Position numbers and translations under genes: made by a program
Origin: Acidimicrobiia bacterium
GTDB lineage: Bacteria; Actinomycetota; Acidimicrobiia; Spongiisociales; ZC4RG35
Length of the DNA: 64,000 bases
NCBI GenBank assembly: GCA_036374335.1
Contig: DASUUC010000085.1
Location: 1,193 to 65,192 of the forward strand
Direction: 5' to 3'
Shown here: piece after piece, positions 1 through 64,000 of the stretch
Position numbering within the stretch: position 1 is the stretch's first letter
Layout: each line of letters starts with the position of its first letter
The notes under the pieces: model-generated
Told to the model about the DNA's origin: nothing
Database searches by the model: none
Seen by the model: only the letters and a program-made list of their open reading frames with translations

Positions 1-7
1 TCGCTAT

Positions 8-1528
8 TTGATGATCTCGATTTGGGTGGGCGTGCCGTTTTTGGCTGTGGTCGGGCTCATCCTCGACAAGCCCACGTACGCCGTGGGGCTGACGTCGATT
101 GTGCTCGTTGCGCTGGCACTCGGCGGAATGACCACTGGGAACTTCGCCACCGTGGCAGTGAGCCTCGGGCTCGTCGCCGCAGCCGGGGTCGTGGTCGCCT
201 ACGCAGACGGCGCCACTGTCGCTCACTTCGCCTTTTTCGTCGCGGTCGGTGCCGTCTCCTCCTACCGACGTTCCCAGCCAATGGCCGCTGCAGTGTTCGC
301 CATCGCTATCTACCACCTCCTTACGGTTCCCGTCGGCGAGACTCTCATCCACACCGGCACCATCGCCTTCTTTGCGTTGGTTCTCATGGCAGGGTGGCGA
401 CTGACCCCGGAGGAGCCTGCCACCCCCACCACCTCCAGCGATCGTTTCCGGATCGGCTTCGAAGAGGCACCCATCGGCATGGCCGTCCTCAAACCCTCGG
501 GTGAGTTCCTCGAGGTGAACAAGGCTATGGTCGAGATCCTGGGGTATCCCCCCGAGTCTGTCCTCGCCACCAACATTTCCCGTTTCGTCCACGCCGACGA
601 CCGGGGGGAGCTGGGCCATGGCTGGGAGGAGATGGGAAACAGCTCCAGTCACAGCGCCACCAAATGGATGCGCTGGCTCACCGCAGACGGTCCACCGATA
701 TGGGCCCGTATCTCCCTGTCGTTGGTGCCGAAGACTGTGGACCAGGCGGCACTCGTCATCCTCCAACTCGAGGATGCCAGCAGTTCATATGAGGAGAAAC
801 GACGCCTGGAATCCCTGCTCGAGGGCAAGGACAGGTTCGTGGCAGCCGTGGGTGAGGAGATTCGTCGGCCACTGGGGTTGCTGATCGACCTCAGCGATCG
901 GGCCGGCCATCGGCACATCGACATGAGTGAGACGCTGCCCCGGATCGAGGCCCACGCCCGAGAGGTGGCCTCCATAGTCGACGATCTCGTCCTCTCCGCG
1001 AAGGCCGACACCATCCCCGCCCCGGTCATGGCCCACCAGCTCGATGCCGAGGTCCTGTGTCGCGACGTCGTCTCCAGGACCCAAGGTGGACAGACGATCA
1101 ACCTCGATATCAAAGCGACGAAGCTGTGGGCGGACCCCACATTGACCCGACGTATCGTCGCCAACCTGGTGAGTAACGCGATCAAGTTTGGCGGCCCGGA
1201 GGTGGGGCTGCACACCCTCACATCGGGTCCGGACACTGTCATCCAGGTGACCGACAACGGGCCCGAGATGCCGGCCCAGGAACGAGAGCGCGTTTTCAGT
1301 GGAGACCTTCGCCACGGGCAGCCCGTCACCAGACCGGCTTCGGTGGGGCTCAGCATGACCGTCGGCCGCCACCTGGCGCGGCAGATGGATGGGGACATCG
1401 AGTACCGGCGCACCGCCGATGGGCGGAATGTCTTCGAGTTGCGTCTGCCGTCCGAACCTTTCTCGGAGATTCCGAGACCGCGGCCCCCACGGGAGGTGAC
1501 CGCGTCGGCGGGGAACGGGGCTAGCTGA
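8..1528 (+). CDS. Membrane-anchored PAS-domain sensor histidine-kinase-like protein; the H-box His appears to be replaced by Glu
   Basis: 506-aa ORF. Hydrophobic N-terminal ~130 aa. PAS-like segment FRIGFEEAPIGMAVLKPSGEFLEVNKAMVEILGY. Phosphotransfer helix FVAAVGEEIRRPL where canonical kinases read SHELRTPL. HATPase_c boxes LVSNAIKFGG, VTDNGPEM, GLSMTVGRHLA. TTG at 8, ATG at 11. Confidence 0.8.
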   Translation: MMISIWVGVPFLAVVGLILDKPTYAVGLTSIVLVALALGGMTTGNFATVAVSLGLVAAAGVVVAYADGATVAHFAFFVAVGAVSSYRRSQPMAAAVFAIAIYHLLTVPVGETLIHTGTIAFFALVLMAGWRLTPEEPATPTTSSDRFRIGFEEAPIGMAVLKPSGEFLEVNKAMVEILGYPPESVLATNISRFVHADDRGELGHGWEEMGNSSSHSATKWMRWLTADGPPIWARISLSLVPKTVDQAALVILQLEDASSSYEEKRRLESLLEGKDRFVAAVGEEIRRPLGLLIDLSDRAGHRHIDMSETLPRIEAHAREVASIVDDLVLSAKADTIPAPVMAHQLDAEVLCRDVVSRTQGGQTINLDIKATKLWADPTLTRRIVANLVSNAIKFGGPEVGLHTLTSGPDTVIQVTDNGPEMPAQERERVFSGDLRHGQPVTRPASVGLSMTVGRHLARQMDGDIEYRRTADGRNVFELRLPSEPFSEIPRPRPPREVTASAGNGAS

Positions 1529-2108
1529 TCCCGGCTCCGCTGGTCGCCAGATCGAGAGCGTGCTCGACCAGAGTCACCAGCACCCGCTGCACATCGACCC
1601 GAACCCGCGCATCGCAAAAGACGATGGGGATCTCGGACCCGACTTGAAGCGCATTGCGGACTTCGTCGACGGTGTGCAGTTTGCGACCGTGGAAGGTGTT
1701 GATAGCGACGACGAAAGGGGTCTGTCGCTTCTCGAAGAAGTCGATGGCAGCAAAGCTCGCATCAATCCGTCGAGTGTCGACGAGGACCACGGCGCCGATG
1801 GCTCCCCGAGCCAACTCGTTCCACATGAAGTGAAAGCGATCCTGGCCCGGCGTGCCGAACAGATAGAGGACCAACTGATGCTTGAGACTTATTCGGCCGA
1901 AGTCCATGGCCACCGTCGTCTCGGTCTTGGTCCCGTCGTCGAACAAATCGTCGATCCCGGCGCTGGCCTCCGTGATGATTGCCTCGCTGCGCAGGGGCTC
2001 GATCTCGGAGATGGCGCCGACAAAAGTGGTCTTGCCCACGCCGAAGCCCCCAGCGACGACGATCTTCACCGGAGTCAATCCGGTTTGTTCAGAGGGACTT
2101 GATTCCAT
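1521..2108 (-). CDS. cvnD: Conservon small GTPase CvnD (Ras/MglA-like ATP/GTP-binding protein)
   Basis: 195 aa from ATG 2108 (MESSPSEQ). P-loop GGFGVGKTT and G3-like FGTPGQ. Start overlaps the cvnC stop by 20 nt. Last gene in the canonical cvnA-B-C-D order. The track ORF extends to 2153, but the extra residues look non-coding. Confidence 0.85.
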   Translation of the reverse strand: MESSPSEQTGLTPVKIVVAGGFGVGKTTFVGAISEIEPLRSEAIITEASAGIDDLFDDGTKTETTVAMDFGRISLKHQLVLYLFGTPGQDRFHFMWNELARGAIGAVVLVDTRRIDASFAAIDFFEKRQTPFVVAINTFHGRKLHTVDEVRNALQVGSEIPIVFCDARVRVDVQRVLVTLVEHALDLATSGAGIS

Positions 2109-2475
2109 CGAGTACCTTGTGCAGTAGGTCTGTATATACCTGACGCTCCGCATCCGCGCCTAGTTCCGGGGGTGGATCGGTGATGGTCACCGCGCCCTGG
2201 GCGCGCAGGTCGTCGGCGAGAACCCGAATCACTCCGACCGGGACATCGAGCAATGCTGCCAGTTCGATGACCGCGGTTTCCCGACGGCTCCTCCTGACGA
2301 TCTCCGCAGACTCCCACTTGAATAGATGGCGTCTTCGCATCCCGTCCGGGGTGGCGGCGACCAAGGCTTCGAGCGCGATGAGCGGAGTGTCGACGCCGGA
2401 GCGGCCCCCCGTCATGGTGTAGGGCCGGACAATGCGCCCGCCGACCGGAGATTCGGGCATATCCGCTGCGCTCAT
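2089..2475 (-). CDS. cvnC: Conservon protein CvnC (DUF742)
   Basis: 128 aa from ATG 2475, with an ATGA overlap on the cvnB stop. DUF742 hallmark VRPYTMTGGRS. Position between the roadblock gene and the GTPase gene. Confidence 0.8.
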   Translation of the reverse strand: MSAADMPESPVGGRIVRPYTMTGGRSGVDTPLIALEALVAATPDGMRRRHLFKWESAEIVRRSRRETAVIELAALLDVPVGVIRVLADDLRAQGAVTITDPPPELGADAERQVYTDLLHKVLDGIKSL

Positions 2476-2891
2476 TCGGTCTGGGCGAGTTGTGCCTTCA
2501 ACCTCTGGCGGACATCCGGGGTGAGACTGTCTCCCACCCGCTGGACGAATATCGACATCTCGAAGGCGATGGCACCCATGTCGATGTCTTTCTCGGTGAG
2601 GCAACAGATCAGGGAGCCATCACGGATGCCGGTGACGAATAGCCACCCGTTCTCCATCTCGACGATCACATTTGAGACCGGACCCGCGCCGAATCTGCCC
2701 GCCGATCCGTAAGCGAGCCCGATCATGCCGGACGACACTGCAGCCAACCGATCGGCCGTTTCCCGGTCGACTCCATCGGACTTGGCCAAGGCGAGCCCAT
2801 CTGAGGAGACGACCACGGCTTGTCTGATCCCGGGCACGGTGGAGCAAAGTCGCTCGAGCAGCCAGTTGAGATTCTCGGCCGGGCTCGTCAC
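2472..2891 (-). CDS. cvnB: Conservon protein CvnB (roadblock/LC7 domain)
   Basis: 139 aa. GTGA overlap with the cvnA stop. Roadblock/LC7-like sequence (GIRQAVVVSSDGLALAKS ... WLFVTGIRDGSLICCL). Confidence 0.85.
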   Translation of the reverse strand: MTSPAENLNWLLERLCSTVPGIRQAVVVSSDGLALAKSDGVDRETADRLAAVSSGMIGLAYGSAGRFGAGPVSNVIVEMENGWLFVTGIRDGSLICCLTEKDIDMGAIAFEMSIFVQRVGDSLTPDVRQRLKAQLAQTE

Positions 2892-4462
2892 TTCTGTCCC
2901 TCGTTGTCCTCGTGATCGCCGTCAGTTGGCTTGGCGTCCCCGGACGCCTCCGCCGATCGGCGACCCCGATCGTACGCGGCCAGAGCGGTCTTAATGCGTG
3001 AGGCACCTTCTCCGGCGGAGACACTGGGCGTCTCCTCGTCGGAATCGACGAAAGAGCCGCCCGGGGTGCGCACCGGCAGCTCGGTTGGCCCGCTTTCGGA
3101 TGGATCCAGGTATGGCGGCGCGGTGAGATCGACGATCTCGTCCGGCGTCCGAGAGGAGGAGTCACCCACCGGGGTGTCGACCACCTCGTCCCGGCTCTTC
3201 TTGAACACATACGCCCTGGTCTCGGCGTCGGCAAACTCCACCTCAGGTATCGATTCAGGACTCGCCTCTGCATGCTTCACAGAGCGATCGGTATCCCAGG
3301 GGCGGGTCTCGGGCTCCTTGGTGACCTCGAGGTGGTCGCGAGGAATCGTGATCCGAGCAGTGATGCCGGGAACTCCCCTGATCATCTCCACTTTCAAACC
3401 GTGGCGATGTGCCAGTTTGGCGACGACATACATCCCGAGGGTGGGCTCGACAGAGAGACCGAGCGCAGGGGGACGCTCGAGGATTCGATTCATCTCTTCG
3501 ATACGCGCCTCGGACATGCCCACCCCTCGATCCGAGATCGCGAGCTGATAGCCGTCCATGTCAAAGAGACCTGTCACTCGGATCATCTCCGACGGTGGCG
3601 AGAACTGGATGGCGTTGTCCAGGAGCTCGGCGACGAGATGGCTGACATCGGAGACTGCTCCACCGGAGAGGCGAGCCGGCTCCAGCGCCAGCACCTCGAT
3701 CCGTTGGTACTCGTCGATCTCACTGACAGCCGCCCTCACGACGTCGGACATGTCGGTGGCCTTGGCCCACACTCTGGGCGACTCTGAGCCGGCGAGGACA
3801 AGAAGGCTCTCGGCGTTGCGTCGCATCCTGGCGGCGAGATGGTCGAGTTGATAGAACCCGCCAAGGACTTTGGGGTCGTCTTCGCGAGACTCGAGCTGAT
3901 CGAGTAGAGCGAGTTGGCGATCGACGAGCGAGCTGTTGCGCCGCGCCAGGGTCACGAAGATCGAGGACACCCCACTGCGCAGCGCCTCCATCTGACGGGC
4001 ACCGACTTCGATCAGCGAACCGTGTAGGCCCTCGATGGACCGGGCGAGGTCGCCGAGCTCGTCGCCGCGACTGACTTCCAGGGTCATGGGGGCGATCGCA
4101 CCGAGATCGAAATCCGGGCTGCGGAGGGCATCGAGCAACTCGACGAGGTCTTTGTCAGCCACCCGTTTGACCGCCGTGGAGACTTCGTCGATCCGGCGCG
4201 TCATGGAGCGCCCCGCCCTATGAGCCGCCATCAGGGTTCCGGAGGCAGTCGCCAGTACCGCTATTGCGATAGCGATGGCGATCCACTCGGCGCCGGAGAA
4301 ACCATCTGTGGTGTCAGAGGAGATGAGGTTCCAGACGAGGAACAGCCCCAGCAGCAGGGTCACCACTGCCAGCGGTACCACCGTGAGGGTCAACCTCGAC
4401 GGGATACTCCACTGCCTCGTCGCAGATTCTGCGTTGATTGGGACGGCCTCCCTCGGCTTCAT
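2888..4462 (-). CDS. cvnA: Conservon sensor-kinase-like membrane protein CvnA
   Basis: 524 aa from ATG 4462 (alternative GTG at 4561). N-terminal TM segments, a coiled linker, then a C-terminal HATPase_c-like region (ELLDNAIQFSPP; ISDRGVGMS; LGMYVVAKLAHRHG) and an acidic/Pro-rich tail. First gene of the four-gene conservon. The hairpin at 4572-4609 leaves promoter room only if the start is 4462. Confidence 0.8.
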   Translation of the reverse strand: MKPREAVPINAESATRQWSIPSRLTLTVVPLAVVTLLLGLFLVWNLISSDTTDGFSGAEWIAIAIAIAVLATASGTLMAAHRAGRSMTRRIDEVSTAVKRVADKDLVELLDALRSPDFDLGAIAPMTLEVSRGDELGDLARSIEGLHGSLIEVGARQMEALRSGVSSIFVTLARRNSSLVDRQLALLDQLESREDDPKVLGGFYQLDHLAARMRRNAESLLVLAGSESPRVWAKATDMSDVVRAAVSEIDEYQRIEVLALEPARLSGGAVSDVSHLVAELLDNAIQFSPPSEMIRVTGLFDMDGYQLAISDRGVGMSEARIEEMNRILERPPALGLSVEPTLGMYVVAKLAHRHGLKVEMIRGVPGITARITIPRDHLEVTKEPETRPWDTDRSVKHAEASPESIPEVEFADAETRAYVFKKSRDEVVDTPVGDSSSRTPDEIVDLTAPPYLDPSESGPTELPVRTPGGSFVDSDEETPSVSAGEGASRIKTALAAYDRGRRSAEASGDAKPTDGDHEDNEGQK

Positions 4463-4571
4463 CCCGCGGGACGTTACCGGGGGGCCCCATGATTTCCTGG
4501 CAGCGTCGTCCGGAAATCCATCGTGAGCGAGTGGAGAACCTTCGGAGTGACCAGCCCGCACAGAGGAGTTG

Positions 4572-4609
4572 GATGAGGGTGACCGCCCATCAGGGCGGTC
4601 ACCCTCATC
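4572..4609 (-). terminator. Perfect 17-bp stem / 4-nt loop hairpin just downstream of the 5'-nucleotidase stop
   Basis: gatgagggtgaccgccc-atca-gggcggtcaccctcatc read directly. It starts 7 nt after the TGA at 4616-4618 (minus strand). No U-tract. Confidence 0.55.
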
Positions 4610-4615
4610 GCTTCA

Positions 4616-6325
4616 TCAGGGAGTAGGTATGGGACAGCCAGCCCCAACACATTCGATCCTGCCCTGAATGGTTGGCGAGATGGTCCCTTCGGCCTCGATG
4701 TGGGCCGCCACGACCTGGTCCATGAACTCACGGGTTGTCGCCCTGGCGATCACCACCGGATAGCCGTCGCCACCACTGGCCATGAAGTCATTGATGGCGA
4801 CCGTGTAGTTGGCTGCCGCGCCGAAGTCCACCGCAGCCCCGGTGCAGGAGCCATCGGCGGCCTGGTGCACCGCGCCGGTCACCTGACTGCCGACAGCCGC
4901 GGTGATGTCATAGGTGAAGCACAACCCCGACACCTGGGCGAACCGACCGTCTGCCCCTGGCATCGCGGACACGCCACGCTCCAGGAAGGCTTTCAGCTCT
5001 GCTCCGGTGACCTCGACCGTGGCCACCACGTTACCGAAGGGCAACACGGTGAGTACTTGTCCCTGGGTGATGGGATAGGGAGGCGGGGTGAACGGAGGGC
5101 AGAAATCGGTGTCGACATCGGCCACCGGACAGGTGAGGTCAGACCGCAAACCACCCGAGTTGGTGATGGCAAAGTCGGTCTCGTAGGTGAGACGCAGCGC
5201 GTCGGTGACGACATTGCCCACCAGTGATTCACAGGTCCGACCTTCGCCATGCCCACAGGAGTCCGCACGCGGTATAGCCACCGTAGAGTGGCCGACGATG
5301 GTGTTCAGGATCGGGCCCAGCTCGTCGCGGAAGGGCTGCAGCACGGCCTCCACCGCCGGGTCGGGAGTCACATCGGCCGAGACCGGTTCCACGAACTCCA
5401 CCGATTTCTCCAACACCCCACCTTTGCCGGTCTTCACTTCGAGAGAGATACGCGAATAGGTCCGTCCCTTGGAGCGGTTCTCAACCACCAGGGCGCCGCT
5501 GATGGTGTCCGAGAACTGAACGTCGGTGTGATCACCGAGGATCAGGTCGAAGCCTTCCACCTCGTTGGCCAGGTCGATCAGCTCTCCGCTGGGTGGGTCC
5601 AGAGTCCGTATCCCGTCGTGGGCGACGAGGATGAACACATCGACCCCACGGCGCGCCAGCCGGTCCCGGATCTCCTGCGCGGCCGCGGCGGCATCTCCTA
5701 CTTCGATGTCGCCGAAGCTGTCCGGGAACACCAGTGTGGGCGCTTCTTCGTTGGTCACACCGATCACGGCCACCTTGACTCCGGGGAAGTGGAAGATCTT
5801 GTAGGGCTCGACTCCCTCGACATCGGTCTGCAGCTCTCCGATTCCGGTGTCCTCATCGATCGTGCCCTGTTCGAACAGATTCGCGCCAAGGTAGGTGTAC
5901 TCGGCGAGGTCCACCATCTCCTGGAGATGATCGACGCCCTTGTCGAAGTTGTGGTTACCCAGGGCACTGACATCGGTGCCCATCAGATTCTGGGCAAGGA
6001 CTGCCGGCACCTCATCGAAGAAGCTGGACAGCGGTGGGCTGGCGCCGAAATCGTCTCCACCGGTGATTATCAGAGTGTTCGGATTGTTGGCCTCATCCTG
6101 TTGGAAGTACGTCGCCAATTCGGCGGCTCCCCCAAAGGTTCCCTCGCCGAAGATCGAGAGCGGGTCGAGCTGTCCATGCCAGTCGGAGTACTGGATGATC
6201 TGAAGCTCGGTCACCCCACCCCGCGGGGGTTCTGGTGGGCCGGCCCCAGCGACCGGCAGTGTGGTCAGTACCAACGAAGCAATCGCAGCGATTGCGATCG
6301 TCAGTCGACGCGTTCTCGTTCTCAC
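4616..6325 (-). CDS. Secreted bifunctional metallophosphatase/5'-nucleotidase (UshA/YfkN-like)
   Basis: 569 aa from GTG 6325, preceded by GGAGGTGCC. Signal-peptide-like RTRTRRLTIAIAAIASLVLTTLPVAGA. Metallophosphoesterase motifs YSDWHG, GGDDFG, GNHNFD, VAHDG, GDHTD. 5'-nucleotidase C-terminal domain (ITNSGGLRSDL). The track ORF reaching 6943 is an artefactual upstream extension. Confidence 0.85.
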   Translation of the reverse strand: MRTRTRRLTIAIAAIASLVLTTLPVAGAGPPEPPRGGVTELQIIQYSDWHGQLDPLSIFGEGTFGGAAELATYFQQDEANNPNTLIITGGDDFGASPPLSSFFDEVPAVLAQNLMGTDVSALGNHNFDKGVDHLQEMVDLAEYTYLGANLFEQGTIDEDTGIGELQTDVEGVEPYKIFHFPGVKVAVIGVTNEEAPTLVFPDSFGDIEVGDAAAAAQEIRDRLARRGVDVFILVAHDGIRTLDPPSGELIDLANEVEGFDLILGDHTDVQFSDTISGALVVENRSKGRTYSRISLEVKTGKGGVLEKSVEFVEPVSADVTPDPAVEAVLQPFRDELGPILNTIVGHSTVAIPRADSCGHGEGRTCESLVGNVVTDALRLTYETDFAITNSGGLRSDLTCPVADVDTDFCPPFTPPPYPITQGQVLTVLPFGNVVATVEVTGAELKAFLERGVSAMPGADGRFAQVSGLCFTYDITAAVGSQVTGAVHQAADGSCTGAAVDFGAAANYTVAINDFMASGGDGYPVVIARATTREFMDQVVAAHIEAEGTISPTIQGRIECVGAGCPIPTP

Positions 6326-6473
6326 GGCACCTCCTCGTCCATTACCGACCACGATACGCGTCCCATGACGGCGTGATGGCGCGGGCCTCCAGTCAGCCAC
6401 CTGCCCTGGCTCACCATGGCCCCAAGATGAATCGGCGGCTGCCGCCTGTGGTCCGTGCCGAAACCACTCTCTG

Positions 6474-6506
6474 GTTCCATGCGAATTCGAAAAGCGTTCG
6501 ATCGTC
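6474..6506. promoter_or_regulatory. Three tandem 11-nt direct repeats resembling actinobacterial PHO boxes (putative PhoP site)
   Basis: GTTCcatgcga / ATTCgaaaagc / GTTCgatcgtc with exact 11-nt phasing. They lie in the divergent region between the secreted 5'-nucleotidase and nuclease genes. The match to the Streptomyces GTTCA-type repeat unit is only partial. Confidence 0.3.
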
Positions 6507-6580
6507 GGGCGATCCCACGTTTGAGCCCGTTTCTCATATGGGCACGTAAGGTGGGCGCCAACCACCGAGAAGGAGAGGCT

Positions 6581-9037
6581 TTGAAGCACCGAAATCTCGC
6601 CGCACTCGCGGCCATGGCGCTGCTGGCAGCCTTGATTCCGACCACTGCATTGGCCGCCGGACCTGGCATCACCATCAATGAGGTCCGAATCGATCAAGGC
6701 GGAGCAGACAACGACGAGTACTTCGAGTTGACGGGGGATGCCGACGCAAGTCTCGAAGGGCTGACCTACCTGGTCATTGGGGACGGCGAGGGTGGGTCCG
6801 GTGTCATCGAGGCAGTGGTCGATCTCTTCGGGCAGAGTCTCGACGCTGACGGTTTCTTCGTGGCCGCCGAGTCGACCTTCGGCCTCGGCACTGCCGATCT
6901 GACCACGAATCTCAACTTCGAAAACAGTGACAATGTCACTCACCTCCTGGTGGAGGGATTCACCGGGGACAACGGCGACGATCTCGACACCAACGACGAC
7001 GGCGTTCTCGATGTCACCCCGTGGTCGGAGATCCTCGACTCCGTGGCGCTGATCGAGACACCCTCATCCGGCGATCAGTTCTACGGGGATGTGACTGTCG
7101 GTCCCGATGGATCGTTCGTACCTGGCCATGTGTACGACTGCGTCGACTTCGGCTGGTTCATCGGCGGATTTGATGCGGGCACGGACGACACGCCGGGTGC
7201 GATAAGCGACTGCCCCGTGGACAGGGGCGAGGTCACCATCCACGACGTGCAGGGGTCCGGGGCTGATTCTCCGTTCGATGGAGATTTCGTGACTATCGAA
7301 GGGGTGGTCGTGGGCGACTACCAGGGTGACGGAGAGAACCAACTCGGTGGTTTCAATCTGCAAGAGGAGAGCGACGATCAGGACACCGCCCCGGCGACTT
7401 CGGAGGGGATCTTCGTCTTCGCCCCGTTCGCCCCCGAAGTCGAGATCGGCGATGTCGTGAGCGTCACCGGAACGGTCGACGAGTTCGGCGGTATGACCGA
7501 GATCACCGACGTCACCGACGTCACATTCAATGGTTCGGCCCCCGACGAGGTTACCGCTGTGGAGCTCTACCTCCCGGTGACCGACCCCAGTGACTTCGAG
7601 CCCTTCGAGGGAATGCTGATCACCTTCCCCCAGGACCTGTATACCTCTGAGTTCTTCAACTTCGACCGTTTCGGTGAGATCGTGCTCACCACGGAGCGTC
7701 AGTTCCAGGGAACCCATGTCGCCGAGCCCGGTCCGGCCGCCAACGCCGTGGCTGAAGCCAACGCCTTGGCCCGCATCACGCTCGATGACACCCGGACCGC
7801 CGAGAACCCGGAGACGGTGACCCATCCCGACGGGCAGCCCTTCACCCTGGAGCACACCTTCCGGGGTGGAGACGTCCTCCAGGACGTGACCGGGACCATG
7901 CACTTCGGGTTCGGTCGGTACCGGATCCAGCCGGTGTATTTCGACCAGGTCGATGGTGTCGACGGGCCGGTGGTGACCTACAGCAACGAGAACCCAAGGC
8001 CCACCACGCCCGATCCTATCGAAGGCGATGTCAGGGTGGCGTCGTTCAACGTGTTGAACTTCTTCACCCACATCGACGACGGATCCGACATCTGTGGGCC
8101 GACCGGCAACCTCGAGTGCCGGGGTGCCGACACCTCGGAGGAGTTCCAACGTCAGCTCGACAAGCTGGTGGCCGGAATTCTGGCGCTGGACGCCGACATC
8201 GTCGGCATCCAGGAGATCGAGAATGACATCCTCGGGACTGACGGCGACCGCGCCCACAACCCGGTGCTCACTCTGGTCGAGGAGCTGAACACGGCAGAGC
8301 GAACCGAGGTGTGGGCATGGGTCGGTGAGGCCAACCACTACAACGACTATCCGGTCCGCAACGACATCATCTATCGGATCGACGCCGTCGAGCCGGTGGG
8401 TGATCCGATTGCCTTCGCACACGCGGCCTTCGACAGCACCCGACCCGGTGATATCGAGCCGTTGGGCCGGCCCCCGCTGGCGCAGACCTTCCGCCAGATC
8501 GTCGACAAGGGCAGCAGACAACCGTTCACGGTGGTGGTCAACCACTTCAAGTCGAAAGGCTCTTCTTGCGCCAGCATCGGCGACCCCGACACCGGTGACG
8601 GCCAGGGCAACTGCAACCTGGCCCGGGTTGCCCAGTCCGAAGCGCTACTCGGATTCGTCGACACCCTCGGTGAGGAATCCAGCGGTGTTCTAGTGATCGG
8701 TGACCTCAACAGCTACGCCATGGAGGATCCGATCACGACCCTCGAGAACGCCGGGTTGACGGATCTCGTCGAAGAGTTCATCGGCCCCGACGCCTATTCC
8801 TTCGTGTTCGACGGCCAACTCGGCTATCTGGACACGGCTCTGGCGACACGGTCGATGCTGAACTCGGTGACCGGGACCACCATCTTCCACATCAACGCCG
8901 ACGAGCCGGACATCCTCGACTACGACATGACGTTCAAGTCCGACTATCAGGACACGCTCTATGAGCCGTTTGCATATCGGGTGTCCGACCACGATCCGGT
9001 GATCATCGGCCTGACCTTCGGAGGTCCGCGCCGATAG
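6581..9037 (+). CDS. ExeM/NucH-type extracellular nuclease (lamin-tail domain plus endonuclease/exonuclease/phosphatase domain)
   Basis: 818 aa from TTG 6581, preceded by GAAGGAGAGG. Signal peptide KHRNLAALAAMALLAALIPTTALAAGPG. LTD-like ITINEVRIDQGGADNDEYFELTG. EEP motifs VASFNVLNFF, DADIVGIQEIE, RVSDHDPVIIGL. Confidence 0.8.
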   Translation: MKHRNLAALAAMALLAALIPTTALAAGPGITINEVRIDQGGADNDEYFELTGDADASLEGLTYLVIGDGEGGSGVIEAVVDLFGQSLDADGFFVAAESTFGLGTADLTTNLNFENSDNVTHLLVEGFTGDNGDDLDTNDDGVLDVTPWSEILDSVALIETPSSGDQFYGDVTVGPDGSFVPGHVYDCVDFGWFIGGFDAGTDDTPGAISDCPVDRGEVTIHDVQGSGADSPFDGDFVTIEGVVVGDYQGDGENQLGGFNLQEESDDQDTAPATSEGIFVFAPFAPEVEIGDVVSVTGTVDEFGGMTEITDVTDVTFNGSAPDEVTAVELYLPVTDPSDFEPFEGMLITFPQDLYTSEFFNFDRFGEIVLTTERQFQGTHVAEPGPAANAVAEANALARITLDDTRTAENPETVTHPDGQPFTLEHTFRGGDVLQDVTGTMHFGFGRYRIQPVYFDQVDGVDGPVVTYSNENPRPTTPDPIEGDVRVASFNVLNFFTHIDDGSDICGPTGNLECRGADTSEEFQRQLDKLVAGILALDADIVGIQEIENDILGTDGDRAHNPVLTLVEELNTAERTEVWAWVGEANHYNDYPVRNDIIYRIDAVEPVGDPIAFAHAAFDSTRPGDIEPLGRPPLAQTFRQIVDKGSRQPFTVVVNHFKSKGSSCASIGDPDTGDGQGNCNLARVAQSEALLGFVDTLGEESSGVLVIGDLNSYAMEDPITTLENAGLTDLVEEFIGPDAYSFVFDGQLGYLDTALATRSMLNSVTGTTIFHINADEPDILDYDMTFKSDYQDTLYEPFAYRVSDHDPVIIGLTFGGPRR

Positions 9038-9039
9038 TC

Positions 9040-9092
9040 ACCGTTCCGTGCGGGTTTTTGCGGCCTGAGCCCTGAGACCCGCACAGAACGGT
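9040..9092 (+). repeat. Family-2 hairpin element, copy A; doubles as a terminator between convergent genes
   Basis: Arms accgttccgtgcgggt / acccgcacagaacggt (15 of 16 complementary) flank a 21-nt core containing CTGAGCCC, followed by TTTC. It fills the 56-nt gap between the nuclease stop (9037) and the MetE-like stop (9094). Confidence 0.7.
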
Positions 9093-9093
9093 T

Positions 9094-10101
9094 TCAGGCG
9101 ACCAATGAGGCGCCCTCGGCCAGGGCACGCATCTTGGCGAGGGCGACCTCGCGGGTGAGGGGGACCATGCCGCAGTTGGTGGAGGCCACTACACGGTCCA
9201 GCGGCATGTGCTCGGAGACGGCGTCGACGGTGGCGGCCACCTCTTCTGGTGTCTCGATACGCTCGGTCGCCACGTCGATCACACCCGCCTGAACACTCTT
9301 GTCTCCCAGCAGGTCGAGCACCTCGAGGGGGACATGCGATCCGGCGATCTCCAGTGACACCTGGTCGACCGAAGACTCCGCCAGCACCGGAAATGTGGCC
9401 TCGTACTGACGCCACTCCGGGCCGAGCCCACGTTTCCAGTCGATATTCGCCTTCACACCGTACCCGTAGCAGATGTGCACTGCCGTGGTCGCATCGACAC
9501 CATCGATCGCTCGTTCCAGCGCGTCGATCCCCCACCCGGCGACATCATCGAGGAAGACGTTGAATGCGGGCTCATCGAACTGGATGACGTCGACACCGGC
9601 GGCAGCCAAGGCCCGGGCCTCCTCGTTGAGGATGTCGGCGAACACCATGGCGAGTGTCTCCCGGTCTCCATAATGATCGTCCTGGAGGGTGTCCACCATG
9701 GTCATCGGCCCGGGGACCTGGCTCTTGACCTGGTGGTTGGTCATCGAGCGGAGGAAGCGGGCGTCCTCTACGAAAACCCCACCTTTGCTGGATACCTCGC
9801 CGACCACCCGGGGCACCGAGGCATCGTATCTCTGCCGGATTCGGACCGTAGCCCGGTTGACCGCATCGACACCGTTCAACCCTTCGATGAACGTGGTCAC
9901 GAAGTGCTGGCGGGTCTGTTCGCCATCGGAAACGATGTCGATGCCGGCCTCCACCTGCTCGGATACGGCGACCCGCACCGCATCCCTCTTCGCTTCGGCC
10001 AGCTCATTTCCTTCGTGGCGCCACCCCGCCCAGAGCTGATCGGGCGCGGCCAGCCAACGCGGTTTGGGAAGACTGCCGGCGATCGTTGTCTGCACACTCA
10101 C
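9094..10101 (-). CDS. Cobalamin-independent methionine synthase-like protein (MetE catalytic-domain-only type)
   Basis: 335 aa. The N-terminus TTIAGSLPKPRWLA and overall UROD/MetE-like pattern match the short methionine synthase II family (recognised by eye). Confidence 0.7.
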   Translation of the reverse strand: MSVQTTIAGSLPKPRWLAAPDQLWAGWRHEGNELAEAKRDAVRVAVSEQVEAGIDIVSDGEQTRQHFVTTFIEGLNGVDAVNRATVRIRQRYDASVPRVVGEVSSKGGVFVEDARFLRSMTNHQVKSQVPGPMTMVDTLQDDHYGDRETLAMVFADILNEEARALAAAGVDVIQFDEPAFNVFLDDVAGWGIDALERAIDGVDATTAVHICYGYGVKANIDWKRGLGPEWRQYEATFPVLAESSVDQVSLEIAGSHVPLEVLDLLGDKSVQAGVIDVATERIETPEEVAATVDAVSEHMPLDRVVASTNCGMVPLTREVALAKMRALAEGASLVA

Positions 10102-10161
10102 ACCGAGAAAGCTAGTGACAACCGACGGAATGAGGACTGACCGACGGTGTTGAACCAGGAC

Positions 10162-11034
10162 ATGAGTGAACTTCCGTCCCTGGCAATCACCGGATCAACG
10201 GGTGCGATCGGTGGGCGCGTCGCCCGTCGCCTCGCCGATACCGGGGTCGAGCAGCGCCTGCTCGTTCGCGATGCCGGTGATGCACCACAACTCGACGGAG
10301 CCTCACTCGTAGAGGTCGCCGACTATGGCGACCTCGATGCCATGAAGGCGGCGCTCTCCGGCGTCGCCACCCTCTTCCTGGTCTCGTTCCGGGAGGCGGA
10401 GGATCGGCTCGACCGTCACTTCCGCGCCGTCGATGCCGCGGCGTCGGCCGGCGTCGAACGGCTCGTGTACCTGTCGTTTCTCCGCGCCTCCCCCGAGTCG
10501 ACCTTCAAGTTGGGGCGTCAGCATTACGCCACCGAGGAGCGCATTCGAGAGTCGGGAGTGGCCTTCACCTTCCTCCGGTCGAGCTTCTATGCCGATTTCG
10601 TCCCCTTCTTCACCGGTGACGACGGTGTGATCCGGGCACCGGCCGGCGACGGCAAGGTGAGCTGGATCAGCCGGGACGACATTGCGGACACGGTCGTCGC
10701 TGCGGTGCAGTCCGATGCCTGGGTGGGACAGGCTCTAGAGAACTCGGGGCCTGCTGCTCTCGACTTCTACGAAACCAGTGAGATCCTGAGCCGGGTCACC
10801 GGCCGGGACATCTCCTACTTCGAGGAGACCGAGGAAGAGGCATGGGCGTCGCGTCGGTCCTCCGGCGCCCCAGATTGGGAGATCGAGGGCTGGGTAAGCT
10901 CCTATCTCGCGGTGGCCAATGGCGAGCTTTCAACGGTGTCGGACACAGTGGAGAGGCTGACCGGTCATCCACCCATCGACCTGGAGTCCTTCCTGGTCGC
11001 CAACCCGGAGCTCTGGTCCCACCTCCAAAGCTGA
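10162..11034 (+). CDS. NmrA-like / atypical SDR NAD(P)-binding protein
   Basis: 290 aa from ATG 10162. Rossmann motif ITGSTGAIGGRVARRL. NmrA-like length and pattern. Confidence 0.75.
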   Translation: MSELPSLAITGSTGAIGGRVARRLADTGVEQRLLVRDAGDAPQLDGASLVEVADYGDLDAMKAALSGVATLFLVSFREAEDRLDRHFRAVDAAASAGVERLVYLSFLRASPESTFKLGRQHYATEERIRESGVAFTFLRSSFYADFVPFFTGDDGVIRAPAGDGKVSWISRDDIADTVVAAVQSDAWVGQALENSGPAALDFYETSEILSRVTGRDISYFEETEEEAWASRRSSGAPDWEIEGWVSSYLAVANGELSTVSDTVERLTGHPPIDLESFLVANPELWSHLQS

Positions 11035-11062
11035 TGCCGTAGGCAACCTGGCTGAAAGAGAA

Positions 11063-11090
11063 ACGGCCCCGGCATGGCTGCCAGGGCCGT
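11063..11090. terminator. Hairpin between the convergent NmrA-like and yceI genes
   Basis: acggccccgg-catggctg-ccagggccgt, 9 of 10 bp paired, followed by ..gattt. Confidence 0.5.
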
Positions 11091-11113
11091 CCTCGATTTG
11101 ACGTGCTTTGCGG

Positions 11114-11668
11114 TCAGGCGCGGATCAGCTGTCCCTCGATCTCGAGAGTCACATCCTTGGAGACGAGCCAGCCGCCGCCCTCCAGGGCAGCATTCCAGGT
11201 CAGGCCCCAGTCCTCGCGGCTCACCTTGGTCGAAGCGGTGAAACCGACGTGCTCGTTGCCCCAGGGGTCGGTGGCCGATCCCTCATAAGTGACATCGAGG
11301 GTGACGGGGCGGGTGACGTCACGGATGGTGAGGTAGCCGGTGAGCTTCCAGTCTTCGCCATCGCGGGAGATGTCGGTGGACACAAACCTGAGCTTGGGGT
11401 GATTATCGACATCGAGAAAGTCCCCGGAGCGCAGATGGTCGTCACGATCTGCAGCACCGGTGGTGATGCTCGCCGCATCGAGACTCACCTCGATCCTGGA
11501 ATCGGTCAGTTCCTCGGGGATCTCAACAGTTGCGTCGAAGTCCTCGAAATGGCCGCGCACTTTGGTCACCATCAAGTGCTTGGCGGTGAATCCAATTCTG
11601 GAATGCGCCTTGTCGAGCGTCCAGGTACCGGTTTCGATCGTGGGGCGGGCTGTGGTTTCAGTGGTCAC
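11114..11668 (-). CDS. YceI family protein
   Basis: 184 aa from GTG 11668, preceded by GAAGGAGACGCT. YceI-like WTLDKAHSRIGFTAKHLMVTKVRGHF ... HPKLRFVS. The track ORF reaching 12394 is an upstream extension through the marR region. Confidence 0.85.
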   Translation of the reverse strand: MTTETTARPTIETGTWTLDKAHSRIGFTAKHLMVTKVRGHFEDFDATVEIPEELTDSRIEVSLDAASITTGAADRDDHLRSGDFLDVDNHPKLRFVSTDISRDGEDWKLTGYLTIRDVTRPVTLDVTYEGSATDPWGNEHVGFTASTKVSREDWGLTWNAALEGGGWLVSKDVTLEIEGQLIRA

Positions 11669-11697
11669 AGCGTCTCCTTCTGTCCTATCCCGTGGCT

Positions 11698-11732
11698 TAG
11701 TTGCTATGTACAACCATTGAGAGACACAACTA
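11698..11732. promoter_or_regulatory. Inverted repeat TAGTTG-N23-CAACTA in the AT-richer yceI/marR divergent region (possible MarR operator)
   Basis: Read directly in the 75-bp intergenic region. The arms are short, so this is weak. Confidence 0.25.
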
Positions 11733-11743
11733 TTCCGATTAAG

Positions 11744-12214
11744 ATGGAGATCATGGAAAAGTCGGCATCCGACAAGGTTCGTGCCTGGCGTGCCCTGATG
11801 CACGTGCACGCCGCGGTGACCAACGCCATCGACGAGACACTCCAGGCAGAACTGGGCATCCCCGGCACGTGGTATGAGGCGTTGGTAGAGATCGCCTTCG
11901 CCGGTGGATTGATGCGCATGCAGGAGTTCGCGGAAGAGACCACCCTCACCAAGAGTGGGGCCACCCGCTTCGTCGACCGCCTGGAGCGTGCAGGTCTGGT
12001 CGAAAGGAAGTCGTGCCCCACCGACCGGCGTGTTTACCAGCTGACGCTCACCGAGGAGGGGAAGAGGCTGCAAGAGGCGGCAGATCCCCATGTCCTTCGA
12101 GTCCTCGAAGAGACGTTCGGCAGGTACATCTCCGAGGACGAGGCAGGCGTCATTCTCAACGCATTGCGGCGGGCCCACATGGCCCTTGCCGGCGTGGAGC
12201 CGGCCGCCATCTAG
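11744..12214 (+). CDS. MarR family transcriptional regulator
   Basis: 156 aa from ATG 11744. Winged-HTH pattern LMRMQEFAEETTLTKSGATRFVDRLERAGLVERKSCPTDRRVYQLTLTEEG. Divergent from yceI, a common pairing. Confidence 0.85.
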   Translation: MEIMEKSASDKVRAWRALMHVHAAVTNAIDETLQAELGIPGTWYEALVEIAFAGGLMRMQEFAEETTLTKSGATRFVDRLERAGLVERKSCPTDRRVYQLTLTEEGKRLQEAADPHVLRVLEETFGRYISEDEAGVILNALRRAHMALAGVEPAAI

Positions 12215-12224
12215 CCTGCTGGGA

Positions 12225-12611
12225 ATGACCTCGGCACCACAACCGACCAGCGACCAACAGACCTGGCGCGTTCTGGCCCACGCATCGGCCTTCATCCAGC
12301 TTCTCGGGATTCCGAGCGTGGTCGGGCCTTTGGTGGTTTGGCTGGTCCTTCGAGACGACCCGGTGGTGGAGCCGCACGCCCGGTCCGCACTCAACTTCCA
12401 GCTCTCCGTGCTGATCTACTTTCTGGTCGGCGCGGTGGTGGCGGTCATAGCCGCGCTCACCATCATCGGAATCCTGGTGACGGTGCTGATCGTCATTCTC
12501 CTGCTGGCCCTGTTCCTGCTCGAGTTGGTGTTCGCCTTGATGGCCACGTTGGCTGCGTCGCGCGGTGAGCTCTATGTCTATCCGATGAGTCTCGACCTCA
12601 TCAAGGGATAG
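12225..12611 (+). CDS. DUF4870-family membrane protein
   Basis: 128 aa from ATG 12225. Signature WRVLAHASAFIQLLG...GPLVVWLV...HARSALNFQLS followed by TM helices. Confidence 0.65.
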   Translation: MTSAPQPTSDQQTWRVLAHASAFIQLLGIPSVVGPLVVWLVLRDDPVVEPHARSALNFQLSVLIYFLVGAVVAVIAALTIIGILVTVLIVILLLALFLLELVFALMATLAASRGELYVYPMSLDLIKG

Positions 12612-12630
12612 CAACTACGGCTGGCGTCGG

Positions 12631-12873
12631 TCAGCTGGGGTTTGACCGTCCCCGTTCCCCACGACCCAGCCAGAAACCGAGAAAGCCGCCGACGATCGCC
12701 CCTGCCGGCAGGCCAAACACAATCGTCACTGCAGCCGCGGCCAGATCGCCAAACCCTTCGGAGTCAGCGACCGCAACCGCGATGAGGCCGATCCCCACGG
12801 CCAGGGCCATCCCTGCTACCGCTCCGATCAAGACCCGGACCACAGGGTGGGTTCGGCCCCATCTATAACTCAT
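12631..12873 (-). CDS. Small hydrophobic membrane protein
   Basis: 80 aa with two Gly/Ala-rich TM helices. Its start overlaps the stop of the upstream lipoprotein gene. Confidence 0.45.
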   Translation of the reverse strand: MSYRWGRTHPVVRVLIGAVAGMALAVGIGLIAVAVADSEGFGDLAAAAVTIVFGLPAGAIVGGFLGFWLGRGERGRSNPS

Positions 12874-13415
12874 GGCAGGTATACGGCGTCGCCGCCGCTG
12901 ACCAGCCCATCGGTGATGGTGACCTCCATGGCAATCGGAGTCCCCGAAGGCACCCCATAGAGCGGCTCACCGCTGTATGTCCCCTCATAGACCTCGGCGA
13001 AGATCGGAGCATCGACCAGGATCTTCTCCGATGTATCGGATCCCGAGATCAAAGCGAATTGTGCGTCCCCAGCGACGTGTAGTAGCTCCAAGACCTGCTC
13101 GTCGTTGTCGATGTAGAAATCGTTGGGCAGGTCCTCCCCTTCGGCGATCTCTCCGTCTTCGATGGCGGCCGTCCTCGCCTCCTCGCCGGTGAGCATCTCG
13201 GCGAGGTCGATTCCCAAAGTCATCTCGCCGGTCTCGTCCTCGCCCACGGTCACGAACGCGAACCAGGTACCGTCCGCAATCGGCTGCACTTGACTGACAG
13301 TGGTCGTCGAACCGCGATTCGAACCGGCACCGGAGCAGCCGGCCACCGTCAACGTCGCTACCAGGACCGTGATGGATAGCCGTCTATTCGAGTTTCTCAA
13401 CTTGTTCCTTTTCAA
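12870..13415 (-). CDS. Putative lipoprotein
   Basis: About 181 aa from TTG 13415 (or TTG 13400). Lipobox LTVAGCSG after a hydrophobic leader. Acidic mature domain. The longer track ORF (to 13820) is Arg/Gly-rich and unlikely to be real. Confidence 0.55.
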   Translation of the reverse strand: MKRNKLRNSNRRLSITVLVATLTVAGCSGAGSNRGSTTTVSQVQPIADGTWFAFVTVGEDETGEMTLGIDLAEMLTGEEARTAAIEDGEIAEGEDLPNDFYIDNDEQVLELLHVAGDAQFALISGSDTSEKILVDAPIFAEVYEGTYSGEPLYGVPSGTPIAMEVTITDGLVSGGDAVYLP

Positions 13416-13519
13416 CAATGCACGTCGACCGCCGCCATCTTCCGAAATGCCCTCACGTGCGCAACCGCAATGAGACGTCGCAAGCCGCAAACGGTGTCCG
13501 AGGCTCGGAAGTCCCGGAC

Positions 13520-13918
13520 TTATTGGTAGTTGAGGTTGACCGACTCCCAGGAGCGGCGGATGACACAATCCACCGCCTTCAAGGCCGCCCAGAGGCCCAG
13601 AATCGAGAAACCGACCGCCAGCATCGGCGCCACGGCCACCTCTGCTTCTACGGCGAGCACCACGACAGCCATCGATGAAAGAAACGCGGCAAGGTAGACC
13701 AGGGAGTTCCGCAAGCCGTTTCTCCGGTTGTCGAGCCGCTCGATGCGTGTCTTCAGAGCGCTCAGCGATCCGGATGTGCTCTCGATAGTCACCCGCCCGC
13801 TGCGACCCCGACGCGTGCATACCCAGAGCTGGGGTGCGGCGAGCTCGATCTCATACGGTCCGGCACGCCACCGGTGATCTCTCTCGATCCAGGTGAGGCG
13901 GCTCACGTCGACCATCAT
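13520..13918 (-). CDS. Hypothetical membrane protein
   Basis: 132 aa from ATG 13918. Soluble N-terminal half, then two C-terminal TM helices (LVYLAAFLSSMAVVVLAV; MLAVGFSILGLWAALKAV). The track ORF start at 14014 lies inside repeat copy 1. Confidence 0.45.
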   Translation of the reverse strand: MMVDVSRLTWIERDHRWRAGPYEIELAAPQLWVCTRRGRSGRVTIESTSGSLSALKTRIERLDNRRNGLRNSLVYLAAFLSSMAVVVLAVEAEVAVAPMLAVGFSILGLWAALKAVDCVIRRSWESVNLNYQ

Positions 13919-13979
13919 ACCGGAGCGCCGATAACCCGTGAGCCTCCTCTCGGGGACGCCGCGGAGCTGGGCCGAGCCC

Positions 13980-14026
13980 AATGAAACGCCGAAACTCCCA
14001 TATCTGGGAGCCACAGCATTAGGAAC
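13980..14026 (-). repeat. Family-1 47-nt structured element, copy 1
   Basis: Minus-strand read: GTTCCTAATGCTGTGGCTCCCAGATATGGGAGTTTCGGCGTTTCATT. The TAA within CCTAATGC (14019-14021) is the stop codon of the upstream HEXXH gene. Confidence 0.85.
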
Positions 14027-14576
14027 CGGATCTGTCGTTGGCCCACCTGGCGAGGTCGGCCAGGGTGTCCTGGTAGGCCTCGGCGTGGCCCGTCTCTACG
14101 GCGTGGGCCACCTCGTGGAGGACGGTCCAGGCGCGGGCAGGTCGCTCGATGAGGATCGATCGGCTGGTCGGGTCGTAGACCCCACCGAGACGTCCTTCCA
14201 GGTCGTCGACGACCTGCAGCTCGACAGGCCCGATGTCCAGGTAATCGGCCGCGTCGTCGGCCAGGACGCGGGCCGCGTCATCGTCGAGGAAGGTATTGGC
14301 GAGATCGCTCATCATGAGATCGACGCCCGATTCCCGCATGGCTTCCTGGACGATGCAGTAGTCGAATCCGCATATTTCCAGTCCGTTGTCGGCGACCGGG
14401 CGGGCGACGAACACGTTGTACAGGGGGATGACCGCCATGGCGATCGCGGTAAGAGCGGCTACGGCGATCAAAAGTGGTTTGCGCCAGGGTGGAGGGGCCA
14501 GAGGCTCGAAGTCCTCTTCGGAGAGGTCCCATTCCTCGAAAAGCTCTTCTTCGTGGTGGTCGGAGTCGATCACCAC
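14019..14576 (-). CDS. Membrane-anchored protein with an HEXXH metalloprotease-like motif
   Basis: 185 aa. Acidic N-terminus, one TM helix (LLIAVAALTAIAMAVIPL), C-terminal WTVLHEVAHAVETGH. Confidence 0.6.
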   Translation of the reverse strand: MVIDSDHHEEELFEEWDLSEEDFEPLAPPPWRKPLLIAVAALTAIAMAVIPLYNVFVARPVADNGLEICGFDYCIVQEAMRESGVDLMMSDLANTFLDDDAARVLADDAADYLDIGPVELQVVDDLEGRLGGVYDPTSRSILIERPARAWTVLHEVAHAVETGHAEAYQDTLADLARWANDRSGS

Positions 14577-14618
14577 ACCGATGGTACGGGCCTTCCCAAC
14601 ACACCGAGAAGGCAGCCG

Positions 14619-15275
14619 TCAGTGCCTCACCTCGATGCCTCCGAAGAGCACCGTGGCGTCGATGCGGAGACGGGGGGCTCCATCGGGGAGGGGCTCGTTG
14701 GCAGTGGCGTTTTCGAAGCCACCGAACAACGGGAAACCGTTGATCTCTACCCGCCAACCCTCGGGAACGGCGATCTCAACCCCTCCAAAGGCGGCAAAAA
14801 CATCGAGTTCGGCGTCCGGAGCCAGCGTGGCGTGGCGGAGATCGACCTCGGCGCCTCCGAAGATCGCCCCGATGCGGCCACCTCGGAAGCTCGTCGAGTT
14901 GGAGGCGATTTCGCTACCCGAGAACAGGTTGAAGGTGTTCACCCGGTCTTCCGTAGTGCGTGATTGTGTGCCCATGCCCCTCCCAAACAGCACGAGAAGC
15001 CCGAGGATGATCAGGATGGCCGGCAACAAGACGTCGACGGTGTCGATGACACCGGTGGTTCGCAGCAGGACGAGTGCTCCGCCTCCGACGAGAATCAGGG
15101 GAACCACCCAATGACGGGGATTAGCGACGAAGGCCAGCGCCCCACCGGCGATGATCGCAGTCGGCCACCAATCCCCGATGATCTCGCCGGCGTCGAGCAC
15201 GTCGAGATTGTCCAGGAGCAAGAGCGATCCGACGGCGACGATGATGATCCCGAAGAAGGCACGTGCCCAGTTCAT
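14619..15275 (-). CDS. LiaF-like / DUF2154 cell-envelope stress-associated membrane protein
   Basis: 218 aa. Four or five N-terminal TM helices, then a C-terminal beta-rich region with repeated FGG motifs (AIFGGAEVDL, AAFGGVEIAV, PLFGGFEN, VLFGGIEV). Confidence 0.7.
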   Translation of the reverse strand: MNWARAFFGIIIVAVGSLLLLDNLDVLDAGEIIGDWWPTAIIAGGALAFVANPRHWVVPLILVGGGALVLLRTTGVIDTVDVLLPAILIILGLLVLFGRGMGTQSRTTEDRVNTFNLFSGSEIASNSTSFRGGRIGAIFGGAEVDLRHATLAPDAELDVFAAFGGVEIAVPEGWRVEINGFPLFGGFENATANEPLPDGAPRLRIDATVLFGGIEVRH

Positions 15276-15317
15276 GGTCCTCTCCTCTGAATGAAGTGCG
15301 CTGACAGTAGTGGCCGC

Positions 15318-16817
15318 TCAGCGACCGATATCGGGCTCGCTCTGCCGGGCTCGGGCCCTGATCGTGAAAACCGAATCACCCGAGAGGACCCCTCCCCTGC
15401 CGAACAAGCGGCCGAACTGCCAGTTGGACAGCCCCAGCTCCGGCCGATTGAACGCATACTGGCCGTCCACCCAGCGAGTGAAGCCGTTGCCGACGAATGG
15501 AGCGTCGATCAGGTCGAAGAACTCGTCATGCTCCTCGTGGACCTCCGAGATGAGACTGGCCGCGAACCGGGGGCTCTGCTCGTTGAACATGGCGATAGCC
15601 TCCTCTACGTCGGGCACGAGAGTGAGGGTGACCTCAGGACTGCCCTCCCATTCCCACTCCACGCCCAACTGGTCGTCGTCGATCGTCTCTGTCCGCGGCT
15701 CGGTGACGGGACCCTCGGCCCGCAGCACCGACGACGGTTCGAACCACGCGGGAGGGATGAGATGGCGGACGTTGGTCGTCACGTGGAGCTTTGCGGTCGC
15801 ACCGGTTCTCTCCCCGGCACGATGCAACGACTCGAGGAACACGGGCACCAGGTCCTCGGCACGGGATGCCACGATGCAGGTCGTGTTGAGGGTGTTGCAC
15901 ACCTTGCGGTCGAGGGAGTTGTAGACGGCAGCGGCAAACGCCCCTGGGTCGGCCGACTCGGCGGCGATCACCCAGGCACCTCCGGTTCCGTGGAGGCTCA
16001 CCGGTATCCCGGTCTGGCGAGCCACCGAGCCGAGTTGGGAGACTGCCCGCCCCGAGCCACGGGCAACCGCCAGGCCGAGCCGCGCATCGGAGAACATCGC
16101 CCAACCGGCAGCACGCGAAGGGGTGTCCACTAGCGACACGGCGCCCGTGGGCAGGCCCGCCCTTTCCAGGGCGGGTTGAAGAGCACGCGCCACGATCGCC
16201 CGGGCCGTTCCCAGCGCATCGGACCCGATCCTGAAGACCACCGTGTTCCCCGCGGCGAGCACTCCGGTAGCGTCCGCGAACACATTGGGCCGTCCCTCGA
16301 AGACGAATCCGACCACACCGAGGCCCGATCGCACCTGTTCGAGCGTCCAGCCATCATGGTCGATGGTCTCGACCACCCGGCCCCGACCGACGTCGCTGCC
16401 TGCCCACAGCCTCAGGCCGTCGATCATGCCCTGTCGCATACCGTCGCTGAGCAACAATCTGGTTGTCGAACGACCTCGCTGGCGGGCGTGCTCCACGTCG
16501 GATGCGTTCGCTTCTGCGATGGGGCCGAACGAGGCGTCGTCCTTCAAATGGTCGGCGAAGGTGTTGAAGAAGGTCTCCAGTTGGACGTCGGTCACCGATC
16601 CCATCACCGAGAACGCCTCCGATGCGGCATCGATAGCGGTCCCGGCCCGATCCCACTCGGCTTCGGGGATGTGGAGCAGGGCCCCGGTGTCCTGCACGAC
16701 GACGAGCCGATCGCCCGGCGCAAATGCTCGGGCCAACTCCTCGTCGACATGTACCACCCTGTTGCCGCCGTAGAGGATGGGCATTCCCGCTTTCAGCTCG
16801 GTCAGGGTCTCGGACAT
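15318..16817 (-). CDS. proA: Divergent glutamate-5-semialdehyde dehydrogenase (ProA)-like aldehyde dehydrogenase with an N-terminal extension
   Basis: 499 aa. ProA-like blocks GVVGFVFEGRPNVFADA, SLDRKVCNTLNT (catalytic Cys) and GNGFTRWVDGQYAFNRPELGLSN. About 60-70 extra N-terminal residues. Immediately downstream of proB. Confidence 0.65.
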   Translation of the reverse strand: MSETLTELKAGMPILYGGNRVVHVDEELARAFAPGDRLVVVQDTGALLHIPEAEWDRAGTAIDAASEAFSVMGSVTDVQLETFFNTFADHLKDDASFGPIAEANASDVEHARQRGRSTTRLLLSDGMRQGMIDGLRLWAGSDVGRGRVVETIDHDGWTLEQVRSGLGVVGFVFEGRPNVFADATGVLAAGNTVVFRIGSDALGTARAIVARALQPALERAGLPTGAVSLVDTPSRAAGWAMFSDARLGLAVARGSGRAVSQLGSVARQTGIPVSLHGTGGAWVIAAESADPGAFAAAVYNSLDRKVCNTLNTTCIVASRAEDLVPVFLESLHRAGERTGATAKLHVTTNVRHLIPPAWFEPSSVLRAEGPVTEPRTETIDDDQLGVEWEWEGSPEVTLTLVPDVEEAIAMFNEQSPRFAASLISEVHEEHDEFFDLIDAPFVGNGFTRWVDGQYAFNRPELGLSNWQFGRLFGRGGVLSGDSVFTIRARARQSEPDIGR

Positions 16818-16829
16818 CTCGTCTCGATC

Positions 16830-17927
16830 CTAAGCCAGCACGACGAGGTCGTCGCGATGGATGACCTCGCCACCAGCAACCGAGGTGTGCTCGCCCCTGA
16901 CCCGAGCTATCTCAGCTGCGGACATGGCAACCAGCCCCTTCGCGATCAAAGCGTCACCGAGTTTGACCTCCACGGCTGCACCACCGGGAAAGACACCCTC
17001 GACTTCGGTGACACCAACGGGTAGCAGTGACTTGCCCGAGTCGGTCAAGGCACGAGCCGCCCCCGGGTCTACCGATATAAACCCCTCTGACGGGGAGCCG
17101 AAGGCAATCCAGAGTTTGCGGGCGGACAGACCAGACTGGCGCGGGTCGACCCATGTGCCGACGTCATCGCCCGCGATCGACCGGGCGACCACTCGTTCGG
17201 CGGAGGCGGAGGCGATCACGGTCGGAATGCCCGAGTAAGCCGCCATGCGGGCGGCGGCCACCTTGGTGGCCACCCCACCTGAGCCAAAGCGGCCACGGCT
17301 CGAGTTCAACCTCAAGTCGTCGAGTATCTCGTCGGTGTGGCGCACCGCAGACAACAGTTCGGCGTTCTCGGTCAACCAGGGATCTCCCGAATAGATCCCA
17401 GTCGTGTCGGTGAGGAGTACGAGCATCCCGGCGCCGACGAGGTGGGACACGATGGCGGCGAGGCGGTCGTTGTCGCCAAACCTAACCTCGTCGACCACGA
17501 CGGTGTCGTTCTCGTTGACGATGGGGACCACGCCCAGGCCAAGCATCCGCTCCAATGCGGCGCGGGCGTGTAGATAGTGATCGCGGCGCGCCACGACTTC
17601 TCTCGTGATCAGCACCTGTCCTACCTGGCGTCCCAAGCTTTCGAACTCTTCGGTGTACATCGTCATGAGACGACTCTGGCCCACCGCGGCCGCTGCCTGA
17701 AGACCCGGGATGTCCACCGGACGGGCAGTCAGCCCCATCACAGGCAGCCCGGCGGCAATCGCCCCGGATGTCACGAGAACGGTGGGATGGCCCGCCGCCC
17801 AGGCGGATTCGACATTGGCGACGACACGGCGGATCGACTGTCTGTCGATTCCCGGACCTGGCCCGGACAGACTCGACGTGCCGATCTTCACCACCACTGG
17901 AGAACTGGGCTTGGCCGGCCTTCTCAT
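16830..17927 (-). CDS. proB: Glutamate 5-kinase with a C-terminal PUA domain
   Basis: 365 aa from ATG 17927 (MRRPAKPSSPVVVKIGTSSL). AAK-family motifs LVTSGAIAAG and NENDTV. PUA-like C-terminus. Confidence 0.85.
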   Translation of the reverse strand: MRRPAKPSSPVVVKIGTSSLSGPGPGIDRQSIRRVVANVESAWAAGHPTVLVTSGAIAAGLPVMGLTARPVDIPGLQAAAAVGQSRLMTMYTEEFESLGRQVGQVLITREVVARRDHYLHARAALERMLGLGVVPIVNENDTVVVDEVRFGDNDRLAAIVSHLVGAGMLVLLTDTTGIYSGDPWLTENAELLSAVRHTDEILDDLRLNSSRGRFGSGGVATKVAAARMAAYSGIPTVIASASAERVVARSIAGDDVGTWVDPRQSGLSARKLWIAFGSPSEGFISVDPGAARALTDSGKSLLPVGVTEVEGVFPGGAAVEVKLGDALIAKGLVAMSAAEIARVRGEHTSVAGGEVIHRDDLVVLA

Positions 17928-17990
17928 CGGACCGGGCACGGTAATCGCATGCCACGGCCATTCCGTGAGGTTTTCGCGCTCCGTCAGGTG

Positions 17991-18037
17991 AATGAAACGC
18001 CGCACCTCCCATATATGGGAGCCACAGCATTAGGAAC
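17991..18037 (-). repeat. Family-1 47-nt structured element, copy 2
   Basis: Minus-strand read: GTTCCTAATGCTGTGGCTCCCATATATGGGAGGTGCGGCGTTTCATT. It starts 5 nt after the TGA (18042-18044) of the permease-amidohydrolase gene. Confidence 0.85.
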
Positions 18038-18041
18038 GCGT

Positions 18042-20510
18042 TCAGATCTTGGGGACCCGGAAGCCGGACTTTTCGATGACGTGGCGGCGGGCATCGTCGG
18101 CCATGCGCATCACCGCGGGCCAGTCGACGTGGAGGAGCGTCCCGCCCCGCTTCATGACGCGGCCGGCGATGATCACGGTGTCGACGTTGCCGGTGTCCAT
18201 CCCGGCGACCACGGCTGTCACGGGATCGTTGAGCGGTGTGACATTGATCCGATCAGTGCGTAACAGGACGATGTCGGCCTGCTTCCCCGGGGTCAGGGTC
18301 CCCACCTTGTGCTCGAGGCCGTTGGCCCGGGCCCCTTCGAGAGTGGCCCAGCGCAGGACATCCCGGGTCGACACCGGTGTCTTCTCCCGAGCAGAAGCCA
18401 GTGACCTCTGCAGGGCGAGGACAGAACGCATCTGATTGAACATGTCGGAGGGGACGTTGGTCTCCACGTCGACACTGAGGCTGGGGGCGAGACCCCGGTC
18501 GAGGAACTTCTGGATCGGCGGCATTCCATGGCCCATCATCATCTCGACCGGTGAGGCGAGAGAGACTGTGCCTCCAGTGTCGACGATCATCTGGATCTCG
18601 GTGTCGTTGAGCGTCGTGCAGTGGATGTACGTCGTGTCCGACCCGAGGAGCCCCACCTCACCGAACTCCTGCACCTTCCCATCCTGGCCGTAGCTGCCCA
18701 CACCGACATGGGTGGTGATGCGGGCGCCGGTCTCCCGGGCCAGCTTCCAGTGATCACGAGACACCTCGAAGTCGGTGAACTCCGGTCCCGGGGCGGCCAA
18801 GGCGAGAGTGAGCATTTGCTCCTTCGTTGCGAAGTGCTCGGTGGCGGCGCGGACGAACCAGCTGGGCTGGCGCTCTTCCCATTTGCCCCACCAGGGGAAG
18901 CCGTATGCGAAGACGGCTCGCAGCCCGGAGTCTTCGAGAGCCTCCACCACCGCGTCGGTGTGGGCCGGCGACCCCTGGATGTGGGACCAGTCGAGCAGGG
19001 TGGTGATCCCGGCATCGATAGCCCCCAGCGCCGATATCAGGTTGCCAACGTAAGCGTCCTCCGGCCGGAAGGCCGGAGCCAACTTGTGCAGCACGAACGA
19101 GATGTAGCTGGTCCGACCCTCCAGAGGCACATCGGTGCCGATGTTGCGGAGCAGACCTTCCCAGATATGACGGTGGGTGTCGACGAACCCGGGGAGGACG
19201 ATCATCCCGGTGGCGTCGATCACTTCAGCGTCGTCCGCAGTGACATTGGGTCCCACCGAAACGATCTTGTCGGCTTCGATGAGCACATCCCCAGGTGTGA
19301 AGTCCCCCACGGCCGGATCGAGACTGATGACGGTGCCACCTTTGAGCAATCGCCGTCCGGGCTGAGGCACACTGAAGTCGACTCCTGACGGGTAGAACTC
19401 GGGGATCGCCGACTTCTCGGCGACGCGACTCCCCTGCACCAAGCGACGCACTCTTCTGAAGTTCCGCTTGACCAGCTCTTTCAGATCCCCCGCCTGGAAC
19501 AGGATGATCCCGAGGAGGACGAGGACGCCAATGATCATCGAGCCATCACTCGGGGTCAGACCAAGGAAGGGGAGCACGGTGATGATGAGAGCCAACAGCA
19601 CCGCGGCCACGCTGCTGCCGATGAACGTAGCCCGGCCCCCGGCGAGGGATGCCCCTCCGAGGACGGCCGCCGTGATGCTGTTCAGGGCGAAGGTGGAGCC
19701 GATCGACGCATTGCCGATCGGGGACCGTGCCACCACCATGAACGAGGCGGCCGCGGCCAGTAGACCGGCGAGCAGCAGGGCCCGAACTCGAACCCAGTTG
19801 GTCCCGATGCCGCCTCGCTTGGCCGACCTCTCATCAAACCCAACTGCCCGCACTGCAAGACCCGAACCAGAGGCGTGCAGCCACAGGTCGAGAAGCCCGG
19901 CACCGACGACGATCACCATGAATGTGAGGGGAATCGGTCCGACCCGGGCAGTCAAGAAAGACACGAGATCGGCGCTGATGGCCCCCTGAGCGGTGGGCCT
20001 CAAAGTCAGTGAGATCCCATCGAGGATGCTCAACGTCGCCAGCGTCGCGATGATCGAGGGGATCTTGACACCACGGATCAATCCCGCATTGACCAACCCG
20101 AGGACCAGGCCCGCGCCGAGGACGGCAGCCACACCGATGAGGATCTGTGAGAGACCGGCCTCGGCCCGGATGAGGAAAGAGGCAGCAACGACACCGAAAC
20201 TGATCATCGCCCCGACGGACAGGTCGAGGTAGCCAACCAGGATGGCGTGTGTCTGAGCAATGGCGGCGACGGCGAGCGGCATCGCCAGAATCAGGATGTT
20301 GAATATGTTCGATTCGTTCAGGAACCCCTCGAAGCGGGTGCTCGTGTACCAGAGGAGGCCTGCGATGAGCAGGATCTGGAGAGCCACCGGCATCCACAGG
20401 CGGAACCTGATCACCTTGCGCCACTTGTTCTTGTCCCGGGCGTTGCGCAGGACCTTTCGGACGAGCTGGCGAGTCGAGTCCACTCGTGTAGTTGTCAGCG
20501 GCTGGGTCAC
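18042..20510 (-). CDS. Fusion protein: CUT2-type ABC transporter permease (N-terminal ~355 aa) plus amidohydrolase (C-terminal ~430 aa)
   Basis: Uninterrupted 822-aa ORF. RbsC-like polytopic membrane region, a basic linker (KRNFRRVRRLVQGSR), then an amidohydrolase region with VLPGFVDTHRHIWEG. That region is clearly paralogous to the free amidohydrolase at 24633-25967. GTGA overlap with the ATPase stop. Confidence 0.8.
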   Translation of the reverse strand: MTQPLTTTRVDSTRQLVRKVLRNARDKNKWRKVIRFRLWMPVALQILLIAGLLWYTSTRFEGFLNESNIFNILILAMPLAVAAIAQTHAILVGYLDLSVGAMISFGVVAASFLIRAEAGLSQILIGVAAVLGAGLVLGLVNAGLIRGVKIPSIIATLATLSILDGISLTLRPTAQGAISADLVSFLTARVGPIPLTFMVIVVGAGLLDLWLHASGSGLAVRAVGFDERSAKRGGIGTNWVRVRALLLAGLLAAAASFMVVARSPIGNASIGSTFALNSITAAVLGGASLAGGRATFIGSSVAAVLLALIITVLPFLGLTPSDGSMIIGVLVLLGIILFQAGDLKELVKRNFRRVRRLVQGSRVAEKSAIPEFYPSGVDFSVPQPGRRLLKGGTVISLDPAVGDFTPGDVLIEADKIVSVGPNVTADDAEVIDATGMIVLPGFVDTHRHIWEGLLRNIGTDVPLEGRTSYISFVLHKLAPAFRPEDAYVGNLISALGAIDAGITTLLDWSHIQGSPAHTDAVVEALEDSGLRAVFAYGFPWWGKWEERQPSWFVRAATEHFATKEQMLTLALAAPGPEFTDFEVSRDHWKLARETGARITTHVGVGSYGQDGKVQEFGEVGLLGSDTTYIHCTTLNDTEIQMIVDTGGTVSLASPVEMMMGHGMPPIQKFLDRGLAPSLSVDVETNVPSDMFNQMRSVLALQRSLASAREKTPVSTRDVLRWATLEGARANGLEHKVGTLTPGKQADIVLLRTDRINVTPLNDPVTAVVAGMDTGNVDTVIIAGRVMKRGGTLLHVDWPAVMRMADDARRHVIEKSGFRVPKI

Positions 20511-22102
20511 GATGCGGACTCCTTGCTCGCTGCCTTGGGCATGGCCACGCCGAGAGGTGATCTGGAGGACTTCGACATGCCCGGCCCTCTGACGATCGCC
20601 TCGACTATGCGGACCTCGTCGAGCTCCTCACCCGGAATCTCTTCCACGATGGTGCCCCGTGACATGACCAGCACCCGATCGCAAAATCCTGAGAGCTCGA
20701 TCGGATCGCTCGACTTGACCAGAATCGCTGCTCCGGCGTCACTACGAATCCGTAACGCCTCATAGATGTCGAAGCGGGAGCCGACGTCGACACCTTGTGT
20801 CGGCTCGTAGGCCAGGATCACCGAAGGCTCCTTGAGAAACGATCGGGCCACGGAGACCTTCTGCTGATTCCCCCCGGAGAGGAATTCCACCGGCTGGTCC
20901 AGGGCCGGGGTGCGGATCTTGAGCTGGCCCACCAGATCTTTGACCGCCCTGCGCTCCGCGCCTCTGCGCAAGAACCCCAGTGTGGAGAATTTCTTGATCG
21001 ATTGGATCGTGGCGTTGACCCGGACACCGAGCACGCCCATCAGGGCTTCGCGTTTCCGATCACCGGGTAACAGCAGGATCCCGGCGTCCACCGCCTCGTG
21101 AGTGGAGATGAGGGTGAGCTCTCTTCCATCACAAACTACGAGGCCGGCACGCGGAGGGAGACGTCCCGAGAGTGTGTCGAAGAGTTGCGGCTGGCCGTTG
21201 CCCTCGGCCCCGGCGATACCGACGATCTCCCCGCTGTGCAGAGTGAAGCTGACTGGCCCGAACGACTGGCCCTGGAGTCCGTCGACCACCAGCGCCTCGC
21301 CCGCCTCTCCCGATTGCGGGCGAGGTGGCGGGAATGCCGCCTCGAAAGGACGGCCCACTATGTGCTCGACGAGTTTCGGCTCTGAGGTCGTCCTGGCGTC
21401 GAATGTCCCCTCGTTGCGTCCATCGCGAAGGACGGTGACCCGGTCGGCGACCTCGAGGACCTCGGGCAAGCGGTGACTGACGTACACCACTCCCACGCCG
21501 CGCCGCTTGCACGCCAGCACCGTGCGGTGCAATGCCTCCACCTCGTCAGGCCCCAGAGCCGTAGTCGGTTCGTCGAGCAGCAAGACCTTGGGGTCGGTTA
21601 CCAGGGCCTTGGCGACCTCGAACAATTGACGCTCGGCCAGGGTGAGAAACCCCGCCGGCACATCGGGAAAGAGCTCGATGTCGAGATCGAACTCGGCGAG
21701 CAAACGCCGGGCCCACCTCTTTCGCTGCCAGTACGGAGGCCTCTCGTCCGGTGGAGCCCCGAGGTAGAGGTTGTTCTTCACCGGCTCCGGCCCCACCGCA
21801 GAGCCATCTTGATAGGCCATCGCCAGGCCCAGCTTTCTGGCAAGGGCCGGCGAGTCCCGTCTCAGGCGTTTGCCCCCGATCCGGATGGTTCCCCGATCGG
21901 GGTCGACGAATCCTGAGGCGATCCCGAGGAGGGTCGACTTGCCCGAGCCGTTCTCGCCGACGAGAGCATGCACTTCGCCGGCGCGACAGTCGAACCGGAC
22001 GTCACTCAGCGCCCGGACGGCCCCGAACTGACGGGACACGCCCGCCAGCTCGAGGACCGTCTCGTTGCCTTTCGACTCTCCTCCGGGATCGCTTGCGATC
22101 AT
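20507..22102 (-). CDS. Sugar-type (CUT2) ABC transporter ATP-binding protein with duplicated NBDs
   Basis: 531 aa. Walker A GENGSGKST, signature LTLAERQ, Walker B LLLDEPT. Second, degenerate NBD (GAEGNGQPQ ... LSGGNQQK ... ILAYEPTQGVD). Confidence 0.9.
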   Translation of the reverse strand: MIASDPGGESKGNETVLELAGVSRQFGAVRALSDVRFDCRAGEVHALVGENGSGKSTLLGIASGFVDPDRGTIRIGGKRLRRDSPALARKLGLAMAYQDGSAVGPEPVKNNLYLGAPPDERPPYWQRKRWARRLLAEFDLDIELFPDVPAGFLTLAERQLFEVAKALVTDPKVLLLDEPTTALGPDEVEALHRTVLACKRRGVGVVYVSHRLPEVLEVADRVTVLRDGRNEGTFDARTTSEPKLVEHIVGRPFEAAFPPPRPQSGEAGEALVVDGLQGQSFGPVSFTLHSGEIVGIAGAEGNGQPQLFDTLSGRLPPRAGLVVCDGRELTLISTHEAVDAGILLLPGDRKREALMGVLGVRVNATIQSIKKFSTLGFLRRGAERRAVKDLVGQLKIRTPALDQPVEFLSGGNQQKVSVARSFLKEPSVILAYEPTQGVDVGSRFDIYEALRIRSDAGAAILVKSSDPIELSGFCDRVLVMSRGTIVEEIPGEELDEVRIVEAIVRGPGMSKSSRSPLGVAMPKAASKESAS

Positions 22103-23499
22103 CAGCCGCCGAACATGAGAGCCAGGACGTCGTCGGGCACCAGTGACGTGCCCGACACGACCGGGTTGGGCCGATCGGGATCACAGTCGTCTGCGGTCAC
22201 CTCACGCATGACGTGAGGGACGGTGACTTCACCCGGCACGTCGGCGCCCTGCAACGCCAGCATCGCGGCAGTGACCCCTACCCGCGACTGGAAGTTGCCT
22301 CCTGCGGAGTAGAAGATCTGGTAGGTCGGCTCATCGCGTTCGACCCAGTCACAGAACAAGCTCTGCTCATCGGTGCGCAGTGCCAGCGTGAGATTCTCCA
22401 CCGGAATGCCCAGCTCTTCGTAGGCCTGGAGCCCGGCGAGGACACCATCGGCATACTCGTAGGCGTAGCCCCGAATGTCTGGTGTGGCCGTCAGCAGCCC
22501 CCGGAAGATGTCCGGGATGATCGGGTTGAACCAGTTGGTGTCACCCGTCGTGCTGTTCTCATCCGCAGGTGGGTTCACCACGCTGAGACTGTCACCGAGG
22601 GAATCGATGGTGCATCGCTGCCAACCGAGCGACAGGGCGTTGCCCGGTGTTCCACCGAGGAGAGCCACGTTGCCACTGTCGATGTTGGTGTTCAGGGTCT
22701 CGGCGAAGCTATTGCCCAGCTCGCAGAGGTCCTCGCCAACAACGGCCGTGTAGTCCTCACCGGGGGTCAGGGCCCCTTCCTGTCCGGGTAGCCCGACATA
22801 GCCCGCGGAGAACGGAACGTACGGGATACCCGCCGCCTCCGCCTCCTGGACCACCGGAGCGAGTAGCGCACCCATGTCGGGGTATCCAACGATGAAGTCG
22901 ACGTTGCTCTGGATCAGGAACCTCAGGTCGTTCTCGTGAACTGCCGGGTCTTGATCGAAGTTGGCCGCCGTCGAGATGATCGTGCCGATCTCTGGATAGG
23001 TGAGCGCCTGGAGAACGGCCTCCATGTGGCTCACGGCCCGCCAGACGTTGACATCGTTCCCACCACCGTCGGCGTAGCCCATCACCAGCTCGCCACCGCT
23101 GCCAGTCTCGCATTGCTGCTCCCGCCAGCACTCCATGGCCTTGTCGATGGTTGCCTGATCGAGCTCCTGATTGGCCCGGGCCACCGACGCCAGGATGACG
23201 TTCCAACTGGCCTCATCCGAGGGATCGACCGGCCCCAGGGCTTTCTCGATCAGCGCCGGGTCGGCCGCACTTGGATCCTCCCCGAACTCGGCAAGAGGGT
23301 TGTCCGTCTCGCCCTCGGCTGTGGTCGAGGTGACCATGGCCTCTGTGGTTGTCACCTCATCCGGCGCCTCGGTCGTCGTCGGCTCCTCGGATTCGACGGT
23401 TGTCGTGGTGTCTCCGGTGTCCCCGGCGTCCTCGCCGGCACATGCCGCGACCAATAGGGCCAGCACCGTGATGAGGCCGATCATCTTTGTTCGTTTCAT
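22102..23499 (-). CDS. ABC transporter substrate-binding lipoprotein (type I periplasmic-binding fold) with a Thr/Glu-rich linker
   Basis: 465 aa from ATG 23499, preceded by GGAGGAGGAA. Lipobox LLVAACAG. Low-complexity TTTTVESEEPTTTEAPDEVTTTE linker. Sits within the ABC operon. Confidence 0.8.
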   Translation of the reverse strand: MKRTKMIGLITVLALLVAACAGEDAGDTGDTTTTVESEEPTTTEAPDEVTTTEAMVTSTTAEGETDNPLAEFGEDPSAADPALIEKALGPVDPSDEASWNVILASVARANQELDQATIDKAMECWREQQCETGSGGELVMGYADGGGNDVNVWRAVSHMEAVLQALTYPEIGTIISTAANFDQDPAVHENDLRFLIQSNVDFIVGYPDMGALLAPVVQEAEAAGIPYVPFSAGYVGLPGQEGALTPGEDYTAVVGEDLCELGNSFAETLNTNIDSGNVALLGGTPGNALSLGWQRCTIDSLGDSLSVVNPPADENSTTGDTNWFNPIIPDIFRGLLTATPDIRGYAYEYADGVLAGLQAYEELGIPVENLTLALRTDEQSLFCDWVERDEPTYQIFYSAGGNFQSRVGVTAAMLALQGADVPGEVTVPHVMREVTADDCDPDRPNPVVSGTSLVPDDVLALMFGG

Positions 23500-23586
23500 T
23501 TCCTCCTCCATATGGGCTTGTCTGCCCTCGTTTCATTTCTCATTTCATCGTCGATTCGCGTCTCTAGTGGCACTCAATCTCCTTTC

Positions 23587-24636
23587 TCAACCTGGTTCGG
23601 CAAATGAGTTTTCGGTTTCTCGTCTTTCCCGCCGACCCGGTCTTCGCCGTTCGCGGAGCACCCGCTCCACGACTTTGATGATCCGATCGCCGGAAACCAG
23701 CATCCCTCCGATGATGACGAGGCCGAACACCACGAACTGGAGCGCGGTAGACAGCCCCAGGGTGAGGAGCATCTGATTGAGACCGGTGAGGAAGATCGCC
23801 CCCACAAACGTGGAGAAGGCGCTGGCCAGACCGCCGGTCAGGGATGCTCCACCGATGACAACAGCCGCGATCGGTCCCAGGAGGTATTGGGTCTGGGCGG
23901 CGACCCCGGGAGTGCGGAGCAGCCCGGCCAAAGCCACTCCGGCGAATGCGTAGAAGACGGCGGCCACCACATAGACCAGGATCTGGTTGAGGTTGACCCT
24001 GATGCCGACCACGTGGGAGGCGACCGGGTTGGCGCCCACCACCTGGAATCTCCGGCCCACCGAGGTGTACCTGAACCCGAGGATGAGGGCGATGGTGAGG
24101 AGTAGGCCTAGCCAGAAGACCGGGCTCATCCCGAATATGCGGGTGAATGTCCATTGCGACCATCCCGTCGGCACCTGGCTCTGAACCGGGAAGGTTCGCC
24201 CGTAGCGGTTGACCACCCCGATCACGACCTGACCGACGGCGAGGGTGACGATGAGGGCATTCAGCTTGAGCCCTCCGATCAGGATGCCGTTGACCAGCCC
24301 GATGAGTGCTCCGACACCGAGTGCGGTGACGATGGCAAGACCGATTCGGTTGTCTGATCCCTGTCCGATCCCGACCATGATCGCCGCCGCCAATGTGACG
24401 GTTCCGGGCGTGCTCAGGTCGATCCCGCCGGTCATGATCACCAGCATCTGGCCCAGCGCGGTGATCCCCAGCAGGGCGCCATAAGGGGCTATTGCCCGCA
24501 GCGCGACACTGCTGAGGGTGTTGGGCGCCCATACGGCGGCGACGATGACGAGCAGGATGATCGCCAGATACACCGGCATGTACCGGGAGGCGACGACGAA
24601 GGAGGTCAACGCAGAAGAGGGGGTGCGCGTGGTCAC
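23587..24636 (-). CDS. CUT2-type ABC transporter permease (RbsC-like)
   Basis: 349 aa polytopic membrane protein, paralogous to the N-terminal half of 18042-20510. GTG start overlaps the amidohydrolase stop. Confidence 0.85.
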   Translation of the reverse strand: MTTRTPSSALTSFVVASRYMPVYLAIILLVIVAAVWAPNTLSSVALRAIAPYGALLGITALGQMLVIMTGGIDLSTPGTVTLAAAIMVGIGQGSDNRIGLAIVTALGVGALIGLVNGILIGGLKLNALIVTLAVGQVVIGVVNRYGRTFPVQSQVPTGWSQWTFTRIFGMSPVFWLGLLLTIALILGFRYTSVGRRFQVVGANPVASHVVGIRVNLNQILVYVVAAVFYAFAGVALAGLLRTPGVAAQTQYLLGPIAAVVIGGASLTGGLASAFSTFVGAIFLTGLNQMLLTLGLSTALQFVVFGLVIIGGMLVSGDRIIKVVERVLRERRRPGRRERRETENSFAEPG

Positions 24637-25967
24637 ATTGCTCCCCCGCTGGCGGCCATCAGCCCCGACGCTGCGCCAACGCGGCTGCGCGCCCGCGCCG
24701 CCAGGTCGCGAGCCCTGGCAATGTCCGCGGTGAGCTCACCATTGCGCACCAGCGCACGGCCCCCGGAGAACACCCAGTCGACGTTGGAGGTGTCCATGCC
24801 CCACACCACCGCGCCAATCGGGTCGTTGATCGGCCAAATGTTGGGCCGGTCGGTGCGGAGCACCACGATGTCCGCCTCCTTGCCCGGCTCGAGCGATCCG
24901 GTTATGTCTCCGAGACCGGCCACCCGGGCCCCGTCGACGGTGGCGAAGCGGATCACCTCACGTGTGGTCAACAGGTTGGGCAGCCCGCCCTTGCCGGCGA
25001 GCTTGAGATCGAAATGAGTGGCGTGCTGCACCGAGTTGGCGGCCCGCATCTGGGCGAAGATGTCCCCCGGTGTGACCCGCTCGCTTCCAACTCCGAGACC
25101 GGGCCGGATCCCCCGATCGATCAGCTGCTGAATCGGTGGCATGCCCAGGCCGTCGGCCATCTCGCTGGAAGGGGCGAGAGAAACGGGTGTCTTGTGGGCG
25201 GCGATGGCATCGAGGTCGGCGTCGTCGAGGTGAGAGCAATGGATCAGCGTGACGTCCCCGCCAAGTAGCCCGCGCTGCGCGAGGTCGGAGACGATGCCTC
25301 GGTCGGCGGGCTGTGAGCCGACGTGGGCATGGATCCTGAGCCCGAGCTCTCGGGCGATAGCCCATTCTCTGCTCACCCGGTCGAGGTCGAGTCGGCTCGG
25401 ATCGCGGGGGCCGAATGCTATCGATGTGGCTGAATCGGCGGAATCGACACGCTCCCGGGCGAGTCGTCTCAGCCCACCGGTCTCCTCCTGCTGCCTACCG
25501 TCCCATCCTGGCAAGGCATGCACGAACACGGTTCGCAGCCCGGAGTCGTGGTGTGCCTCGAGGGCGGCGTCGACATGGCCGGGCTGCGGGGGGATGTCGG
25601 ACCAGTCGACCACCGTGGTGATGCCGGCTTCGGCGGCACCGAGCAGCCCAATGAGGGTGGCGGCGTAGACGTCCTCGGGCTCGTGATGAGGCCCGTAGAT
25701 GGTGGCAGACACCGGGATGCCGTTGCTCGACCCGGTCTCTCCCAGGTTGCGAAAGAGCGACTTCCAGGCATGACGGTGGGTGTCGACGAAACCGGGCATC
25801 ACGATGGTGTTGGTGGCGTCGATCACCTCGGCATCACGAGATCGCAAACCCGTCCCGATCTCGGCGACCTTGCCGTTCTCCACCAGAACGTCGGCCTGGG
25901 GATGGTTGGCTGTCTTGGCCCCGAGGGTGAGTACACAGCCTCCCCTGATCAGGACTTTTTCCTTCAA
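24633..25967 (-). CDS. Amidohydrolase family protein (HxH metal-binding; deaminase/chlorohydrolase-like subgroup)
   Basis: 444 aa. VMPGFVDTHRHAWKS, HAHVG, IHCSHL, GVGSERV motifs. Paralogue of the fused amidohydrolase domain. Confidence 0.85.
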   Translation of the reverse strand: MKEKVLIRGGCVLTLGAKTANHPQADVLVENGKVAEIGTGLRSRDAEVIDATNTIVMPGFVDTHRHAWKSLFRNLGETGSSNGIPVSATIYGPHHEPEDVYAATLIGLLGAAEAGITTVVDWSDIPPQPGHVDAALEAHHDSGLRTVFVHALPGWDGRQQEETGGLRRLARERVDSADSATSIAFGPRDPSRLDLDRVSREWAIARELGLRIHAHVGSQPADRGIVSDLAQRGLLGGDVTLIHCSHLDDADLDAIAAHKTPVSLAPSSEMADGLGMPPIQQLIDRGIRPGLGVGSERVTPGDIFAQMRAANSVQHATHFDLKLAGKGGLPNLLTTREVIRFATVDGARVAGLGDITGSLEPGKEADIVVLRTDRPNIWPINDPIGAVVWGMDTSNVDWVFSGGRALVRNGELTADIARARDLAARARSRVGAASGLMAASGGAM

Positions 25968-26953
25968 AAGGCAACTCCCGAGTCGACCGACTTCAGAACT
26001 GTCTCGTAGATCCTGTCGGCCGACGGGATAGCGAGGTCCTCGAGCGAGGCCGCAGCAGGCAGCGGTATGTGAGGTGTGGTGATGCGGATGCTGGGACCGT
26101 CGAGATCCCAGAATGCCTCCTCGTCGACGATGGAGACCAGTTCGGCTCCCCAGCCACAGAGCCGGGGATTCTCCTCCACGGTGAAGAAACGACCCGTCTT
26201 CGTAACCGACCGCAGCAATGTTCGGGTGTCCAGCGGCACCAATGAGCGGACATCGATCACCTCGACCGACAAGCCCGAATCGGCGAGACGCTCGGCGGCC
26301 TCCACGGCCCGGGGCACCATGAGGGCGAGGGCGGCGATGGTTGCATCTGTCCCATCTCTGACCACCCTGGCCTTCCCCAGTTCGTCGACGATCTCACCAT
26401 CGGGGATCTCGGCTTTGTCGGCCATCAGCGACTTGTGCTCGAAGAAGACCACCGGATCGGGATCACGCACGGCCGCAGCCATGAGGCCGACGACGTCGAC
26501 CGGGTTGGAGGGGGCCACCACCTTGAGACCGGGGATCATCATGCACCAGTTCTCCACCGACTGCGAGTGCTGCGCCCCGAAGCGGGAACCACCGCCGTTG
26601 GCGGTGCGCACCACGAGAGGGAAGCTCACCTGACCATCGGTCATGTATCGGCTCTTGGCGACCTGGTTGGCCAGCATGTCAAAGCAGACCGCGATGAAAT
26701 CGGAGAACATGATCTCGGCGATCACCGGCACACCCGTCATGGCCGCACCCATCGCCGCCCCGAGAATTGCCTGCTCGGAGATAGGAGTGTCACGGATCCG
26801 GTCAGGCCCGAACTGGTCGAGCAGGCCCACGGTGGTCTTGAAGACCCCGCCGGCGGCGGCGATGTCCTCGCCCAGCATGACCAGGCTGGGATCACGCCGC
26901 ATCTCCTGGGCGATCCCGTAGGCGACCGCATCCCGGTAACTCAGTTCCGCCAT
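25964..26953 (-). CDS. TPP-dependent 2-oxoacid/acetoin dehydrogenase E1 component, beta subunit
   Basis: 329 aa. Typical E1-beta N-terminus (LSYRDAVAYGIAQEMRRDPSLVMLGEDI) and transketolase-like C-terminal domain. Confidence 0.9.
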   Translation of the reverse strand: MAELSYRDAVAYGIAQEMRRDPSLVMLGEDIAAAGGVFKTTVGLLDQFGPDRIRDTPISEQAILGAAMGAAMTGVPVIAEIMFSDFIAVCFDMLANQVAKSRYMTDGQVSFPLVVRTANGGGSRFGAQHSQSVENWCMMIPGLKVVAPSNPVDVVGLMAAAVRDPDPVVFFEHKSLMADKAEIPDGEIVDELGKARVVRDGTDATIAALALMVPRAVEAAERLADSGLSVEVIDVRSLVPLDTRTLLRSVTKTGRFFTVEENPRLCGWGAELVSIVDEEAFWDLDGPSIRITTPHIPLPAAASLEDLAIPSADRIYETVLKSVDSGVAF

Positions 26954-28002
26954 CGTGAGCCCCCATCGGAATAGACCTCGGTCATGAGCGACTCCTCTCC
27001 TGGGATCGCACCGGCCTTGGCGAACTCGGTGGCGGCATCGACCGCCTCGGCCACCTCGCGCTCGATGGTGCTCAGAGTGGCTTCAGGTGTCCCCAGCGAA
27101 AGCAATCGGTCGTGATACATCGGGATCGGGTCGCGCGCTTTCCATGCGTCGACCTCCTCGGGCGGGCGGTACTTCCCGGGATCGGCTCGGGAATGCCCTC
27201 CGGAACGGTAGGTGACAGCCTCGATCAGCGACGGGCCACCCCCGGAGCGGGCTCTGGAGAGCGCCTCCCGGGCGGTCAGGTATACCGCATCGGGATCGTT
27301 GCCGTCGATGAGGATCGACTCCAGGCCGTAGGCCCCGGCCCTATCTGCCGCCGGGTTGTCGACCGCAGTGATCAAGTCGATCGGGGTGTACTCCATGTAG
27401 AGGTTGTTCTCACACACAAAGACCACGGGGAGACTCCAGATCTTGGCCATGTTGAGGGCTTCGTGGAAGGCGCCGATGTTGGTGGTGCCGTCGCCGAAGA
27501 AGGCGACAGCAACCTGGTCGGTGCCCCGCATCTGCGCCGACCAAGCGGCGCCGTTGGCCACACACAGGTGGGCTCCGATGATGGCGTAGGAGCCCATCAT
27601 CCCCCTCCCGGCGTCGGTGAGGTGCATCGACCCTCCTTTGCCGCCGAGCACCCCGTTGGAGCGGCCGAGCAGTTCGGCCATGGCCGGGCCCATCTCCATG
27701 CCACGGGCCAGCGAGTGGGCGTGGCCCCGGTAGGTGGCGAAGGTGTAGTCGTCGGGGCGCATCGCCTGCCCGAACCCGGTGGCGATCGCCTCCATGCCCA
27801 ACGAGAGGTGGCTGGTCCCTTTGACCAGGTTCTGCAGGAACAGATCGTGGGCCCGCTTTTCGAACTGTCTCAACTCGTGAAGCTTGCGATACATCCCGTT
27901 TCGGGTCTCGGAGTCGATATCCGCCTGGGCCAGCGACTCGTCGACCGGTTCGGGTAGCCGGGGCTCCCGGAGGGCGTAGTCGTGGAGGGAATCAGTAGGC
28001 AT
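26941..28002 (-). CDS. TPP-dependent 2-oxoacid/acetoin dehydrogenase E1 component, alpha subunit
   Basis: About 353 aa from ATG 28002, overlapping the M24 gene stop (alternative start 28023). TPP motif GDGTTNIGAFHEALNMAKIWSLPVVFVCENNLY. Confidence 0.85.
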   Translation of the reverse strand: MPTDSLHDYALREPRLPEPVDESLAQADIDSETRNGMYRKLHELRQFEKRAHDLFLQNLVKGTSHLSLGMEAIATGFGQAMRPDDYTFATYRGHAHSLARGMEMGPAMAELLGRSNGVLGGKGGSMHLTDAGRGMMGSYAIIGAHLCVANGAAWSAQMRGTDQVAVAFFGDGTTNIGAFHEALNMAKIWSLPVVFVCENNLYMEYTPIDLITAVDNPAADRAGAYGLESILIDGNDPDAVYLTAREALSRARSGGGPSLIEAVTYRSGGHSRADPGKYRPPEEVDAWKARDPIPMYHDRLLSLGTPEATLSTIEREVAEAVDAATEFAKAGAIPGEESLMTEVYSDGGSRWRN

Positions 28003-29245
28003 TGGCCACCATGAGCTCTTCACAGGGGAACAGGGTGATCACCTTGCACCCGTCGGCGGTGACGACCACTTCCTCCTCGATGCGGGCCGCGGACCGGCCG
28101 TCGGCGGCGGGGGCATAGGTCTCCAGTGCAAACACCATGCCTTCCTGGATCTCCACCGGTGTCTCCAGTGAGTTGAGCCGGCTGATGATCGGCCGCTCGT
28201 GCAGGCCGGCGCCCACTCCATGGCCGAACTGGAGGCCGAAGGCGTCCATCTCGTCTTCGAAGCCAAACTCATGCGCTTCGGGCCAAACCTTGGCGATCTG
28301 GTCGGTGGTCGTGCCCGGTTTCACCAATTCGATTGCGGCGTCCATCCACTCCCGGGATTGCTTGAAGGCGTCGTGCTGCGCCTGGGTGGCGCGACCTACC
28401 ACGAAGGTCCGGTAATAACAGGTGCGGTACCCGTTGAAGACATGGATGATGTCGAAATATGCCTGGTCACCAGGGCGGATAAGCCGGTCGCTGAAGACGT
28501 GAGGGTGGGGGCTGCACCGCTCACCGGCGATCGAGTTGATCGCCTCGACGAACTCGGAGCCCATCTCGAAGAGACGGGCATGGGCCATGCCGACCACATC
28601 GGACTCGCGGATACCGGGTTTGAGCATCTCGAAGATGTCCTGATAGACCCCGTCGACCATGGCACATGCCTGGGTGAGGAGGATGATCTCGTCGTCGCTC
28701 TTGATCTCCCGGGCCCGCATCATCGCCTGCTGCCCGTCCACGACGTTGAGACCCGCCTCCTGGAGGGCGAGGAGGACCGCGGTCTCCGCCATGTCCACTC
28801 CCAGCTTCTCCTCGGCCACCCCGGCGTCCTCCAAGAACCCTCTGATCTCGCGCACGGCCCGGTCATGCAACCCGGTCTCGGGCCCGATCGCCCCCTGCAG
28901 GCCGGTATTGCCGCCAACCGAGTTCTCGGTGTCGAACAGGTGAGGGAGCTGGAGACGGTGTGCCTTGGCAGCGGACCCGAAGTCCCAGACCTTGGGACGA
29001 CCCTCCCTGGTCACCACTGCCCATCGCTCACCCTTGTTGAAGGCCCAGTACCCGATTTGAGTCGCGGTGGCATACCTGATGTTCGACGTCTCGAAAAGGA
29101 GCACGGCTCCGAGGTCGAAATCGTCGAGCATCTGGCGGACGCGATCGAGCCGGGACCCACGGAGGCGCTCGAAATCCACCCGGGACTCCCAATCCACCCC
29201 CATGACACCGGGTGAGAAGCTCGTAGCTACAGGAAATTCGGCCAT
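27992..29245 (-). CDS. M24 family metallopeptidase-fold hydrolase (creatinase / Xaa-Pro dipeptidase / ectoine-hydrolase-like)
   Basis: 417 aa from ATG 29245 (GGAGCAAGAG upstream). Creatinase-type N-terminal domain plus a pita-bread C-terminal domain (HGVGAGLHE, MVFALETY). The track ORF reaching 29458 is an extension. Confidence 0.8.
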   Translation of the reverse strand: MAEFPVATSFSPGVMGVDWESRVDFERLRGSRLDRVRQMLDDFDLGAVLLFETSNIRYATATQIGYWAFNKGERWAVVTREGRPKVWDFGSAAKAHRLQLPHLFDTENSVGGNTGLQGAIGPETGLHDRAVREIRGFLEDAGVAEEKLGVDMAETAVLLALQEAGLNVVDGQQAMMRAREIKSDDEIILLTQACAMVDGVYQDIFEMLKPGIRESDVVGMAHARLFEMGSEFVEAINSIAGERCSPHPHVFSDRLIRPGDQAYFDIIHVFNGYRTCYYRTFVVGRATQAQHDAFKQSREWMDAAIELVKPGTTTDQIAKVWPEAHEFGFEDEMDAFGLQFGHGVGAGLHERPIISRLNSLETPVEIQEGMVFALETYAPAADGRSAARIEEEVVVTADGCKVITLFPCEELMVANAY

Positions 29246-29261
29246 CTCTTGCTCCTTGTCC

Positions 29262-30173
29262 TCATTGCGGTCCTTGCCCTGACTCTTCGGCCAGGGCGTT
29301 CTCCAAATATGTCCAGTCTCGGGCGAAACGGTACGAGTGACGTGGCGGGGGTTGAGGAGCCTGGGTTTCCAGCCATCTGACGATCCCGTCCCCGATGTTG
29401 CGGAACTCGTGGACACATCCGACACCGGCCCAGGCCACGTCGCCCGGCTCCAATTCATAGCTGATCCCGTCGAATGTCGCCTCCACCTCCCCGGCGAGGA
29501 TCTGATAGGCCTCCTCGAGAGGATGGTCGTGCGCCCCGGCGAATCCGCCCTGCTCGTATTGGACCATGAACATCGTGGAGAGGTCAGCCCCCAGGTCGGA
29601 GTCGACCATCATCTTGACGCTGATCCCGCTGTAGACGAGGAGAGCTGTGCGCATGCTGGCGCTCTGGGCGAGACGATCCTGGGTCTGCATCGCCGGATCC
29701 ATGTTCTCCGGCTCGATGTGACCGAAGTAGCGGTTGCGGGGATCACGGACATCGATGGACGCCGGATCGAGTGTCGGTATGGGTGCGGGGAATTGGGTGT
29801 CGAACTGGAATCGTTCCCGGGGCAGGGGCGCCTTCATCTCGGAGAACGACACCCTCTCCGACGAGGTGTTGCCAAACGCGTGGGTCATTCCCACCGGAAT
29901 CAGGCCGTAGTCACCTGCGACGAGTTGATAGCTGCCTTCGGTAGTGTCGACCGTGAGCGCACCCTCCACAACGTAGAGGGACTCCTCGAATGAGTGGACA
30001 TGGGTGTCGACCCCCCCGCCGGGCTCGAGCCGGGAGATGGCGAATCCCATCTGCACCGAGCCGCCGGCTTCGTCTACGACCCCGTCTCGGGTGTAACCGT
30101 TGCTTCGCCCCTCGAACTCGGAGGGAACGTCGAACTGGAGCTTGCCCAACTTCTTCACGATGTGGTTGGCCAT
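29262..30173 (-). CDS. Bicupin protein
   Basis: 303 aa with two cupin cores (GGVDTHVHSFEESLYVVEG...GMTHAF and GAHDHPLEEAYQILAG...GCVHEF). Confidence 0.7.
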   Translation of the reverse strand: MANHIVKKLGKLQFDVPSEFEGRSNGYTRDGVVDEAGGSVQMGFAISRLEPGGGVDTHVHSFEESLYVVEGALTVDTTEGSYQLVAGDYGLIPVGMTHAFGNTSSERVSFSEMKAPLPRERFQFDTQFPAPIPTLDPASIDVRDPRNRYFGHIEPENMDPAMQTQDRLAQSASMRTALLVYSGISVKMMVDSDLGADLSTMFMVQYEQGGFAGAHDHPLEEAYQILAGEVEATFDGISYELEPGDVAWAGVGCVHEFRNIGDGIVRWLETQAPQPPPRHSYRFARDWTYLENALAEESGQGPQ

Positions 30174-31054
30174 CAGCTTTCCCCTCCTCTCAGGTAGACG
30201 GCGATCGCGCTTAGGTCACGATCTCCCATGCCGGAGGCGATGGCCTTCTTCACGATCTCGAGTCCTGTGCGGGCTTGCTCCATGGGAGCGCCGACCTTGT
30301 CGCCCAGCCCTGTGATCAGCTCCAGGTCCTTGGCCACCAGGTCGAGGCTGAACGCCACCACGGCATTCTCGGGGTGTTCATAGGCTTCCCGTTTGTATTG
30401 CACGAAGGGGGCACCACCGGCGCCGCCAACAAACACTTCGTAGGCCGTCTCCCTGCTCACCCCGGCTTTTTCGGCCAGGACCAGAGCCTCGGAGAGGGCC
30501 ACGTTGAGTCCGTGGACCAAGCCGTTGACGGCGAGTTTGCATGCCGCACCGGCCCCGCGATCACCGACACGGATCACCTGCTTGGAGATCGTGGCCAACA
30601 GCGGCTCGACCTGCGCTATGGCGTCTGCGTCGCCACCAGCCATGATGGTCAGGGCCCCGGCCTCGACCGTGGAGACGCTGCCAGATACCGGGCAGTCGAT
30701 GAACCGGGCGCCGTTTGTCTCCACTGCTTCGCCCACCTCGACGCTGGTCTCGGGGTCGACAGTGCTGGTATCGATAGCGATCGAGCCTGATCGGATCCCC
30801 GCGGCTATGCCTTGATCGCCGAGATAGACGTCCCGCACTGCCCGGTCATCGGCGAGGCTCGACACGACGGTCCCGGCCTCGGCGGCCGCTGCTGCCGGAG
30901 TGTCGGCTATCGCGGCGCGGGTGTCGGCGGCCACCGCCTTGGCCTTGGATCGGTCGCGGTTCCACAGCACCAGTTCGTGGCCGGTTTCGGCGAACCGCCG
31001 GGCCATGGCGCTGCCCATGCGGCCTAGGCCCACCACCGCCACATTCGGCATCAT
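30173..31054 (-). CDS. NAD(P)-dependent 3-hydroxyisobutyrate / tartronate-semialdehyde reductase family oxidoreductase
   Basis: 293 aa from ATG 31054 (GAGGAGCGAA upstream). VAVVGLGRMGSAMARRF Rossmann motif and the 6-PGDH-like C-terminal domain pattern. Confidence 0.85.
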   Translation of the reverse strand: MMPNVAVVGLGRMGSAMARRFAETGHELVLWNRDRSKAKAVAADTRAAIADTPAAAAAEAGTVVSSLADDRAVRDVYLGDQGIAAGIRSGSIAIDTSTVDPETSVEVGEAVETNGARFIDCPVSGSVSTVEAGALTIMAGGDADAIAQVEPLLATISKQVIRVGDRGAGAACKLAVNGLVHGLNVALSEALVLAEKAGVSRETAYEVFVGGAGGAPFVQYKREAYEHPENAVVAFSLDLVAKDLELITGLGDKVGAPMEQARTGLEIVKKAIASGMGDRDLSAIAVYLRGGES

Positions 31055-31098
31055 TTCGCTCCTCACTGATAAGTGACACTACACAAATCTGGCGACGT

Positions 31099-32313
31099 TC
31101 AGCGATGCAGAATGGGAGACACCTGCTCCGCGATATATCGGCCAATGGCGATCGAAGCCGTCGCTCCCGGGGATGGAGCGTTGAGGACATGGACCGATCT
31201 GTCTGCGGTCTCGATCACGAAGTCGTCCACCAGGTTGCCTTTGATGTCGACGGCCTGCGCCCTGACTCCGGCTCCTCCGGGGATGAGATGCTCCTGTCTG
31301 AGGGCAGGAACAAGTCTCCGGGCCAGTCGGGCATAGAGGCGTGTGGAGCGGGAGTTGAGCATCTCCGACATGCCGGCGCGCCAGTGCCGGACGGCGAGCT
31401 TGCGGAACCCGGGATGGGCGACGACCGATCCCAACTCCCGCCAGTCCGGCCGGGCTCCCCTGTAGTGCTCACGCCCAACGGCAAGGACGGCATTGGGGCC
31501 CACTTCGACAGTCCCATCGATACGCCTGGTGAAGTGCACACCGAGAAAAGGGAATCTTGGGTCGGGCACTGGGTAGATCAGTGTGCGCACCAGAGGACGC
31601 GCCTCTTCGGTGAGCTCGTAGTACTCGCCTCGGAAGGGGACGATGCGCACTCCCGGTCGGACACCGGCGAGCGCGGCCACACGGTCGGAGTGGAGCCCGG
31701 CGCAATTGACCAGTATCCGTGCGGGGAAACGTCGGTTCCCCGCCACTGCGACCACTTCTTCGTCATTCGGGGAGATGTCGGTCACCTCGACACCGGTCTC
31801 GATGGTTGCCCCCGCATCCTGGAGTCTCTGCACATGATGGAGCGCCAGTCCCGGGAAGTCGGCCACTCCAGCCTCGGGAACGTGAAGCGCCGCCAGCCCC
31901 GTCGCTTCGGGCTCGATCTCGCGTATCTCCTCGGGCCCAATTCGCCGCAGCCCTTTCAGTCCGTTGGCCGTTCCCCGACGCTCCAACTCATCGAGCGCGG
32001 GGATCTCCGATTGATCGGATGCGATCACCAGCTTTCCCGATCGGTCGTAGGGGATTCCTTCCCTCTCACATGTCTCGTAAACCGCCTGCCGACCCTCGAC
32101 GCAGAGCCGCGCCTTGAGAGATCCCGGCTTGTAGTAGAGACCGGAGTGGACGACGCCGGAGTTGTGGCTGCTCTGATGTCTCGCCACCTCGGTCTCCTTC
32201 TCGAGGAGGACCATGGAAAGACCCTCGAACTGGTCCACCAGCGCCCGCGCTACGGACAGGCCGACGAGGCCTCCACCGACGACGCACACGTCGAATCGGC
32301 TCGACGAGCTCAT
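31099..32313 (-). CDS. lhgO: L-2-hydroxyglutarate oxidase-like FAD-dependent oxidoreductase
   Basis: 404 aa from ATG 32313 (alternative start 32358). DVCVVGGGLVGLSVARAL FAD motif and the characteristic HQSSHNSGVVHSGLYYKPGSLKA. Confidence 0.75.
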   Translation of the reverse strand: MSSSSRFDVCVVGGGLVGLSVARALVDQFEGLSMVLLEKETEVARHQSSHNSGVVHSGLYYKPGSLKARLCVEGRQAVYETCEREGIPYDRSGKLVIASDQSEIPALDELERRGTANGLKGLRRIGPEEIREIEPEATGLAALHVPEAGVADFPGLALHHVQRLQDAGATIETGVEVTDISPNDEEVVAVAGNRRFPARILVNCAGLHSDRVAALAGVRPGVRIVPFRGEYYELTEEARPLVRTLIYPVPDPRFPFLGVHFTRRIDGTVEVGPNAVLAVGREHYRGARPDWRELGSVVAHPGFRKLAVRHWRAGMSEMLNSRSTRLYARLARRLVPALRQEHLIPGGAGVRAQAVDIKGNLVDDFVIETADRSVHVLNAPSPGATASIAIGRYIAEQVSPILHR

Positions 32314-32410
32314 ACCGTCATCCCAACTACCCGCATTGTGATCAGCCTCACTGCACATCCGTCGATTCTGCCGTATATCCTCGCTGATGTTCTAGGAAGG
32401 AGCGAGTCAG

Positions 32411-33103
32411 ATGGCAGACGGATCCGTTTTGGTTGTTGGTGGCACCGCCGGGTTGGGGCGGGAGATAGCCAGTCATTACCAGAATGAGGGCGACCAGGTG
32501 ATCATCACCGGACGGGACCAGGAGAGATCTGACAAGATCGCTTCCGAGCTCGGTGAAGGCGTCAGAGGAATCGGCGTCGACCTCGCCGAGCCGGAGACCA
32601 TCGGGGACGCGCTCTCGGATGTGGGACCCATCTCGCGTCTGGTGATCACTGCTGTCGTGCGGGACCACAACCCGGTCAGGGAATACAACATCTCGACTGC
32701 CAAGGACCTGATCACGATGAAGATGATCGGGTACACGGAAACGATCCACACACTCATCCCCCGGTTCACCGAGCACGCCTCGGTTGTGCTGTTCGGCGGC
32801 CTCGCCAAAGAACGCCCCTATCCCGGTGCAGTCACGATCGCCACGGTGAATGGCGGCATCTCGACGATGATCAACGACCTGGTGGTCGAGTTGGCCCCCA
32901 TCAGGTTCAACGCCATTCATCCCGGGATCGTCGGGGATAGCCCATATTGGGAAGGCAAGGATCTCGACGCCTTCGTGGAGCGGACACCGACCGGCAAGTT
33001 GGCCACGATGGCCGAAGTCGTCGACGCTACCGTGTTCCTGTTGGAGAACCCAGCGATCAATGGAGTCAACCTCTATGTCGACGGCGGCTGGATGCGGATG
33101 TGA
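32411..33103 (+). CDS. SDR family oxidoreductase
   Basis: 230 aa. VLVVGGTAGLGREIA cofactor motif. AGGAAGGAG 8 nt upstream of the ATG. Confidence 0.85.
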   Translation: MADGSVLVVGGTAGLGREIASHYQNEGDQVIITGRDQERSDKIASELGEGVRGIGVDLAEPETIGDALSDVGPISRLVITAVVRDHNPVREYNISTAKDLITMKMIGYTETIHTLIPRFTEHASVVLFGGLAKERPYPGAVTIATVNGGISTMINDLVVELAPIRFNAIHPGIVGDSPYWEGKDLDAFVERTPTGKLATMAEVVDATVFLLENPAINGVNLYVDGGWMRM

Positions 33104-33744
33104 GTGACGTCCACAGAACTGCGGATCACGATGAGACTCTGGACGGTATTGGTGACCGACTGCGTGAAGAGCGGGTCAATGCGGGGATAAGCCAGCGCGA
33201 ACTCGCCCGACGGCTCGGACTGTCCGCCAGCATGATCTCCCAGTTGGAGAGTGGCTTGTCCAAGCCTTCGGTGGGAACGCTCTACGCCATCGTCACCGAA
33301 CTGAACCTCTCCCTCGATCGTGTCATCCGAGGTGAGGATTTCGACGAAGACCCCCGCAATGGCCCGGCCGCCGACAGCCCGGTCAGACCACTGGTTCATC
33401 CCCAGGACCGTCAGGTGATCGACCTGGCCTCAGGGGTGACCTGGGAAGAGTTGAGCCCGTCGTCGGAAGAAGGTGTCGACTTCCTCCACGCCACCTACGA
33501 GGTCGGAGGTGCATCCACGCCGGACCAGTCTTTGATGCGGCACCACGGCCGCGAGTACGGATATGTCATGACCGGGACTCTGGGCATTCGGATCGGCTTC
33601 CAGGAGTATGAGTTGAATCCGGGCGACTCGATCGCCTTCGACTCGACCCGGCCTCATCGGCTATGGAACAAGGGAGACGAACCGGTTCACGCCATCTGGT
33701 TCGTCGTCGGACGCGAGGCCGACAACAGGGTTCAGTCGGACTGA
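33100..33744 (+). CDS. XRE-family HTH transcriptional regulator with a C-terminal cupin sensor domain
   Basis: 214 aa from GTG 33100 (GTGA overlap with the SDR stop). HTH ISQRELARRLGLSASMISQLESG. Cupin GDSIAFDSTRPHRLWN. Confidence 0.8.
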   Translation: MSDVHRTADHDETLDGIGDRLREERVNAGISQRELARRLGLSASMISQLESGLSKPSVGTLYAIVTELNLSLDRVIRGEDFDEDPRNGPAADSPVRPLVHPQDRQVIDLASGVTWEELSPSSEEGVDFLHATYEVGGASTPDQSLMRHHGREYGYVMTGTLGIRIGFQEYELNPGDSIAFDSTRPHRLWNKGDEPVHAIWFVVGREADNRVQSD

Positions 33745-34169
33745 CCGTCCCGACCATCGAATCCGTCCTTCCACGCCAAGATCTGGCGTTGCACGGCGGC
33801 GGCGTCGAACCAGGCGTTCTCGTAGCAGATCAGCCCGTCTCTGACTTCGAATACATGGAGGATGCGGACCTCGACCGGCGCACCACCGCCGTCGACTCCC
33901 GCCCACTCTCCGTGCACGTGCCCGCTGATAATGGATTCGTCGACGACGAATCTCCCGCCTTCACCCGAGAAGCGCTTCACCGACTCCAACTTGACGTCCG
34001 GTATCGCGTCGATGATCGACGAGTAGACACTGCCGACTTCCTCTTTGCCACGGAAAGGTGCGTCGGGATGGGTGATGTCATCCCAGACGATGTCGTCGGT
34101 GTATGTCGCCAGAGTGGCAGCCACGTCGTGAGCGTTTTCCGCGGCGAAGTGCCGATCAATGATGTCCAT
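33732..34169 (-). CDS. SnoaL-like / NTF2-fold protein
   Basis: 145 aa from ATG 34169 (GGAGGCAC upstream). MDIIDRHFAAENAHDVAATLATYTDDIVWDD is typical of the SnoaL-like fold. Confidence 0.7.
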   Translation of the reverse strand: MDIIDRHFAAENAHDVAATLATYTDDIVWDDITHPDAPFRGKEEVGSVYSSIIDAIPDVKLESVKRFSGEGGRFVVDESIISGHVHGEWAGVDGGGAPVEVRILHVFEVRDGLICYENAWFDAAAVQRQILAWKDGFDGRDGQSD

Positions 34170-34272
34170 GTGCCTCCTTGTCGCGGTGAAGGCTAAACCG
34201 TGGGTGGCTGGCGGCCGAGCGGGAGCCGGCTCGTTGGTGTCGAGGTGGACGAGCTCGCGGTCAGGTGCCGGC

Positions 34273-34611
34273 TCAAGCGAACAATTGCTCCGGCGGCTCC
34301 CGGTGAGCCGGCTCACGCGCCATGTCGACGCCGTTGACGTCGTCGACGAATTCCAACCACCAGGCGTCGTAGGCAGACTCGGGGTCCCATCCCCCTTGCT
34401 CATCCCTTGCAGACCGTAGGGGGAGATGTGGTAGACGCTCAACCCCGATGTCCGACCCGTCTCGGGCGTGGCTGACCCAGAAGACGTGACGTCTGACCCC
34501 GTAACGATCGTTGAGCGTCTCGTACTCCCCGAGATGTGGATCGAGCTCCGTGGCGAGACGGCGATACCTTTCGCTCGCCGGAACGATCGGTGTTGCACTT
34601 GCGAATAGCAT
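34273..34611 (-). CDS. Hypothetical protein (possibly a small alpha+beta barrel, EthD/mutarotase-like)
   Basis: 112-aa ORF with reasonable codon bias and no strong motif. Divergent from the amidohydrolase gene. Confidence 0.4.
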   Translation of the reverse strand: MLFASATPIVPASERYRRLATELDPHLGEYETLNDRYGVRRHVFWVSHARDGSDIGVERLPHLPLRSARDEQGGWDPESAYDAWWLEFVDDVNGVDMAREPAHREPPEQLFA

Positions 34612-34672
34612 TCAGCGACCTCTCTCTGCGAGGCTTCGATCCCATGCACAAGCCCAAGAGCATTCTCTCCAG

Positions 34673-36226
34673 ATGACCCAGGCCGACCTCGTTATAACGT
34701 CGGCCCGAATCTGGGATGGGAGCCCGCTGAGAGAAGAGGCAATCGCACTCCACGACGGAGTGGTCGCAGCCCAGGGGACCAACAGGGCGATGATGGATCT
34801 GGCCGACGAGGACACCCAGATCATCGACGTGGGCGGAAGACGGCTCATCCCCGGGCTCATCGACTCCCATCTGCACCTGGTGCGGGCCGGTCGAACCTGG
34901 GATGACGAGGTGCGATGGGACGACATCGACACCCTCGACGATGCACTGTCGGCGCTCCAGGACAAGGCCGGGGAGCTCGGCTCGGGCCGATGGATTGCGG
35001 TCATGGGAGGCTGGCACCCCAACCAACTCGAGGCACGCAGGGGACCGACCCGTGACGATCTCGACGCCAGGGTGCCGAACAATCCTGTGTTCGTCCAGCG
35101 AGCCTACGCCGAGACCGTCGTCAACAGCCGGGCGATGTCCCAAATGGGTTGGACCGAAGACGACGCACCAGGAGGAAGAGTCACTTCACCGCCCGCGATG
35201 GCCGCGCTGCGCGCCCGGGTCGCGGTCACCGACACCGAACACGCCGTGTCCGGGACCCGGCACCTCCTTCGAGAGCTGAACCGTCTCGGGCTGACCGGTG
35301 CCATCGACGCCTCCGGATTCGGCATCACAGCTGATTCTTACGACGCCTTCTTCCGGCTTTTCGCCGAGGGCGAGCGTGGCTTCCGGGCGCGCCTGTTGGT
35401 CGGCGCCGGCAACCCGGGGGCGGAGCTGGGCGACATCGAGAGATGGGTCGAATCGATCTCTCTCGACGACGGCGACGACTTCGTCCGCTATCTCGGAGCC
35501 GGGGAGGTCCTCGACTACGCCGCCCATGACATGGAGGGCCTGGCTCCCAAAGACATCACAGGTCGAGCTGCTGCTCTCCGGGAGGTGTCGGCCTATCTCG
35601 CCGGGAACGGATGGCCGGTGCATCTCCACTCCATCCTCGACTCCTCGGTTGGAGTCCTCCTCGACGCCTGGGAGGATCTGGATGCCGACATCTCCAGGCT
35701 TCGCTGGGCGATCTGTCATGCCGACCAGATCGGCCCAGAGAATCTGAGACGGGTACGTGACCTGGGTGTCGGGATCACCATTCAGAACGGGATGTCGATG
35801 CGTGGCGTCGACTGTGCCCCGACTTGGACCGATGACCAGCTGACCCAGGCTCCTCCGATGCGGACCATGCTCGGTCTCGGGATTCCGGTCGCCGCCGGCA
35901 CCGACGGCACCGTGGCTTGCGCCTACAACCCATGGCGGTGCGTCGCCTGGATGGTCACCGGAGAGTCGATCGATGGGGCTCTCTCACGGGTGGAGGCAGA
36001 GCGGCTGACTCGTGACGAGGCCCTGCGTCTCTACACCTCGGCAGGAGCCTGGTTCTCCTTCGAGGAGGACACCAGGGGCACGCTGCGTGAGGGAGCCCAC
36101 GCCGACCTGGCGGTGCTCTCCGCCGACCCGCTGACCGTCACCGAGTCGGAAATCGCACGCATCGAATCAGTACTGACGGTCGTGGGCGGGGAGGTGGTCC
36201 ACTCGTCACTCGAACCGCGTTCCTAA
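34673..36226 (+). CDS. Amidohydrolase-3 (YtcJ-like) metal-dependent hydrolase, cytoplasmic
   Basis: 517 aa from ATG 34673 (MTQADLVITSARIWDG). LIPGLIDSHLHLVRAG metal motif. Its TAA stop lies inside family-1 repeat copy 3. Confidence 0.85.
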   Translation: MTQADLVITSARIWDGSPLREEAIALHDGVVAAQGTNRAMMDLADEDTQIIDVGGRRLIPGLIDSHLHLVRAGRTWDDEVRWDDIDTLDDALSALQDKAGELGSGRWIAVMGGWHPNQLEARRGPTRDDLDARVPNNPVFVQRAYAETVVNSRAMSQMGWTEDDAPGGRVTSPPAMAALRARVAVTDTEHAVSGTRHLLRELNRLGLTGAIDASGFGITADSYDAFFRLFAEGERGFRARLLVGAGNPGAELGDIERWVESISLDDGDDFVRYLGAGEVLDYAAHDMEGLAPKDITGRAAALREVSAYLAGNGWPVHLHSILDSSVGVLLDAWEDLDADISRLRWAICHADQIGPENLRRVRDLGVGITIQNGMSMRGVDCAPTWTDDQLTQAPPMRTMLGLGIPVAAGTDGTVACAYNPWRCVAWMVTGESIDGALSRVEAERLTRDEALRLYTSAGAWFSFEEDTRGTLREGAHADLAVLSADPLTVTESEIARIESVLTVVGGEVVHSSLEPRS

Positions 36227-36265
36227 TGCTGTGGCTCCCATATTTGGGAGTTTCAGCGTTTCATT
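36219..36265 (+). repeat. Family-1 47-nt structured element, copy 3
   Basis: GTTCCTAATGCTGTGGCTCCCATATTTGGGAGTTTCAGCGTTTCATT. The TAA at 36224-36226 is the amidohydrolase stop. It sits in the 66-nt gap before ridA. Confidence 0.85.
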
Positions 36266-36292
36266 CGGGATCGAACCTGGCAGGGTGACTTC

Positions 36293-36691
36293 ATGCAAGA
36301 ATCGATCAATCCCCCATCGCTGCCCACGCCGGCGGGTTACTCACAAGTGGTCCGCGTCTCTGGTGGGACCACTATCTACATCGCGGGCCAGGTGGCCTGG
36401 AACGAGGACGGCAACCTGGTCGGGGCCACAGACTTCGAGGCCCAGACCCGCCAGGTGTTCCACAACCTCGCCGCGGCGCTGGCTGCGGTCGATGCCGGTC
36501 TCTCACACCTGGTCAAGATCGGCATCTACGTCGTCGACCACGACAGCTCGAAGCTACAGACGATCCGTCTGGTTCGTGACGAGTTCTTCGGTGACATCAC
36601 TCCCCCCGCCTCCACCCTCCTCGGGGTAGAAGGTCTTGCCGTCCCCGACCTGATGATCGAGGTCGACGCCATCGCCTTCGTGGAGGACTGA
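36293..36691 (+). CDS. RidA (YjgF/YER057c/UK114) family protein
   Basis: 132 aa. PAGYSQVVRVSGGTTIYIAGQVAW ... TLLGVEGLAVPDLMIEVDAIA is typical of RidA. Confidence 0.85.
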   Translation: MQESINPPSLPTPAGYSQVVRVSGGTTIYIAGQVAWNEDGNLVGATDFEAQTRQVFHNLAAALAAVDAGLSHLVKIGIYVVDHDSSKLQTIRLVRDEFFGDITPPASTLLGVEGLAVPDLMIEVDAIAFVED

Positions 36692-36701
36692 GCCAAGTCA
36701 C

Positions 36702-36748
36702 TTCTGTGAGGATTTCTCTCCGGTTACCGGAAAGAAATCTTCACAGAA
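36702..36748. repeat. Family-2-related long hairpin, copy D (divergent); bidirectional terminator between ridA and livF
   Basis: ttctgtgaggatttctctccgg-tta-ccggaaagaaatcttcacagaa, 20 of 22 bp paired. It shares the TTCTGTG...CACAGAA termini of family 2. Confidence 0.6.
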
Positions 36749-36772
36749 CCAAATCGGCCACGCCGGACCGCT

Positions 36773-37492
36773 CTACATCCCCAGGTAAGCCTTGCGAAGT
36801 CGTTCGTCGTTGAGTAGAGCGTCGGCGGAGTCCTCACCCACGATCCTGCCCTCCTCGAGGACATACCCGCGGCCCGCCAGGTCGAGTGCCTCCGCGGCGT
36901 TCTGCTCGACGAGGAGTATGGACACTCCCGCCTGGTTGATCTCCGCCAACACCTCGAAGATCCCCTGCACCATGATGGGAGCCAGACCCAAGGAAGGCTC
37001 GTCGAGAAGGAGCAGCTTCGGCTTCGACATGAGGGCGCGCCCTATCGCCAGCATCTGTTGTTCCCCTCCGCTGAGAGTCCCTGCCTCTTGGTGGTGTCGC
37101 TCGGCCAGACGGGGAAAGATCTCCTGCACCCAGGCGAGGTTGCCGTCCCGCTCGGGCCGGGCCGTCGCGGCATAGGCCCCCAGGTCGAGATTGTCTGCGA
37201 CAGTCATCTTCGGGAAGATGCGACGGCCCTCGGGCACGAGTGCCAGCCCGTGGGCGCTCACCTGGAAAGGGGCAATGGACATCAGATCCGATCCGTCGAA
37301 GACAACCGACCCTCCCATGGGCTCGAGCACCCGGGCAATCGAGTTCACCAACGTGGTCTTCCCGGCTCCGTTCGGCCCCAGGATGGCGACGATCTCACCG
37401 GTGTCGACTCGCAGTGAGATGTCATGGAGCGCCGCGGCCTTCCCGTAACCGGCGGTGAGACCGGTGACCTCAAGCACTGCGACCCCGATCAC
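36773..37492 (-). CDS. livF: Branched-chain amino acid-type ABC transporter ATP-binding protein (LivF-like)
   Basis: 239 aa. GPNGAGKTT, LSGGEQQM, LLLDEPSLGLAP. Confidence 0.85.
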   Translation of the reverse strand: MIGVAVLEVTGLTAGYGKAAALHDISLRVDTGEIVAILGPNGAGKTTLVNSIARVLEPMGGSVVFDGSDLMSIAPFQVSAHGLALVPEGRRIFPKMTVADNLDLGAYAATARPERDGNLAWVQEIFPRLAERHHQEAGTLSGGEQQMLAIGRALMSKPKLLLLDEPSLGLAPIMVQGIFEVLAEINQAGVSILLVEQNAAEALDLAGRGYVLEEGRIVGEDSADALLNDERLRKAYLGM

Positions 37493-38201
37493 CGAGATAG
37501 GCGGTGACCACTGCCGGGTCGGACATGACCGCCCCGGGCTCGCCTTCGGCGATGACCGCCCCGTGGTTGAGGACCACGAGCCTGTCGGAGAGGGCGGTGA
37601 CCGCCCGCACCACGTGCTCCACGATGAGGATGGTGATTCCCTGGGAGTGGATTCTGCGGATCATCTCCACCGACTCGTCGATCTCACTCGGGTTGAGGCC
37701 GGCGAGGACCTCGTCGAGCAGCAAGAGGCTGGGCTGGGTGGCCAGAGCTCGGGCGAGCTCGAGAAACTTGAGCTGATGAAGGGTCAGCTCCCCGACCCCG
37801 AGGTCGGCCACGTCGGCGAGGCCGGTGAAGTCGAGCCACTCCTGAGCCGCATCCTGGGCACCGTCGAAGCTGTGTCGACTATGGCCGAACATGTGGCTGA
37901 CGGCGATGTTCTGCCGGGGGGTCATCGTGTTGAAGGGGCGTGGGATCTGATAGGTGCGGGCAATCCCGAGAGCCGCCAGCTTGTGGGCCGGGAGGCCGGT
38001 CGCATCGGCGCCATCGAAGCTGACCCTCCCCCGGTCGGCGGGATAGAAACCGCTCAAGACATTTATCAGTGTCGACTTGCCCGAGCCGTTCGGCCCCACC
38101 AGCCCGAGGATCTCGCTCTCTCTCATCTCCATGGTGACGCCGTCGAGCGCGACCACGCCCCCGAATCTCTTGGAGACATCGGACACGGCGAGGAGGCTCA
38201 C
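37470..38201 (-). CDS. livG: Branched-chain amino acid-type ABC transporter ATP-binding protein (LivG-like)
   Basis: 243 aa. GPNGSGKST, LLLLDEVLAGLNP. GTGA overlap with the livM stop. Confidence 0.85.
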   Translation of the reverse strand: MSLLAVSDVSKRFGGVVALDGVTMEMRESEILGLVGPNGSGKSTLINVLSGFYPADRGRVSFDGADATGLPAHKLAALGIARTYQIPRPFNTMTPRQNIAVSHMFGHSRHSFDGAQDAAQEWLDFTGLADVADLGVGELTLHQLKFLELARALATQPSLLLLDEVLAGLNPSEIDESVEMIRRIHSQGITILIVEHVVRAVTALSDRLVVLNHGAVIAEGEPGAVMSDPAVVTAYLGDRGRSA

Positions 38202-39370
38202 TGGCCCGTCTCCGCTACAGCTCCCATCCCCACCGGTGGCCCCTCCTCCTGATCAGGACCATCGTCACTGCCCCGAAACCGTTCCCGGAGGCGGTCGGGC
38301 ACCAGGAGGACTAGCACTGTCACCACCATGGCGACGGCGAAATCGCTTATGAGCGACCCCATCAAGTCGAAGACCGTGGTGATGGCCATCACTCCGAAGA
38401 AGGTGACGACAGTGGTCAGCCAACGGTCACGCATTCGAACATAGACTCCTTCCTTGACCGCGAGAGCGAGGATCACCAGCAAGGACCCGATGATGATCTG
38501 GTTGACGTCGGTCAACCCGGCGCTGTTGAGACGGTCGGAGAGGGTGAAGATGATCACCGCGCCGACCACCGGCCCCATCCAGTGACCGAGGCCACCGAGG
38601 ACGCTCATCAGGATGACGAACAGCGGGACCCGGATGTTGAAGACGTCGTCCACCGTCACGAACCCGAGTTGCAGAGACCACACTCCTCCCATGAGACCGG
38701 CGAAGAACGAGTTGATGGCGAGAGCCGTCATCTTGTATCGGAACACCGGGACTCCGAGACCGCCGGCCACCGACTCGTCGTCCCGGATCGAGAACAGGCC
38801 CCACCCAAGCCTCGAGGAATAGGTCACATAGGCGGCGAGCACGGCCAGGATCATGATGACCAGCGCCATCCGATACATGGCCGTGGTGAAGTCGCCGAGG
38901 AACTCTGGTATGGGGGTACCGGTCATGAAGACACCGGTTCCACCGTCTATCGCGGGGAGCAGCCTGGCCAGGGCAGCGAGGACGAATGCGATGGCCAGGG
39001 TCGTCAACGCGAAGATCTCCCCGGTGAGCCGGCGCAGCCGGAACACCACCACCCCCAGGCCGAGCCCGGCCACGAGTGCGGCGAGACCGGCCACCGGGAG
39101 TGCAATGATGAACGACCAACCGTGCTTACCGGTGAGCACTGCGACCGCATAGACCCCGATGCCGTACCAGGCGCCTTGGCCGAAGCTGAAATAACCCGAG
39201 AAACCGGTGAGGACATTCCAGCTCGATGCCTGGGCTATCCAGAAGAATGTGGTGAAGAGGAAGATCACGAAGAAGCGAGGCAGATCGGCCGCCTCGACGA
39301 GGGCAGGCACGAAGAAGAGGGCGACGGCGGCGACGAGAAACCCGGTGAGAACCCGCCCTCTCGGGGTCAC
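38198..39370 (-). CDS. livM: Branched-chain amino acid-type ABC transporter permease (LivM-like)
   Basis: 390 aa from GTG 39370 (GTGA overlap with the livH stop). Polytopic membrane protein. Confidence 0.8.
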   Translation of the reverse strand: MTPRGRVLTGFLVAAVALFFVPALVEAADLPRFFVIFLFTTFFWIAQASSWNVLTGFSGYFSFGQGAWYGIGVYAVAVLTGKHGWSFIIALPVAGLAALVAGLGLGVVVFRLRRLTGEIFALTTLAIAFVLAALARLLPAIDGGTGVFMTGTPIPEFLGDFTTAMYRMALVIMILAVLAAYVTYSSRLGWGLFSIRDDESVAGGLGVPVFRYKMTALAINSFFAGLMGGVWSLQLGFVTVDDVFNIRVPLFVILMSVLGGLGHWMGPVVGAVIIFTLSDRLNSAGLTDVNQIIIGSLLVILALAVKEGVYVRMRDRWLTTVVTFFGVMAITTVFDLMGSLISDFAVAMVVTVLVLLVPDRLRERFRGSDDGPDQEEGPPVGMGAVAETGQ

Positions 39371-40239
39371 GCCACACTCCTCGAGGTCAGAAGGCCCTGG
39401 GGGCGGAAAAGGAGCGCCGCGATCAGGATGAGAAACGTCACCAGTGGCGCCGCCAGCGGTGCCCACATCACAGCCGCCACGCCCGCGGCGACACCGACGA
39501 TCACCCCGGCCGTCAGCGTGCCAACCGTGTTGCCGAGCCCCCCCAGGATGACCACCGGGAACACGATCCCGAACCAGCTGACCGCCAGCCCGGGAAAGAT
39601 CTGCTGCCCGACGGCGATGAACACACCGGCCAATGCTGAGAACGTCGCCGACAACCCGGAGAGAAGGACCGCCACCCGATTGGTGTCGACGCCGAAGGCT
39701 CTCGCCATCTCGGCGTCTTGAGCAACAGCCCTGACGGCCTTTCCGAAGTAGCTCCGGCTGAGCAATATCGACATGGCGACCGCGATCAGCAGGGCGGCGA
39801 CGAAAGCCATCAACGATGGGATTGGCAGTGCGGTACCGCCGATCCGAATCGAGCTGGTCCTGTAGATGTTGAGGCTGGGGCCGATCGTACGGAAGTCGGC
39901 GCTCCAGATGGTCTGCATCACGCTTTGGAGGATGATGAATACGCCGAAGGTGACGATGAGAGACTTGAACTCGTCGACCTCGAACCTGTGGAAGAACATC
40001 TGCATCAGAGCCCCGAAGACGAAGAACAAAGGCAAGACCACCGCCATCGTCAACAAGGGGTCCACCTCGAAGCTGACGGTGATCTGATAGACGAGATAGG
40101 CGCTGAGCAGGATGAACGAGAAGTGCGCCAGGTTGATGATCTTCAGGGCACCCCAGGACAGGGAGATCCCGAGGCTCATCAACGCATAGAGACCCCCGAT
40201 CAGAATGCCCGTCGCAATTCCTTGGGTGAGTAGGCCCAC
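39367..40239 (-). CDS. livH: Branched-chain amino acid-type ABC transporter permease (LivH-like)
   Basis: 290 aa polytopic protein. N-terminus LTQGIATGILIGGLYALMSLG is typical of LivH. Confidence 0.85.
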   Translation of the reverse strand: MGLLTQGIATGILIGGLYALMSLGISLSWGALKIINLAHFSFILLSAYLVYQITVSFEVDPLLTMAVVLPLFFVFGALMQMFFHRFEVDEFKSLIVTFGVFIILQSVMQTIWSADFRTIGPSLNIYRTSSIRIGGTALPIPSLMAFVAALLIAVAMSILLSRSYFGKAVRAVAQDAEMARAFGVDTNRVAVLLSGLSATFSALAGVFIAVGQQIFPGLAVSWFGIVFPVVILGGLGNTVGTLTAGVIVGVAAGVAAVMWAPLAAPLVTFLILIAALLFRPQGLLTSRSVA

Positions 40240-40275
40240 GCTCTCCCTTTCAATGTGCTCGGGGCCTGAGACCCT

Positions 40276-40311
40276 ACCCGGGCCGGCCGTATCGAGACGG
40301 CCGGCCCGGGT
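40276..40311 (-). terminator. Perfect 15-bp GC-rich intercistronic hairpin between the binding-protein gene and livH
   Basis: acccgggccggccgt-atcgag-acggccggcccgggt. It lies 7 nt after the binding-protein gene stop. It may act as a partial terminator or an mRNA-stabilising stem. Confidence 0.5.
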
Positions 40312-40317
40312 GGATGA

Positions 40318-41673
40318 TCAGCTGTCGGCCCTCGGGTATACCACGGACCTGTCCGGGGCGGCGAACTCCTCGGGGTACACCACGTACCACTCGCCGTCCT
40401 GGATCTGCTTGACCTTGGAGAGGTCCTCGAAGTAGTTCTGCTGTTCGGGGAAGAACTCGATGTCACCGTGGAACAACGTCGACACTCCGTTTTCGATCAG
40501 CCAGTCACACATTGCCTGCTGGTCGAGGCTCCCGGCTCCCTCGGCGGCTTGCTGCAGGTACTCCCACGCCGTCCACGACGCCGCCGCCTGGGTCTCCACC
40601 TTCGTGTAGGGGACACCGGCTTCTGCCAGGGCTTCGTTGATCAGCGCGGCGACCTCGACGGCTTCGGGGTCGTCGGTGAACGGTGGGTGCTCCTCGAAGA
40701 TGGTCACGGACATGATGCCGTCCGCACCTTCGGTCTCCAACAGCGGGCCGGGGGCCGGCCATTGGGTGAACATCCCTCGGGGCGAGTAGTCGATGGTCTG
40801 CATGGCGGTGATCAGCTGTGAGGCGTTGACACCGAGACCCCCGATGTAGAGGAAATCCGGATCGGCATCGGCGACCTGTGCTGCTATCGGCGCCCAGTCG
40901 GTGATCGCGGTGGGGAAGGTGACGTCGAGGACCACCTCGTAGCCTCGCTCCTCAGCTTGGGCAACGGCTCCCCCCTCGTCGGTGCCCTCCTGGCCGTAGG
41001 CAATGAACATCGTCCCGGGGAACTCGTTGATCACGAACCCGATCGTCTCCGGTGTGTTGCCCGAGCTCTCGATGGCGTCGTAGATCAGGTTGGGGTTGGT
41101 GATGTTCGGGTGCAGACCCGTCGACCACGAGCTGAAGTGACACTGGTAGTTGTAGGCGTAGGTCAAGCTCGCCGTGTGGTGAGGGAAGACATATCCGTAT
41201 CTCTCCGCCACGGCCATCGCCGCGGTGATGTTTCCCGTCCCGTAAGGACCGATGATGAGGTCGACCTCGTCTTCGGTGATCAAACGCTCGTAGGCGGCGG
41301 CGGCGTTCTCCGGAAGCGACTCGTCGTCGAGCAAGACCCATTCCACGGGACGACCCAACAGACCACCCTGCTCGTTGATTCTTTCGACGAAGACCTTGCC
41401 GACGGCTTCGTGAATCACCCCGGTCGCGGCCAGGAACCCGGTCAGGGCCAGAGTCCCGCCGATCCGGATCGGGTCACCGCTGGCCTCGCCGGTCGTGTCC
41501 GTCATCTCCTCGGTGGTGTCAGTGGGTTCTTCGGTGGTGTCGGTCGGCGCTTCGGTGGTGTCCGCACCGGCGGGAGCTGTGGTGTCGCCGCCTTCACCAT
41601 CGTCCCCGCACGCAGCCAAGACCATGGCCAGAGCGGTCAAGATCGCCAGGTATCTCCATCTGTGACTTCTCAT
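40318..41673 (-). CDS. Liv-type (family 4) ABC transporter substrate-binding lipoprotein
   Basis: 451 aa from ATG 41673 (GAGGAGGAAACGA upstream). Lipobox VLAACGD. Thr/Glu-rich linker. LivJ/amide-binding-like body (IRIGGTLALTGFLAATG). Confidence 0.8.
   Translation of the reverse strand: MRSHRWRYLAILTALAMVLAACGDDGEGGDTTAPAGADTTEAPTDTTEEPTDTTEEMTDTTGEASGDPIRIGGTLALTGFLAATGVIHEAVGKVFVERINEQGGLLGRPVEWVLLDDESLPENAAAAYERLITEDEVDLIIGPYGTGNITAAMAVAERYGYVFPHHTASLTYAYNYQCHFSSWSTGLHPNITNPNLIYDAIESSGNTPETIGFVINEFPGTMFIAYGQEGTDEGGAVAQAEERGYEVVLDVTFPTAITDWAPIAAQVADADPDFLYIGGLGVNASQLITAMQTIDYSPRGMFTQWPAPGPLLETEGADGIMSVTIFEEHPPFTDDPEAVEVAALINEALAEAGVPYTKVETQAAASWTAWEYLQQAAEGAGSLDQQAMCDWLIENGVSTLFHGDIEFFPEQQNYFEDLSKVKQIQDGEWYVVYPEEFAAPDRSVVYPRADS
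41506..41568 (-). repeat. Three tandem 21-bp repeats encoding the (P)TDTTEE linker of the binding lipoprotein
   Basis: The plus-strand core cggtggtgtc recurs at 41511, 41532 and 41553 (period 21). Protein sequence: TEAPTDTTEEPTDTTEEMTDTTGE. Confidence 0.8.
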
Positions 41674-41893
41674 TCGTTTCCTCCTCGCGCAGCATCCGCC
41701 CTTTCGGGACGAATTGTTCAGCGACACTACACAACGTAGGTCGGTCGTGTAGTCATACTGATGAACTCATCCTCGCGGTAAACACGTTTGTCTTTGGAGA
41801 AGCTCTGAACAGTCACACTGCACAGCTCGAACGGTTTCGTATAGGTTTGACTGACACCGTGGAGCCGGTTGCAGACCAAGAGGAGAAGGCGCG

Positions 41894-43666
41894 ATGACAG
41901 ACGAACCGACGAGCCATCAAGACAGCGAGGGCGAGTCAGCACCGGACCGAAACGAGACCCAATCCGGAACGGGTGGGTTCTCTCGTCGTCAATTCATCGC
42001 GGGAGCGGCCGCCGCAGGAGCAGCCGGCGTTCTTGGTGTGCCCTCGGTGGCCTCAGCCGCGGGTTCGTCGCCCTATCTGCAGGTCATCGGTGGTGACGAT
42101 GAGCCCGACCTGATCCTCATCAACGGGAAGATCCACACCATGGACGACGACGGCACGGTGGCCTCTTCGGTCACCATTCGCAATGGCCGATTCGCCAACG
42201 TCGACAGAGGGGCGCGGGCGCGGGGGCCGAACGCTTCTGTGGTGAACCTGAAGGGGCGCACCGTCGTCCCCGGGATCATCGACGATCACAACCACATCGT
42301 GTTGATGGGGAACCGCCCCGGCTTTCACACTCCCCTGGAGAACACCAACTCCATCGCCGAGGTTCAGGCCACGCTGGCGGCAAGGGCGGCGGGGGTTCCG
42401 TCCGGAGAGTGGATCACCACCATCGGTGGCTTCAACATCCTCCAGTTCGCCGAGGCCCGGTTCCCGACCAAGGCCGAGCTCGATGACGCTGTCCCCGACC
42501 ACCCGGTGTTTGTCTCGCAGAGCTTCTCAGGGCCCTCGGCGACCAACTCCGCAGGTGCCGCCATCCTGGGCGCCAATGGCGTCACGGTGGGAGCCGATGG
42601 CGAGATTGCAACAGGCGGTGCCGGTGCCACGGGTGAGGCTCTCCTCTTCCTCCGTCAGACTCTCCTCACTCCGGGGACGCGTCGCCGCGGCGCCGCGGAT
42701 GCCATGGCCTACGGTGCGTCGCTCGGAGTGACCACCCATCTCGACCAGGGGGCGTTCCAGGAGACCGGTCAGCCGTCGGACGGTGCGGCTCACGAGGACA
42801 ACTACACGATGCACATCCCGTTCCTGGAGATGTATCGCTCTGGAGGGCTCGGGACGAGGTTGCGGATCAACTTCCTCAACCTCGAAGAAGACCCCGAGAC
42901 CCCTCAGCTGATCGCAAGACTGAAGAATGCCTTTCCCTTCTTCGGAGGTGATTTGGTCAAGACCGGAGGCATTGGCGAGTTCACCGCCGGTAACCCTTTC
43001 GAGCTCTTTCAGGGACCCGAGCCCAGCGAGGCCTGGAAAAACGGGACGTTGCGGGTGGCTGAGGCAGGGTGGAGGAACGAGAACCACTCGCTCAGTGGAA
43101 CCGACTTCATGGCCATCATCGAGGGCTGGGAAGAGGTGAACGCCCAGGTCCCCATCACCGATCTGCGATGGGTGCTCGCCCACGTCCCGTTCATAACAGA
43201 GGAGTACGTGAACCGGTTGCATGCGCTCGGGGGAGGCTTGAGCCTGACCGGATGGCGATACCTCGCAGGCACCGCGGGCGGCAACGGCCCACCTTTCCGG
43301 ATGATCGTAGACAACGGCATCCCGACCGGAATGAGCTCGGACGGCATGCAAATCGCCCCGATGAACCCGTGGCTGCACATGTACTATGCCACGACCGGGA
43401 TCAATGCCGCCGGCGAGCTGATCAACGATGGGCAACAGATCAGCCGCGAGGAAGTACTCCGGCTGTACACAGCGGACAATCGTTGGTTCCTCGGCGAGGA
43501 CGACATCGGCACCATCGAAGTGGGCCATCACGCCGACTTGGTGGTGCTGAACGACGACTACTTCGCGGTATCCGACGAGGGTCTCAAGGACATCCAGTCC
43601 GTGCTGACCTTCGTGGGCGGGAAGGTCGTCCACGACGCAGGAGTCCTGCAGAAACCATCACCATGA
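41894..43666 (+). CDS. Amidohydrolase-3 (YtcJ-like) metal-dependent hydrolase with a Tat signal peptide
   Basis: 590 aa. Twin-arginine leader SRRQFIAGAAAAGAAGVLGVPSVASA. PGIIDDHNHIVLMG metal motif. Paralogue of 34673-36226. Confidence 0.85.
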   Translation: MTDEPTSHQDSEGESAPDRNETQSGTGGFSRRQFIAGAAAAGAAGVLGVPSVASAAGSSPYLQVIGGDDEPDLILINGKIHTMDDDGTVASSVTIRNGRFANVDRGARARGPNASVVNLKGRTVVPGIIDDHNHIVLMGNRPGFHTPLENTNSIAEVQATLAARAAGVPSGEWITTIGGFNILQFAEARFPTKAELDDAVPDHPVFVSQSFSGPSATNSAGAAILGANGVTVGADGEIATGGAGATGEALLFLRQTLLTPGTRRRGAADAMAYGASLGVTTHLDQGAFQETGQPSDGAAHEDNYTMHIPFLEMYRSGGLGTRLRINFLNLEEDPETPQLIARLKNAFPFFGGDLVKTGGIGEFTAGNPFELFQGPEPSEAWKNGTLRVAEAGWRNENHSLSGTDFMAIIEGWEEVNAQVPITDLRWVLAHVPFITEEYVNRLHALGGGLSLTGWRYLAGTAGGNGPPFRMIVDNGIPTGMSSDGMQIAPMNPWLHMYYATTGINAAGELINDGQQISREEVLRLYTADNRWFLGEDDIGTIEVGHHADLVVLNDDYFAVSDEGLKDIQSVLTFVGGKVVHDAGVLQKPSP

Positions 43667-44085
43667 CGATCGAGCACATACATATCACAGGGAACGACCC
43701 GAAGTGGAACATGCCCTACACCCCGGCGATCAAGGTCACCGGCGGCTCGACGATCTATGCGTCCGGGGTGACTGCAGCGCCGGTCTACCACTCACACCCG
43801 CATGATCCTGCGGAATTCGTCGACATTCCCGACGATGCCGCCGTCCAGGCGGAGATGACCATGGAGAACCTGAAGTCCGTGCTCGCCGCGGCCGGGGCCG
43901 GTTTGGGCGACATCGTCCAGCTCATCCGGTTCATGGTCGACCAGGATCGCAACCAGGATGCGATCAACCGGGTCATGGCTCGCTACATGGGAGAGCACCG
44001 CGCCTCCAGCACATCGGTTGAAGTGGTCAGGCTGGCCACTGACCCGCGGCTGGTCCTCGAGCTCCAGGCCATCGCCGTGGTGTGA
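43663..44085 (+). CDS. RidA family protein (second copy)
   Basis: 140 aa from ATG 43663 (ATGA overlap with the amidohydrolase stop). No signal peptide. YjgF-like pattern (IKVTGGSTIYASGV ... LELQAIAVV). Confidence 0.8.
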   Translation: MTIEHIHITGNDPKWNMPYTPAIKVTGGSTIYASGVTAAPVYHSHPHDPAEFVDIPDDAAVQAEMTMENLKSVLAAAGAGLGDIVQLIRFMVDQDRNQDAINRVMARYMGEHRASSTSVEVVRLATDPRLVLELQAIAVV

Positions 44086-44144
44086 GGCGAAGAAACGTGA
44101 GTCATTTCTCCCCCGCCGTGGCGACAGTCGGATAGATTGTCGCC

Positions 44145-44504
44145 ATGCGTTTCGTGCTCAACCTGGCGGGAACCGCGGCAGCACTCTGGGTTGCGGTGTG
44201 GCTCGTGGACGGGTTTGAATTCGATGGTGAGTGGTGGCAATTCCTGATCGTCGCCTTGATCATGGGAGTGGCCAACACGGTCGTGAAGCCGCTCCTGAAG
44301 CTGTTCAGCCTCCCGCTGATTCTGGTCACGCTGGGCTTGTTCTTGTTGGTGGTCAACGCCCTGGTCCTCGGATTGGTCGTCTGGCTCTCAACTCAGTTCG
44401 AGCTGGGCTTGAGCTCGGACAGTTTCTTCTGGTCTACCTTCCTCGCCTCGATCGTGGTCTCGATCGTCGCCTGGATCATCGGAGCGGTGTTGCGCGACGA
44501 CTGA
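44145..44504 (+). CDS. Phage_holin_4_2 (YvlD-like) family four-TM membrane protein
   Basis: 119 aa. Highly characteristic LIVALIMGVANTVVKPLLKLFSLPLILVTLGLFLLVVNALVL. Confidence 0.65.
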   Translation: MRFVLNLAGTAAALWVAVWLVDGFEFDGEWWQFLIVALIMGVANTVVKPLLKLFSLPLILVTLGLFLLVVNALVLGLVVWLSTQFELGLSSDSFFWSTFLASIVVSIVAWIIGAVLRDD

Positions 44505-44514
44505 TCGCGCTCGG

Positions 44515-44578
44515 CCGAATTCCTGCTCGCGTGTACCGCGTGTCGCTGAACGACACGATTTGCTCGCGAGCAATTCGG
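44515..44578. terminator. Compound (nested) hairpin between the convergent holin-family and acyltransferase genes
   Basis: Outer arms ccgaatt(cc)tgctcgcg / cgcgagcaattcgg. Inner perfect stem cgtgtcg-ctgaa-cgacacg. Confidence 0.55.
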
Positions 44579-44588
44579 AGGGGAGGGG

Positions 44589-45875
44589 TCAGGTTTGGAT
44601 CGCCACCCGCTCTCCGGGGAGGTGGGCCACGCCCCCGAGAAACACCCCGATGACTGGGAGGCTGAGCACGAGACCGTTGAGACCTTGCTCGTCTGCGATG
44701 CCGATGGCGGCGAGAAACCCCAAGCCGGCACAGACCAGGACGACCGCCAAGACCGGACGCCACCACGCCGGCGCCGGCCGTAAGTCGCGTTCGGGTCGCT
44801 CGAAGCGACCGAACACTGCTACCAGGGCCAGGGTGGGGGCGATCAGCACGAGAAACCAGATCGGTCGGGTCAGCCACCACTGTCCGCTCAAGGGCTCGAT
44901 GCCGAAGCCCCATCCGTCGACCAACAGCCCCAACCCGATCACGATCACCATCGCGGTGAGATGCCACAGGTACAGCGTCATGATGCGGGCACTGATCGCC
45001 ACCACCGACGTCCATGCTGAAACGTTGCGCATCAGCCGCTGCAGGGCAGGCTCCAGAACGAGGATCAACCCTGCCTGAAACAACCCGAGAAATGTCAAAG
45101 TCACTCGGGGTGGGTAAGAGTTGGTGATCTGAGCGGTGTCCAGACCGACCATGGCCACCGGATAGGGACCGGCCCACACCAGGAGGAGTGTGGCGGCGAG
45201 ACCCCCGAAGAGAAGGGCGAATCGCTTTCCGTATCCGGCGACCGTCCCGTCGACCCAGGCATAGCCGAGCTGGTGAACCGTTGCCCAGACGAACACGTAG
45301 TTGAGGAACCCGACGGGCACCCAGCCGGCACCGATGGAGAGGACGTCGGCGAGAGCTCCCAGGGCGAGGCCAGCTGCGATCGACCACCAACCGAATCGGT
45401 CCCACAATGCCAACAGTGGCGGGGCAACGGTGACGATCACCACATAGGCGGCCAGGAACCAGGTCGGCACCAGCGCCACACGGGACGCAAGCTGGAGGAT
45501 CTCCCAATCGAGGCCGAGCCGGAGACCAATCCAACCTCCGATGGACCAAACCAAGAGCAGCGGGACTACGGGCAGCGCCAGTCGGCGCAACCTCGCCCGA
45601 AGCCACGCTCCATAAGGCTCTTCCCTGCTTCGGGCCGATCTCCAGGAGAGAGCGTTCGAGTAGCCCCCGACGAAGAAAAACAGGGGCATCACCTGAAACA
45701 CCCAGGTCAACGGGTGAGTCCAGTCGGCCAGCTCGAGGAGATGACCGGGGACGATCTCGCCCTCCTCGAAGGTGACGGCGGCCATCAGCCAGTGACCAAA
45801 GACGACAACGAGGATCGAGAGGACACGGATCAAGTCGACGACGCGGTTGCGTGATGCCGGAGTCGCCTCCGCCAT
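44589..45875 (-). CDS. Acyltransferase-3 family integral membrane protein
   Basis: About 428 aa from ATG 45875. About 10 TM helices. The N-terminal DLIRVLSILVVVFGHW motif is typical of the family. Confidence 0.75.
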   Translation of the reverse strand: MAEATPASRNRVVDLIRVLSILVVVFGHWLMAAVTFEEGEIVPGHLLELADWTHPLTWVFQVMPLFFFVGGYSNALSWRSARSREEPYGAWLRARLRRLALPVVPLLLVWSIGGWIGLRLGLDWEILQLASRVALVPTWFLAAYVVIVTVAPPLLALWDRFGWWSIAAGLALGALADVLSIGAGWVPVGFLNYVFVWATVHQLGYAWVDGTVAGYGKRFALLFGGLAATLLLVWAGPYPVAMVGLDTAQITNSYPPRVTLTFLGLFQAGLILVLEPALQRLMRNVSAWTSVVAISARIMTLYLWHLTAMVIVIGLGLLVDGWGFGIEPLSGQWWLTRPIWFLVLIAPTLALVAVFGRFERPERDLRPAPAWWRPVLAVVLVCAGLGFLAAIGIADEQGLNGLVLSLPVIGVFLGGVAHLPGERVAIQT

Positions 45876-45967
45876 CTCTCGGGCGCGTGTCACAAAGCTG
45901 ATGGGTTGATTGTGCCAGTGAACAGCCTCGAAAACGACCACCTGCGTATGGTGCAGCCGAGTCAGTC

Positions 45968-46399
45968 ATGATCGTCACGCTCGAGATCGCCCACATCGCC
46001 TTCGCGGCCGCCTGGTTCGGGCACAAGCTGCTGATCCCGGGTGACATCCGCAGGGCGGTTCACATCGGGTCGACCGAATCCGATGGTCTCCTCGGGAGGA
46101 TGAAACGGGCGGAGCGTTTCGGGATCCTGACCGGTCTCGGCACTCTGCTGTCGGGAGGAGCGCTGATGTGGCTAGTCGGCATCGACACCGTTGACGTTGG
46201 CGTCTGGGTCGGACTTGGCCTGGTTCTGGCGGCACTCGTCGTCGGGGCAATCACCGGTCGGCCGGCGTCGCGGCGGCTGCGGGACGCGGTCACCCGCGGT
46301 GACCGGGTGGAGGCCACTATCGCCGGGGGTCAGATCAGCCGGATCCTCGGGTTGGAGAGCCTGCTCTGGCTCGGGGCCCTCACCGCGATGGTGGTCTGA
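45968..46399 (+). CDS. Hypothetical integral membrane protein
   Basis: 143 aa with four predicted TM helices. No recognised motif. Confidence 0.5.
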   Translation: MIVTLEIAHIAFAAAWFGHKLLIPGDIRRAVHIGSTESDGLLGRMKRAERFGILTGLGTLLSGGALMWLVGIDTVDVGVWVGLGLVLAALVVGAITGRPASRRLRDAVTRGDRVEATIAGGQISRILGLESLLWLGALTAMVV

Positions 46400-46401
46400 G
46401 C

Positions 46402-46728
46402 CTACGAGCCGGGCGAGTAGTCGGTGGGAATGAGCACTTTCTCTTTGATCTCACCCACCGCCTGGCCGTGCTCGGCGGCCCAGCGCTTCTTGATGTCCTT
46501 CCACTCCTGGTCCGCCATGAATCCTGCCCATGATTCCTTCATGGTGGCCTCGTCGGGCCACTGCAACAGGTAGACGAACTCGGTTCGCTCCTTCGTTTTC
46601 GCCTCCCAGATCGACAGGAAGCGGAATCCGTAGGACTCCATGATCCTGATTGCGTGGTCCCGGAACCGGTCGTGGAAAGCCTGCTTGTTGTCTTCGAAGA
46701 TCTCGTAGATTCGTAGCTGGTGAATCAC
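46402..46728 (-). CDS. NIPSNAP family protein
   Basis: 108 aa. MIHQLRIYEIFEDNKQAFHDRF ... is typical of NIPSNAP. Confidence 0.75.
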   Translation of the reverse strand: MIHQLRIYEIFEDNKQAFHDRFRDHAIRIMESYGFRFLSIWEAKTKERTEFVYLLQWPDEATMKESWAGFMADQEWKDIKKRWAAEHGQAVGEIKEKVLIPTDYSPGS

Positions 46729-46734
46729 TTGGTC

Positions 46735-47748
46735 TCAGACGGGCTGACGGTCTCGGTGTTCGACCTTACCGTCGGCGTGTAGGGCGAATCTACCTTCGCT
46801 GCGTTCGTGGACCGGGTCGGGACCGGCCCAGGGCCAACCCCCGAACTGGGTCCGCCGGTAGTCCTCCACCGCCTCCCGGAGCTCCTCGGCCGAGTTCATC
46901 ACGAACGGGCCCATCTGGAATACCGGCGCCCCGATGGGTCGACCCTGCAGCATCAGGAACTCGGCCGGAGCGCCCTTGTTCGCCAGCGTGATCTGAGCCT
47001 CTGAGTCGAGTCGGGCACCGATGTCCTCCGACACCGCGGTGCCGTCGACTGTCACGTCGTCACCACGAAAGCAGTAGAGAGTTCGGTTGGTCCCCGCTTC
47101 GGCAGGAGGCAAGTCGTAGACCGCGCCCGGAGCGAGACGGACCAGCCAGATGGCGAAGTCGGTATCGGCACGGGATGCCCAGGAGTCGGGTGGGGGCGAT
47201 GGTGGGGTCGAAGCGCCGAGACGACCGGCTATGGCGTCGACAGACACACCGACCGCGGGGGACACTGTGGGAATCTCCTCGCTCCAGAGCATTCCGAAAT
47301 AGGCGTCGACCATTTTCGACTCAGGCGGGAGGTTCAGCCAGATCTGGAACAGCTCGAGCGGGTTGTCGCCGTCGGGGTTGAGTAGAGGAAACATCTCGGA
47401 GTGCATGATTCCGCTGCCCGTGGTCAGCCACTGCACATCGCCTTGCCCGTACCGGGCGGTAGCACCGAGCGAGTCGGAGTGGTCGACATAGCCCCTCCTG
47501 ACCACGGTGACCGTCTCGAACCCGCGATGGGGATGCCGAGGGAATCCGGGGATCCTCACCCCGTGGTACATGCTCCACCCGTCGAGGTAGGAGAAATCGG
47601 AACCGAGGTTCCGCCCAAGCAACGGTGCCACCGGCCCGAGCTGGTCATTTCCAGCCGGGTAGTGGTCGAGGTGATGCACCGTGAACAGGAAGGGATCGAA
47701 CCCCTCCCAGGGGAATCCCAGCTCTACGAGGTCCTGGATCGCAGCCAT
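46735..47748 (-). CDS. Pirin family protein
   Basis: 337 aa. FPRHPHRGFETVTVVRRGYVDHSDS and QIWLNLP pirin signatures. Confidence 0.85.
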   Translation of the reverse strand: MAAIQDLVELGFPWEGFDPFLFTVHHLDHYPAGNDQLGPVAPLLGRNLGSDFSYLDGWSMYHGVRIPGFPRHPHRGFETVTVVRRGYVDHSDSLGATARYGQGDVQWLTTGSGIMHSEMFPLLNPDGDNPLELFQIWLNLPPESKMVDAYFGMLWSEEIPTVSPAVGVSVDAIAGRLGASTPPSPPPDSWASRADTDFAIWLVRLAPGAVYDLPPAEAGTNRTLYCFRGDDVTVDGTAVSEDIGARLDSEAQITLANKGAPAEFLMLQGRPIGAPVFQMGPFVMNSAEELREAVEDYRRTQFGGWPWAGPDPVHERSEGRFALHADGKVEHRDRQPV

Positions 47749-47784
47749 GTGGTGGGTTCAACAGTACCGCGACCCCGTCATTCC

Positions 47785-47839
47785 ACCATTCTGTGCGGGT
47801 CTTTCGGGGCTCAGTCCCGGTGAACCCGCACAGAACGGT
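47785..47839 (-). repeat. Family-2 hairpin element, copy B, downstream of trpA
   Basis: Arms accattctgtgcgggt / acccgcacagaacggt. The 23-nt core carries CTGAGCCC on the minus strand, so the element is co-oriented with the trp operon. Confidence 0.7.
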
Positions 47840-47940
47840 TATGGCCGGCGGATGTGACCATCAGGCGCCCGTCATGGAGCTCGACGAAGCGGACGATCGA
47901 TGCCTTGTCCTTGACGAGACACCCCTTTCGAGCACGACGA

Positions 47941-48711
47941 TCACGAGACCGCCACCGGCCGCAGCCCGTCGAGGAACGCCGCCGGATCTTCCCCCAGATC
48001 GATGGCGTCGATCAGCGCGGAACCCACTACGACGCCATCGACGTGACCGGCGAGCCCCTCCACCTGGGACCGCTCCCGCACCCCGAAACCGGCCAGCACC
48101 GGAAGCGACGACGCCGCCTTCACCCGGTCCAGATAGGCAAGCACCGCATCGTCGAACAGCGTGGTCCGCCCCGTGGTGCCCTTGGTGGTCACCGCATAGA
48201 CGAAGCCCCGGCTGGCCCCGGCGAGCTTGGCGAGACGTTCGTCCGGCGTGGTCGGAGCCACCAGTTGGACGAGACCCTGCCCCCTTGCCTCGAGCAAACC
48301 GATCAGCTCGGCACTCTCCTCAACAGGAAGATCGGGCACGATCAGCCCGGATGTGCCCGCCTCACTCATGCGATCCACGAGACGCTCGAGCCCGTAGGCG
48401 AGGAACGGGTTGTAATAGCCCATCATCAGATGCGGAGCGTCCAGGTCAGCGGCGTCGAGTGTCTCGAAGATGTAATCGAGATGGACACCGTTGACCAGCG
48501 CCCGGTGACTTGCTCGTTGGATGGTCTGCCCGTCGGCCATGGGGTCGGTGAAGGGGACCCCCACCTCGACTACGTCGGCGGCATCCGCCACTTTGGCGAG
48601 GATCTTCGGGAACGTGTCGAGATCGGGATATCCCGCGGTCAGATAAGCGCAAATGGCACGGCCGCCGGCCGTCTCGATCGCCGTGGTCACCTTGGCTATG
48701 AGGTCACTCAC
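47941..48711 (-). CDS. trpA: Tryptophan synthase alpha chain
   Basis: 256 aa from GTG 48711 (GTGAGTGA overlap with the trpB stop). AICAYLTAGYPD, VEVGVPFTDPMADG. Confidence 0.9.
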   Translation of the reverse strand: MSDLIAKVTTAIETAGGRAICAYLTAGYPDLDTFPKILAKVADAADVVEVGVPFTDPMADGQTIQRASHRALVNGVHLDYIFETLDAADLDAPHLMMGYYNPFLAYGLERLVDRMSEAGTSGLIVPDLPVEESAELIGLLEARGQGLVQLVAPTTPDERLAKLAGASRGFVYAVTTKGTTGRTTLFDDAVLAYLDRVKAASSLPVLAGFGVRERSQVEGLAGHVDGVVVGSALIDAIDLGEDPAAFLDGLRPVAVS

Positions 48712-49894
48712 CGTCGGCCTCCCTGATGATGTCGAGGTCCTTGTCACCCCGCCCGGAGACACATATCGCAATGGTGGATCCCGGGTGCTCCGCGGCCCAT
48801 CGTTTGGCTCCGGCGAGCGCATGCGCCGACTCCAGCGCTGGAATGATCCCCTCGGCTGTAGAGCACTCCTTCAAGGCGGCCAGGGCCTCCGAATCGGACG
48901 CGGAGACATACGTGGCCCGTCCCGAGTCGCGAAGCATGGCGTGCTCCGGACCCACGCCCGGGTAGTCGAGACCAGGCGCGATGGAGTGGGTCTCGTGCAC
49001 CTGTCCGTACCCGTCCTGCAACAGCGGAGTCATCGCTCCGTGGAGAACACCGACGGTATCCGAACCGAGAGTGGCGCTATGAGACTCGCCGTCTCCACCG
49101 GCCTCCACACCGAGCAACGCAACTGCCTCATCGTCGACAAACCCACGGAACATGCCGATGGCGTTGGAGCCGCCACCGACACAGGCGACGGCAACGTCGG
49201 GTAGCGAGCCTGTCGTCTCGATCGTCTGCCTCCTGGCTTCGGTGCCGATGATCGACTGCAATTCGGCAACCAGCGTCGGATAGGGGTGGGGCCCCACCGC
49301 CGACCCGAGCAGGTAGTACGTCCCGTCGGGATCGGAAACCCAGTCGCGCATCGCCTCGTCGATGGCCGACTGCAGTGTCTGGGCCCCCTTTTCGACCGGG
49401 ACCACCGTGGCGCCGAGCAGGTTCATCCGCTCCACATTGGTCCGTTGCCGGACCACGTCGACCGCGCCCATGTAGACGGTGCAGGGCAGGCCAACTCGAG
49501 CCGCGGCGGCCGCGGCAGCCACTCCGTGTTGCCCGGCTCCGGTCTCGGCGACGATCCGGGAGACCCCGAGACGTCTCGCCACGAGCGCCTGGCCGATGGC
49601 GTTGTTGATCTTGTGGGCCCCGGTGTGACAGAGGTCCTCCCGCTTGAGAAGCACCCGTGCACCCCAGGCTTCCCCCAAGCGCTCCGCCGGGGTGAGCGGC
49701 GTGGGGCGACCGACGAACGTCGCCTGCTCATGGGCCAACTCGGCTTGAAAACTGTCGTCGTCGAAGAGGGCGAAGACTGTCTCCTCCAGCTTCTCGAGTG
49801 CGGTCATCAGGGTCTCGGGGACATACCTCCCCCCGTAGGCGCCATATCTGCCGTCGGGTGAGACTCGTCGCTGCGACTTGGTCGTCACGGTCAT
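48704..49894 (-). CDS. trpB: Tryptophan synthase beta chain
   Basis: 396 aa. GRYGAYGGRYVPETL, LKREDLCHTGAHKINN, GGGSNAIG. Confidence 0.95.
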   Translation of the reverse strand: MTVTTKSQRRVSPDGRYGAYGGRYVPETLMTALEKLEETVFALFDDDSFQAELAHEQATFVGRPTPLTPAERLGEAWGARVLLKREDLCHTGAHKINNAIGQALVARRLGVSRIVAETGAGQHGVAAAAAAARVGLPCTVYMGAVDVVRQRTNVERMNLLGATVVPVEKGAQTLQSAIDEAMRDWVSDPDGTYYLLGSAVGPHPYPTLVAELQSIIGTEARRQTIETTGSLPDVAVACVGGGSNAIGMFRGFVDDEAVALLGVEAGGDGESHSATLGSDTVGVLHGAMTPLLQDGYGQVHETHSIAPGLDYPGVGPEHAMLRDSGRATYVSASDSEALAALKECSTAEGIIPALESAHALAGAKRWAAEHPGSTIAICVSGRGDKDLDIIREADGE

Positions 49895-50484
49895 GCGTTC
49901 ACCAACCTTTCTTCAGCCGCCCGGACGGCGGCCACAAAAGAACGAATCAACACCGGGTCTTTCACCCCCGGCGAGCTCTCCACCCCGCTACTCGCGTCCA
50001 CTCCGAAGGGTCTCACCGTTGTTATGGCGCGCCCGACGTTGTCGGGTCTCAGGCCTCCGGCCAGAACCAGGTCACCGAGACGGGCCACCGAGGTGGCCCT
50101 CGCCAGGTCGACCTGCTGACCGGTTCCGCTGACCGGACCTTCGTAGAGAAAGCGGCCACCGTCGGGCACCCGGTCTCCGCCTTCTCGGAACACCGGAAGC
50201 GTGCCAGTCGCATCGAAACCTTCGAGGGTGTCGTCGTCGGCCTGAACCAGGTCGGGGGTGAACTCCTCGAGCACGGCCTCGATCTCGGCGCGGTCGGGTC
50301 GACGAAACACCGCCACTCTCAACATATGAGGAGGCAACTCACCGGAGATCGAAAGCGCCCGACGTGGCGTCACCTGTCGCGGCGAGGTGGCGAACACGAA
50401 GCCGATGGCGTCGACCCCTGAAGACGCGGCAACCTGTCCTGCATCATGGTCTGTGATCCCGCAGATCTTGATGAACAAGCTCAT
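49891..50484 (-). CDS. trpF: Phosphoribosylanthranilate isomerase
   Basis: 197 aa. FIKICGITDHDAGQVAASSGVDAIGFVF. Overlapping start and stop codons with trpC and trpB. Confidence 0.9.
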   Translation of the reverse strand: MSLFIKICGITDHDAGQVAASSGVDAIGFVFATSPRQVTPRRALSISGELPPHMLRVAVFRRPDRAEIEAVLEEFTPDLVQADDDTLEGFDATGTLPVFREGGDRVPDGGRFLYEGPVSGTGQQVDLARATSVARLGDLVLAGGLRPDNVGRAITTVRPFGVDASSGVESSPGVKDPVLIRSFVAAVRAAEERLVNA

Positions 50485-51299
50485 CGCACTCCGGATACCT
50501 GGTCACGTCCGCTGGCGATGAGCTCTGCAAGAGCGGCGCCCGGATCGTCCCGGGAGACGAGTGAGGAGCCGACGAGGGCCATGCTGTACCCCAATCCGGC
50601 GACCGAGGTGACGTGCTCGGACGTGGTGATCCCGCTTTCGGCCACCGCAGGCAGATAGTCGGGAAGATGCGGCGCCAGTGACTCGAAACGGGAGAAATCG
50701 ATGCCCAGTGTGGCCAGGTCACGGCAGTTGACCCCAACCAGCACCTCGCGATCGAAGACACGGACGGCCGTCTCCAGATCGAAGCAGTCGAAGATCTCCA
50801 CCAGAACGAACATGCCCAGGTCGAGCGTCTGGTCGGTCATCTCCTCCAACAGGTCACCGGGCAGCATCCGGGTGATCAGGAGCACACCGGAGGCTCCCGC
50901 GGCCCTGGCTTCCAGAACCTGAATGGGATCGACCAGGAAGTCTTTTCTCATCACCGGCAGGCCCACCGCGTCACCGACGGCCTCGAGATGGTCGAGATGC
51001 CCAAGGAATCTCGACGGTTCGGTGAGCACCGAGATGGCGGCGGCCCCGTTGGCGGCGTAGTTCTCGGCGAGCGCCACCACCCGGTCGACTGTCGCCGGGC
51101 CTTTCACCAGCTTCCCGTCGGCCGGACTAGCCAGCTTGGCCTCCGCGATCACGTCGAATCCTGCATCCGAAAAGCGAAGCGGGATCGGCGGGTGAGCCGA
51201 CGAAACCCGGGAGTCGAGGCCGGTCGCGGTTTGCGCCTGCTTGGCGTTACGCGCTCGGGCGATACTCGAATCGGTCATCTCCTGAAGGAAATCAGACAC
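50481..51299 (-). CDS. trpC: Indole-3-glycerol phosphate synthase
   Basis: 272 aa. VIAEAKLASP, SVLTEPSRF, MRKDFLVDPIQV, LVEIF, VGVNCRDL. Confidence 0.9.
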   Translation of the reverse strand: MSDFLQEMTDSSIARARNAKQAQTATGLDSRVSSAHPPIPLRFSDAGFDVIAEAKLASPADGKLVKGPATVDRVVALAENYAANGAAAISVLTEPSRFLGHLDHLEAVGDAVGLPVMRKDFLVDPIQVLEARAAGASGVLLITRMLPGDLLEEMTDQTLDLGMFVLVEIFDCFDLETAVRVFDREVLVGVNCRDLATLGIDFSRFESLAPHLPDYLPAVAESGITTSEHVTSVAGLGYSMALVGSSLVSRDDPGAALAELIASGRDQVSGVR

Positions 51300-52311
51300 C
51301 GACCGACTCCCGGGTCGCCCACGCAGTCAAACGGCCCAACAACCCTGTGGCTGCACCATCGTCCAGGGCCGTCGAAACTCGCTCGCTCGCCGCTTCGACC
51401 GTGGACCCGGTCACCCGGAGGGCGAGCCCCGCTCCCAGCACCAGCGCATCCCGGTGAGGCCCCTCTTCTCCGGCGAACACGCGTCGGATCGCTTCGGCGT
51501 TTTCGGCGGGATCGCCACCAATGAGATCGTGGGGGTCACAACGGGCGATACCGAAATCGGCCGGATCCTCAACCAGTTCGACCACTTTCCCTGGGGTCAC
51601 GTCGAAGAGGAGATACGGCCCGACCGGCGTCGGCTCGTCCCACCCCGGCTCGCCGTGAATGACGAAAGCCCGGGTGATGTCCATCCCCGAGAGGGTCTCC
51701 GCGATCATGCGCGCCGCCTCAGGGCTGTACACCCCGACGACCAGGTGTGGTGTCCGGGCCGGGTTGGCCAGCGGGCCCACGAGGTTGAAGATGGTGCGTG
51801 CTCCCATGGATTGCCGAACCGGGGCCACCGACTTCATGGCAGGGTGATACGCCGGGGCGAAGAGATAGGTGAAACCGGTGTCGGCGAATACTTCACCGGC
51901 CCGACGGGCATCCCAAGGCACGTCGAGCCCGAGCGCAGCGAGGACATCGAAGCTGCCGCTGCGACTGGAAACAGACCGGTTACCGTGTTTGATCACCTCA
52001 GCTCCCGCGGCCGCCGCGAGCAGGGCTGCTCCAGTCGACAGGTTGAGACTGCCCGATGAGTCGCCACCGGTGCCGACCACGTCGACCGCCCGCGAGGTAT
52101 CCGCGATCTCGGGACGGACCGCGAGGTCCTGCAGGCCCTGGACAAACACTCGCACCTCGCCTGCCGACTCACCCCTGGTCCGCAATGCGGCCAAAGCGGA
52201 AGCGGCCAACGCCGGATCGAGCTCCGCGGCGGTCAGGTAGCCCACCAGCGTTGCGGCTTCGTCATCGGTGAGGACTTCCCGATCCAATAGCTTGCCGATG
52301 ATTTCTCTCAT
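51292..52311 (-). CDS. trpD: Anthranilate phosphoribosyltransferase
   Basis: 339 aa. VDVVGTGGDSSGSLNLSTGAALLAAAAG, KHGNRSVSSRSGS. Confidence 0.9.
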   Translation of the reverse strand: MREIIGKLLDREVLTDDEAATLVGYLTAAELDPALAASALAALRTRGESAGEVRVFVQGLQDLAVRPEIADTSRAVDVVGTGGDSSGSLNLSTGAALLAAAAGAEVIKHGNRSVSSRSGSFDVLAALGLDVPWDARRAGEVFADTGFTYLFAPAYHPAMKSVAPVRQSMGARTIFNLVGPLANPARTPHLVVGVYSPEAARMIAETLSGMDITRAFVIHGEPGWDEPTPVGPYLLFDVTPGKVVELVEDPADFGIARCDPHDLIGGDPAENAEAIRRVFAGEEGPHRDALVLGAGLALRVTGSTVEAASERVSTALDDGAATGLLGRLTAWATRESVGV

Positions 52312-52919
52312 GACGACGCACCCACCAATCCTTCACTCCTCTCCCGGGCACGCAAACCGAGGAAGTTGGAGATGAGCCGACCTCCCAGCGGCGTGAGCAC
52401 ACTCTCGGGGTGGAACTGCACTCCTTCGACGGGCAATGATTTGTGCCGCACCCCCATGATTTCCCCGTCCGAGGTGTAGCCCGAGATAGCCAACTCGTCG
52501 GGAAGGGTCACCTCGGACACGGCGAGAGAGTGATAGCGGCCGCCGACGAAGGGGTTGGGCAGCCCGGCGAACACGGTACGGCGGTCGTGATATATCTCCG
52601 AGGACTTGCCGTGCATCAGGGACAATGCCGGATCGATCTTGCCGCCAAAAGCGACACCGATCGCCTGGTGCCCCAGACACACCCCGAGGATCGGAATGCG
52701 TCCGGCGAAATGCCGGATCATCTCGACTGACGCTCCGGCGTCCTCGGGCCGACCCGGGCCGGGGGATATCACCAGATGGGTGGGACGGATCTCGTCGGCC
52801 CGACCCGGGGTGATGTCGTCGTTGTACTCCACGCTGACCCTCACGCCCGTGGCCAGGAAGGCTTGCACCAGGTTGTAGGTGAAGGAGTCGTAGTTGTCGA
52901 CTACCAGCACGTGGCTCAT
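52308..52919 (-). CDS. trpG: Anthranilate synthase component II (glutamine amidotransferase)
   Basis: 203 aa. VLVVDNYDSFTYNLVQ, PILGVCLGHQ, GVQFHPES. Confidence 0.9.
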   Translation of the reverse strand: MSHVLVVDNYDSFTYNLVQAFLATGVRVSVEYNDDITPGRADEIRPTHLVISPGPGRPEDAGASVEMIRHFAGRIPILGVCLGHQAIGVAFGGKIDPALSLMHGKSSEIYHDRRTVFAGLPNPFVGGRYHSLAVSEVTLPDELAISGYTSDGEIMGVRHKSLPVEGVQFHPESVLTPLGGRLISNFLGLRARERSEGLVGASS

Positions 52920-54280
52920 AGGCCCTCCTTGGCCAGTTCGAGCGCCGCCTCGAGGACGGCCCCTTTGGACAGGACCTCGTGGTGCTCGGTGGCGGGGTCG
53001 CTGTCGGCCACGATCCCGGCACCGGCCTGATAGTTGTATCCACCATCTTGGAAAACGAGGGTGCGGATGGTGATCGCATGGTCCATCGCCCCGCGATGGC
53101 CGAAGTAGCCGATCGACCCCGAGTAGAGGCCGCGGGAAACCGGCTCCAACTCGTCGATGATCTCGATGGCGCGCAGTTTCGGTGCCCCGGTCACCGTTCC
53201 GGCGGGGAAGGCGGCGGCGAACAGGTCGAAGGCGTCGAGGTCGGACCGGAGATCCGCGGTCACCCCGCTGACCATGTGCATGACATGGCTGTAGCGCTCG
53301 ATGGTCTTGTAGGGGTCGACCACCACCGAACCCGGCGAGGCGGTGCGACCCACGTCGTTGCGTGCGAGGTCGACGAGCATCACGTGCTCGGCGACCTCTT
53401 TGGGGTCGGCGAGCAGTTCTCGCTCCAGACGATGGTCCTCGTCCTCGTCGGTCCCGCGGGGCCGGGTTCCTGCGATGGGGCGGAGCTCGGCCTTGCGACC
53501 GTTGAGACGGGCCAACGCCTCGGGGGACGACCCGACCACCTGCCGGTCGCCGGTGTCGAGGTAGTACATGTATGGCGATGGGTTGAGCAGCCGTAGAGCG
53601 CGATATGCTGCGAATGGGTCGACTTGGGTCTCACCGTCGAAACGGATGGAGAGCACCAACTGATAGACGTCTCCGGCGTGGATGTGCTGCTTCACCGTCT
53701 CGACGCCATCCATGTACTTGGCCTTGGTCATCGAGGGTGTGGCCGGGCCGTGACTCGCCGGCTCCTCGGCACGATCGAGCGGGCCACGCAATGCCCTCTG
53801 GACCTCCCGGCGAATTTGGCGACGCTCTTTCTCCGTACCTGAATGGAGGAGGGCCATGCGCCGGGTGAGATGATCGAAGACCAGGATCGATCTGGTCGTG
53901 ATGTACACCCCGTCCGGACCGGAACGTTGGTGGGGAGATGAGGGAAGCCGATACAGCCTTCTCACCAAATCGAAGGCGGCCACCCCGACCAGACCGCCAC
54001 CGAAGGGGGAGGCAGTGTCCTCGGGGGCGCAGACCGGGGCCATCTCGAGGGCGTGGCGGAGTCCCGCCAGGAGGCCGGTGTCGGCGAGCCGGCCGTCGAC
54101 GTGGACACCGTCATCTTCGATGGTGACCCGCTGGGTGTCGCCAAAGCCGATGAAGGAGTAGCGACCGGTGTGCCCACCCTCCACGCTCTCCAACAGATAG
54201 CGAGGCCGCAATGCCGCCAGCCGCAGATACGCCGAGACCGGGGTGTCCAGGTCTGCCGGAATGTCGAATATCGATTCCAT
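52916..54280 (-). CDS. trpE: Anthranilate synthase component I
   Basis: 454 aa. LLESVEGG, chorismate-binding C-terminus (GAPKLRAIEIIDELE, RGLYSGSIGYF). GAGGAGACC precedes ATG 54280. Confidence 0.9.
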   Translation of the reverse strand: MESIFDIPADLDTPVSAYLRLAALRPRYLLESVEGGHTGRYSFIGFGDTQRVTIEDDGVHVDGRLADTGLLAGLRHALEMAPVCAPEDTASPFGGGLVGVAAFDLVRRLYRLPSSPHQRSGPDGVYITTRSILVFDHLTRRMALLHSGTEKERRQIRREVQRALRGPLDRAEEPASHGPATPSMTKAKYMDGVETVKQHIHAGDVYQLVLSIRFDGETQVDPFAAYRALRLLNPSPYMYYLDTGDRQVVGSSPEALARLNGRKAELRPIAGTRPRGTDEDEDHRLERELLADPKEVAEHVMLVDLARNDVGRTASPGSVVVDPYKTIERYSHVMHMVSGVTADLRSDLDAFDLFAAAFPAGTVTGAPKLRAIEIIDELEPVSRGLYSGSIGYFGHRGAMDHAITIRTLVFQDGGYNYQAGAGIVADSDPATEHHEVLSKGAVLEAALELAKEGL

Positions 54281-54325
54281 GGTCTCCTCACTTGCCTGGA
54301 CCCGAGGGGAGATGTCCGGGAATCG

Positions 54326-54353
54326 AAAAACCCACCTCGTGTCGGGAGGTGGG
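54326..54353 (-). terminator. trp attenuator: intrinsic terminator between the leader peptide and trpE
   Basis: Minus-strand read: CCCACCTC-CCGACAC-GAGGTGGG followed by TTTTTCG, 46 nt upstream of the trpE ATG. The 5' arm is complementary to GAGGTGG, which overlaps the leader stop codon. Confidence 0.75.
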
Positions 54354-54393
54354 TTGATGTCGGTCTATGGAATGAGCCGTATGGTCGCCACCT

Positions 54394-54447
54394 CTATGGG
54401 GTCGACCACCACCACTGCCGGGTTGCGAACTCGATTGTGCTGCTCAT
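54394..54447 (-). CDS. trpL: trp operon leader peptide (17 aa, three consecutive Trp codons)
   Basis: ATG AGC AGC ACA ATC GAG TTC GCA ACC CGG CAG TGG TGG TGG TCG ACC CCA TAG gives MSSTIEFATRQWWWSTP. Trp codons are at 54406-54414. It lies upstream of the terminator hairpin and trpE. No clear SD. Confidence 0.7.
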   Translation of the reverse strand: MSSTIEFATRQWWWSTP

Positions 54448-54488
54448 TGCGGTGAAGGTTTACCAGTTACCGGGCAGTCCGTCAATAC

Positions 54489-54533
54489 GTTCCTAATGCT
54501 GTGGCTCCCATATATGGGAGCCACAGCGTTTCA
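54489..54533. repeat. Family-1 structured element, copy 4 (full-palindrome variant)
   Basis: GTTCCTAATGCTGTGGCTCCCATATATGGGAGCCACAGCGTTTCA. GCTGTGGCTCCCATAT/ATATGGGAGCCACAGC is a perfect 32-nt palindrome. It lies between the LLM oxidoreductase stop (54683) and the trp leader. Confidence 0.85.
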
Positions 54534-54682
54534 AAAGACCGGACTCCCCTACGAGGTGTGATGGTTGCGACGGCGTCATCAGCCGATGTTGCTCGTTCCA
54601 AGGACGGGGCCGGGCGTCCCAAGGATCTGCGAACCCTTCCGCCATGTATACCCCATCTCCAACGGCTGAAGGAAGAAGACCG

Positions 54683-55723
54683 CTAGCCCGTTGTCTCGTT
54701 GACGATCGGAGCCACCTTTGTTCCCAATAGTTCGATACTGCGCAACACCTTGTCATGGGGCATGGTGCCCACGCTCACGTGCAACTCGAAGCGGTTGACA
54801 CCCAGCAGCTCCTTGAATCGGAGGATCTTCGCCGCCACCGTCTCAGGGTCACCGAGAACGAGGGAGCCTTCAGGCGACCGCATCCAGTCGAACTGCTCTT
54901 TGGTCATCGGGCCCCAGCCTCGCTCTCGACCGAGACGTGTCATCGCCGCCGCATAGGAGGCGTAGTACTCCTCAGCGGCCTGCTCGTTGTTGTCCGAGAC
55001 GTAGCCGTGGGCATGGACCGATAGCGGCACCTCCTCACGGTCGTATCCCGACTCCTGAAGGGTGCGGCGGAACAGCTCGGCGAGAGGGGTGAACCGATCG
55101 GGGGCACCGCCGATGATGGCCAGGGCCACCGCCAGACCGCGAGTAGCGGCGCGCACGATCGACTGGGGTGTCCCGCCGACGGCGACACGTATCGGTAGCT
55201 CACGCTCCGGCCTGGGATAGATGCCCTGACCTTTGATCGGGGACCGGAACTGTCCCGACCAGTTGATTTCGTCTTCGCTGTCGCGGATCTGGATGAGTAG
55301 GTCGAGCTTCTCGGCGAACAGCTCGTTGTAGTCGTCGAGGTTGTACCCGAACAGGGGAAAGGACTCGATGAACGATCCTCGACCCACCAGTAACTCGGCA
55401 CGTCCTGACGACACGAGATCCAATGTCGAGTACTGCTGAAACACTCGGACCGGGTCGTCGGTGCTGAGAATCGACACGGCTGGGAAGAGACGGATCTTCG
55501 ACGTCCGCCCGGCGGCAGCGGCGAGGACTACAGCGGGTGCCGAGGAGGCGAAATCCGGTCGATGATGCTCCCCGAGCCCGTACACGTCGAGACCGACCGA
55601 CTCGGCCGCTTCGACTTCTTCGAGGATCTGGCGGAGTCGTTCCCCGTGGCTGACAGGAGGTTCGCCACCGTGGGAGGGGATGGTCTCGGCGAAGCTGGTG
55701 ATTCCTAATTCCATGTTCATCAA
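54683..55723 (-). CDS. LLM-class (luciferase-like) flavin-dependent oxidoreductase
   Basis: 346 aa. MELGITSFAET ... HHRPDFASSAPAVVLAAAAGRT is typical of the luciferase-like monooxygenase family. Confidence 0.85.
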   Translation of the reverse strand: MMNMELGITSFAETIPSHGGEPPVSHGERLRQILEEVEAAESVGLDVYGLGEHHRPDFASSAPAVVLAAAAGRTSKIRLFPAVSILSTDDPVRVFQQYSTLDLVSSGRAELLVGRGSFIESFPLFGYNLDDYNELFAEKLDLLIQIRDSEDEINWSGQFRSPIKGQGIYPRPERELPIRVAVGGTPQSIVRAATRGLAVALAIIGGAPDRFTPLAELFRRTLQESGYDREEVPLSVHAHGYVSDNNEQAAEEYYASYAAAMTRLGRERGWGPMTKEQFDWMRSPEGSLVLGDPETVAAKILRFKELLGVNRFELHVSVGTMPHDKVLRSIELLGTKVAPIVNETTG

Positions 55724-55784
55724 ACAACGCGTATCAGGGCCGCTCCCTTCCCCTCTAACCGTCTGAGAGAGGCAGAGGAGAGCG

Positions 55785-56018
55785 ATGACTACGTCGGCTA
55801 GATACCCCGGAGGAGCAAGGGCTCAACCGGGTTCACCGCGGGCCAAAGCCGTGGTAGCGGGTGCGGTCATCGCCCTGGCCACCGCAATCGCGGGGACCGC
55901 GCTGTTGGCCGGCCTCGCCACCGGCTCATCCATCGAGGCGCCCGACCAGCCCGTCGTCCCGGTCACCCAACCGGCCGAGAGGAACTCGCCTCTCTCGAGC
56001 GGAGCGACCTACGACTGA
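55785..56018 (+). CDS. Small membrane-anchored/secreted hypothetical protein
   Basis: 77 aa. GAGGAGAGCG precedes the ATG. One hydrophobic helix (AVVAGAVIALATAIAGTALLAGLA). Followed by a strong terminator. Confidence 0.5.
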   Translation: MTTSARYPGGARAQPGSPRAKAVVAGAVIALATAIAGTALLAGLATGSSIEAPDQPVVPVTQPAERNSPLSSGATYD

Positions 56019-56076
56019 CACAACGGGCGGACCGTCACCGGAGACGGTCAGAAAGGCTTCCGACTGGGGGAGACAC

Positions 56077-56113
56077 GACCCCGGGCCCCATCAAGGGCCC
56101 GGGGTCACCTTTT
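56077..56113 (+). terminator. Intrinsic terminator (perfect 12-bp stem)
   Basis: gaccccgggccc-catcaa-gggcccggggtc followed by accttttgt. Confidence 0.75.
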
Positions 56114-56136
56114 GTCCGAGTTCTGGTGGACACGAG

Positions 56137-56166
56137 AATGGGGACTGTCTCCCGACAGTCCCCATT
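56137..56166. terminator. Perfect 13-bp hairpin, possible terminator for the minus-strand small ORF
   Basis: aatggggactgtc-tccc-gacagtccccatt read directly. Confidence 0.5.
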
Positions 56167-56249
56167 TCTCTACGTCTGCTCGGCTCCTCCCACCCGGTGG
56201 GCTCCTCATTTGCGGTTCAGGATTCCCCCTGAGACGTGTGCTCTTTCTC

Positions 56250-56435
56250 TCAAAAGGCCGGACGCAACACTTTGCGCCGCGACGCCTCACGAGAACGCCG
56301 GTTCCACAAGCCGGGACCGACGGATCGGTTGCCCAGGTACCTCTTCACCGGGTTGTCCAACGACTCGAGCGGCCGATTGGCCCACGCCCATCGTCGACCC
56401 CGACGAGAGATCCTTGCTCGGGACATGTAGAGCAT
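56250..56435 (-). CDS. Hypothetical small Arg/Trp-rich basic protein (61 aa)
   Basis: MLYMSRARISRRGRRWAWANRPLESLDNPVKRYLGNRSVGPGLWNRRSREASRRKVLRPAF. GAGAGGAGAG lies 3 nt upstream of ATG 56435. About 74% GC3 by my hand count. No recognisable family. Confidence 0.35.
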   Translation of the reverse strand: MLYMSRARISRRGRRWAWANRPLESLDNPVKRYLGNRSVGPGLWNRRSREASRRKVLRPAF

Positions 56436-56440
56436 CAGCT

Positions 56441-56488
56441 CTCCTCTCTCAATCCATCGCCTCACGAGCGACGGTTACAGGAGAGGAG
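56441..56488 (-). promoter_or_regulatory. 5'-leader hairpin whose 3' arm is the SD of the 61-aa ORF (SD-sequestering structure)
   Basis: On the minus strand, CUCCUCUC (56488-56481) pairs with GAGAGGAG (56448-56441). A nested stem CCGUCGC/GCGAUGG lies between them. Confidence 0.4.
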
Positions 56489-56519
56489 GCACCGCATGTG
56501 CCCCTGATACGAAAAGAAG

Positions 56520-56574
56520 CCCCTTCTGTGCGGGTTTGTCCACCGTCAGGGTGGGCAGATCCGCACAGGATGGT
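56520..56574 (-). repeat. Family-2 hairpin element, copy C; terminator of the CHAT-sigma operon
   Basis: Arms ccttctgtgcgggt / atccgcacaggatgg with an internal CCACC/GGTGG stem. On the minus strand it is followed by GGGGCTTCTTTTCG. It abuts the TAA at 56574-56576. Confidence 0.7.
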
Positions 56575-57035
56575 TAGAGGACCACCCATTGGGTCTTGAC
56601 GACCTGGCCTCTGGTGAAACGGAGAACCATGCCCAGCGGGCCTCGGGCTATTCCGTCAGCGGTGAAGCGCCCCATGTCATCCGACTCGGTCATAAAAGAT
56701 GCTCCAGACGTGTGGAGTTCGACCGTGTAGCGAGCCGGAGGCGAGGTAGCCCCTATGAGCCGGCCGGCCGCTTCGTCGTATTCGATGTCGATCATCCACT
56801 GGCCGGCCTGAAACGAGATCATGCGGAGGGTGGTGGAAGACCGCACCCCCGCCGGCAAGTCCTCGTCGGCGGAGTCGAAGTCGAGCTCGGCGAGCTCGGC
56901 GTCGATGTCCCGCCACGTGAAGGCGGCCTTGGCAAATGCGACCACATCGGAAGGGACGGCATCACTGTCCGCGAGCGCCTTGCGGAGCATCGCGAGAAGC
57001 TTCTCATCCTCTCTGGACTGGTTGAACTCGCTCAA
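56574..57035 (-). CDS. Acidic 153-aa hypothetical protein co-translated with the ECF sigma factor (candidate sigma partner or anti-sigma)
   Basis: TTG 57035 lies 7 nt after a GGAGG that overlaps the sigma stop (TAGGAGGTG). No TM helix and no zinc-anti-sigma motif. N-terminal helical acidic region, C-terminal beta-rich region. The track ORF reaching 57398 overlaps the sigma gene and is an extension. Confidence 0.6.
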   Translation of the reverse strand: MSEFNQSREDEKLLAMLRKALADSDAVPSDVVAFAKAAFTWRDIDAELAELDFDSADEDLPAGVRSSTTLRMISFQAGQWMIDIEYDEAAGRLIGATSPPARYTVELHTSGASFMTESDDMGRFTADGIARGPLGMVLRFTRGQVVKTQWVVL

Positions 57036-57046
57036 TTGCTCACCTC

Positions 57047-57589
57047 CTAATCCAAAGAGTCGTCTGCGCCGCGCCTGATACGTGTTATAGCTGAGCGCAG
57101 CTTGTCGAGACAACGTGCTCTGGTGGGCCCGAGACTTCCGATGGGGCGCCCGATGGCCTCCGAGATCTCCTCGTAGCTGAGGGCAGGCTCGATGGTCATC
57201 AGCCTGAGCAACTGCTGACAGACTTCGTCGAGCGCACTGAACGCCTGGACGACGAAACGATGCTCCTCGTCGTCGACCAGGATTTCGTCCAGAGAAGGGC
57301 TCGGGTCTTCCACGTCGTATTGGAACTCGGTTGGCACGTCCCGCTCCTGCGCCCGGGAGACGCGCATCGCTTCCCGCCGACTCGTCGTGGCCAGCCAACC
57401 AGGGAGACGCTCGGGGTCGTTGATGGAATCAACGTTCTCGATGAGTCTGAGCCACACGGTCTGGGCGACATCCTTGGCGGTGGCATCGTCGAGACGGAAA
57501 CCCCGGGCGACCGACCAAACCATTTGACCGAATCTGTCCACGAGGGCATCCCAGGCGCTCTGTTCGCCGCCGGCGGCAAGGGTGAGCAA
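57047..57589 (-). CDS. ECF-type sigma-70 family RNA polymerase sigma factor
   Basis: 180 aa from TTG 57589. Region 2 (DALVDRFGQMVWSVARGFRLDDATAKDVAQTVWLRL) and region 4 (LSYEEISEAIGRPIGSLGPTRARCLDKLR). Confidence 0.85.
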   Translation of the reverse strand: MLTLAAGGEQSAWDALVDRFGQMVWSVARGFRLDDATAKDVAQTVWLRLIENVDSINDPERLPGWLATTSRREAMRVSRAQERDVPTEFQYDVEDPSPSLDEILVDDEEHRFVVQAFSALDEVCQQLLRLMTIEPALSYEEISEAIGRPIGSLGPTRARCLDKLRSAITRIRRGADDSLD

Positions 57590-57652
57590 TTCTCCGTGTG
57601 ATAGGGCTTCGATGCAGGGATCGTAGAGGGGCGCGTGTCGGTGGCGCCGGCC

Positions 57653-60220
57653 TCAGGCGCCCACGCAGACAAAAGATGCGGCCGCGATGAATCGCTTAGG
57701 GTCGTGGAATGCCGCCGACTGCGCCGCCGAGAGAGCGACCGCCGGTTCGCGACCGGCGACTAATCCCTTGTGGAGATCAACCATTAGATCGGACGTCGCC
57801 GACGAATCGGGGACCAAACCCACACTGGCCACCACGTTCCGTGTGCCCATCGAGAGGAGCGCAGATGTGAGCCCGGCGAGCTCGTCGCCGGCACGCGTCT
57901 CGGTGTACCCGGAGTCACATGCCGATAGGACCACCAAAGACGGCGGGTTCTCGAGGCGCTCGATGTCGTAGATGTTGAGATCACCGTCGCCGAGCCGTAG
58001 GGACGAGAACATGGGGCTCTCGACGTGGAATGAGGCGTGGCACGCGATGTGGGCAATGCCGACGCCCTCGACACCGCCCTTCAACTCATCCACGGTAGTT
58101 CCGGGAAGCATCACCCTGGCATGGTCATAGAGGGCTCCGACTCTTCGGACTTCGTCCTCGGCCACCTGGAGGTCGGGACCACCGACCACGAGCACATCAG
58201 CGCCATCGCCTGAAGCCGTGCGGGCCCTCCACCACATCTCGGCTGATGGGCTCACGGTCGGTGACCTGCCTCTGAGCCGGGGCAGGGAGGCCCAGGGCGC
58301 CGACATCAGAGTCGGGGGAGGCACGATGAGGACCGGGGCATCACCGAAATCGACTGGGCCGAACAAGGCATGATCGAGCGCTTCCAACTGCGAAGCATCG
58401 AACGATCTGCCGCGCCGCGCCGCTCTTCTCATGTCGAAACGAAGGTGACTGAGCTCACGGCCCACTCGATCCATGTCACCCAACTCGACGACCGTGGTTC
58501 GGCGGTTCCTGACCACGACAGCAAACAGTCGTCCATCGGCGACCCCCATCTCGTACAGGACGGTGTCGTCGAGCGCGTCGATCACATCTCGCAACGAGCT
58601 GTCGGCCTCCGATCCCTCTTCCCGATTGCGGACTCGTTCAGCTCTCGCGATCGTCGCTTCGAGACGTCGCCGTCGCCGCTCGAGATCACGGTCACCGCGT
58701 TTGGATGGCTTTCGCAACTCGGCGGTCACCCGTCTCAGATCGGCAAGCAGATCGCTCACCTCATCATCGCCCGAAGGTGTCACCGGTCGGACTCTCAAGG
58801 CACGGGCACGGGTCCGGTCGAGCCACTCCAGTACTCTTCGCGGACGGCCAGACTCCAACGCCAGCCGGAGGCCCATCTCCGCCAACTCGGTTCCGTGCTT
58901 CTCGATGCCCATCCTCAGCTCTGTCGCTCCGAGAGTGGCCTGATATCGATCCATCAGCCGAAGCCCGCCGCGGGCGGCGCGTGACGCTCTGCCCGGCTCA
59001 CCCTCCATCTCGGCAAGCCGGGCCTGGGCGACGGCCGATTGGAGACGGACCTCCACGGGGCCCGTCTTCGTGGCGGCGACCGGTTCGAGGTGACGCCGGG
59101 CTCGCTGCTGCTGCCCCAGCCCGTCGGCGATCCGAGCTGCGACAAACCGGGCCTGGGCCGTGGCCACCTTCATCTCTTCCCGAGCCAGTTGCTCGATCAC
59201 CGCTTCCGCCTCCACGAGCAATTCCGGCGAAGGACCACTCTCGGCGAATCTCGCTTCCACCGCGATCGCATTGGCCTCAGCGCGCCGCGGGACTCTGGCA
59301 ACGCGCCGGAAGATATCCGCCGCCGCTTGCGCGTGTTGGGCGGCCCCGCCATGGTGGCCTGCCATCAAAGCCGCCCTGGCCGCTACCAGCAAGGCGTTTG
59401 CCTGATGCTCGACATCGTTTCGGGAACCAGCCGAATTAGCTATCCTTCGAGCCGACTCGAGGGCTTCCTCAAACCGTCCGACACTGATGAGCACTTCAGC
59501 CCGGGCTACATGCTGAGGGGCATCAGCGCCCGAGATCTCCATGTGGAGAGCGTCACTCCTCTCCAGCCAGTCGAGCGCCGAGGGGATGTCACCCCGATAG
59601 AAAGCGAGAAGCCCGATGTTATGCATTATCCCGTGCGCTGCCGTTAGCTCTCCTCGCTTCTCAGCCAGCTCGTGAGCCTCCAAGAGGCAAGACTCGGCTT
59701 CTGAAAAGCGGCCCAGCGTGGTGTAGGCCCTTCCCAGCCTGTTTATCGTTTGACCGACGGAGAACTCATCTCCGAATTGCCGGAAGACCGGGAGGGCTTC
59801 CGCATATGCCCGCAGCGCTTCCATGAGATTGCCCGCGTTGTCCAACACTGCACCACTTTGGAATACGAATCTCGCCCTGAGATGAGGATCCGAGGCGGCT
59901 TCGATCCCCTCTTCAATCACCGTCAGTGACTCTTCAGTTCGGCCGGCAATGGCGAGGGAGCCGCTCATCGTCAACAGCCCCATCAATCGGAGCGCAGTGA
60001 GTCCGCCCCGGTCGGCACATTCCGCTGCCCTTCGGGCGTAAGAGATCGATTTGTGGATCTCGTTGACATGCCGGGCGGCCATACTCATCGCCCGCAGAGT
60101 CTCGGAGTGGCCCCGATAGTCCGATTCGTCGAGCTCCGCTAAGAGTTTCTCGCCCGACTCGAGTGCCGTTCTCGGGTCGGAGAGTGCTAGTTGCATCAAC
60201 TCCTCGGCAGGGCTGGTCAT
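57653..60220 (-). CDS. TPR-repeat plus CHAT-domain (caspase-like) protease
   Basis: 855 aa. About 400 N-terminal aa of TPR-like helical repeats. C-terminal CHAT region with a His...Cys dyad context (GIAHIACHASFH ... SLVVLSACDSGY). No SD. TATAAG at -12 to -7 from the ATG. Confidence 0.85.
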   Translation of the reverse strand: MTSPAEELMQLALSDPRTALESGEKLLAELDESDYRGHSETLRAMSMAARHVNEIHKSISYARRAAECADRGGLTALRLMGLLTMSGSLAIAGRTEESLTVIEEGIEAASDPHLRARFVFQSGAVLDNAGNLMEALRAYAEALPVFRQFGDEFSVGQTINRLGRAYTTLGRFSEAESCLLEAHELAEKRGELTAAHGIMHNIGLLAFYRGDIPSALDWLERSDALHMEISGADAPQHVARAEVLISVGRFEEALESARRIANSAGSRNDVEHQANALLVAARAALMAGHHGGAAQHAQAAADIFRRVARVPRRAEANAIAVEARFAESGPSPELLVEAEAVIEQLAREEMKVATAQARFVAARIADGLGQQQRARRHLEPVAATKTGPVEVRLQSAVAQARLAEMEGEPGRASRAARGGLRLMDRYQATLGATELRMGIEKHGTELAEMGLRLALESGRPRRVLEWLDRTRARALRVRPVTPSGDDEVSDLLADLRRVTAELRKPSKRGDRDLERRRRRLEATIARAERVRNREEGSEADSSLRDVIDALDDTVLYEMGVADGRLFAVVVRNRRTTVVELGDMDRVGRELSHLRFDMRRAARRGRSFDASQLEALDHALFGPVDFGDAPVLIVPPPTLMSAPWASLPRLRGRSPTVSPSAEMWWRARTASGDGADVLVVGGPDLQVAEDEVRRVGALYDHARVMLPGTTVDELKGGVEGVGIAHIACHASFHVESPMFSSLRLGDGDLNIYDIERLENPPSLVVLSACDSGYTETRAGDELAGLTSALLSMGTRNVVASVGLVPDSSATSDLMVDLHKGLVAGREPAVALSAAQSAAFHDPKRFIAAASFVCVGA

Positions 60221-60285
60221 CGTCTACTTATACTTGCAAGGGATCCGGGCCCTTGGGGCCCATCTAGCTACAGGAGGGGGAAATC

Positions 60286-61485
60286 ATGGCCGACGTGAAC
60301 GGCCATTCCGGTGACTGCTGGTGCCATTACATTCCGCATCTGATTGCGGTTCGACCAGAACAGAAGACAGAGGCCAGCGAAATCTCCGGCGGGAGGGAGT
60401 TGGAGAACGGCGAAGCCTGTCAGATCCTGGACGGTCTCGATCATGAGATCGTAGGTGAGATTCTCGACGCCGTCGGAGTGCTCAGGGTAGATGCAGCGGA
60501 TCCGCATGAACTCGTCGCCGATCTCAACTCGGGTGGGATCGACGCTTCCCCGGTCCATGGCGTGGGATATCTCGGGCATGGTGGATTCCAAGGATCTGAA
60601 CCGTCCCCGGCACCCACCATTGAGATCCCAGATCCCGGCAGAGGCGGAGACGAGATCATCGCAGTCGTCGATTCCGGGATAGTTCCCGACGATGACCTTC
60701 CCGCCTGGATGGACGATCCCAACGTCCGCAGCGAGCGCCCCATCGACACAGATACTCTGCCCGCCAAGCATCCTGTGGGCCATGGCACGTTCGTGACGAG
60801 CCTGATCCGACGGATCGCCCCCGAGCACCGGGTCTCGATCACGTCGGCGCGACCCGACCCGGGCTACCTGGTCAGCAACGATCCTGACCACAAACCTGCT
60901 CCACCGCCTACGGATGAGCTGAACGTGCTCGGTGCAGTGCTCCGGCTTCTACGGCGCCACTCCGACGACGGAAAGCTGGTGAGCGCTCTGAACCTCTCGC
61001 TGGGTGTTCACGCCTGCCCCGGAGCTGAGTACGAGCGGTTCGTGGCGTTGCGAAGGGCTTGTGAGCTCTGGGTGGAGCGTTTCGGAGACCAGGCTCCGAT
61101 CTTCGCCGCAGCAGGCAATAGTCTCTGCCCACAGCCGTTGTACCCGGCGGCGTTCAGCCGGGACAGCAAGTTCCAGGGCCACATCCATGGTGTAGCCGCC
61201 GCCCGGGAGTGCGCCAGGGAGGGTGAGATCAAGGTCTGGGACCGAGGAGTGGAAGTCCCGGCTCCGCACCGCGATTGGGTCACCGACGCCGCACCGGGAT
61301 GCGACGTCTTCGGCCTATCCGGTAAGGATCCCGATCATGTGGTGAAGTGGAGTGGCAGCTCACATGCCACGGCCGTGGTCAGCGCGGGCCATGTCATCGG
61401 GCTCTCGTCCGCCTCCGATGGGGGCGTCCGCTGGTGGGCCGACCGGGCCGTCACCTACCGGGGCGTACCCAACCTGATGCCCTGA
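60286..61485 (+). CDS. Signal-less (probably cytoplasmic) S8 subtilisin-family serine peptidase with an uncharacterised ~125-aa N-terminal region
   Basis: 399 aa. AGGAGG lies 8 nt upstream of ATG 60286. Asp-His-Ser triad contexts in order: IAVVDSGI, VGHGTFV, WSGSSHATAVVSAG. Oxyanion-hole-like AAAGNS. The N-terminal 100 codons are shadowed by an antisense ORF (see rejected items). Confidence 0.7.
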   Translation: MADVNGHSGDCWCHYIPHLIAVRPEQKTEASEISGGRELENGEACQILDGLDHEIVGEILDAVGVLRVDAADPHELVADLNSGGIDASPVHGVGYLGHGGFQGSEPSPAPTIEIPDPGRGGDEIIAVVDSGIVPDDDLPAWMDDPNVRSERPIDTDTLPAKHPVGHGTFVTSLIRRIAPEHRVSITSARPDPGYLVSNDPDHKPAPPPTDELNVLGAVLRLLRRHSDDGKLVSALNLSLGVHACPGAEYERFVALRRACELWVERFGDQAPIFAAAGNSLCPQPLYPAAFSRDSKFQGHIHGVAAARECAREGEIKVWDRGVEVPAPHRDWVTDAAPGCDVFGLSGKDPDHVVKWSGSSHATAVVSAGHVIGLSSASDGGVRWWADRAVTYRGVPNLMP

Positions 61486-61511
61486 CCACTGGCTCACATC
61501 ACTGAAGAGAA

Positions 61512-61540
61512 GCGCCCCGGGTGGTGAGCCACCGGGGCGC
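61512..61540 (+). terminator. GC-rich hairpin downstream of the S8 peptidase gene
   Basis: gcgccccgggtgg-tgag-ccaccggggcgc (12 bp with one bulge), 27 nt after the stop. No U-tract. Confidence 0.6.
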
Positions 61541-61557
61541 CTCTCCGTTGCCCTGCA

Positions 61558-61581
61558 GTCGTGCGGTCGCTGACGCACGAC
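61558..61581 (-). terminator. Perfect 8-bp hairpin downstream of the 65-aa minus-strand ORF
   Basis: gtcgtgcg-gtcgctga-cgcacgac, 10 nt after the TAG at 61592-61594. Confidence 0.45.
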
Positions 61582-61591
61582 TACGGGAGGA

Positions 61592-61789
61592 CTAATAAGC
61601 GGGACTTGCGGGGTGGACCTTGCCGTCTCGATCGCGAGACCCCACACCGGCGAGCCCTCGGGCCAGTGCCATCAGCAACTCGTATAGTGAGGGGCCCCCG
61701 CCTGCACGGGACCGTTTCGGGGACTGATCCCTCGAATCCGGGCCATACCTGTGCTCCCGCATCGCTTCAACCTGTTGGAAAGTGAACAT
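61592..61789 (-). CDS. Hypothetical 65-aa protein
   Basis: GAAGGGAG lies 6 nt upstream of ATG 61789, and a hairpin follows the stop. No recognised motif (MFTFQQVEAMREHRYGPDSRDQ...). Confidence 0.35.
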   Translation of the reverse strand: MFTFQQVEAMREHRYGPDSRDQSPKRSRAGGGPSLYELLMALARGLAGVGSRDRDGKVHPASPAY

Positions 61790-61866
61790 GTGGTCTCCCT
61801 TCGGGAATCTCGCTCCCTCTTCGGTATGGAAGAGTCAGTGAGACCTCTGTTGATACATCCCGTCGA

Positions 61867-63966
61867 TCACGTGTTGAGCACCACCACAGAACACGGCGAA
61901 TCCCTGATGATCCGCTCGACCCGGGGGCCCAGGAAGAGACGCTGGGTGCCGACGCGGACACTGGTACCGAGCACCATCAAGTCGACCCCGCGGCTGGCCC
62001 GGTCCACGATGCTTGCGGTCATCGCACCACCCATGAGCACCTCGGAGAGGACAGACACGCCCGAGCTCTCTCCGGCCTGACGTAGCTCGGTGACGATCTC
62101 CTGGCCGATCTCCATCCGAGTCGCCGCCGAGGAGGCGCGGCCTATCCCCGACTCGCTCCCTGATTCGGGATCGACCACATGAATCAACAGCACCGTGGTC
62201 TCCCGCCCGGCGACGGCGAACGCGAAGTCGGCTGCCCGGGTCGCGGCATGGCTGCCACCCGTAGGGACCATGATGGTCCGCGGCGGCCACTGATCGCCCC
62301 GGGCGGTGAAGACCAGAGACGGACACGGGGCGAGACGCACCACTTCGTCGATGACCGACCCGAAAAGCGACTCGTCATCCGGATGGTCCTCGGTGGCACC
62401 CAGGGCAACGAGATCGAATCCCTTAGCTGCTTCGTCGACGATGGCCCTCACCGGATCGCCTCTCACCACGCGCCGCTTCATGGTCAGTCCCCTGGGGAAC
62501 GACGCTGCCACGGTCTTCAGGTACCTATCGGCGAGCTCGGTCTCCGTATCGTCGACGACGGAGAGAAGAGTGACCTGAGCGCCGGGCTCGCCGACCGCGG
62601 CGAGTGCCGACGCCTCCAGCGACCTCAGCTCGTCCCCTCCCCTGTCCCTGACCCGAACCGGGAGAAGTGCGCGACGAAATACAAGGCGGCTGTCCTCCGG
62701 GACCTCCTCCTCGCCTTCACCAAACACCAACTTGAGCCCAACTGGCGCCATCACGGAGGTCAAGAGCGAGGTCACCACCACCATCGAATAGATCTCGACG
62801 CCGAAAATGCCCATCGACAAACCAACCGTGGCGACCACGATCCCGAGGACACCTCGGGCGTTGAGGGCGATCCCGTAGCCAAGGGCATCGCGTCTGGGAG
62901 TTCTGGCCAACCAGCGGGCGCCGAGATAGCCCCCACCGAGCTTCCCGGCTGCAGCCACCAGAAAGAGCAACAAGGTCATAACCAACAACCCGGGCTCGAG
63001 CAGCTGGTCGATGCGCAAACGAAGGCCCGCCGTGGCCAGGAAGATCGGAGCGAAGACGCCGTTGGTGACGCTCTCCAGTTTGTGGGTCACGTCGATCGGC
63101 ATCTGGCGAACCTGGCCGAAGAGGACCCCCACGGCGAACGCCCCGAGTATTGGCTCGAGATGAAGCCATTGTGAGAAAGCGCCCCACCCGAAGGCGAGTG
63201 CCACGACGAACGTGAGTGCCATGTCACGGGACGTCGAGAGATCGATGATGAAGCCCAGCGCCCAGCGGACCGGTCGAGCCAGGAGATACGTCGCCGCGAA
63301 GAAGAGGACGATCGCTCCAATGGTTGCCGCCACTGCTCCCACCGTGAGCACCCCGGCGGATGCCAGGGAGATCACCATTCCCAAGAGGGCCCAACCGGTC
63401 ATGTCGTCGATCATCCCGGCGGCGAGGGCGGTCTGACCGAATTCGCGCTTGAGCAATCGGAGGTCGGAAAGGATCTTGGCCAACACCGGTATCGCGGAGA
63501 GAGCGAGAGCGACGGCGAGGAACAGGGCGAACACGGTCCGGTCTTCACCGGCTAGCAACGACGCGGGAGCGAACAGGGCAGCGAGGAATCCGAAGGCAAA
63601 CGGCACCACCAAGCCGCCAAATCCCACACCGGCGGCGGCCCGCCAACGAGTCTTGATGAGACTCAAATCGGTTTCTAGCCCGACCACGATCATCAAGAAC
63701 AGGATGCCGATGAGAGCTATCGAGTCGAGTAGCTGTGACTGAACCTCGGTCTGGGGCAGGAGCCAAGCGCCGAATCCCGGCAGGAGCCCGGACAGAAGCG
63801 ACGGTCCGAGGATGACCCCTGCAAGGATCTCACCCACCACTGCGGGCTGGCGGAGCCTGCGGGCCAGTTCCCCGAGCAGACGGGCCGAAGCCAACAGCAC
63901 GCCGACCGAGAAGACGAGTTTCAGCAGGTCCCCGTGGGATATGCCCGGAAAAGCATCCAACCGCAC
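61867..63966 (-). CDS. CPA2-family cation:proton antiporter fused to two C-terminal universal stress protein (USP) domains
   Basis: 699 aa. Kef/NapA-type N-terminus (LLGELARRLRQPAVVGEILAGVILGPS) with about 12 TM helices. Two USP-like repeats follow (DLVALGATE...LAPCPSLVF; DLMVLGTSV...DSPCSVVVL). Confidence 0.85.
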   Translation of the reverse strand: MRLDAFPGISHGDLLKLVFSVGVLLASARLLGELARRLRQPAVVGEILAGVILGPSLLSGLLPGFGAWLLPQTEVQSQLLDSIALIGILFLMIVVGLETDLSLIKTRWRAAAGVGFGGLVVPFAFGFLAALFAPASLLAGEDRTVFALFLAVALALSAIPVLAKILSDLRLLKREFGQTALAAGMIDDMTGWALLGMVISLASAGVLTVGAVAATIGAIVLFFAATYLLARPVRWALGFIIDLSTSRDMALTFVVALAFGWGAFSQWLHLEPILGAFAVGVLFGQVRQMPIDVTHKLESVTNGVFAPIFLATAGLRLRIDQLLEPGLLVMTLLLFLVAAAGKLGGGYLGARWLARTPRRDALGYGIALNARGVLGIVVATVGLSMGIFGVEIYSMVVVTSLLTSVMAPVGLKLVFGEGEEEVPEDSRLVFRRALLPVRVRDRGGDELRSLEASALAAVGEPGAQVTLLSVVDDTETELADRYLKTVAASFPRGLTMKRRVVRGDPVRAIVDEAAKGFDLVALGATEDHPDDESLFGSVIDEVVRLAPCPSLVFTARGDQWPPRTIMVPTGGSHAATRAADFAFAVAGRETTVLLIHVVDPESGSESGIGRASSAATRMEIGQEIVTELRQAGESSGVSVLSEVLMGGAMTASIVDRASRGVDLMVLGTSVRVGTQRLFLGPRVERIIRDSPCSVVVLNT

Positions 63967-64000
63967 ACACCTTCCTCTGTGCCTACGGGGTTAGCTGACG

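Follow-up and report, generated by a model that had tools for sequence, protein, structure and literature searches.

REP-like dispersed palindromic repeats at gene ends in an Acidimicrobiia species cluster and their candidate partner, a winged-helix DUF559 nuclease

Introduction

Few non-coding features of bacterial genomes are as common as repeats of the REP type and, to our knowledge, RAYT is the sole enzyme family that has been tied to them. In the actinobacteria, the repeats at gene ends include the mycobacterial MIRU and the TRIT terminator motif, which overlap stop codons or lie as conserved 3′ hairpins between convergent genes, MIRU being made up of tandem units with small ORFs. The repeat described here, Family-1, has the same placement at gene ends and no sequence similarity to either; we know of neither MIRU nor TRIT bracketing a cognate nuclease gene.

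In several respects Family-1 resembles the REP/REPIN-RAYT systems (Nunvar, 2010, PMC2817692; Bertels and Rainey, 2011, PMC3116915): the repeats are short hairpins found at the 3′ ends of genes with copy numbers above 100, target duplication is absent, inverted doublets are present, a single-copy enzyme gene lies between two inverted copies, and several gene/repeat pairs can share a genome. It differs in that its likely partner, judged from sequence, is a nuclease with a winged helix (wHTH) and a Vsr-fold (DUF559) domain, not a RAYT with its Y1 HUH transposase domain. It also lacks an unpaired GTAG tag, its unit, at 54 nt, is longer and includes an invariant arm of 10 nt, and the core has been rewritten in concert while the sites stayed fixed. 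The CGTC-tagged REPs (Di Nocera et al., 2013; PMC3733652) are likewise palindromes downstream of genes and have no known dedicated transposase; these families, mostly of Alphaproteobacteria, have stems of 8-9 bp starting with A/T pairs, loops of 4-5 nt, and CCA tails. Family-1 also carries a CGTC string, at positions 39-42 in 65 out of 106 copies, but this is not the conserved part of the unit, and Family-1, with a stem of 13-16 bp and a loop of 6 nt, lacks the CCA tail.

In the literature searched, no published description was found of a pairing between wHTH-DUF559 nucleases and palindromes; the nearest mention is in a table of PMC9881135, one row of which gives DUF559 as a predicted inversion target. 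Family-1 is read here, with a probability of roughly 0.6, as a REP-like palindrome dispersed through the genomes of one Acidimicrobiia species cluster and as the solo form of the repeats that bracket a wHTH-DUF559 nuclease gene.

Sequences analysed

The window is a stretch of 64,000 nt (C85:1193-65192, C with a number denoting a contig) in the genome of a soil member of the Acidimicrobiia, a 3.68-Mb assembly of 126 contigs with 63 % G+C that is 93.9 % complete and is labelled G000. Gene positions were obtained with a crude in-house gene caller, followed by a frame-by-frame test, and every genome used is a metagenome-assembled genome (MAG).

Copies in the window and in the genome

A first-pass annotation of the window had marked an element of about 47 nt at four sites, with the consensus GTTCCTAATGCTGTGGCTCCCATATATGGGAG-N5-GCGTTTCA and with non-palindromic flanks that made it more than a generic hairpin. 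All four copies are present at those sites and on those strands (Table 1), each with 0-1 mismatch to the 32-nt core, for which 100 shuffles give an expectation of 0, and the consensus is correct. The length is not, since the information content sets the conserved unit at about 54 nt, from -5 to +49 counted from the G of GTTCC. The repeat is also not restricted to the four sites. A pattern search found 116 copies (60 + 56) in the genome, with 0 for the same pattern written backwards, and a profile search found 121 loci, all with a clear orientation. Family-1 is a structured repeat found genome-wide, with conserved non-palindromic flanks.

Table 1. Coordinates of Family-1 copies and related features, with the layout of the conserved unit
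Feature	Position	First-pass span	Strand	Loci	Remarks
Family-1 copy 1	13978..14031	13980-14026 (47 nt)	-		Element positions -5 to +49
HEXXH-motif protein gene	14019..14576		-		185 aa, HEVAH motif; end codons GGT TCC TAA within copy 1
Family-1 copy 2	17989..18042	17991-18037	-
Family-1 copy 3	36214..36267	36219-36265	+
Family-1 copy 4	54484..54537	54489-54533	+		Perfect 30-bp palindrome
Family-1 unit	Element positions 1-11				GTTCCTAATGC
Family-1 unit	Element positions 12-21				TGTGGCTCCC
Family-1 unit	Element positions 22-27				Loop ATATAT
Family-1 unit	Element positions 28-37				GGGAG + 5 variable bases
Family-1 unit	Element positions 38-49				GCGTYTCRTTCG
Family B	C15:42358/43386			3	Brackets DUF559 paralogue
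Family C	C87:92918/93916			11	Brackets DUF559 paralogue
Family D	Gene C9:25827-26765 in C9:25677-26838			At least 54	CGCGAACCCAGGGTTCCAGACACCGCTCAGCGAAGTCCAGCGCCCTSGGTTCG; brackets wHTH-DUF559 paralogue

The unit is made up of an invariant 5′ arm of 10 nt, TTCCTAATGC, a hairpin of 13-16 bp whose loop is A/T, and a 3′ arm of looser sequence, GCGTYTCRTTCG; the margin at -5 to -1 (A-N-C-S-S) is weakly conserved. The internal GTGG, proposed as a REP-type head, falls at stem positions 13-16, is paired with 33-36, and changes at a near-neutral rate, so that the invariant head of the unit is instead TTCCTAATGC. As to catalogued RNAs, no family of Rfam 15 matches the element: there are no matches at the gathering threshold over the window, and at E<=1 the region around copy 1 (13900-14100) gives noise only (E 0.24-0.62, far under the gathering score).

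The stop codon of the HEXXH gene is the TAA of copy 1 (14019-14021), as had been noted. In 13 congeners the orthologues of this gene have a C-terminus 6-10 residues past a conserved W, and in the window 7 residues follow it; given this similar length, copy 1 lies at the native stop and the protein has no large truncation. The TAA of copy 3 (36224-36226) is the stop of a 571-aa gene (34511-36226). Copy 2 begins at the final base of the TGA stop (18042-18044) of a gene for an 822-aa permease-amidohydrolase, this TGA being 4 nt ahead of the GTTCC. Copy 4 is antisense within a minus-strand tandem intergenic region, 139 nt past the stop of the gene at 54683-55723(-). The window also contains three copies of a direct repeat of about 33 nt (31054-31086, 41702-41734, and 41793-41825) with the 3′ end CACTACACAA; this repeat has no relation to Family-1 and is possibly a shared regulatory motif.

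Some copies depart from the single unit. There are inverted doublets at C47:2787-2902 (copies at 2787 and 2848) and C80:35303-35431 (35303 and 35377), with the TTCCTAATGC arms outward and 6-50 nt between the copies; the spacer of the C80 doublet is a small GACCCCGGGTC...GACCCGGGGTC palindrome. Genomes G013 and G010 likewise have inverted doublets with outward TTCCTAATGC arms, about 105 nt from start to start. These doublets have the geometry of the nuclease cassette described below minus its gene, like REPINs or empty cassettes. The copy at C4:74687-74790 contains a partial internal duplication (41 nt) of the 3′ half that is missing from a sister contig, and the copies at C81:7881 and C64:2768 have 23-38 nt inserted at the junction of hairpin and arm; these are instances of decay at single loci.

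Position relative to genes

A coding-like ORF in the sense orientation ends at the left end of 83 out of 121 copies. Its stop lies between -13 and +6 of that end in 79 out of 121, against 3.3 % for random intergenic placement (P~1e-85), which bears out the enrichment just after stop codons that the first-pass annotation had put forward for checking. The element's own TAA, at positions 6-8, is the gene stop in 28 copies, the donation seen at the HEXXH gene being one of these; in a further 20 the stop is at -6, and in 10 it is at -7. General co-orientation with the upstream gene, also suggested there, does not hold, as antisense genes end at the right end of 57 copies. Nineteen antisense stops lie within the 3′ half, 13 on the complement of TCA at 43-45 and six on the complement of 33-35. 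Taken together, the sense and antisense positions indicate that Family-1 has inward-facing stop codons on both strands.

The repeat is intergenic in 112 of the 121 copies. Flanking-gene context was assigned for 109 copies and is convergent in 45, tandem-sense in 28, tandem-antisense in 26, and divergent in 10; the repeat therefore favours convergent and tandem regions and avoids divergent (promoter-side) ones. The orientation of the copies has no relation to GC skew or to the local gene strand. Among high-scoring copies with the stop at -6, this stop is TAA in nine out of 19, compared with 7.7 % of stops genome-wide. A role for the element TAA as an in-frame back-up stop is not general, as the stops at -6 are out of frame with it and those at -7 are in frame. 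Integron attC, promoter, and anti-Shine-Dalgarno readings were dropped after inspection of the sequence.

Hairpin structure

Counted over positions 9-22 of the stem, G.U cells number 254 and A.C cells 21, and the comparison of orthologous copies shows 90 single pair-preserving and 16 double compensatory changes in the stem. The RNA of copies 1-3 folds at -22 to -28 kcal/mol on the forward strand and at -12 to -17 kcal/mol on the reverse: -27.9 (z -3.7) and -13.3 (z -0.3) for copy 1, -21.9 and -12.4 for copy 2, and -26.7 (z -4.9) on the forward strand for copy 3. Copy 4 folds on either strand (-30.0 and -28.9 kcal/mol). Both the excess of G.U and the forward-strand folding indicate that selection acts on the forward strand in single-stranded form. 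The content of G.U has no relation to transcriptional context, copies whose forward strand is the mRNA strand being no different from the others, and this asymmetry irrespective of mRNA strand is left unexplained by a reading as RNA. Since the forward strand folds with G.U pairs, it is probable that the repeat also forms a 3′-end RNA hairpin where it is transcribed. Copies 1 and 2 were not flagged in a scan for terminators by consensus criteria over 13000-19000; there is no clear U-tract, the tail being at best GUUUCAUUC.

When extruded, the hairpin would have a T9.G40 mismatch that is nearly invariant (100 of 104 copies). The substrate of the very-short-patch endonuclease Vsr is a T.G mismatch, and the catalytic domain of the candidate partner nuclease is Vsr-like.

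Nuclease genes bracketed by palindromes

Outside the window, a single-copy gene for a nuclease of 305 aa (C65:57655-58572) lies between inverted Family-1 copies at 57478(+) and 58522(-), whose TTCCTAATGC arms point outward. The right copy encodes the last 17 codons and the TAG stop of this gene, and its TAA is in turn the stop of the convergent neighbour gene. The gene is one of four DUF559 genes in the genome, all of which combine AbiEi_4 (winged-helix) with DUF559, a catalytic domain of the Vsr-like PD-(D/E)xK group (Pfam PF04480/PF18741). Each of the four paralogues is bracketed by its own palindrome family, of 121, 3, 11, and at least 54 copies as counted by blastn-short. The copies of family D often occur as tandem pairs about 70 nt apart.

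The C65 nuclease is under purifying selection (dN/dS ~0.2) and diverges faster than its neighbours (85 % amino acid identity, compared with 94-96 %). The catalytic-type residues E196, D228, E239, D241, H246, D255, and R258 are the same in all 28 homologues. By contrast with the REP/RAYT analogy first drawn for the element, PF01797 (Y1_Tnp/RAYT) has no match in the whole genome, whereas six out of 14 control genomes match.

Homologues of the nuclease are present in all congeners but one, at 2-8 per genome. The five closest orthologues, from five congeners at 57-67 % identity, have the same bracket geometry and share TTCCTAATGC, with hairpin cores that are species-specific. The cassettes of the congeners are not syntenic with the G000 locus; the nuclease cassette has moved. 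On a tree of 28 homologues the motif of the flanking repeats requires seven changes, compared with 18.1 in shuffles, none of 200 shuffles being as low, and clades A, C, and E each form a monophyletic group (clade A at 99/100). Throughout the genus, then, the outer arm of the repeat and the nuclease clade vary together.

In a test set out beforehand, all six genomes with a clade-A gene have 19-105 copies of TTCCTAATGC, and 13 of the 16 without it have six or fewer, with 0-6 for controls (Fisher P=0.001). The three others, G013, G021, and G007 (98 % complete), have 25, 22, and 11 copies respectively without a clade-A nuclease, from which it follows that the repeats can persist in its absence. 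The association between the clade-A gene and TTCCTAATGC is strong and not absolute. Greater likeness among the copies in gene-bearing genomes had been predicted beforehand; the homogeneity of the core is 0.50-0.81 with the gene and 0.53-0.68 without, ranges that overlap. In G001 the TTCCTAATGC arm is joined to two core types, one the genome's own GCGCCACATATGGCGC and the other, in three copies, the GGGACGGTAT type of G008, which suggests exchange between lineages or retained ancestral variants.

Age of the sites and replacement of the core

Sister populations were represented by 120 contigs from five JGI metagenome data sets, syntenic with G000 and 83-93 % identical to it. Among testable elements, 109 out of 111 in the sister populations are at sites also occupied in G000, as are 66 out of 74 in the reverse direction. 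The divergence of these populations is dS 0.37-0.49, and the insertions at the shared sites are therefore older than this divergence. With almost no insertion polymorphism against the sister populations, present-day mobility gains no support. One apparent virgin target (C72:4949 compared with L070/L123) was rejected, as both arms are kept and it looks like a deletion of the hairpin between TGC microrepeats. For a comparison with empty sites the congeners are too distant (57-67 % amino acid identity).

In 99 orthologous pairs with these sister populations, positions 2-12, 17-21, 24-25, and 27-32 differ in 0-6 pairs. Near-neutral values, with differences in 19-36 pairs, are seen for the left margin, for the outer stem at 13-16 and 33-37, and for positions 23 and 26 of the loop. 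It follows that arm and apical stem are kept fixed at each Family-1 locus. The apical 16-bp palindrome is nearly invariant inside the species cluster; in the congeners it is replaced wholesale and the asymmetric arm is kept.

Replacement can be followed site by site in G017, from which 28 repeat-bearing regions were taken, about 24 of them mapping onto syntenic G000 DNA. At 7-8 of these ~24 sites, where chance would give about one, the repeat is at the same gene end as a G000 copy, with the same orientation and distance from the stop. The arms at these shared sites are common to both genomes and the core is wholly G017-type in one and G000-type in the other. As the core differs even at orthologous sites, it evolves in concert, and since point mutation could not produce this at many sites in parallel, either copy-to-copy conversion or replacement within the arms is needed. 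At C65:77309-77326 and C62:17936-17987, G000 has family D where G017 has a TTCCTAATGC-type repeat (L209, L223); repeat families seem to succeed each other at the same gene ends.

Five copies are present in the congener G020 (DASUUP01, Acidimicrobiia SMAG_U1792) on contigs 88-94 % identical to G000 (L001-L004), compared with 62 % protein identity for a G020 housekeeping orthologue. It is probable that these contigs are mis-binned from a G000-like population, and that G020 is not a second host species.

Discussion

The likely partner of Family-1, the wHTH-DUF559 nuclease, would recognise the conserved TTCCTAATGC arm and cut within or beside the hairpin. Templated repair from other copies would then keep the repeats alike and rewrite the core in concert, and the same repair might now and then seed new copies. 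Survival at gene 3′ ends can be attributed to the stop codons that face inward on either strand (TAA at 6-8; on the other strand, the complements of TCA at 43-45 and of TTA/TCA at 33-35), through which the unit can adjoin a gene's last codons or take their place; because it can replace end codons, copy 1 supplies the stop of the HEXXH gene. A tentative extension, rather unlikely in its full form, is that the Acidimicrobiia have a second, RAYT-independent class of repeat system in which a wHTH/Vsr-fold nuclease would read a 10-nt arm (here TTCCTAATGC), nick the hairpin in its extruded form, possibly at the conserved T.G mismatch, and drive the conversion of about 100 fixed-site hairpins, with several such pairs per genome. 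Such a nuclease would differ from a homing endonuclease, as its gene does not spread into Family-1 sites.

It is also conceivable, although unlikely, that Family-1 is mainly a host RNA element, a 3′-end hairpin stopping or stabilising transcripts, and that the nuclease is an unrelated selfish or homing-type gene using the repeats as a safe landing site, making the bracket arrangement a consequence and not a cause. The strong forward-strand folding, the tolerance of G.U, the compensatory changes, and the location directly after stop codons all suit such a role, as does sequence constraint at each locus over dS~0.4. Persistence of the repeats in gene-less genomes and the overlap in core homogeneity between gene-bearing and gene-less genomes would also be accommodated, and IS elements are known to target REPs (PMC1525189). 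However, about one-third of the copies have no sense gene at the left end, many are antisense to the sole adjoining gene, and the G.U bias is no different in either of these contexts. The terminator criteria miss the copies for want of a clear U-tract, a homing gene should occupy several of the 121 sites and is found in one, and a host RNA element leaves unexplained both the genome-wide rewriting of the core behind a fixed arm and the way in which the arm tracks the nuclease clade.

Very unlikely is an origin as a MITE of a DDE-type insertion sequence, or a function as an array of duplex binding sites at which a dimeric regulator or nucleoid protein reads CTCCCATATATGGGAG. An imperfect palindrome with partly inverted ends would be compatible with such readings, as would the near-invariance of the apical 16-bp palindrome in the species cluster. 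As to a MITE, there is no target-site duplication, no k-mer of k=2-6 rising meaningfully over the permuted expectation for any combination of boundaries, and the only longer unit found with Family-1 ends is the nuclease cassette. The palindrome is also swapped wholesale in congeners that retain the asymmetric arm; the asymmetry between G.U and A.C suggests a single-stranded form, and divergent regions hold few of the copies. A classical REP or REPIN mobilised by RAYT (Y1 HUH), with the gene unassembled or recently lost, is hardly credible: its size, copy number, and extragenic 3′-end location, the absence of target duplication, the inverted doublets, and a strand-asymmetric hairpin, as for single-strand transposition, would all suit, but PF01797 is absent from a nearly complete genome when controls match, the unpaired GTAG tag is absent and GTGG varies and is paired, stem and loop differ in size from those of published GTAG or CGTC families (PMC3733652), and the gene bracketed by repeats in six species is that of a DUF559 nuclease.

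For the favoured reading of Family-1 as the solo form of nuclease-bracketing repeats, there are consequences for how the genomes of these bacteria are annotated. In Acidimicrobiia MAGs dozens of genes stop on a codon donated by a repeat, and contigs with repeats can be prone to mis-binning. Whole groups of dispersed palindromes, the CGTC REPs among them, have no known partner. The four nuclease/repeat pairs, the arm that follows the nuclease phylogeny, and the replacement of the core offer a testable candidate for a second mechanism by which dispersed palindromes may be made and homogenised.

Follow-up and report, generated by a model that had tools for sequence, protein, structure and literature searches.

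A CUT2-type importer permease joined in one reading frame to an amidohydrolase in an order of uncultured soil Acidimicrobiia

The window analysed here, a stretch of 64,000 nucleotides from an Acidimicrobiia bacterium, carries at 18042–20510 on the minus strand a gene for one real polypeptide of 822 amino acids, in which an importer permease (permease 2, hereafter Perm2) is followed by a connector and an amidohydrolase. We propose, with a probability of about 0.7, that this polypeptide is of single origin and that its tethered enzyme acts on the imported solute as the first catabolic step. It is apparently a natural, undescribed case of an enzyme tethered to an importer that probably feeds it. 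The first-pass annotation had been aware of no characterised arrangement of this kind for CUT2 importers, and our literature search likewise found no description of a permease–amidohydrolase fusion.

The open-reading-frame listing gives the gene as one frame without a break, beginning at a GTG codon that overlaps the stop codon of the ATPase gene (GTGA). All coordinates below refer to the minus strand unless stated otherwise. The polypeptide comprises a basic N-terminal tail, predicted to be cytoplasmic, with 11 lysine and arginine residues (residues 1–35; 20406–20510); a CUT2/RbsC-type membrane domain with 10 predicted transmembrane helices, delimited by Pfam, NCBIfam and an AF2 model (residues 36–342; 19485–20405); a connector, delimited by the ortholog alignment and the AF2 model (residues 343–385; 19356–19484); and an amidohydrolase domain of the PRK08204 subfamily with a predicted AtzA/TrzN/MTA-deaminase-like fold (residues 386–822; 18045–19355). 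Pfam places BPD_transp_2 (PF02653) at residues 68–333 (3e-17; 63 bits vs. a cutoff of 26.8) and Amidohydro_1 (PF01979) at residues 437–785 (4e-35; 122 bits). Among the NCBIfam models, AraH, RbsC and LsrC match the permease part at 1e-22 to 1e-30, and NF006056 (PRK08204) spans residues 386–815 over model positions 4–444 of 449, scoring 512.9 bits against a cutoff of 391. The listing and both sets of models confirm the earlier claim of a single unbroken 822-residue frame uniting an RbsC-like permease with a full amidohydrolase; the VDTHRHIW metal motif lies at residues 443–450, and the connector falls near the junction first proposed at about 19325–19450.

The fused gene belongs to one tightly packed row of minus-strand genes, whose core order, AmhA–Perm1–SBP–ATPase–fusion, is constant between loci. 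AmhA (24633–25967; 444 amino acids) is a free PRK08204-type paralog of the fused hydrolase (NF006056, 394.9 bits); Perm1 (23587–24636; 349 amino acids) is an unfused permease (BPD_transp_2, 89.5 bits); the ATPase (20507–22102; 531 amino acids) is RbsA/AraG-like, contains two ABC_tran stretches and matches AraG, XylG and RbsA over its full length (E 1e-103 to 1e-112). Such BPD_transp_2 permeases, together with a single ATPase polypeptide bearing two nucleotide-binding domains (NBDs), support by family resemblance the assignment of the system to the CUT2 importers. The substrate-binding lipoprotein SBP (22102–23511; 469 amino acids) has a lipobox (LLVAAC), an acidic Thr/Glu-rich tether and a divergent Peripla_BP_4 domain, which is recognised over residues 183–369 only (45.3 bits; cutoff 35.1); no NCBIfam model matched it, and its matches to CUT2 binding proteins in the PDB are weak (E 4e-4 to 4e-3). 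As all NCBIfam equivalog scores fall far under their cutoffs, the substrate is probably not one of the known sugars.

Upstream of AmhA lie genes for a TPP-dependent E1 component (25964–28023; E1 beta 25964–26953, E1 alpha 26941–28023), an M24 hydrolase resembling creatinase, prolidase and DddP (27992–29458), a bicupin (29262–30173) and a dehydrogenase resembling HIBADH and tartronate-semialdehyde reductase (30173–31066). On the plus strand, divergent from the operon, an SDR gene (32411–33103) is followed by an ORF for an XRE-HTH and cupin regulator (within 32947–33744), the two together occupying 32411–33744. The M24, E1 alpha/beta, cupin, SDR and HIBADH-type genes are often linked to the core, the last of these in some loci. 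SBP, M24, bicupin, E1 alpha/beta, SDR and HIBADH gave family-level matches only in NCBIfam, Pfam and the PDB. Candidate routes through allantoin and the ureides, creatinine, ectoine, DMSP-like compounds, diketopiperazines and Amadori compounds were considered and rejected, as none fits all the enzymes.

We propose that the SBP lipoprotein would hand Perm1/Perm2 a solute that is small, polar and probably nitrogen-containing, and that the tandem-NBD ATPase would power its import; the tethered hydrolase would then begin catabolism on the inner side of the importer, where the tether could keep the enzyme locally concentrated and let the substrate be trapped at once; and the products would pass to the linked M24 hydrolase, TPP-dependent E1 alpha/beta, bicupin, SDR and HIBADH-like reductase. 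Direct coupling between import and hydrolysis is plausible, given the tethering.

The residues of the fused domain suggest a complete, catalytically equipped metal-dependent amidohydrolase, which would act on the imported solute. The ligand set of the amidohydrolase superfamily is complete: the strand-1 HxH motif (H446-R-H448; 19167–19175), the histidines of strands 5 and 6 (H601 and H630) and the strand-8 aspartate (D681; 18468–18470); all five ligands are invariant in 91 of 91 fused orthologs, and the aspartate is present in 98% of the wider family. A Foldseek search supports the predicted (beta/alpha)8 barrel: AtzA, TrzN, MTA-deaminase and Vcz are fold relatives at target-normalised TM-scores of 0.8–0.9, and the top 50 matches are all hydrolases. 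For the permease, phmmer against PDB sequences returned no solved relative. The HxxE glutamate of the cog0402 deaminases is replaced in the fused domain (THVGV vs. THLAE in 3hpa); position 604 is occupied by V, A, G, F or M, and never by Glu, among 129 family representatives; and the deaminase equivalog models of NCBIfam all score far under their cutoffs. Since the PRK08204 subfamily lacks this glutamate, the label “MTA/SAH deaminase” is doubtful; NCBIfam itself labels NF006056 “hypothetical protein”. JGI names the orthologs as deaminases, a filing that we have not adopted.

As the first-pass annotation had advised, other genomes were searched for the fused architecture, and it recurs in independent assemblies, from short and long reads alike, and in closed chromosomes. 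In NCBI, JGI, ENA and Logan, over 120 protein clusters contain the same fusion at 81–95% identity and 821–824 amino acids, and at least 80 species-level genomes, closed chromosomes among them, carry it at 74–87% identity. Among genomes sampled from the order of the window, it is present in 129 of 401, spread over 49 of 107 genera and 9 families; no fused copy was found outside the order in the 401-genome sample of the class, and 1.84 billion representatives of 50%-identity clusters include only one full-length fused representative. A genome labelled “Acidobacteriota” (L046), which would have extended the fusion to another phylum, proved to be G250 itself, within the family of the window. In our tree the fused domains group together (SH-aLRT 99), and the sister of this clade is a pair of standalone genes of that order (support 98). 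The tree thus shows a single origin of the fusion: a standalone hydrolase gene was joined to the permease once, within one order of soil Acidimicrobiia. The comparison of orthologs indicates that the fusion has since been maintained by purifying selection. The carrier soil Acidimicrobiia are abundant though uncultured.

It is possible, with perhaps one chance in four, that the fusion is passive, i.e. that it secures only 1:1 co-expression and membrane localisation, with no kinetic coupling, channelling or gating, such that a split form would serve equally well. Two close standalone hydrolase paralogs (65–67% identity) indeed exist without an adjacent permease; one genome (G027) has the soluble pathway module without the fused importer; and about two thirds of the sampled genomes of the order do not have the fusion, which is therefore dispensable. 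The AF2 model of the fusion is also consistent with a passive tether: it shows no confident interdomain packing (pTM 0.60; connector pLDDT 50–67), and this uncertain domain placement means that no geometry backs channelling. However, among the 129 fusion-carrying genomes there is no split ortholog, and hence no natural reversion to two genes; the apparent splits in G002, G030 and G295 are each a 1-nt indel, after which the peptide continues in another frame with no new start codon downstream, and we reject gene fission for all three. The fused hydrolase domain, moreover, is the most conserved stretch of the protein. Among 91 orthologs the 43-residue connector is almost free of indels and includes several invariant residues, a fixed length and conservation that would be unexpected for a neutral tether. 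In the AF2 model its first part is a cytoplasmic extension of the TM10 helix (KELVKRNFRRVRRLVQGS), which runs on to residue 361; its second part is a conserved coil, P-x-F-Y-P-x-G-x-D-F. An internal start that would free a separate hydrolase was considered and rejected: codon 381 is start-capable in 38 of 90 orthologs and preceded by an SD-like motif in 18 of 90, and no conserved internal start codon exists at the junction in about 90 orthologs.

The first-pass annotation had also described an unfused pair in the opposite order, with overlapping codons, and had inferred a separate hydrolase partner for each transmembrane subunit. The pair is confirmed at 24633–25967 and 23587–24636, with the AmhA stop overlapping the Perm1 start by 4 nt (GTGA), an overlap that should couple their translation. 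Its two members are paralogs of the corresponding parts of the fusion (hydrolases 42% and permeases 27% identical); the tree makes them distant relatives rather than recent duplicates. A symmetric machine, in which Perm1 with an active AmhA and Perm2 with the fused domain would provide two equivalent catalytic sites, is in our estimate improbable. In its favour, AmhA is full-length and lies directly upstream of Perm1 in 51 of 52 loci, and its HxH motif and H215 are kept in 50 of 50 orthologs; to that extent, the idea of a hydrolase for each permease holds. It fails on equivalence: in the window AmhA has Gly294 (25086–25088) in place of the strand-8 Asp; among 50 orthologs, 34 have D at this position, 13 have G, 2 have A and 1 has E, so that 16 of 50 species lack the aspartate that the wider family nearly always has; and equivalents of the family-conserved, substrate-side residues Y469 and H510 are missing in nearly all species. 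AmhA also changes about four times faster than the fused domain (mean identity to the window 61.6% vs. 83.6%) and has long stem and tip branches in the tree, as befits a distant paralog and not a twin. Because substrate-side residues are missing and a glycine replaces the metal-ligand/general-base aspartate, AmhA in this genome is unlikely to match the fused domain as an active enzyme, and more probably serves as an accessory or non-catalytic partner. A second fusion, of AmhA with Perm1, was also considered and rejected: the open frames of 677–908 amino acids around AmhA in G013, G014 and G002 are upstream out-of-frame extensions over E1 beta, and at these loci Perm1 is always in its own frame and never joined to AmhA.

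A bolder form of our proposal, which we hold at odds of roughly one in eight, is an obligatory import-and-hydrolyse machine resembling group translocation. Since the NBD dimer has to occupy the region immediately below the pore, the only place left for the hydrolase is beside the NBDs; there, under Perm2/Perm1, the fused hydrolase and the degenerate AmhA might form a pseudo-symmetric heterodimer, the substrate might pass from the translocation pathway to the one active site without entering the cytoplasmic pool, and the transport cycle might respond, via the rigid TM10 extension, to whether the hydrolase is occupied or turning over. Quite unlikely, in our judgement, is a mainly regulatory role, in which a hydrolase-like domain would sense cytoplasmic substrate or product and gate transport by trans-inhibition, as in MetN, ModC and MalK. 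The conserved connector would suit a sensor, but the invariance of all the catalytic metal ligands speaks for an enzyme; known regulatory domains are attached to the NBD and not to the transmembrane subunit; and the degenerate copy is AmhA rather than the fused domain.

Our tethered-enzyme reading requires that the hydrolase face the cytoplasm, and both ends of the permease domain, hence the hydrolase, are predicted to do so by the positive-inside rule, the even helix count and the coupling helix. The AF2 model (mean pLDDT 85) contains 10 TM helices, with putative NBD-coupling helices at residues 215–232, between TM6 and TM7; the segment after TM10 is basic (KRNFRRVRR), as is the C-terminal tail of Perm1. 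The topology prediction for which the first-pass annotation had called, drawing here also on the 35-residue N-terminal tail, thus favours the cytoplasmic side. A hydrolase outside the cell, processing the substrate before uptake, is very improbable, as the coupling helices must face the NBDs and the C-terminus therefore lies on the same side, in accordance with the strongly basic N-terminus. Least credible is an artefact in which two neighbouring genes were wrongly joined in a metagenome-assembled genome: the assembly of the window is fragmented (126 contigs), but the same frame occurs in hundreds of independent short- and long-read assemblies and in closed chromosomes, with a connector conserved as protein.

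That a transporter and the first enzyme of its pathway may form a functional unit (“transport metabolons”, vectorial metabolism) has long been debated, and for ABC importers the evidence behind the idea is indirect. In the present case the link has become covalent in the course of evolution and persists in about one third of the sampled genomes of one uncultured soil order. The fusion offers a defined construct, in which flux, substrate leakage and regulation can be compared between the joined form and one split artificially, and a tractable target for cryo-EM. Our analysis also marks the uncharacterised PRK08204 amidohydrolase subfamily as probably catabolic and transport-linked, indicates that automatic “MTA/SAH deaminase” names are unreliable, and presents AmhA as a candidate for a pseudoenzyme-like paralog that has been kept in association with a transporter gene.

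The importer itself resembles the CUT2 systems (TC 3.A.1.2: RbsABC, AraFGH, XylFGH, LsrACDB, YtfQRT-YjfF): it shares their BPD_transp_2 permeases (AraH, RbsC, LsrC and YjfF models), and their two-NBD ATPase polypeptide (AraG, XylG and RbsA models), its binding protein matches Peripla_BP_4 weakly, and its permease pair is heterodimeric, as in LsrCD and YtfT/YjfF. It differs in its binding protein, a 469-residue lipoprotein whose acidic tether is long and whose domain is highly divergent; and we know of no characterised CUT2 member that bears an enzyme on a permease. The fused domain shares the (beta/alpha)8 barrel, the beta-sandwich and the HxH, His, His and Asp metal ligands with the TRZ/ATZ and cog0402 amidohydrolases (AtzA, 4v1x; TrzN, 3ls9; MTA/SAH deaminase, 4f0r; 8-oxoguanine deaminase, 3hpa; isocytosine deaminase Vcz, 7ww2), at an identity of only 20–26%, but lacks their HxxE glutamate.

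Extra domains on ABC importers have precedents: substrate-binding domains are fused to the transmembrane domains of OpuA and GlnPQ, and MetN, ModC and MalK carry regulatory C-terminal domains, a well-known type of cytoplasmic addition, such that importer subunits evidently tolerate domains that improve delivery or control. These additions are binding or regulatory domains rather than catabolic enzymes, and the regulatory ones lie on the NBD. A hydrolase domain held covalently on the cytoplasmic side of an ABC membrane domain, and acting on the transported molecule, is found in PCAT1 and ComA and, as a degenerate C39-like domain, in HlyB; that peptidase-containing transporters also include degenerate, non-catalytic copies is a loose parallel to AmhA. 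However, the PCAT1/ComA type are exporters of type IV fold, with an N-terminal cysteine protease that cuts the leader peptide before export, whereas the fusion belongs to a binding-protein-dependent importer and carries a C-terminal metallo-hydrolase that would act after import. The classical functional likeness is the E. coli glycerophosphodiester importer Ugp, whose cytoplasmic phosphodiesterase UgpQ reportedly acts on the substrate as it is delivered, so that transport and hydrolysis are functionally coupled; UgpQ, however, is soluble and separate from its importer, which is of CUT1 type, whereas in the fusion described here the enzyme and the permease are covalently linked.

The best-supported reading of the 18042-20510 gene is that of a real, ancient and selected fusion, in which an active hydrolase would be held in the cytoplasm at the inner face of its own importer and an imported solute would meet its first catabolic enzyme at high local concentration. 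The ORF listing and translation give a single uninterrupted frame on the minus strand (822 aa, GTG start) with the Pfam domains BPD_transp_2 (residues 68-333) and Amidohydro_1 (residues 437-785). Among NCBIfam models, residues ~30-355 match AraH-, RbsC- and LsrC-type permeases and residues 386-815 match NF006056 (PRK08204, “hypothetical protein”; 512.9 bits, cutoff 391); the VDTHRHIW motif occupies residues 443-450. The row, all on the minus strand, runs 5' to 3' through a HIBADH-like dehydrogenase (30173-31066), a bicupin (29262-30173), an M24 hydrolase (27992-29458), E1 alpha (26941-28023), E1 beta (25964-26953), the free amidohydrolase AmhA (24633-25967), permease 1 (Perm1, 23587-24636), the binding lipoprotein (SBP, 22102-23511), a tandem-NBD ATPase (20507-22102) and the fusion, followed by ProB (16830-18005) and a ProA-like gene (15318-16817). 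GTGA overlaps occur at both the AmhA/Perm1 and the ATPase/fusion junctions, and the first-pass annotation had described the fused ORF and the neighbouring unfused pair accurately.

Some features of the row deserve mention in their own right. It begins with an L-2-hydroxyglutarate oxidase equivalog (31099-32358, minus strand; 512 bits against a cutoff of 299), which accompanies the core in just 6 of 91 loci and is therefore probably outside the conserved pathway. The ProA-like gene (499 aa) scores 141.7 bits, far under the ProA equivalog cutoff of 289. The longest M24 and bicupin ORFs, both on the minus strand, overlap by ~197 nt; as M24 homologs align only from residue ~56-95 onward, the true M24 start is probably farther downstream.

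Passive co-expression is the rival that survives best: the two domains would share a frame merely to be made together. Codon 381 is start-capable in 38 of 90 orthologs and is preceded by an SD-like motif in 18 of 90, so that the junction has no conserved internal start and the hydrolase must rely on translation as part of the fusion. Against passive co-expression stands the connector (residues ~343-386), which is essentially indel-free in 91 fused orthologs, with K344, L346, K348, R355, R356 and Y373 invariant and a conserved P-x-F-Y-P-x-G-x-D-F segment. At matched loci the membrane domain averages 78% identity to the window, the fused hydrolase 83.6% and AmhA 61.6%.

The first-pass annotation had drawn a symmetric picture, with each permease paired with its own hydrolase, and the corresponding rival is a machine with two equivalent enzymes. 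AmhA is indeed kept beside Perm1, lying directly upstream of it in 51 of the 52 loci with enough sequence and always as a full-length ORF, but the symmetric picture is only partly supported. At the strand-8 Asp position, 50 AmhA orthologs carry D (34), G (13), A (2) or E (1), the window's own copy having Gly294; the H510 equivalent is mostly Asp and the Y469 equivalent is absent. On these alignments the AmhA active site is decaying, and such decay together with universal retention points to a non-catalytic role, such as that of a structural partner. In a maximum-likelihood tree of 107 hydrolase sequences, the fused domains all group in one clade (SH-aLRT 99), within which the sole “representative”, P0123, is itself a junction-spanning fragment. 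The sister of this clade (support 98) comprises two standalone genes from the window's order, in genomes G163 and G310, and AmhA forms a separate clade (support 100) with a long stem and with tips several-fold longer than in the fused clade. By this topology the fusion has a single origin in a free gene, and AmhA is an older, fast-evolving paralog and not a twin of the fused domain.

Another rival makes the fused domain a sensor; the five canonical metal ligands (H446, H448, H601, H630 and D681), invariant in the 91 fused orthologs, speak for catalysis. Foldseek matches of the domain are AtzA, MTA/SAH deaminases, the isocytosine deaminase Vcz, TrzN and 3hpa (target-normalised TM-scores 0.8-0.9), and in the PDB it is related by sequence to cog0402 deaminases and chlorohydrolases (E ~1e-28). 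These enzymes use an HxxE glutamate, whereas the fused domain has THVGV aligned to THLAE of 3hpa, and in the wider family none of 129 standalone representatives has Glu at this position, the conserved residues being Y469, D507, H510, H517, E656, D681 and D689 instead (fusion numbering). Since the glutamate is absent, we assign the domain to the amidohydrolase superfamily and to NF006056, not to the deaminases; judged by these residues, the JGI name for the fusion, “5-methylthioadenosine/S-adenosylhomocysteine deaminase”, is probably wrong.

An assembly artefact is countered by the recurrence of the fused architecture across independent assemblies, which the first-pass annotation had proposed to look for. 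A search of 5.8 billion proteins returned >120 protein clusters at 81-95% identity, all of 821-824 aa, all with the same three Pfam domains and drawn from NCBI, JGI, ENA and Logan assemblies. Scanning one genome per GTDB species gave 375 candidate relatives, and the best 80 of these all carry the full-length fusion (74-87% identity); they are all uncultured, mostly soil Acidimicrobiia or Actinomycetota MAGs, and include long-read MAGs and closed chromosomes (e.g. OY970227.1, OY969934.1 and OY970200.1). Six-frame searches of a 401-genome sample of the window's order recovered the fusion as one open frame in 129 genomes (49 of 107 genera, 9 families), and among 401 genomes sampled across the class no fused copy was found beyond that order. 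The 1.84 billion 50%-identity representatives include exactly one that is fused and full-length, the remaining matches being fragments or standalone hydrolases of ~450 aa (<=57% identity). Apparent splits in genomes G002, G030 and G295 were considered as gene fissions and rejected: alignment of the junction DNA showed a single-base indel in each, with the conserved downstream peptide continuing in another frame and no start codon created, so each reflects an assembly error or a very recent lesion.

The G030 locus (L014, G030:C4:80505-83009) keeps its permease frame open for 834 aa, of which ~430 codons cross the entire hydrolase region in the wrong frame, an accidental open frame unusually long even for a GC-rich genome. 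A genome of the window's family carries only fusion residues 575-822 (G118:C28:42900-43643, 79% identity) in a 345-aa open frame, perhaps a truncated relic of a fusion copy that was lost. Contig coordinates are identical between L046, from a MAG titled “uncultured Acidobacteriota bacterium”, and G250, and between L045, from a MAG titled only “bacterium”, and G192, both G250 and G192 being genomes that belong to the window's family. Several MAGs with the fusion carry wrong or uninformative submitter taxonomy, and the Acidobacteriota label of L046, at least, is an error of the submitter.

An external location of the hydrolase is very unlikely, since an even number of helices, a basic N-terminus (11 K+R in the first 35 residues) and a cytoplasmic coupling helix together predict a cytoplasmic C-terminal domain, in agreement with the first-pass annotation. 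The AlphaFold2 model (alignment A1, 126 rows of fusions and free paralogs; mean pLDDT 85, pTM 0.60) has ten TM helices (36-59, 66-91, 98-113, 120-147, 152-169, 195-213, 237-262, 272-284, 296-316 and 320-361), with short helices at 215-232, between TM6 and TM7, at the position expected for NBD coupling. TM10 extends unbroken for ~19 residues past the membrane and is followed by a low-confidence coil (362-385) and the hydrolase, the segment after the last TM helix being KRNFRRVRRLVQGSRVAEK; the model does not position the two domains confidently relative to each other. A sequence search of the PDB found no solved relative of the permease.

The core that stays constant over 91 loci is AmhA-Perm1-SBP-ATPase-fusion. 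M24, E1 alpha/beta and bicupin are linked to it, upstream or downstream, in ~40 loci and SDR and HIBADH in ~20; ProB, ProA and LhgO are linked in close relatives only. In a fusion-less sister family (L096, G027:C237:1-15000), an SDR-bicupin-hydrolase(43%)-M24(73%)-E1beta(69%) cluster neighbours a LacI regulator, another BPD_transp_2 permease, a flavin amine oxidase and an alpha/beta hydrolase. At 67% identity, the nearest standalone homolog of the fused domain (L098, G163:C2:53000-70000) adjoins a LacI regulator, a xanthine-dehydrogenase-type molybdenum hydroxylase, a kynurenine-formamidase-like cyclase and a HIBADH-like gene, a neighbourhood of the N-heterocycle-catabolism type. The G310 paralog (65% identity; the trio at L099:6168-8985) is preceded by an SDR and an XRE-HTH-cupin regulator, a pair also present in the window at 32411-33744, where the PuuR-like ORF of XRE-type HTH then cupin (32947-33744, plus strand), right after the SDR and divergent from the operon, likely regulates the cluster. 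The SBP (lipobox LLVAAC) has a very divergent sugar-type domain, matches no NCBIfam model and bears an unusually long, acidic Thr/Glu-rich tether between lipobox and binding domain (residues ~25-100). Gene context and SBP features suggest a solute that is small, polar and contains nitrogen, for instance a heterocycle, cyclic amide or sugar-like amide; no specific compound that we considered fits all linked enzymes.

The observation of the first-pass annotation is thus confirmed and its interpretation partly supported. Because the NBD dimer must occupy the space directly under the pore, the tethered hydrolase could sit only beside it; direct channelling or gating between importer and hydrolase is possible but unsupported. 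Apart from its borderline SBP, the transporter has the features of a CUT2 importer. In the literature searched we found no description of an ABC importer whose permease carries a fused catabolic enzyme, in line with the earlier remark that this is not known as a characterised CUT2 arrangement, and to our knowledge none has been characterised. The fusion is a natural test case for transport-metabolism coupling, and its nearest analogues in concept are the peptidase-containing ABC exporters and the Ugp/UgpQ pair.

Follow-up and report, generated by a model that had tools for sequence, protein, structure and literature searches.

A conserved actinobacterial module of an ECF54-like sigma factor, a candidate soluble anti-sigma factor and two predicted cytoplasmic proteases

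Gene content of the locus

Four protein-coding genes make up the core of the locus found in the 64-kb window, i.e. the whole stretch of DNA that was analysed (Table 1). Three of them, on the minus strand, encode a TPR-CHAT protein containing the caspase-like His/Cys motifs HIACHAS and LSACDSG, then, after a gap of 63 nt, an ECF-type sigma factor and finally an acidic protein, hereafter P153, whose SD sequence (GGAGGTG) overlaps the TAG stop codon of the sigma gene. The fourth gene diverges from the others at 65 bp from the CHAT start and encodes an S8-like protease without signal peptide, its N-terminus being not hydrophobic. All of these elements had been described in the original prediction, made by reading the sequence, and were found again here. 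The same prediction closed the minus-strand unit with a strong terminator, which does not hold: the terminator scan reveals no minus-strand terminator after the P153 stop codon. The hairpin present at this point is no better than those of shuffled sequences (z = -1.4), and what comes after it is a promoter-like motif with a conserved small ORF. Rfam and tRNA scans of the region 54–64 kb gave no match in the 850 nt that come after P153. The only strong candidate of terminator type in the vicinity is a perfect 12-bp palindromic hairpin located about 470 nt further on.

Table 1. Features of the locus, in window coordinates.
Feature	Position	Strand	Description
Luciferase-like monooxygenase gene	54683..55723	-	Motif variant 56 nt 5'
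Motif GTATCA-N16-CTCT	55731..55756	+	5' of the 77-aa membrane ORF
Motif variant GTATCT-N17-CTCT	55779..55805	-	56 nt 5' of the luciferase-like monooxygenase gene
77-aa ORF, single-pass membrane	55785..56018	+	One hydrophobic helix
Perfect 12-bp palindromic hairpin	56077..56106		Between small ORF A and the 77-aa ORF
Small basic ORF A	56250..56435	-	61 aa; MLYMS...RRWAW...DNPVKRYLGNRS...RPAF
Motif GTATCA-N16-CTCC	56485..56510	-	3' of P153, 5' of small ORF A
Acidic partner P153, candidate soluble anti-sigma	56574..57035	-	153 aa; TTG start; SD
ECF-type sigma factor	57047..57589	-	180 aa; TTG start; Sigma70_r2, TIGR02937
Motif GTATCA-N16-CTCT	57056..57081	-	Inside the sigma 3' end, 21 nt 5' of the P153 start
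TPR-CHAT caspase-like cysteine protease	57653..60220	-	855 aa; ORF call, Pfam CHAT and TPR families
S8 subtilase-like serine protease, divergent	60286..61485	+	399 aa; catalytic motifs; Pfam S8 score below threshold
Small ORF B	61592..61789	-	65 aa; ...LYELLMALARGLAGVG...; convergent with S8
Motif GTATCA-N16-CTCT	61831..61856	-	5' of small ORF B

The genes flanking the module in the window are of housekeeping type (trp operon, monooxygenase, Na+/H+ exchanger-Usp) and the synteny of the locus is maintained even where partner identity has fallen to 59%, an indication that the locus belongs to the core genome and is inherited vertically. A lower GC content had been noticed in the TPR-encoding part (about 59400–60220). 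The value found there, 0.585–0.60, is indeed below the 0.645–0.695 of the middle of the gene, but it is unremarkable because the local range is 0.575–0.695. A GC anomaly indicating horizontal transfer was rejected, the dip lying inside the local range and the synteny being conserved.

Conservation of the module in Actinomycetota

Related loci were retrieved with a degenerate DNA pattern for WRxxDAELAxLxxD, the at least 119 loci obtained representing a sample. True matches of the genome scan were all from Actinomycetota, among the matches listed, and the module was encountered in Acidimicrobiia, Thermoleophilia and many Actinomycetes (at least 118 loci), including the culturable Kribbella, Nocardioides, Catenulispora, Microbispora rosea and Carbonactinospora thermoautotrophica. 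Across the phylum, genes of these four families are found together in at least four orders, the main four being counted 16, 16, 11 and 6 times, and the flanking genes vary between lineages in the loci inspected. Two gene pairs are recurrent in the at least 118 related loci, namely sigma followed by P153 and the divergent S8 and CHAT genes. The sigma gene lies immediately 5' of P153, on the same strand, in 95 of the 102 loci that could be assessed (sample of 118), and the distance from the sigma stop to the P153 start clusters between -8 and +30 nt with a mode of -4, translational coupling being usual. Both CHAT and S8 were seen in 60/118 loci even though these had been truncated to 8-kb blocks. 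On the other hand, some loci (L077, L100, L037 and L059) contain the sigma-P153 pair without proteases within 3–6 kb, which suggests that the proteases may be unnecessary or that their genes may lie at another site. Judged from this recurrence, the module is genuine and widely conserved among actinobacteria, and the protease, sigma factor and small partner initially grouped into one unit appear to be functionally linked.

The two proteases

The CHAT domain (PF12770) covers residues 613–854 of the TPR-CHAT protein (E = 1.5e-29, 103.8 bits for a cut-off of 24, Pfam); the protein also matches the Pfam families TPR_12 and TPR_MalT, and no domain was found beyond TPR and CHAT. The predicted catalytic residues His728 and Cys768 are invariant in all 51 relatives that cover the site, so a degenerate dyad, which had been raised as a possibility, is not what the alignment reveals. 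There is no transmembrane segment, the hydrophobic maxima falling inside the CHAT fold, and the protein is predicted to be cytoplasmic.

The S8 protein of the window scores 16.6 bits against the Pfam S8 family, for a threshold of 21.8, and 28 bits against the mycosin model, for a cut-off of 279; its relatives carry PF00082. The S8 motifs VVDSG, GHGT, AAGN and SGSS are all present in the window protein, and the corresponding residues are invariant among relatives: Asp129 (63/63), His166 (68/68), Asn278 (70/70) and Ser359 (70/70). The catalytic part is preceded by a non-catalytic N-terminal region of about 120 residues, in which a hydrophobic segment appears in only one of 68 relatives, and a cytoplasmic location is predicted here as well. 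With catalytic residues that are intact and invariant across relatives, both proteases are catalytically competent at the sequence level.

The sigma factor and its group

The sigma factor of the window, a minimal sigma2-sigma4 protein without extension, matches Sigma70_r2 (9e-11) and TIGR02937 (2.7e-19), and its region 4 bears the family signature GSxGPTRxRCL. It contains no transmembrane segment. The nearest solved structure is that of M. tuberculosis SigK (4NQW, 1.5e-6). The family comprises at least 7995 members at E ≤ 1e-20, and the lengths of relatives range from 132 to 275 residues, some of them having N-terminal extensions.

The group designated ECF54 was reportedly defined by Huang et al. 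in 2015. It was retained by Casas-Pastor et al. in 2021 and is summarised in a 2022 review, according to which its conserved context consists of CHAT, subtilase and carboxypeptidase-domain proteins and proteolytic regulation has been proposed (PMC8999054). The window and the related loci hold this same trio of CHAT, S8 and CarboxypepD_reg-family proteins, they belong to Actinomycetota only, among the matches listed, and no protein with a recognisable anti-sigma domain lies beside sigma. A further feature is reported in discordant ways: the text of the 2021 classification places ECF54 near a 4Fe-4S protein (PMC7826278), whereas in the 2022 review it is ECF58, not ECF54, that has the Fe-S/DUF3470 neighbour (PMC8999054), so the literature disagrees on this point. 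A 4Fe-4S neighbour, sought as an ORF with CxxCxxCxxxCP, was encountered in only 2 of about 119 loci. The ECF54 representative SFT86700.1 is from Geodermatophilus amargosae, and no Geodermatophilus protein is found among the best 120 of at least 7995 sigma profile matches. As far as gene context can tell, the locus is of a described but uncharacterised kind matching ECF54. It is consequently not the undescribed system that was announced in the original prediction, since the 2022 review gives the same context, and proposed proteolytic control, for ECF54 (PMC8999054). The prediction had also considered assignment to a described ECF group with a known mechanism; the described group is there, the known mechanism is not.

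The partner protein P153

P153 contains 25 D+E versus 15 K+R residues (pI 4.5), no cysteine and a single histidine. It has no hydrophobic segment, and a transmembrane segment was detected in none of 110 relatives. The features of class I zinc anti-sigma factors, HxxxCxxC and the usual transmembrane helix, are absent, in agreement with the initial description of the protein; equally, its gene does occupy the position of an anti-sigma gene, directly after sigma and translationally coupled to it. The protein has 165 close homologues in a family of 2383 representative clusters from Actinomycetota. PF13620 (CarboxypepD_reg) is matched by 23 of 60 distant members, with a best E-value of 1.6e-6, and not by P153 of the window. 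No Pfam anti-sigma domain (ASD, zf-HC2, RskA) was found in P153 or its relatives. A single natural fusion of sigma and P153 (P0249), with Sigma70_r2 retained, was identified; it may be an artefact of assembly or of a frameshift.

The AF2 model of P153 comprises two helices (residues 8–23 and 29–42), a region of low confidence (38–69) and a confident 8-stranded β-sandwich (72–152). The low-confidence region corresponds to a conserved acidic linker, WRxIDAELAxLxxDS...GVR, within which W41, R42, D45, L48, A49, D54, S55 and R65 are the most conserved residues. Such conservation together with low confidence fits folding induced by a partner, or a recognition or cleavage site. Comparison of the P153 profile with PDB sequences gave nothing better than E = 0.19, and a Foldseek comparison of the model with the PDB retrieved generic Ig/FN3-like sandwiches only (E ≥ 5e-3), so that the proposed comparison with Csx30, Csx31 and anti-sigma folds ended without a sequence or fold match. 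With its two helices, conserved acidic linker and β-sandwich, the modelled protein looks like a soluble anti-sigma candidate, and it is probably a sigma inhibitor.

A promoter-like motif and neighbouring small ORFs

The motif GTATC-N17/18-CTCY occurs 148 times in the related loci, versus about 24 times in shuffled sequences. It is found 5' of sigma genes in 38 of 93 cases in the sense orientation versus 8 antisense, 5' of P153 in 23/105 versus 1, and 5' of S8 in 12/62 versus 2; for CHAT the proportion is inverted, with 1/66 sense versus 14 antisense. In the order <S8 CHAT> sigma> P153> the motif lies between CHAT and sigma in 11 of 16 loci, and it is absent in the order 8>S>P>C>. With the strict pattern, the motif lies 5' of only 20–40% of the genes. 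Within the 64-kb window all four exact matches fall at 55.7–61.9 kb, where 0.74 are expected. In the window itself, none of the sigma, S8 and CHAT genes has the motif directly 5' of it, the best candidate having two mismatches and overlapping the sigma start codon. From its distribution, GTATCA-N16-CTCT is a promoter-like motif that precedes sigma, partner and S8 genes and almost never CHAT.

Three small ORFs of the window are also preceded by the motif. Small ORF A, which has no match in Pfam, is kept directly 3' of P153 in seven loci and is motif-preceded in the window and in L109, L110, L054 and L015; it is a candidate lineage-specific member of the sigma regulon. ORFs resembling small ORF B come after the motif in L109, L001 and L015, which lends weak support to its being conserved and motif-linked. 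For the 77-aa ORF no sequence homologue was obtained by tblastn; analogous N-terminally anchored ORFs are situated 3' of the motif in L014 (twice) and L054, and this ORF is likewise a candidate regulon member. The monooxygenase gene also adjoins P153 in L001.

Proposed mechanism and alternatives

The model that at present best fits the module is a proteolytic sigma switch working on its own. In its favour are the recurrence of the two gene pairs, the coupling of sigma to P153 and the one fusion, the conserved linker of P153, the invariant catalytic residues, the distribution of the motif, the lack of transmembrane segments in sigma, P153 and CHAT, the Csx29/Csx30 precedent (PMC10028731) and the ECF54 literature, which proposes proteolytic control for the same context (PMC8999054). 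Against it stand the lack of similarity between P153 and anti-sigma domains, the limited coverage of the motif, the loci in which no proteases accompany the sigma-P153 pair and the possibility that the fusion is an artefact. More precisely, we give about an even chance to the locus being an ECF sigma switch of the ECF54 kind that is cytoplasmic and gated by proteases: CHAT, with or without the help of S8, would cleave the partner and so free sigma. P153 would be the cognate soluble anti-sigma factor, holding sigma through its two N-terminal helices and the WRxIDAELAxL segment. The TPR-CHAT protein would be made independently of sigma and would sense an intracellular cue via its TPR array; it would then cleave P153, either by itself or in cascade with the divergent S8 protease, the probable site being the part of the acidic linker that extends from D54-S55 to V64-R65. 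The order in which the two proteases act, as well as their substrates, may differ from this description, the results presented here being compatible with either order. Free sigma would transcribe from GTATCA-N16-CTCT promoters, and the motif positions suggest as targets its own gene, P153 (reset), S8 in many lineages (amplification) and lineage-specific small proteins.

An unlikely alternative is that the proteases and P153 are outputs of sigma rather than its regulators. Sigma would be controlled elsewhere, by transcription or by an unlinked factor, and would drive a cytoplasmic proteolysis and stress programme with P153 as a substrate adaptor or chaperone-like β-sandwich protein. The motif stands before P153 and S8 genes, so both look like sigma targets, the small ORFs and the monooxygenase gene, also motif-linked, are in the same neighbourhood, anti-sigma homology of P153 was not found, and the authors of the ECF classification have themselves warned that conserved neighbours may be targets and not regulators (PMC7826278). 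However, CHAT, with the motif before only 1 of 66 genes, is not an obvious sigma target, and the near-universal +1 position of P153, its translational coupling and the one fusion are hallmarks of a sigma/anti-sigma pair. Moreover, anti-sigma genes are normally sigma targets themselves, so the motif before P153 does not discriminate.

We consider it less probable again that the proteases act on sigma itself, through pro-sigma processing or conditional degradation as for BldN or AntA, with P153 as an adaptor presenting or protecting sigma. The sigma factor of the window, with its 180 residues, has no extension, and the strongly conserved linker predicted to be disordered belongs to P153 and not to sigma, but the size range of the family and the N-terminal extensions of some relatives are in favour of this explanation. 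Finally, an anti-phage or conflict system, in which TPR-CHAT would sense the invader, the proteases would be abortive-infection effectors and sigma would direct a defence regulon, as a CRISPR-independent analogue of Craspase or DdvA-DdvS, is improbable: type III-E systems (PMC10028731) and Myxococcus DdvA-DdvS (PMC11506125) are cases in which CHAT proteases and ECF sigma factors have a link with defence, and TPR arrays are common sensors, but PADLOC gave no significant match for any of the four proteins, the loci inspected showed no sign of mobile elements or of a defence island around them, Cas genes and a CRISPR array are absent from the 64-kb window, and the housekeeping flanks and conserved synteny point to vertical inheritance.

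Returning to the proteolytic switch, we tentatively advance a more general proposal, to which we give somewhat less than an even chance: the +1 CarboxypepD_reg-like proteins of about 150 residues would constitute a new structural class of soluble anti-sigma factors, destroyed by a free-standing cytoplasmic TPR-CHAT protease and a subtilase on an intracellular cue. This would be a CRISPR-independent, Craspase-like switch present in thousands of Actinomycetota loci and endowed with its own promoter code, GTATCA-N16-CTCT.

Comparison with known systems

A precedent for a CHAT protease that cleaves a sigma inhibitor is the Csx29/Csx30/CASP-sigma set of type III-E systems (PMC10028731). Craspase shares with the present module a TPR-CHAT protease encoded with an ECF-type sigma factor and a small, possibly restraining protein, as well as the logic of a sigma inhibition relieved by a protease (PMC10028731). 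The differences are nevertheless considerable. As had been noted from the start, neither a gRAMP/Cas7-11 gene nor a CRISPR array is present: across the 64-kb window there is no CRISPR-like repeat array and no ORF of Cas7-11 size, none exceeding 860 residues, and of the five ORFs of at least 600 residues only CHAT is near the module. RNA-guided activation is impossible, and an S8 protease is present in addition. Orthology of the CHAT protein with Csx29 was rejected, the model NF041237 being matched around the active site only (residues 724–799, E = 7.7e-4, 18.4 bits for a cut-off of 300), and P153 resembles neither Csx30 nor Csx31. On these comparisons the locus is not a Craspase relative.

In Myxococcus DdvA-DdvS, a TPR-CHAT protein is likewise tied, genetically and functionally, to an ECF sigma factor, and proteolysis by CHAT has been proposed as the means of release (PMC11506125). 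There, TPR-CHAT is fused via a transmembrane helix to a zinc-binding anti-sigma domain, is periplasmic, and RseP completes the release, whereas here CHAT is a separate protein predicted to be cytoplasmic, the candidate anti-sigma factor contains neither a Zn motif nor a transmembrane helix, and a subtilase is present. With RseA/DegS/RseP, RsiW and RsiV the proposed switch shares the removal of an anti-sigma factor by a dedicated protease, which frees an autoregulated ECF sigma factor. Those pathways start outside the cytoplasm and involve membrane-spanning anti-sigma factors and S1/S2P proteases, whereas the module described here is all-cytoplasmic by prediction and uses caspase-like and subtilisin-like proteases. 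Class II anti-sigma domains, such as those of CnrY and NepR, are short and consist of about two helices, in contrast to the four-helix type. A sigma-binding element of this short, roughly two-helix kind is also what the AF2 model suggests for P153, which differs in being soluble, in its additional acidic linker and β-sandwich, and in the absence of detected sequence similarity.

The likeness to ECF54 rests on gene context: an actinobacterial ECF sigma factor without a recognisable anti-sigma domain protein, and neighbours with CHAT, subtilase (S8) and carboxypeptidase(-regulatory-like) domains. No member of the group has been studied by experiment, and ECF54 is among the few sizeable ECF groups without a known regulator or a studied member. 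The literature describes a group without anti-sigma factor, whereas we propose the +1 CarboxypepD_reg-like protein as one; this candidacy of P153, the promoter-like motif and the motif-linked conserved small ORFs are new with respect to that literature. If a +1 soluble anti-sigma factor is indeed removed by a caspase-like protease, a fully cytoplasmic, two-protease route would be added to those that free ECF sigma factors, and the protease/anti-sigma/sigma logic of type III-E systems would also be at work in a major phylum as a signalling module of ordinary type, passed on vertically.

Gene layout and conservation of the module

The four-gene layout of the original prediction was borne out by the open reading frames, their coordinates and their domain matches (see table). 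A gap of 63 nt separates the TPR-CHAT ORF from that of the sigma factor. The subtilase-like ORF stays below the Pfam threshold for S8 peptidases (16.6 bits vs. 21.8); its VVDSG, GHGT, AAGN and SGSS motifs are all there. P153, the protein encoded directly after the sigma gene, contains 25 D+E vs. 15 K+R (pI 4.5) and, as had been claimed, shows neither a transmembrane helix nor zinc anti-sigma features: no hydrophobic segment was found and cysteines are absent. Likewise, neither a Cas7-11-sized ORF (the predicted lack of a gRAMP gene) nor a CRISPR array was found in the 64-kb window. On the other hand, the strong terminator said to close the unit was not recovered, since a terminator scan detected none directly after P153 and the hairpin at this site does not outscore shuffled sequence (z = -1.4). 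The GC content of the TPR-coding part does read lower (0.585–0.60), as noted by eye, but falls inside the local range of 0.575–0.695.

Features of the module and its surroundings (window positions)
Feature	Position	Strand	Remarks
trpE-, trpG-, trpD-like ORFs	51292-54280	-	just downstream of the monooxygenase gene
Motif, GTATCA-N16-CTCT type	55731-55756	+	before 77-aa ORF
One-mismatch motif variant	55779-55805	-	before luciferase-like monooxygenase gene
77-aa ORF	55785..56018	+	one hydrophobic helix; motif-preceded
Palindromic hairpin with T-run	56077-56106		perfect, 12 bp; after 77-aa ORF
61-aa ORF	56250..56435	-	very basic, RRWAW...DNPVKRYLGNRS...RPAF; directly downstream of P153; motif-preceded
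Motif, GTATCA-N16-CTCT type	56485-56510	-	before 61-aa basic ORF
P153 ORF, 153 aa	56574..57035	-	TTG start; GGAGGTG ribosome-binding site overlaps sigma stop codon
ECF sigma factor, 180 aa	57047..57589	-	TTG start; Sigma70_r2 9e-11; TIGR02937 2.7e-19
Motif, GTATCA-N16-CTCT type	57056-57081	-	before P153
TPR-CHAT ORF, 855 aa	57653..60220	-	TPR repeats and C-terminal CHAT; Pfam CHAT 1.5e-29, residues 613-854
S8 subtilase-like ORF, 399 aa	60286..61485	+	65 bp from CHAT start
65-aa ORF	61592..61789	-	...LYELLMALARGLAGVG...PASPAY; convergent with S8 gene; motif-preceded
Motif, GTATCA-N16-CTCT type	61831-61856	-	before 65-aa ORF
Na+/H+ exchanger-Usp fusion gene	61867..63966	-	
Partial c-di-AMP riboswitch match	63966-64000	-	sub-threshold (24.3 bits vs. 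38); cut by window end; directly upstream of exchanger-Usp gene

A degenerate DNA pattern for WRxxDAELAxLxxD retrieved at least 119 stretches from one-genome-per-species contigs, and the loci were scored with profiles built in this analysis. All sources combined, at least 118 loci carry the P153 family, and module loci occur in Acidimicrobiia, Thermoleophilia, Kribbella, Nocardioides, Microlunatus, Pseudonocardia, Amycolatopsis, Catenulispora, Jiangella, Microbispora, Pseudofrankia and Cellulomonas. A sigma gene lies immediately 5' of P153 on the same strand in 95 of the 102 assessable loci, the distance from sigma stop to partner start clustering between -8 and +30 nt (most commonly -4). CHAT and S8 are both visible in at least 60 of the 118 loci and just one of them in 25; these are minimum figures, because most loci come as 8-kb blocks in which the module is truncated. 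Two loci (L077 and L100), with at least 3 kb visible on either side, show neither protease. With 8, C, S and P standing for S8, CHAT, sigma and P153, the main orders are <8 C> S> P> (the window's own; 16 loci), <C 8> S> P> (16), S> P> <8 C> (11) and 8> S> P> C> (6), which reveals two stable units, [sigma>P153] and the divergent pair [S8<>CHAT].

In a relative whose partner is 59% identical, all four genes are present and their chromosomal setting (trp operon, luciferase-like monooxygenase) is unchanged; in more distant relatives, flanks and gene order differ. Carbonactinospora thermoautotrophica carries S8 > sigma > partner > CHAT on a single strand; in two further actinobacterial genomes S8 diverges from CHAT > sigma > partner beside dynamin-like GTPases. 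The related locus L001 shares the synteny of the trp genes, a sign that in the window's clade the module has a stable place in the core genome. The neighbourhood, for which comparison across Actinomycetota had been suggested, is thus conserved though reshuffled in the 118 loci, and the four-gene observation is genuine, well beyond anything expected by chance.

The P153 family and its predicted structure

An Acidimicrobiia metagenome-assembled genome encodes a hypothetical protein identical to P153, for which 165 close homologues were found, nearly all of 151–154 residues. Among 1.84 billion representative proteins, the P153 profile recovered 2383 clusters (E<=1e-3), of which 1125 remain when the cut-off is tightened to E<=1e-10. 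No Pfam or NCBIfam model matched the window protein; PF13620 (carboxypeptidase regulatory-like domain) is matched by 23 of 60 distant family members. The AlphaFold2 model (mean pLDDT 70) predicts helices at residues 8–23 and 29–42, a low-confidence stretch (38–69) and a confident eight-strand β-sandwich (72–152). The best-conserved family residues (W41, R42, D45, L48, A49, L51, D54, S55 and R65) fall in the low-confidence stretch. The likeness to Csx30, Csx31 or anti-sigma folds raised in the original prediction found no support: Foldseek against the PDB returned generic Ig/FN3-like sandwiches only and the profile search of PDB sequences found nothing, neither search thus pointing to Csx30, Csx31 or any solved anti-sigma factor. 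In one relative of 319 residues (P0249), which matches Sigma70_r2, sigma and P153 are fused. Another (P0219) appears to be a frameshifted sigma4-partner fusion, and a third (P0125) has the N-terminal helix/WRTIDAELA motif twice, followed by a single β-sandwich.

A promoter-like motif and associated small ORFs

Two-block enumeration on upstream regions brought out GTATC...CTCT against the GC-rich background, with the consensus (T)GTATCA(G)-N15/16-(G)CTCT(G/T). GTATC-N17/18-CTCY occurs 148 times in 977 kb of loci vs. approximately 24 in shuffles. Counted within 250 nt upstream, with a slightly relaxed -10 block and the antisense strand as control, the motif precedes sigma in 38 of 93 cases (antisense 8), P153 in 23/105 (1), S8 in 12/62 (2) and CHAT in only 1/66 (14); the antisense matches at CHAT are divergent S8 or other promoters. 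Many Actinomycetota have the motif ahead of sigma, partner and S8 genes. Where the gene order is that of the window, it lies between CHAT and sigma in 11 of 16 loci. P153-linked motifs sit within the 3' end of the sigma gene, approximately 46–60 nt before the partner start, and their spacers vary across distant lineages, which argues for a DNA signal over a coding constraint. We infer that these sites may be promoters of the module's sigma factor.

The 64-kb window contains only four exact matches, all at 55.7–61.9 kb (0.74 expected); upstream of its own sigma, S8 and CHAT genes no convincing match was found. The 61-residue basic ORF is conserved in seven related loci, with the motif present in four relatives, is uncalled as a gene in the L001 contig and has no match in Pfam. 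In L109, L001 and L015 the motif is likewise followed by ORFs similar to the 65-residue one, and in L014 and L054 by N-terminally anchored ORFs.

Proposed mechanism

The CHAT dyad, whose degeneracy would have spoken against the original prediction, is intact: wherever the alignment covers the site, His and Cys are each invariant (51/51 relatives). In S8, Asp (63/63), His (68/68), Asn (70/70) and Ser (70/70) are equally retained. An N-terminal hydrophobic segment occurs in only 1 of 68 S8 proteins, a hydrophobic segment in none of 110 partners and 99 sigma factors, and in the CHAT proteins hydrophobicity peaks within the CHAT fold; the whole module is predicted to be cytoplasmic.

Near-universal +1 position, translational coupling, fusion and the anatomy of two helices plus conserved linker make P153 fit as a candidate cognate soluble anti-sigma factor. 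CHAT would look like a sensor needed before the signal arrives, because the dyad is kept, a TPR array is present and the gene is outside the motif-marked regulon. S8, a constant neighbour of CHAT, often either has the motif upstream or is co-transcribed with sigma, as would suit an amplifier or the second protease of a cascade. That the proteases and P153 are all outputs of the sigma factor seems unlikely to us. In the best model, which we propose with middling confidence, TPR-CHAT would receive a cue, P153 would be cut, probably within the conserved 43–69 linker, and the sigma factor thus set free would transcribe its own gene, those of P153 and S8, and small genes specific to a lineage. A scheme in which the sigma factor itself is the target of the proteases is rather improbable. 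A defence system is very unlikely, weakened as it is by the lack of PADLOC matches, the housekeeping flanks and the conserved synteny.

Relation to known systems

With its proposed relief of a sigma factor by a protease, the module resembles in its working the Craspase arm of type III-E systems, in which cleavage of Csx30 by Csx29 relieves CASP-sigma (PMC10028731), and it also resembles DdvA-DdvS (PMC11506125). It belongs to neither: Cas7-11, a CRISPR array, Csx29 orthology and Csx30/31 homology were all looked for and not found, nor were the transmembrane and zinc anti-sigma features of DdvA-DdvS.

ECF54 was retained in the 2021 classification as an actinobacterial group without putative anti-sigma factor or clear regulator (PMC7826278). 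According to a 2022 review (PMC8999054), proteolytic control without an anti-sigma factor has been proposed for it because proteins with CHAT, subtilase and carboxypeptidase domains are conserved in the genetic context; the model named there is a protein of Geodermatophilus amargosae. The window locus agrees with this description feature for feature and is, on that match, most probably an ECF54 member. The 4Fe-4S neighbour given for ECF54 in 2021 (PMC7826278) is nearly absent from the sampled loci, a ferredoxin-type ORF being nearby in only 2 of approximately 119; the 2022 review places the Fe-S/DUF3470 neighbour with ECF58 and the CHAT/subtilase/carboxypeptidase context with ECF54 (PMC8999054). 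A proteolytic sigma switch without CRISPR stands as a reasonable reading, but not as the undescribed system originally claimed, because its context is already published for ECF54 (PMC8999054). The ECF54 gene context is known and the module is of a described but uncharacterised kind; four points are put forward here as new hypotheses: the candidate anti-sigma class, the small ORFs, the arrangement in two gene pairs and the promoter-like motif that CHAT genes largely lack.
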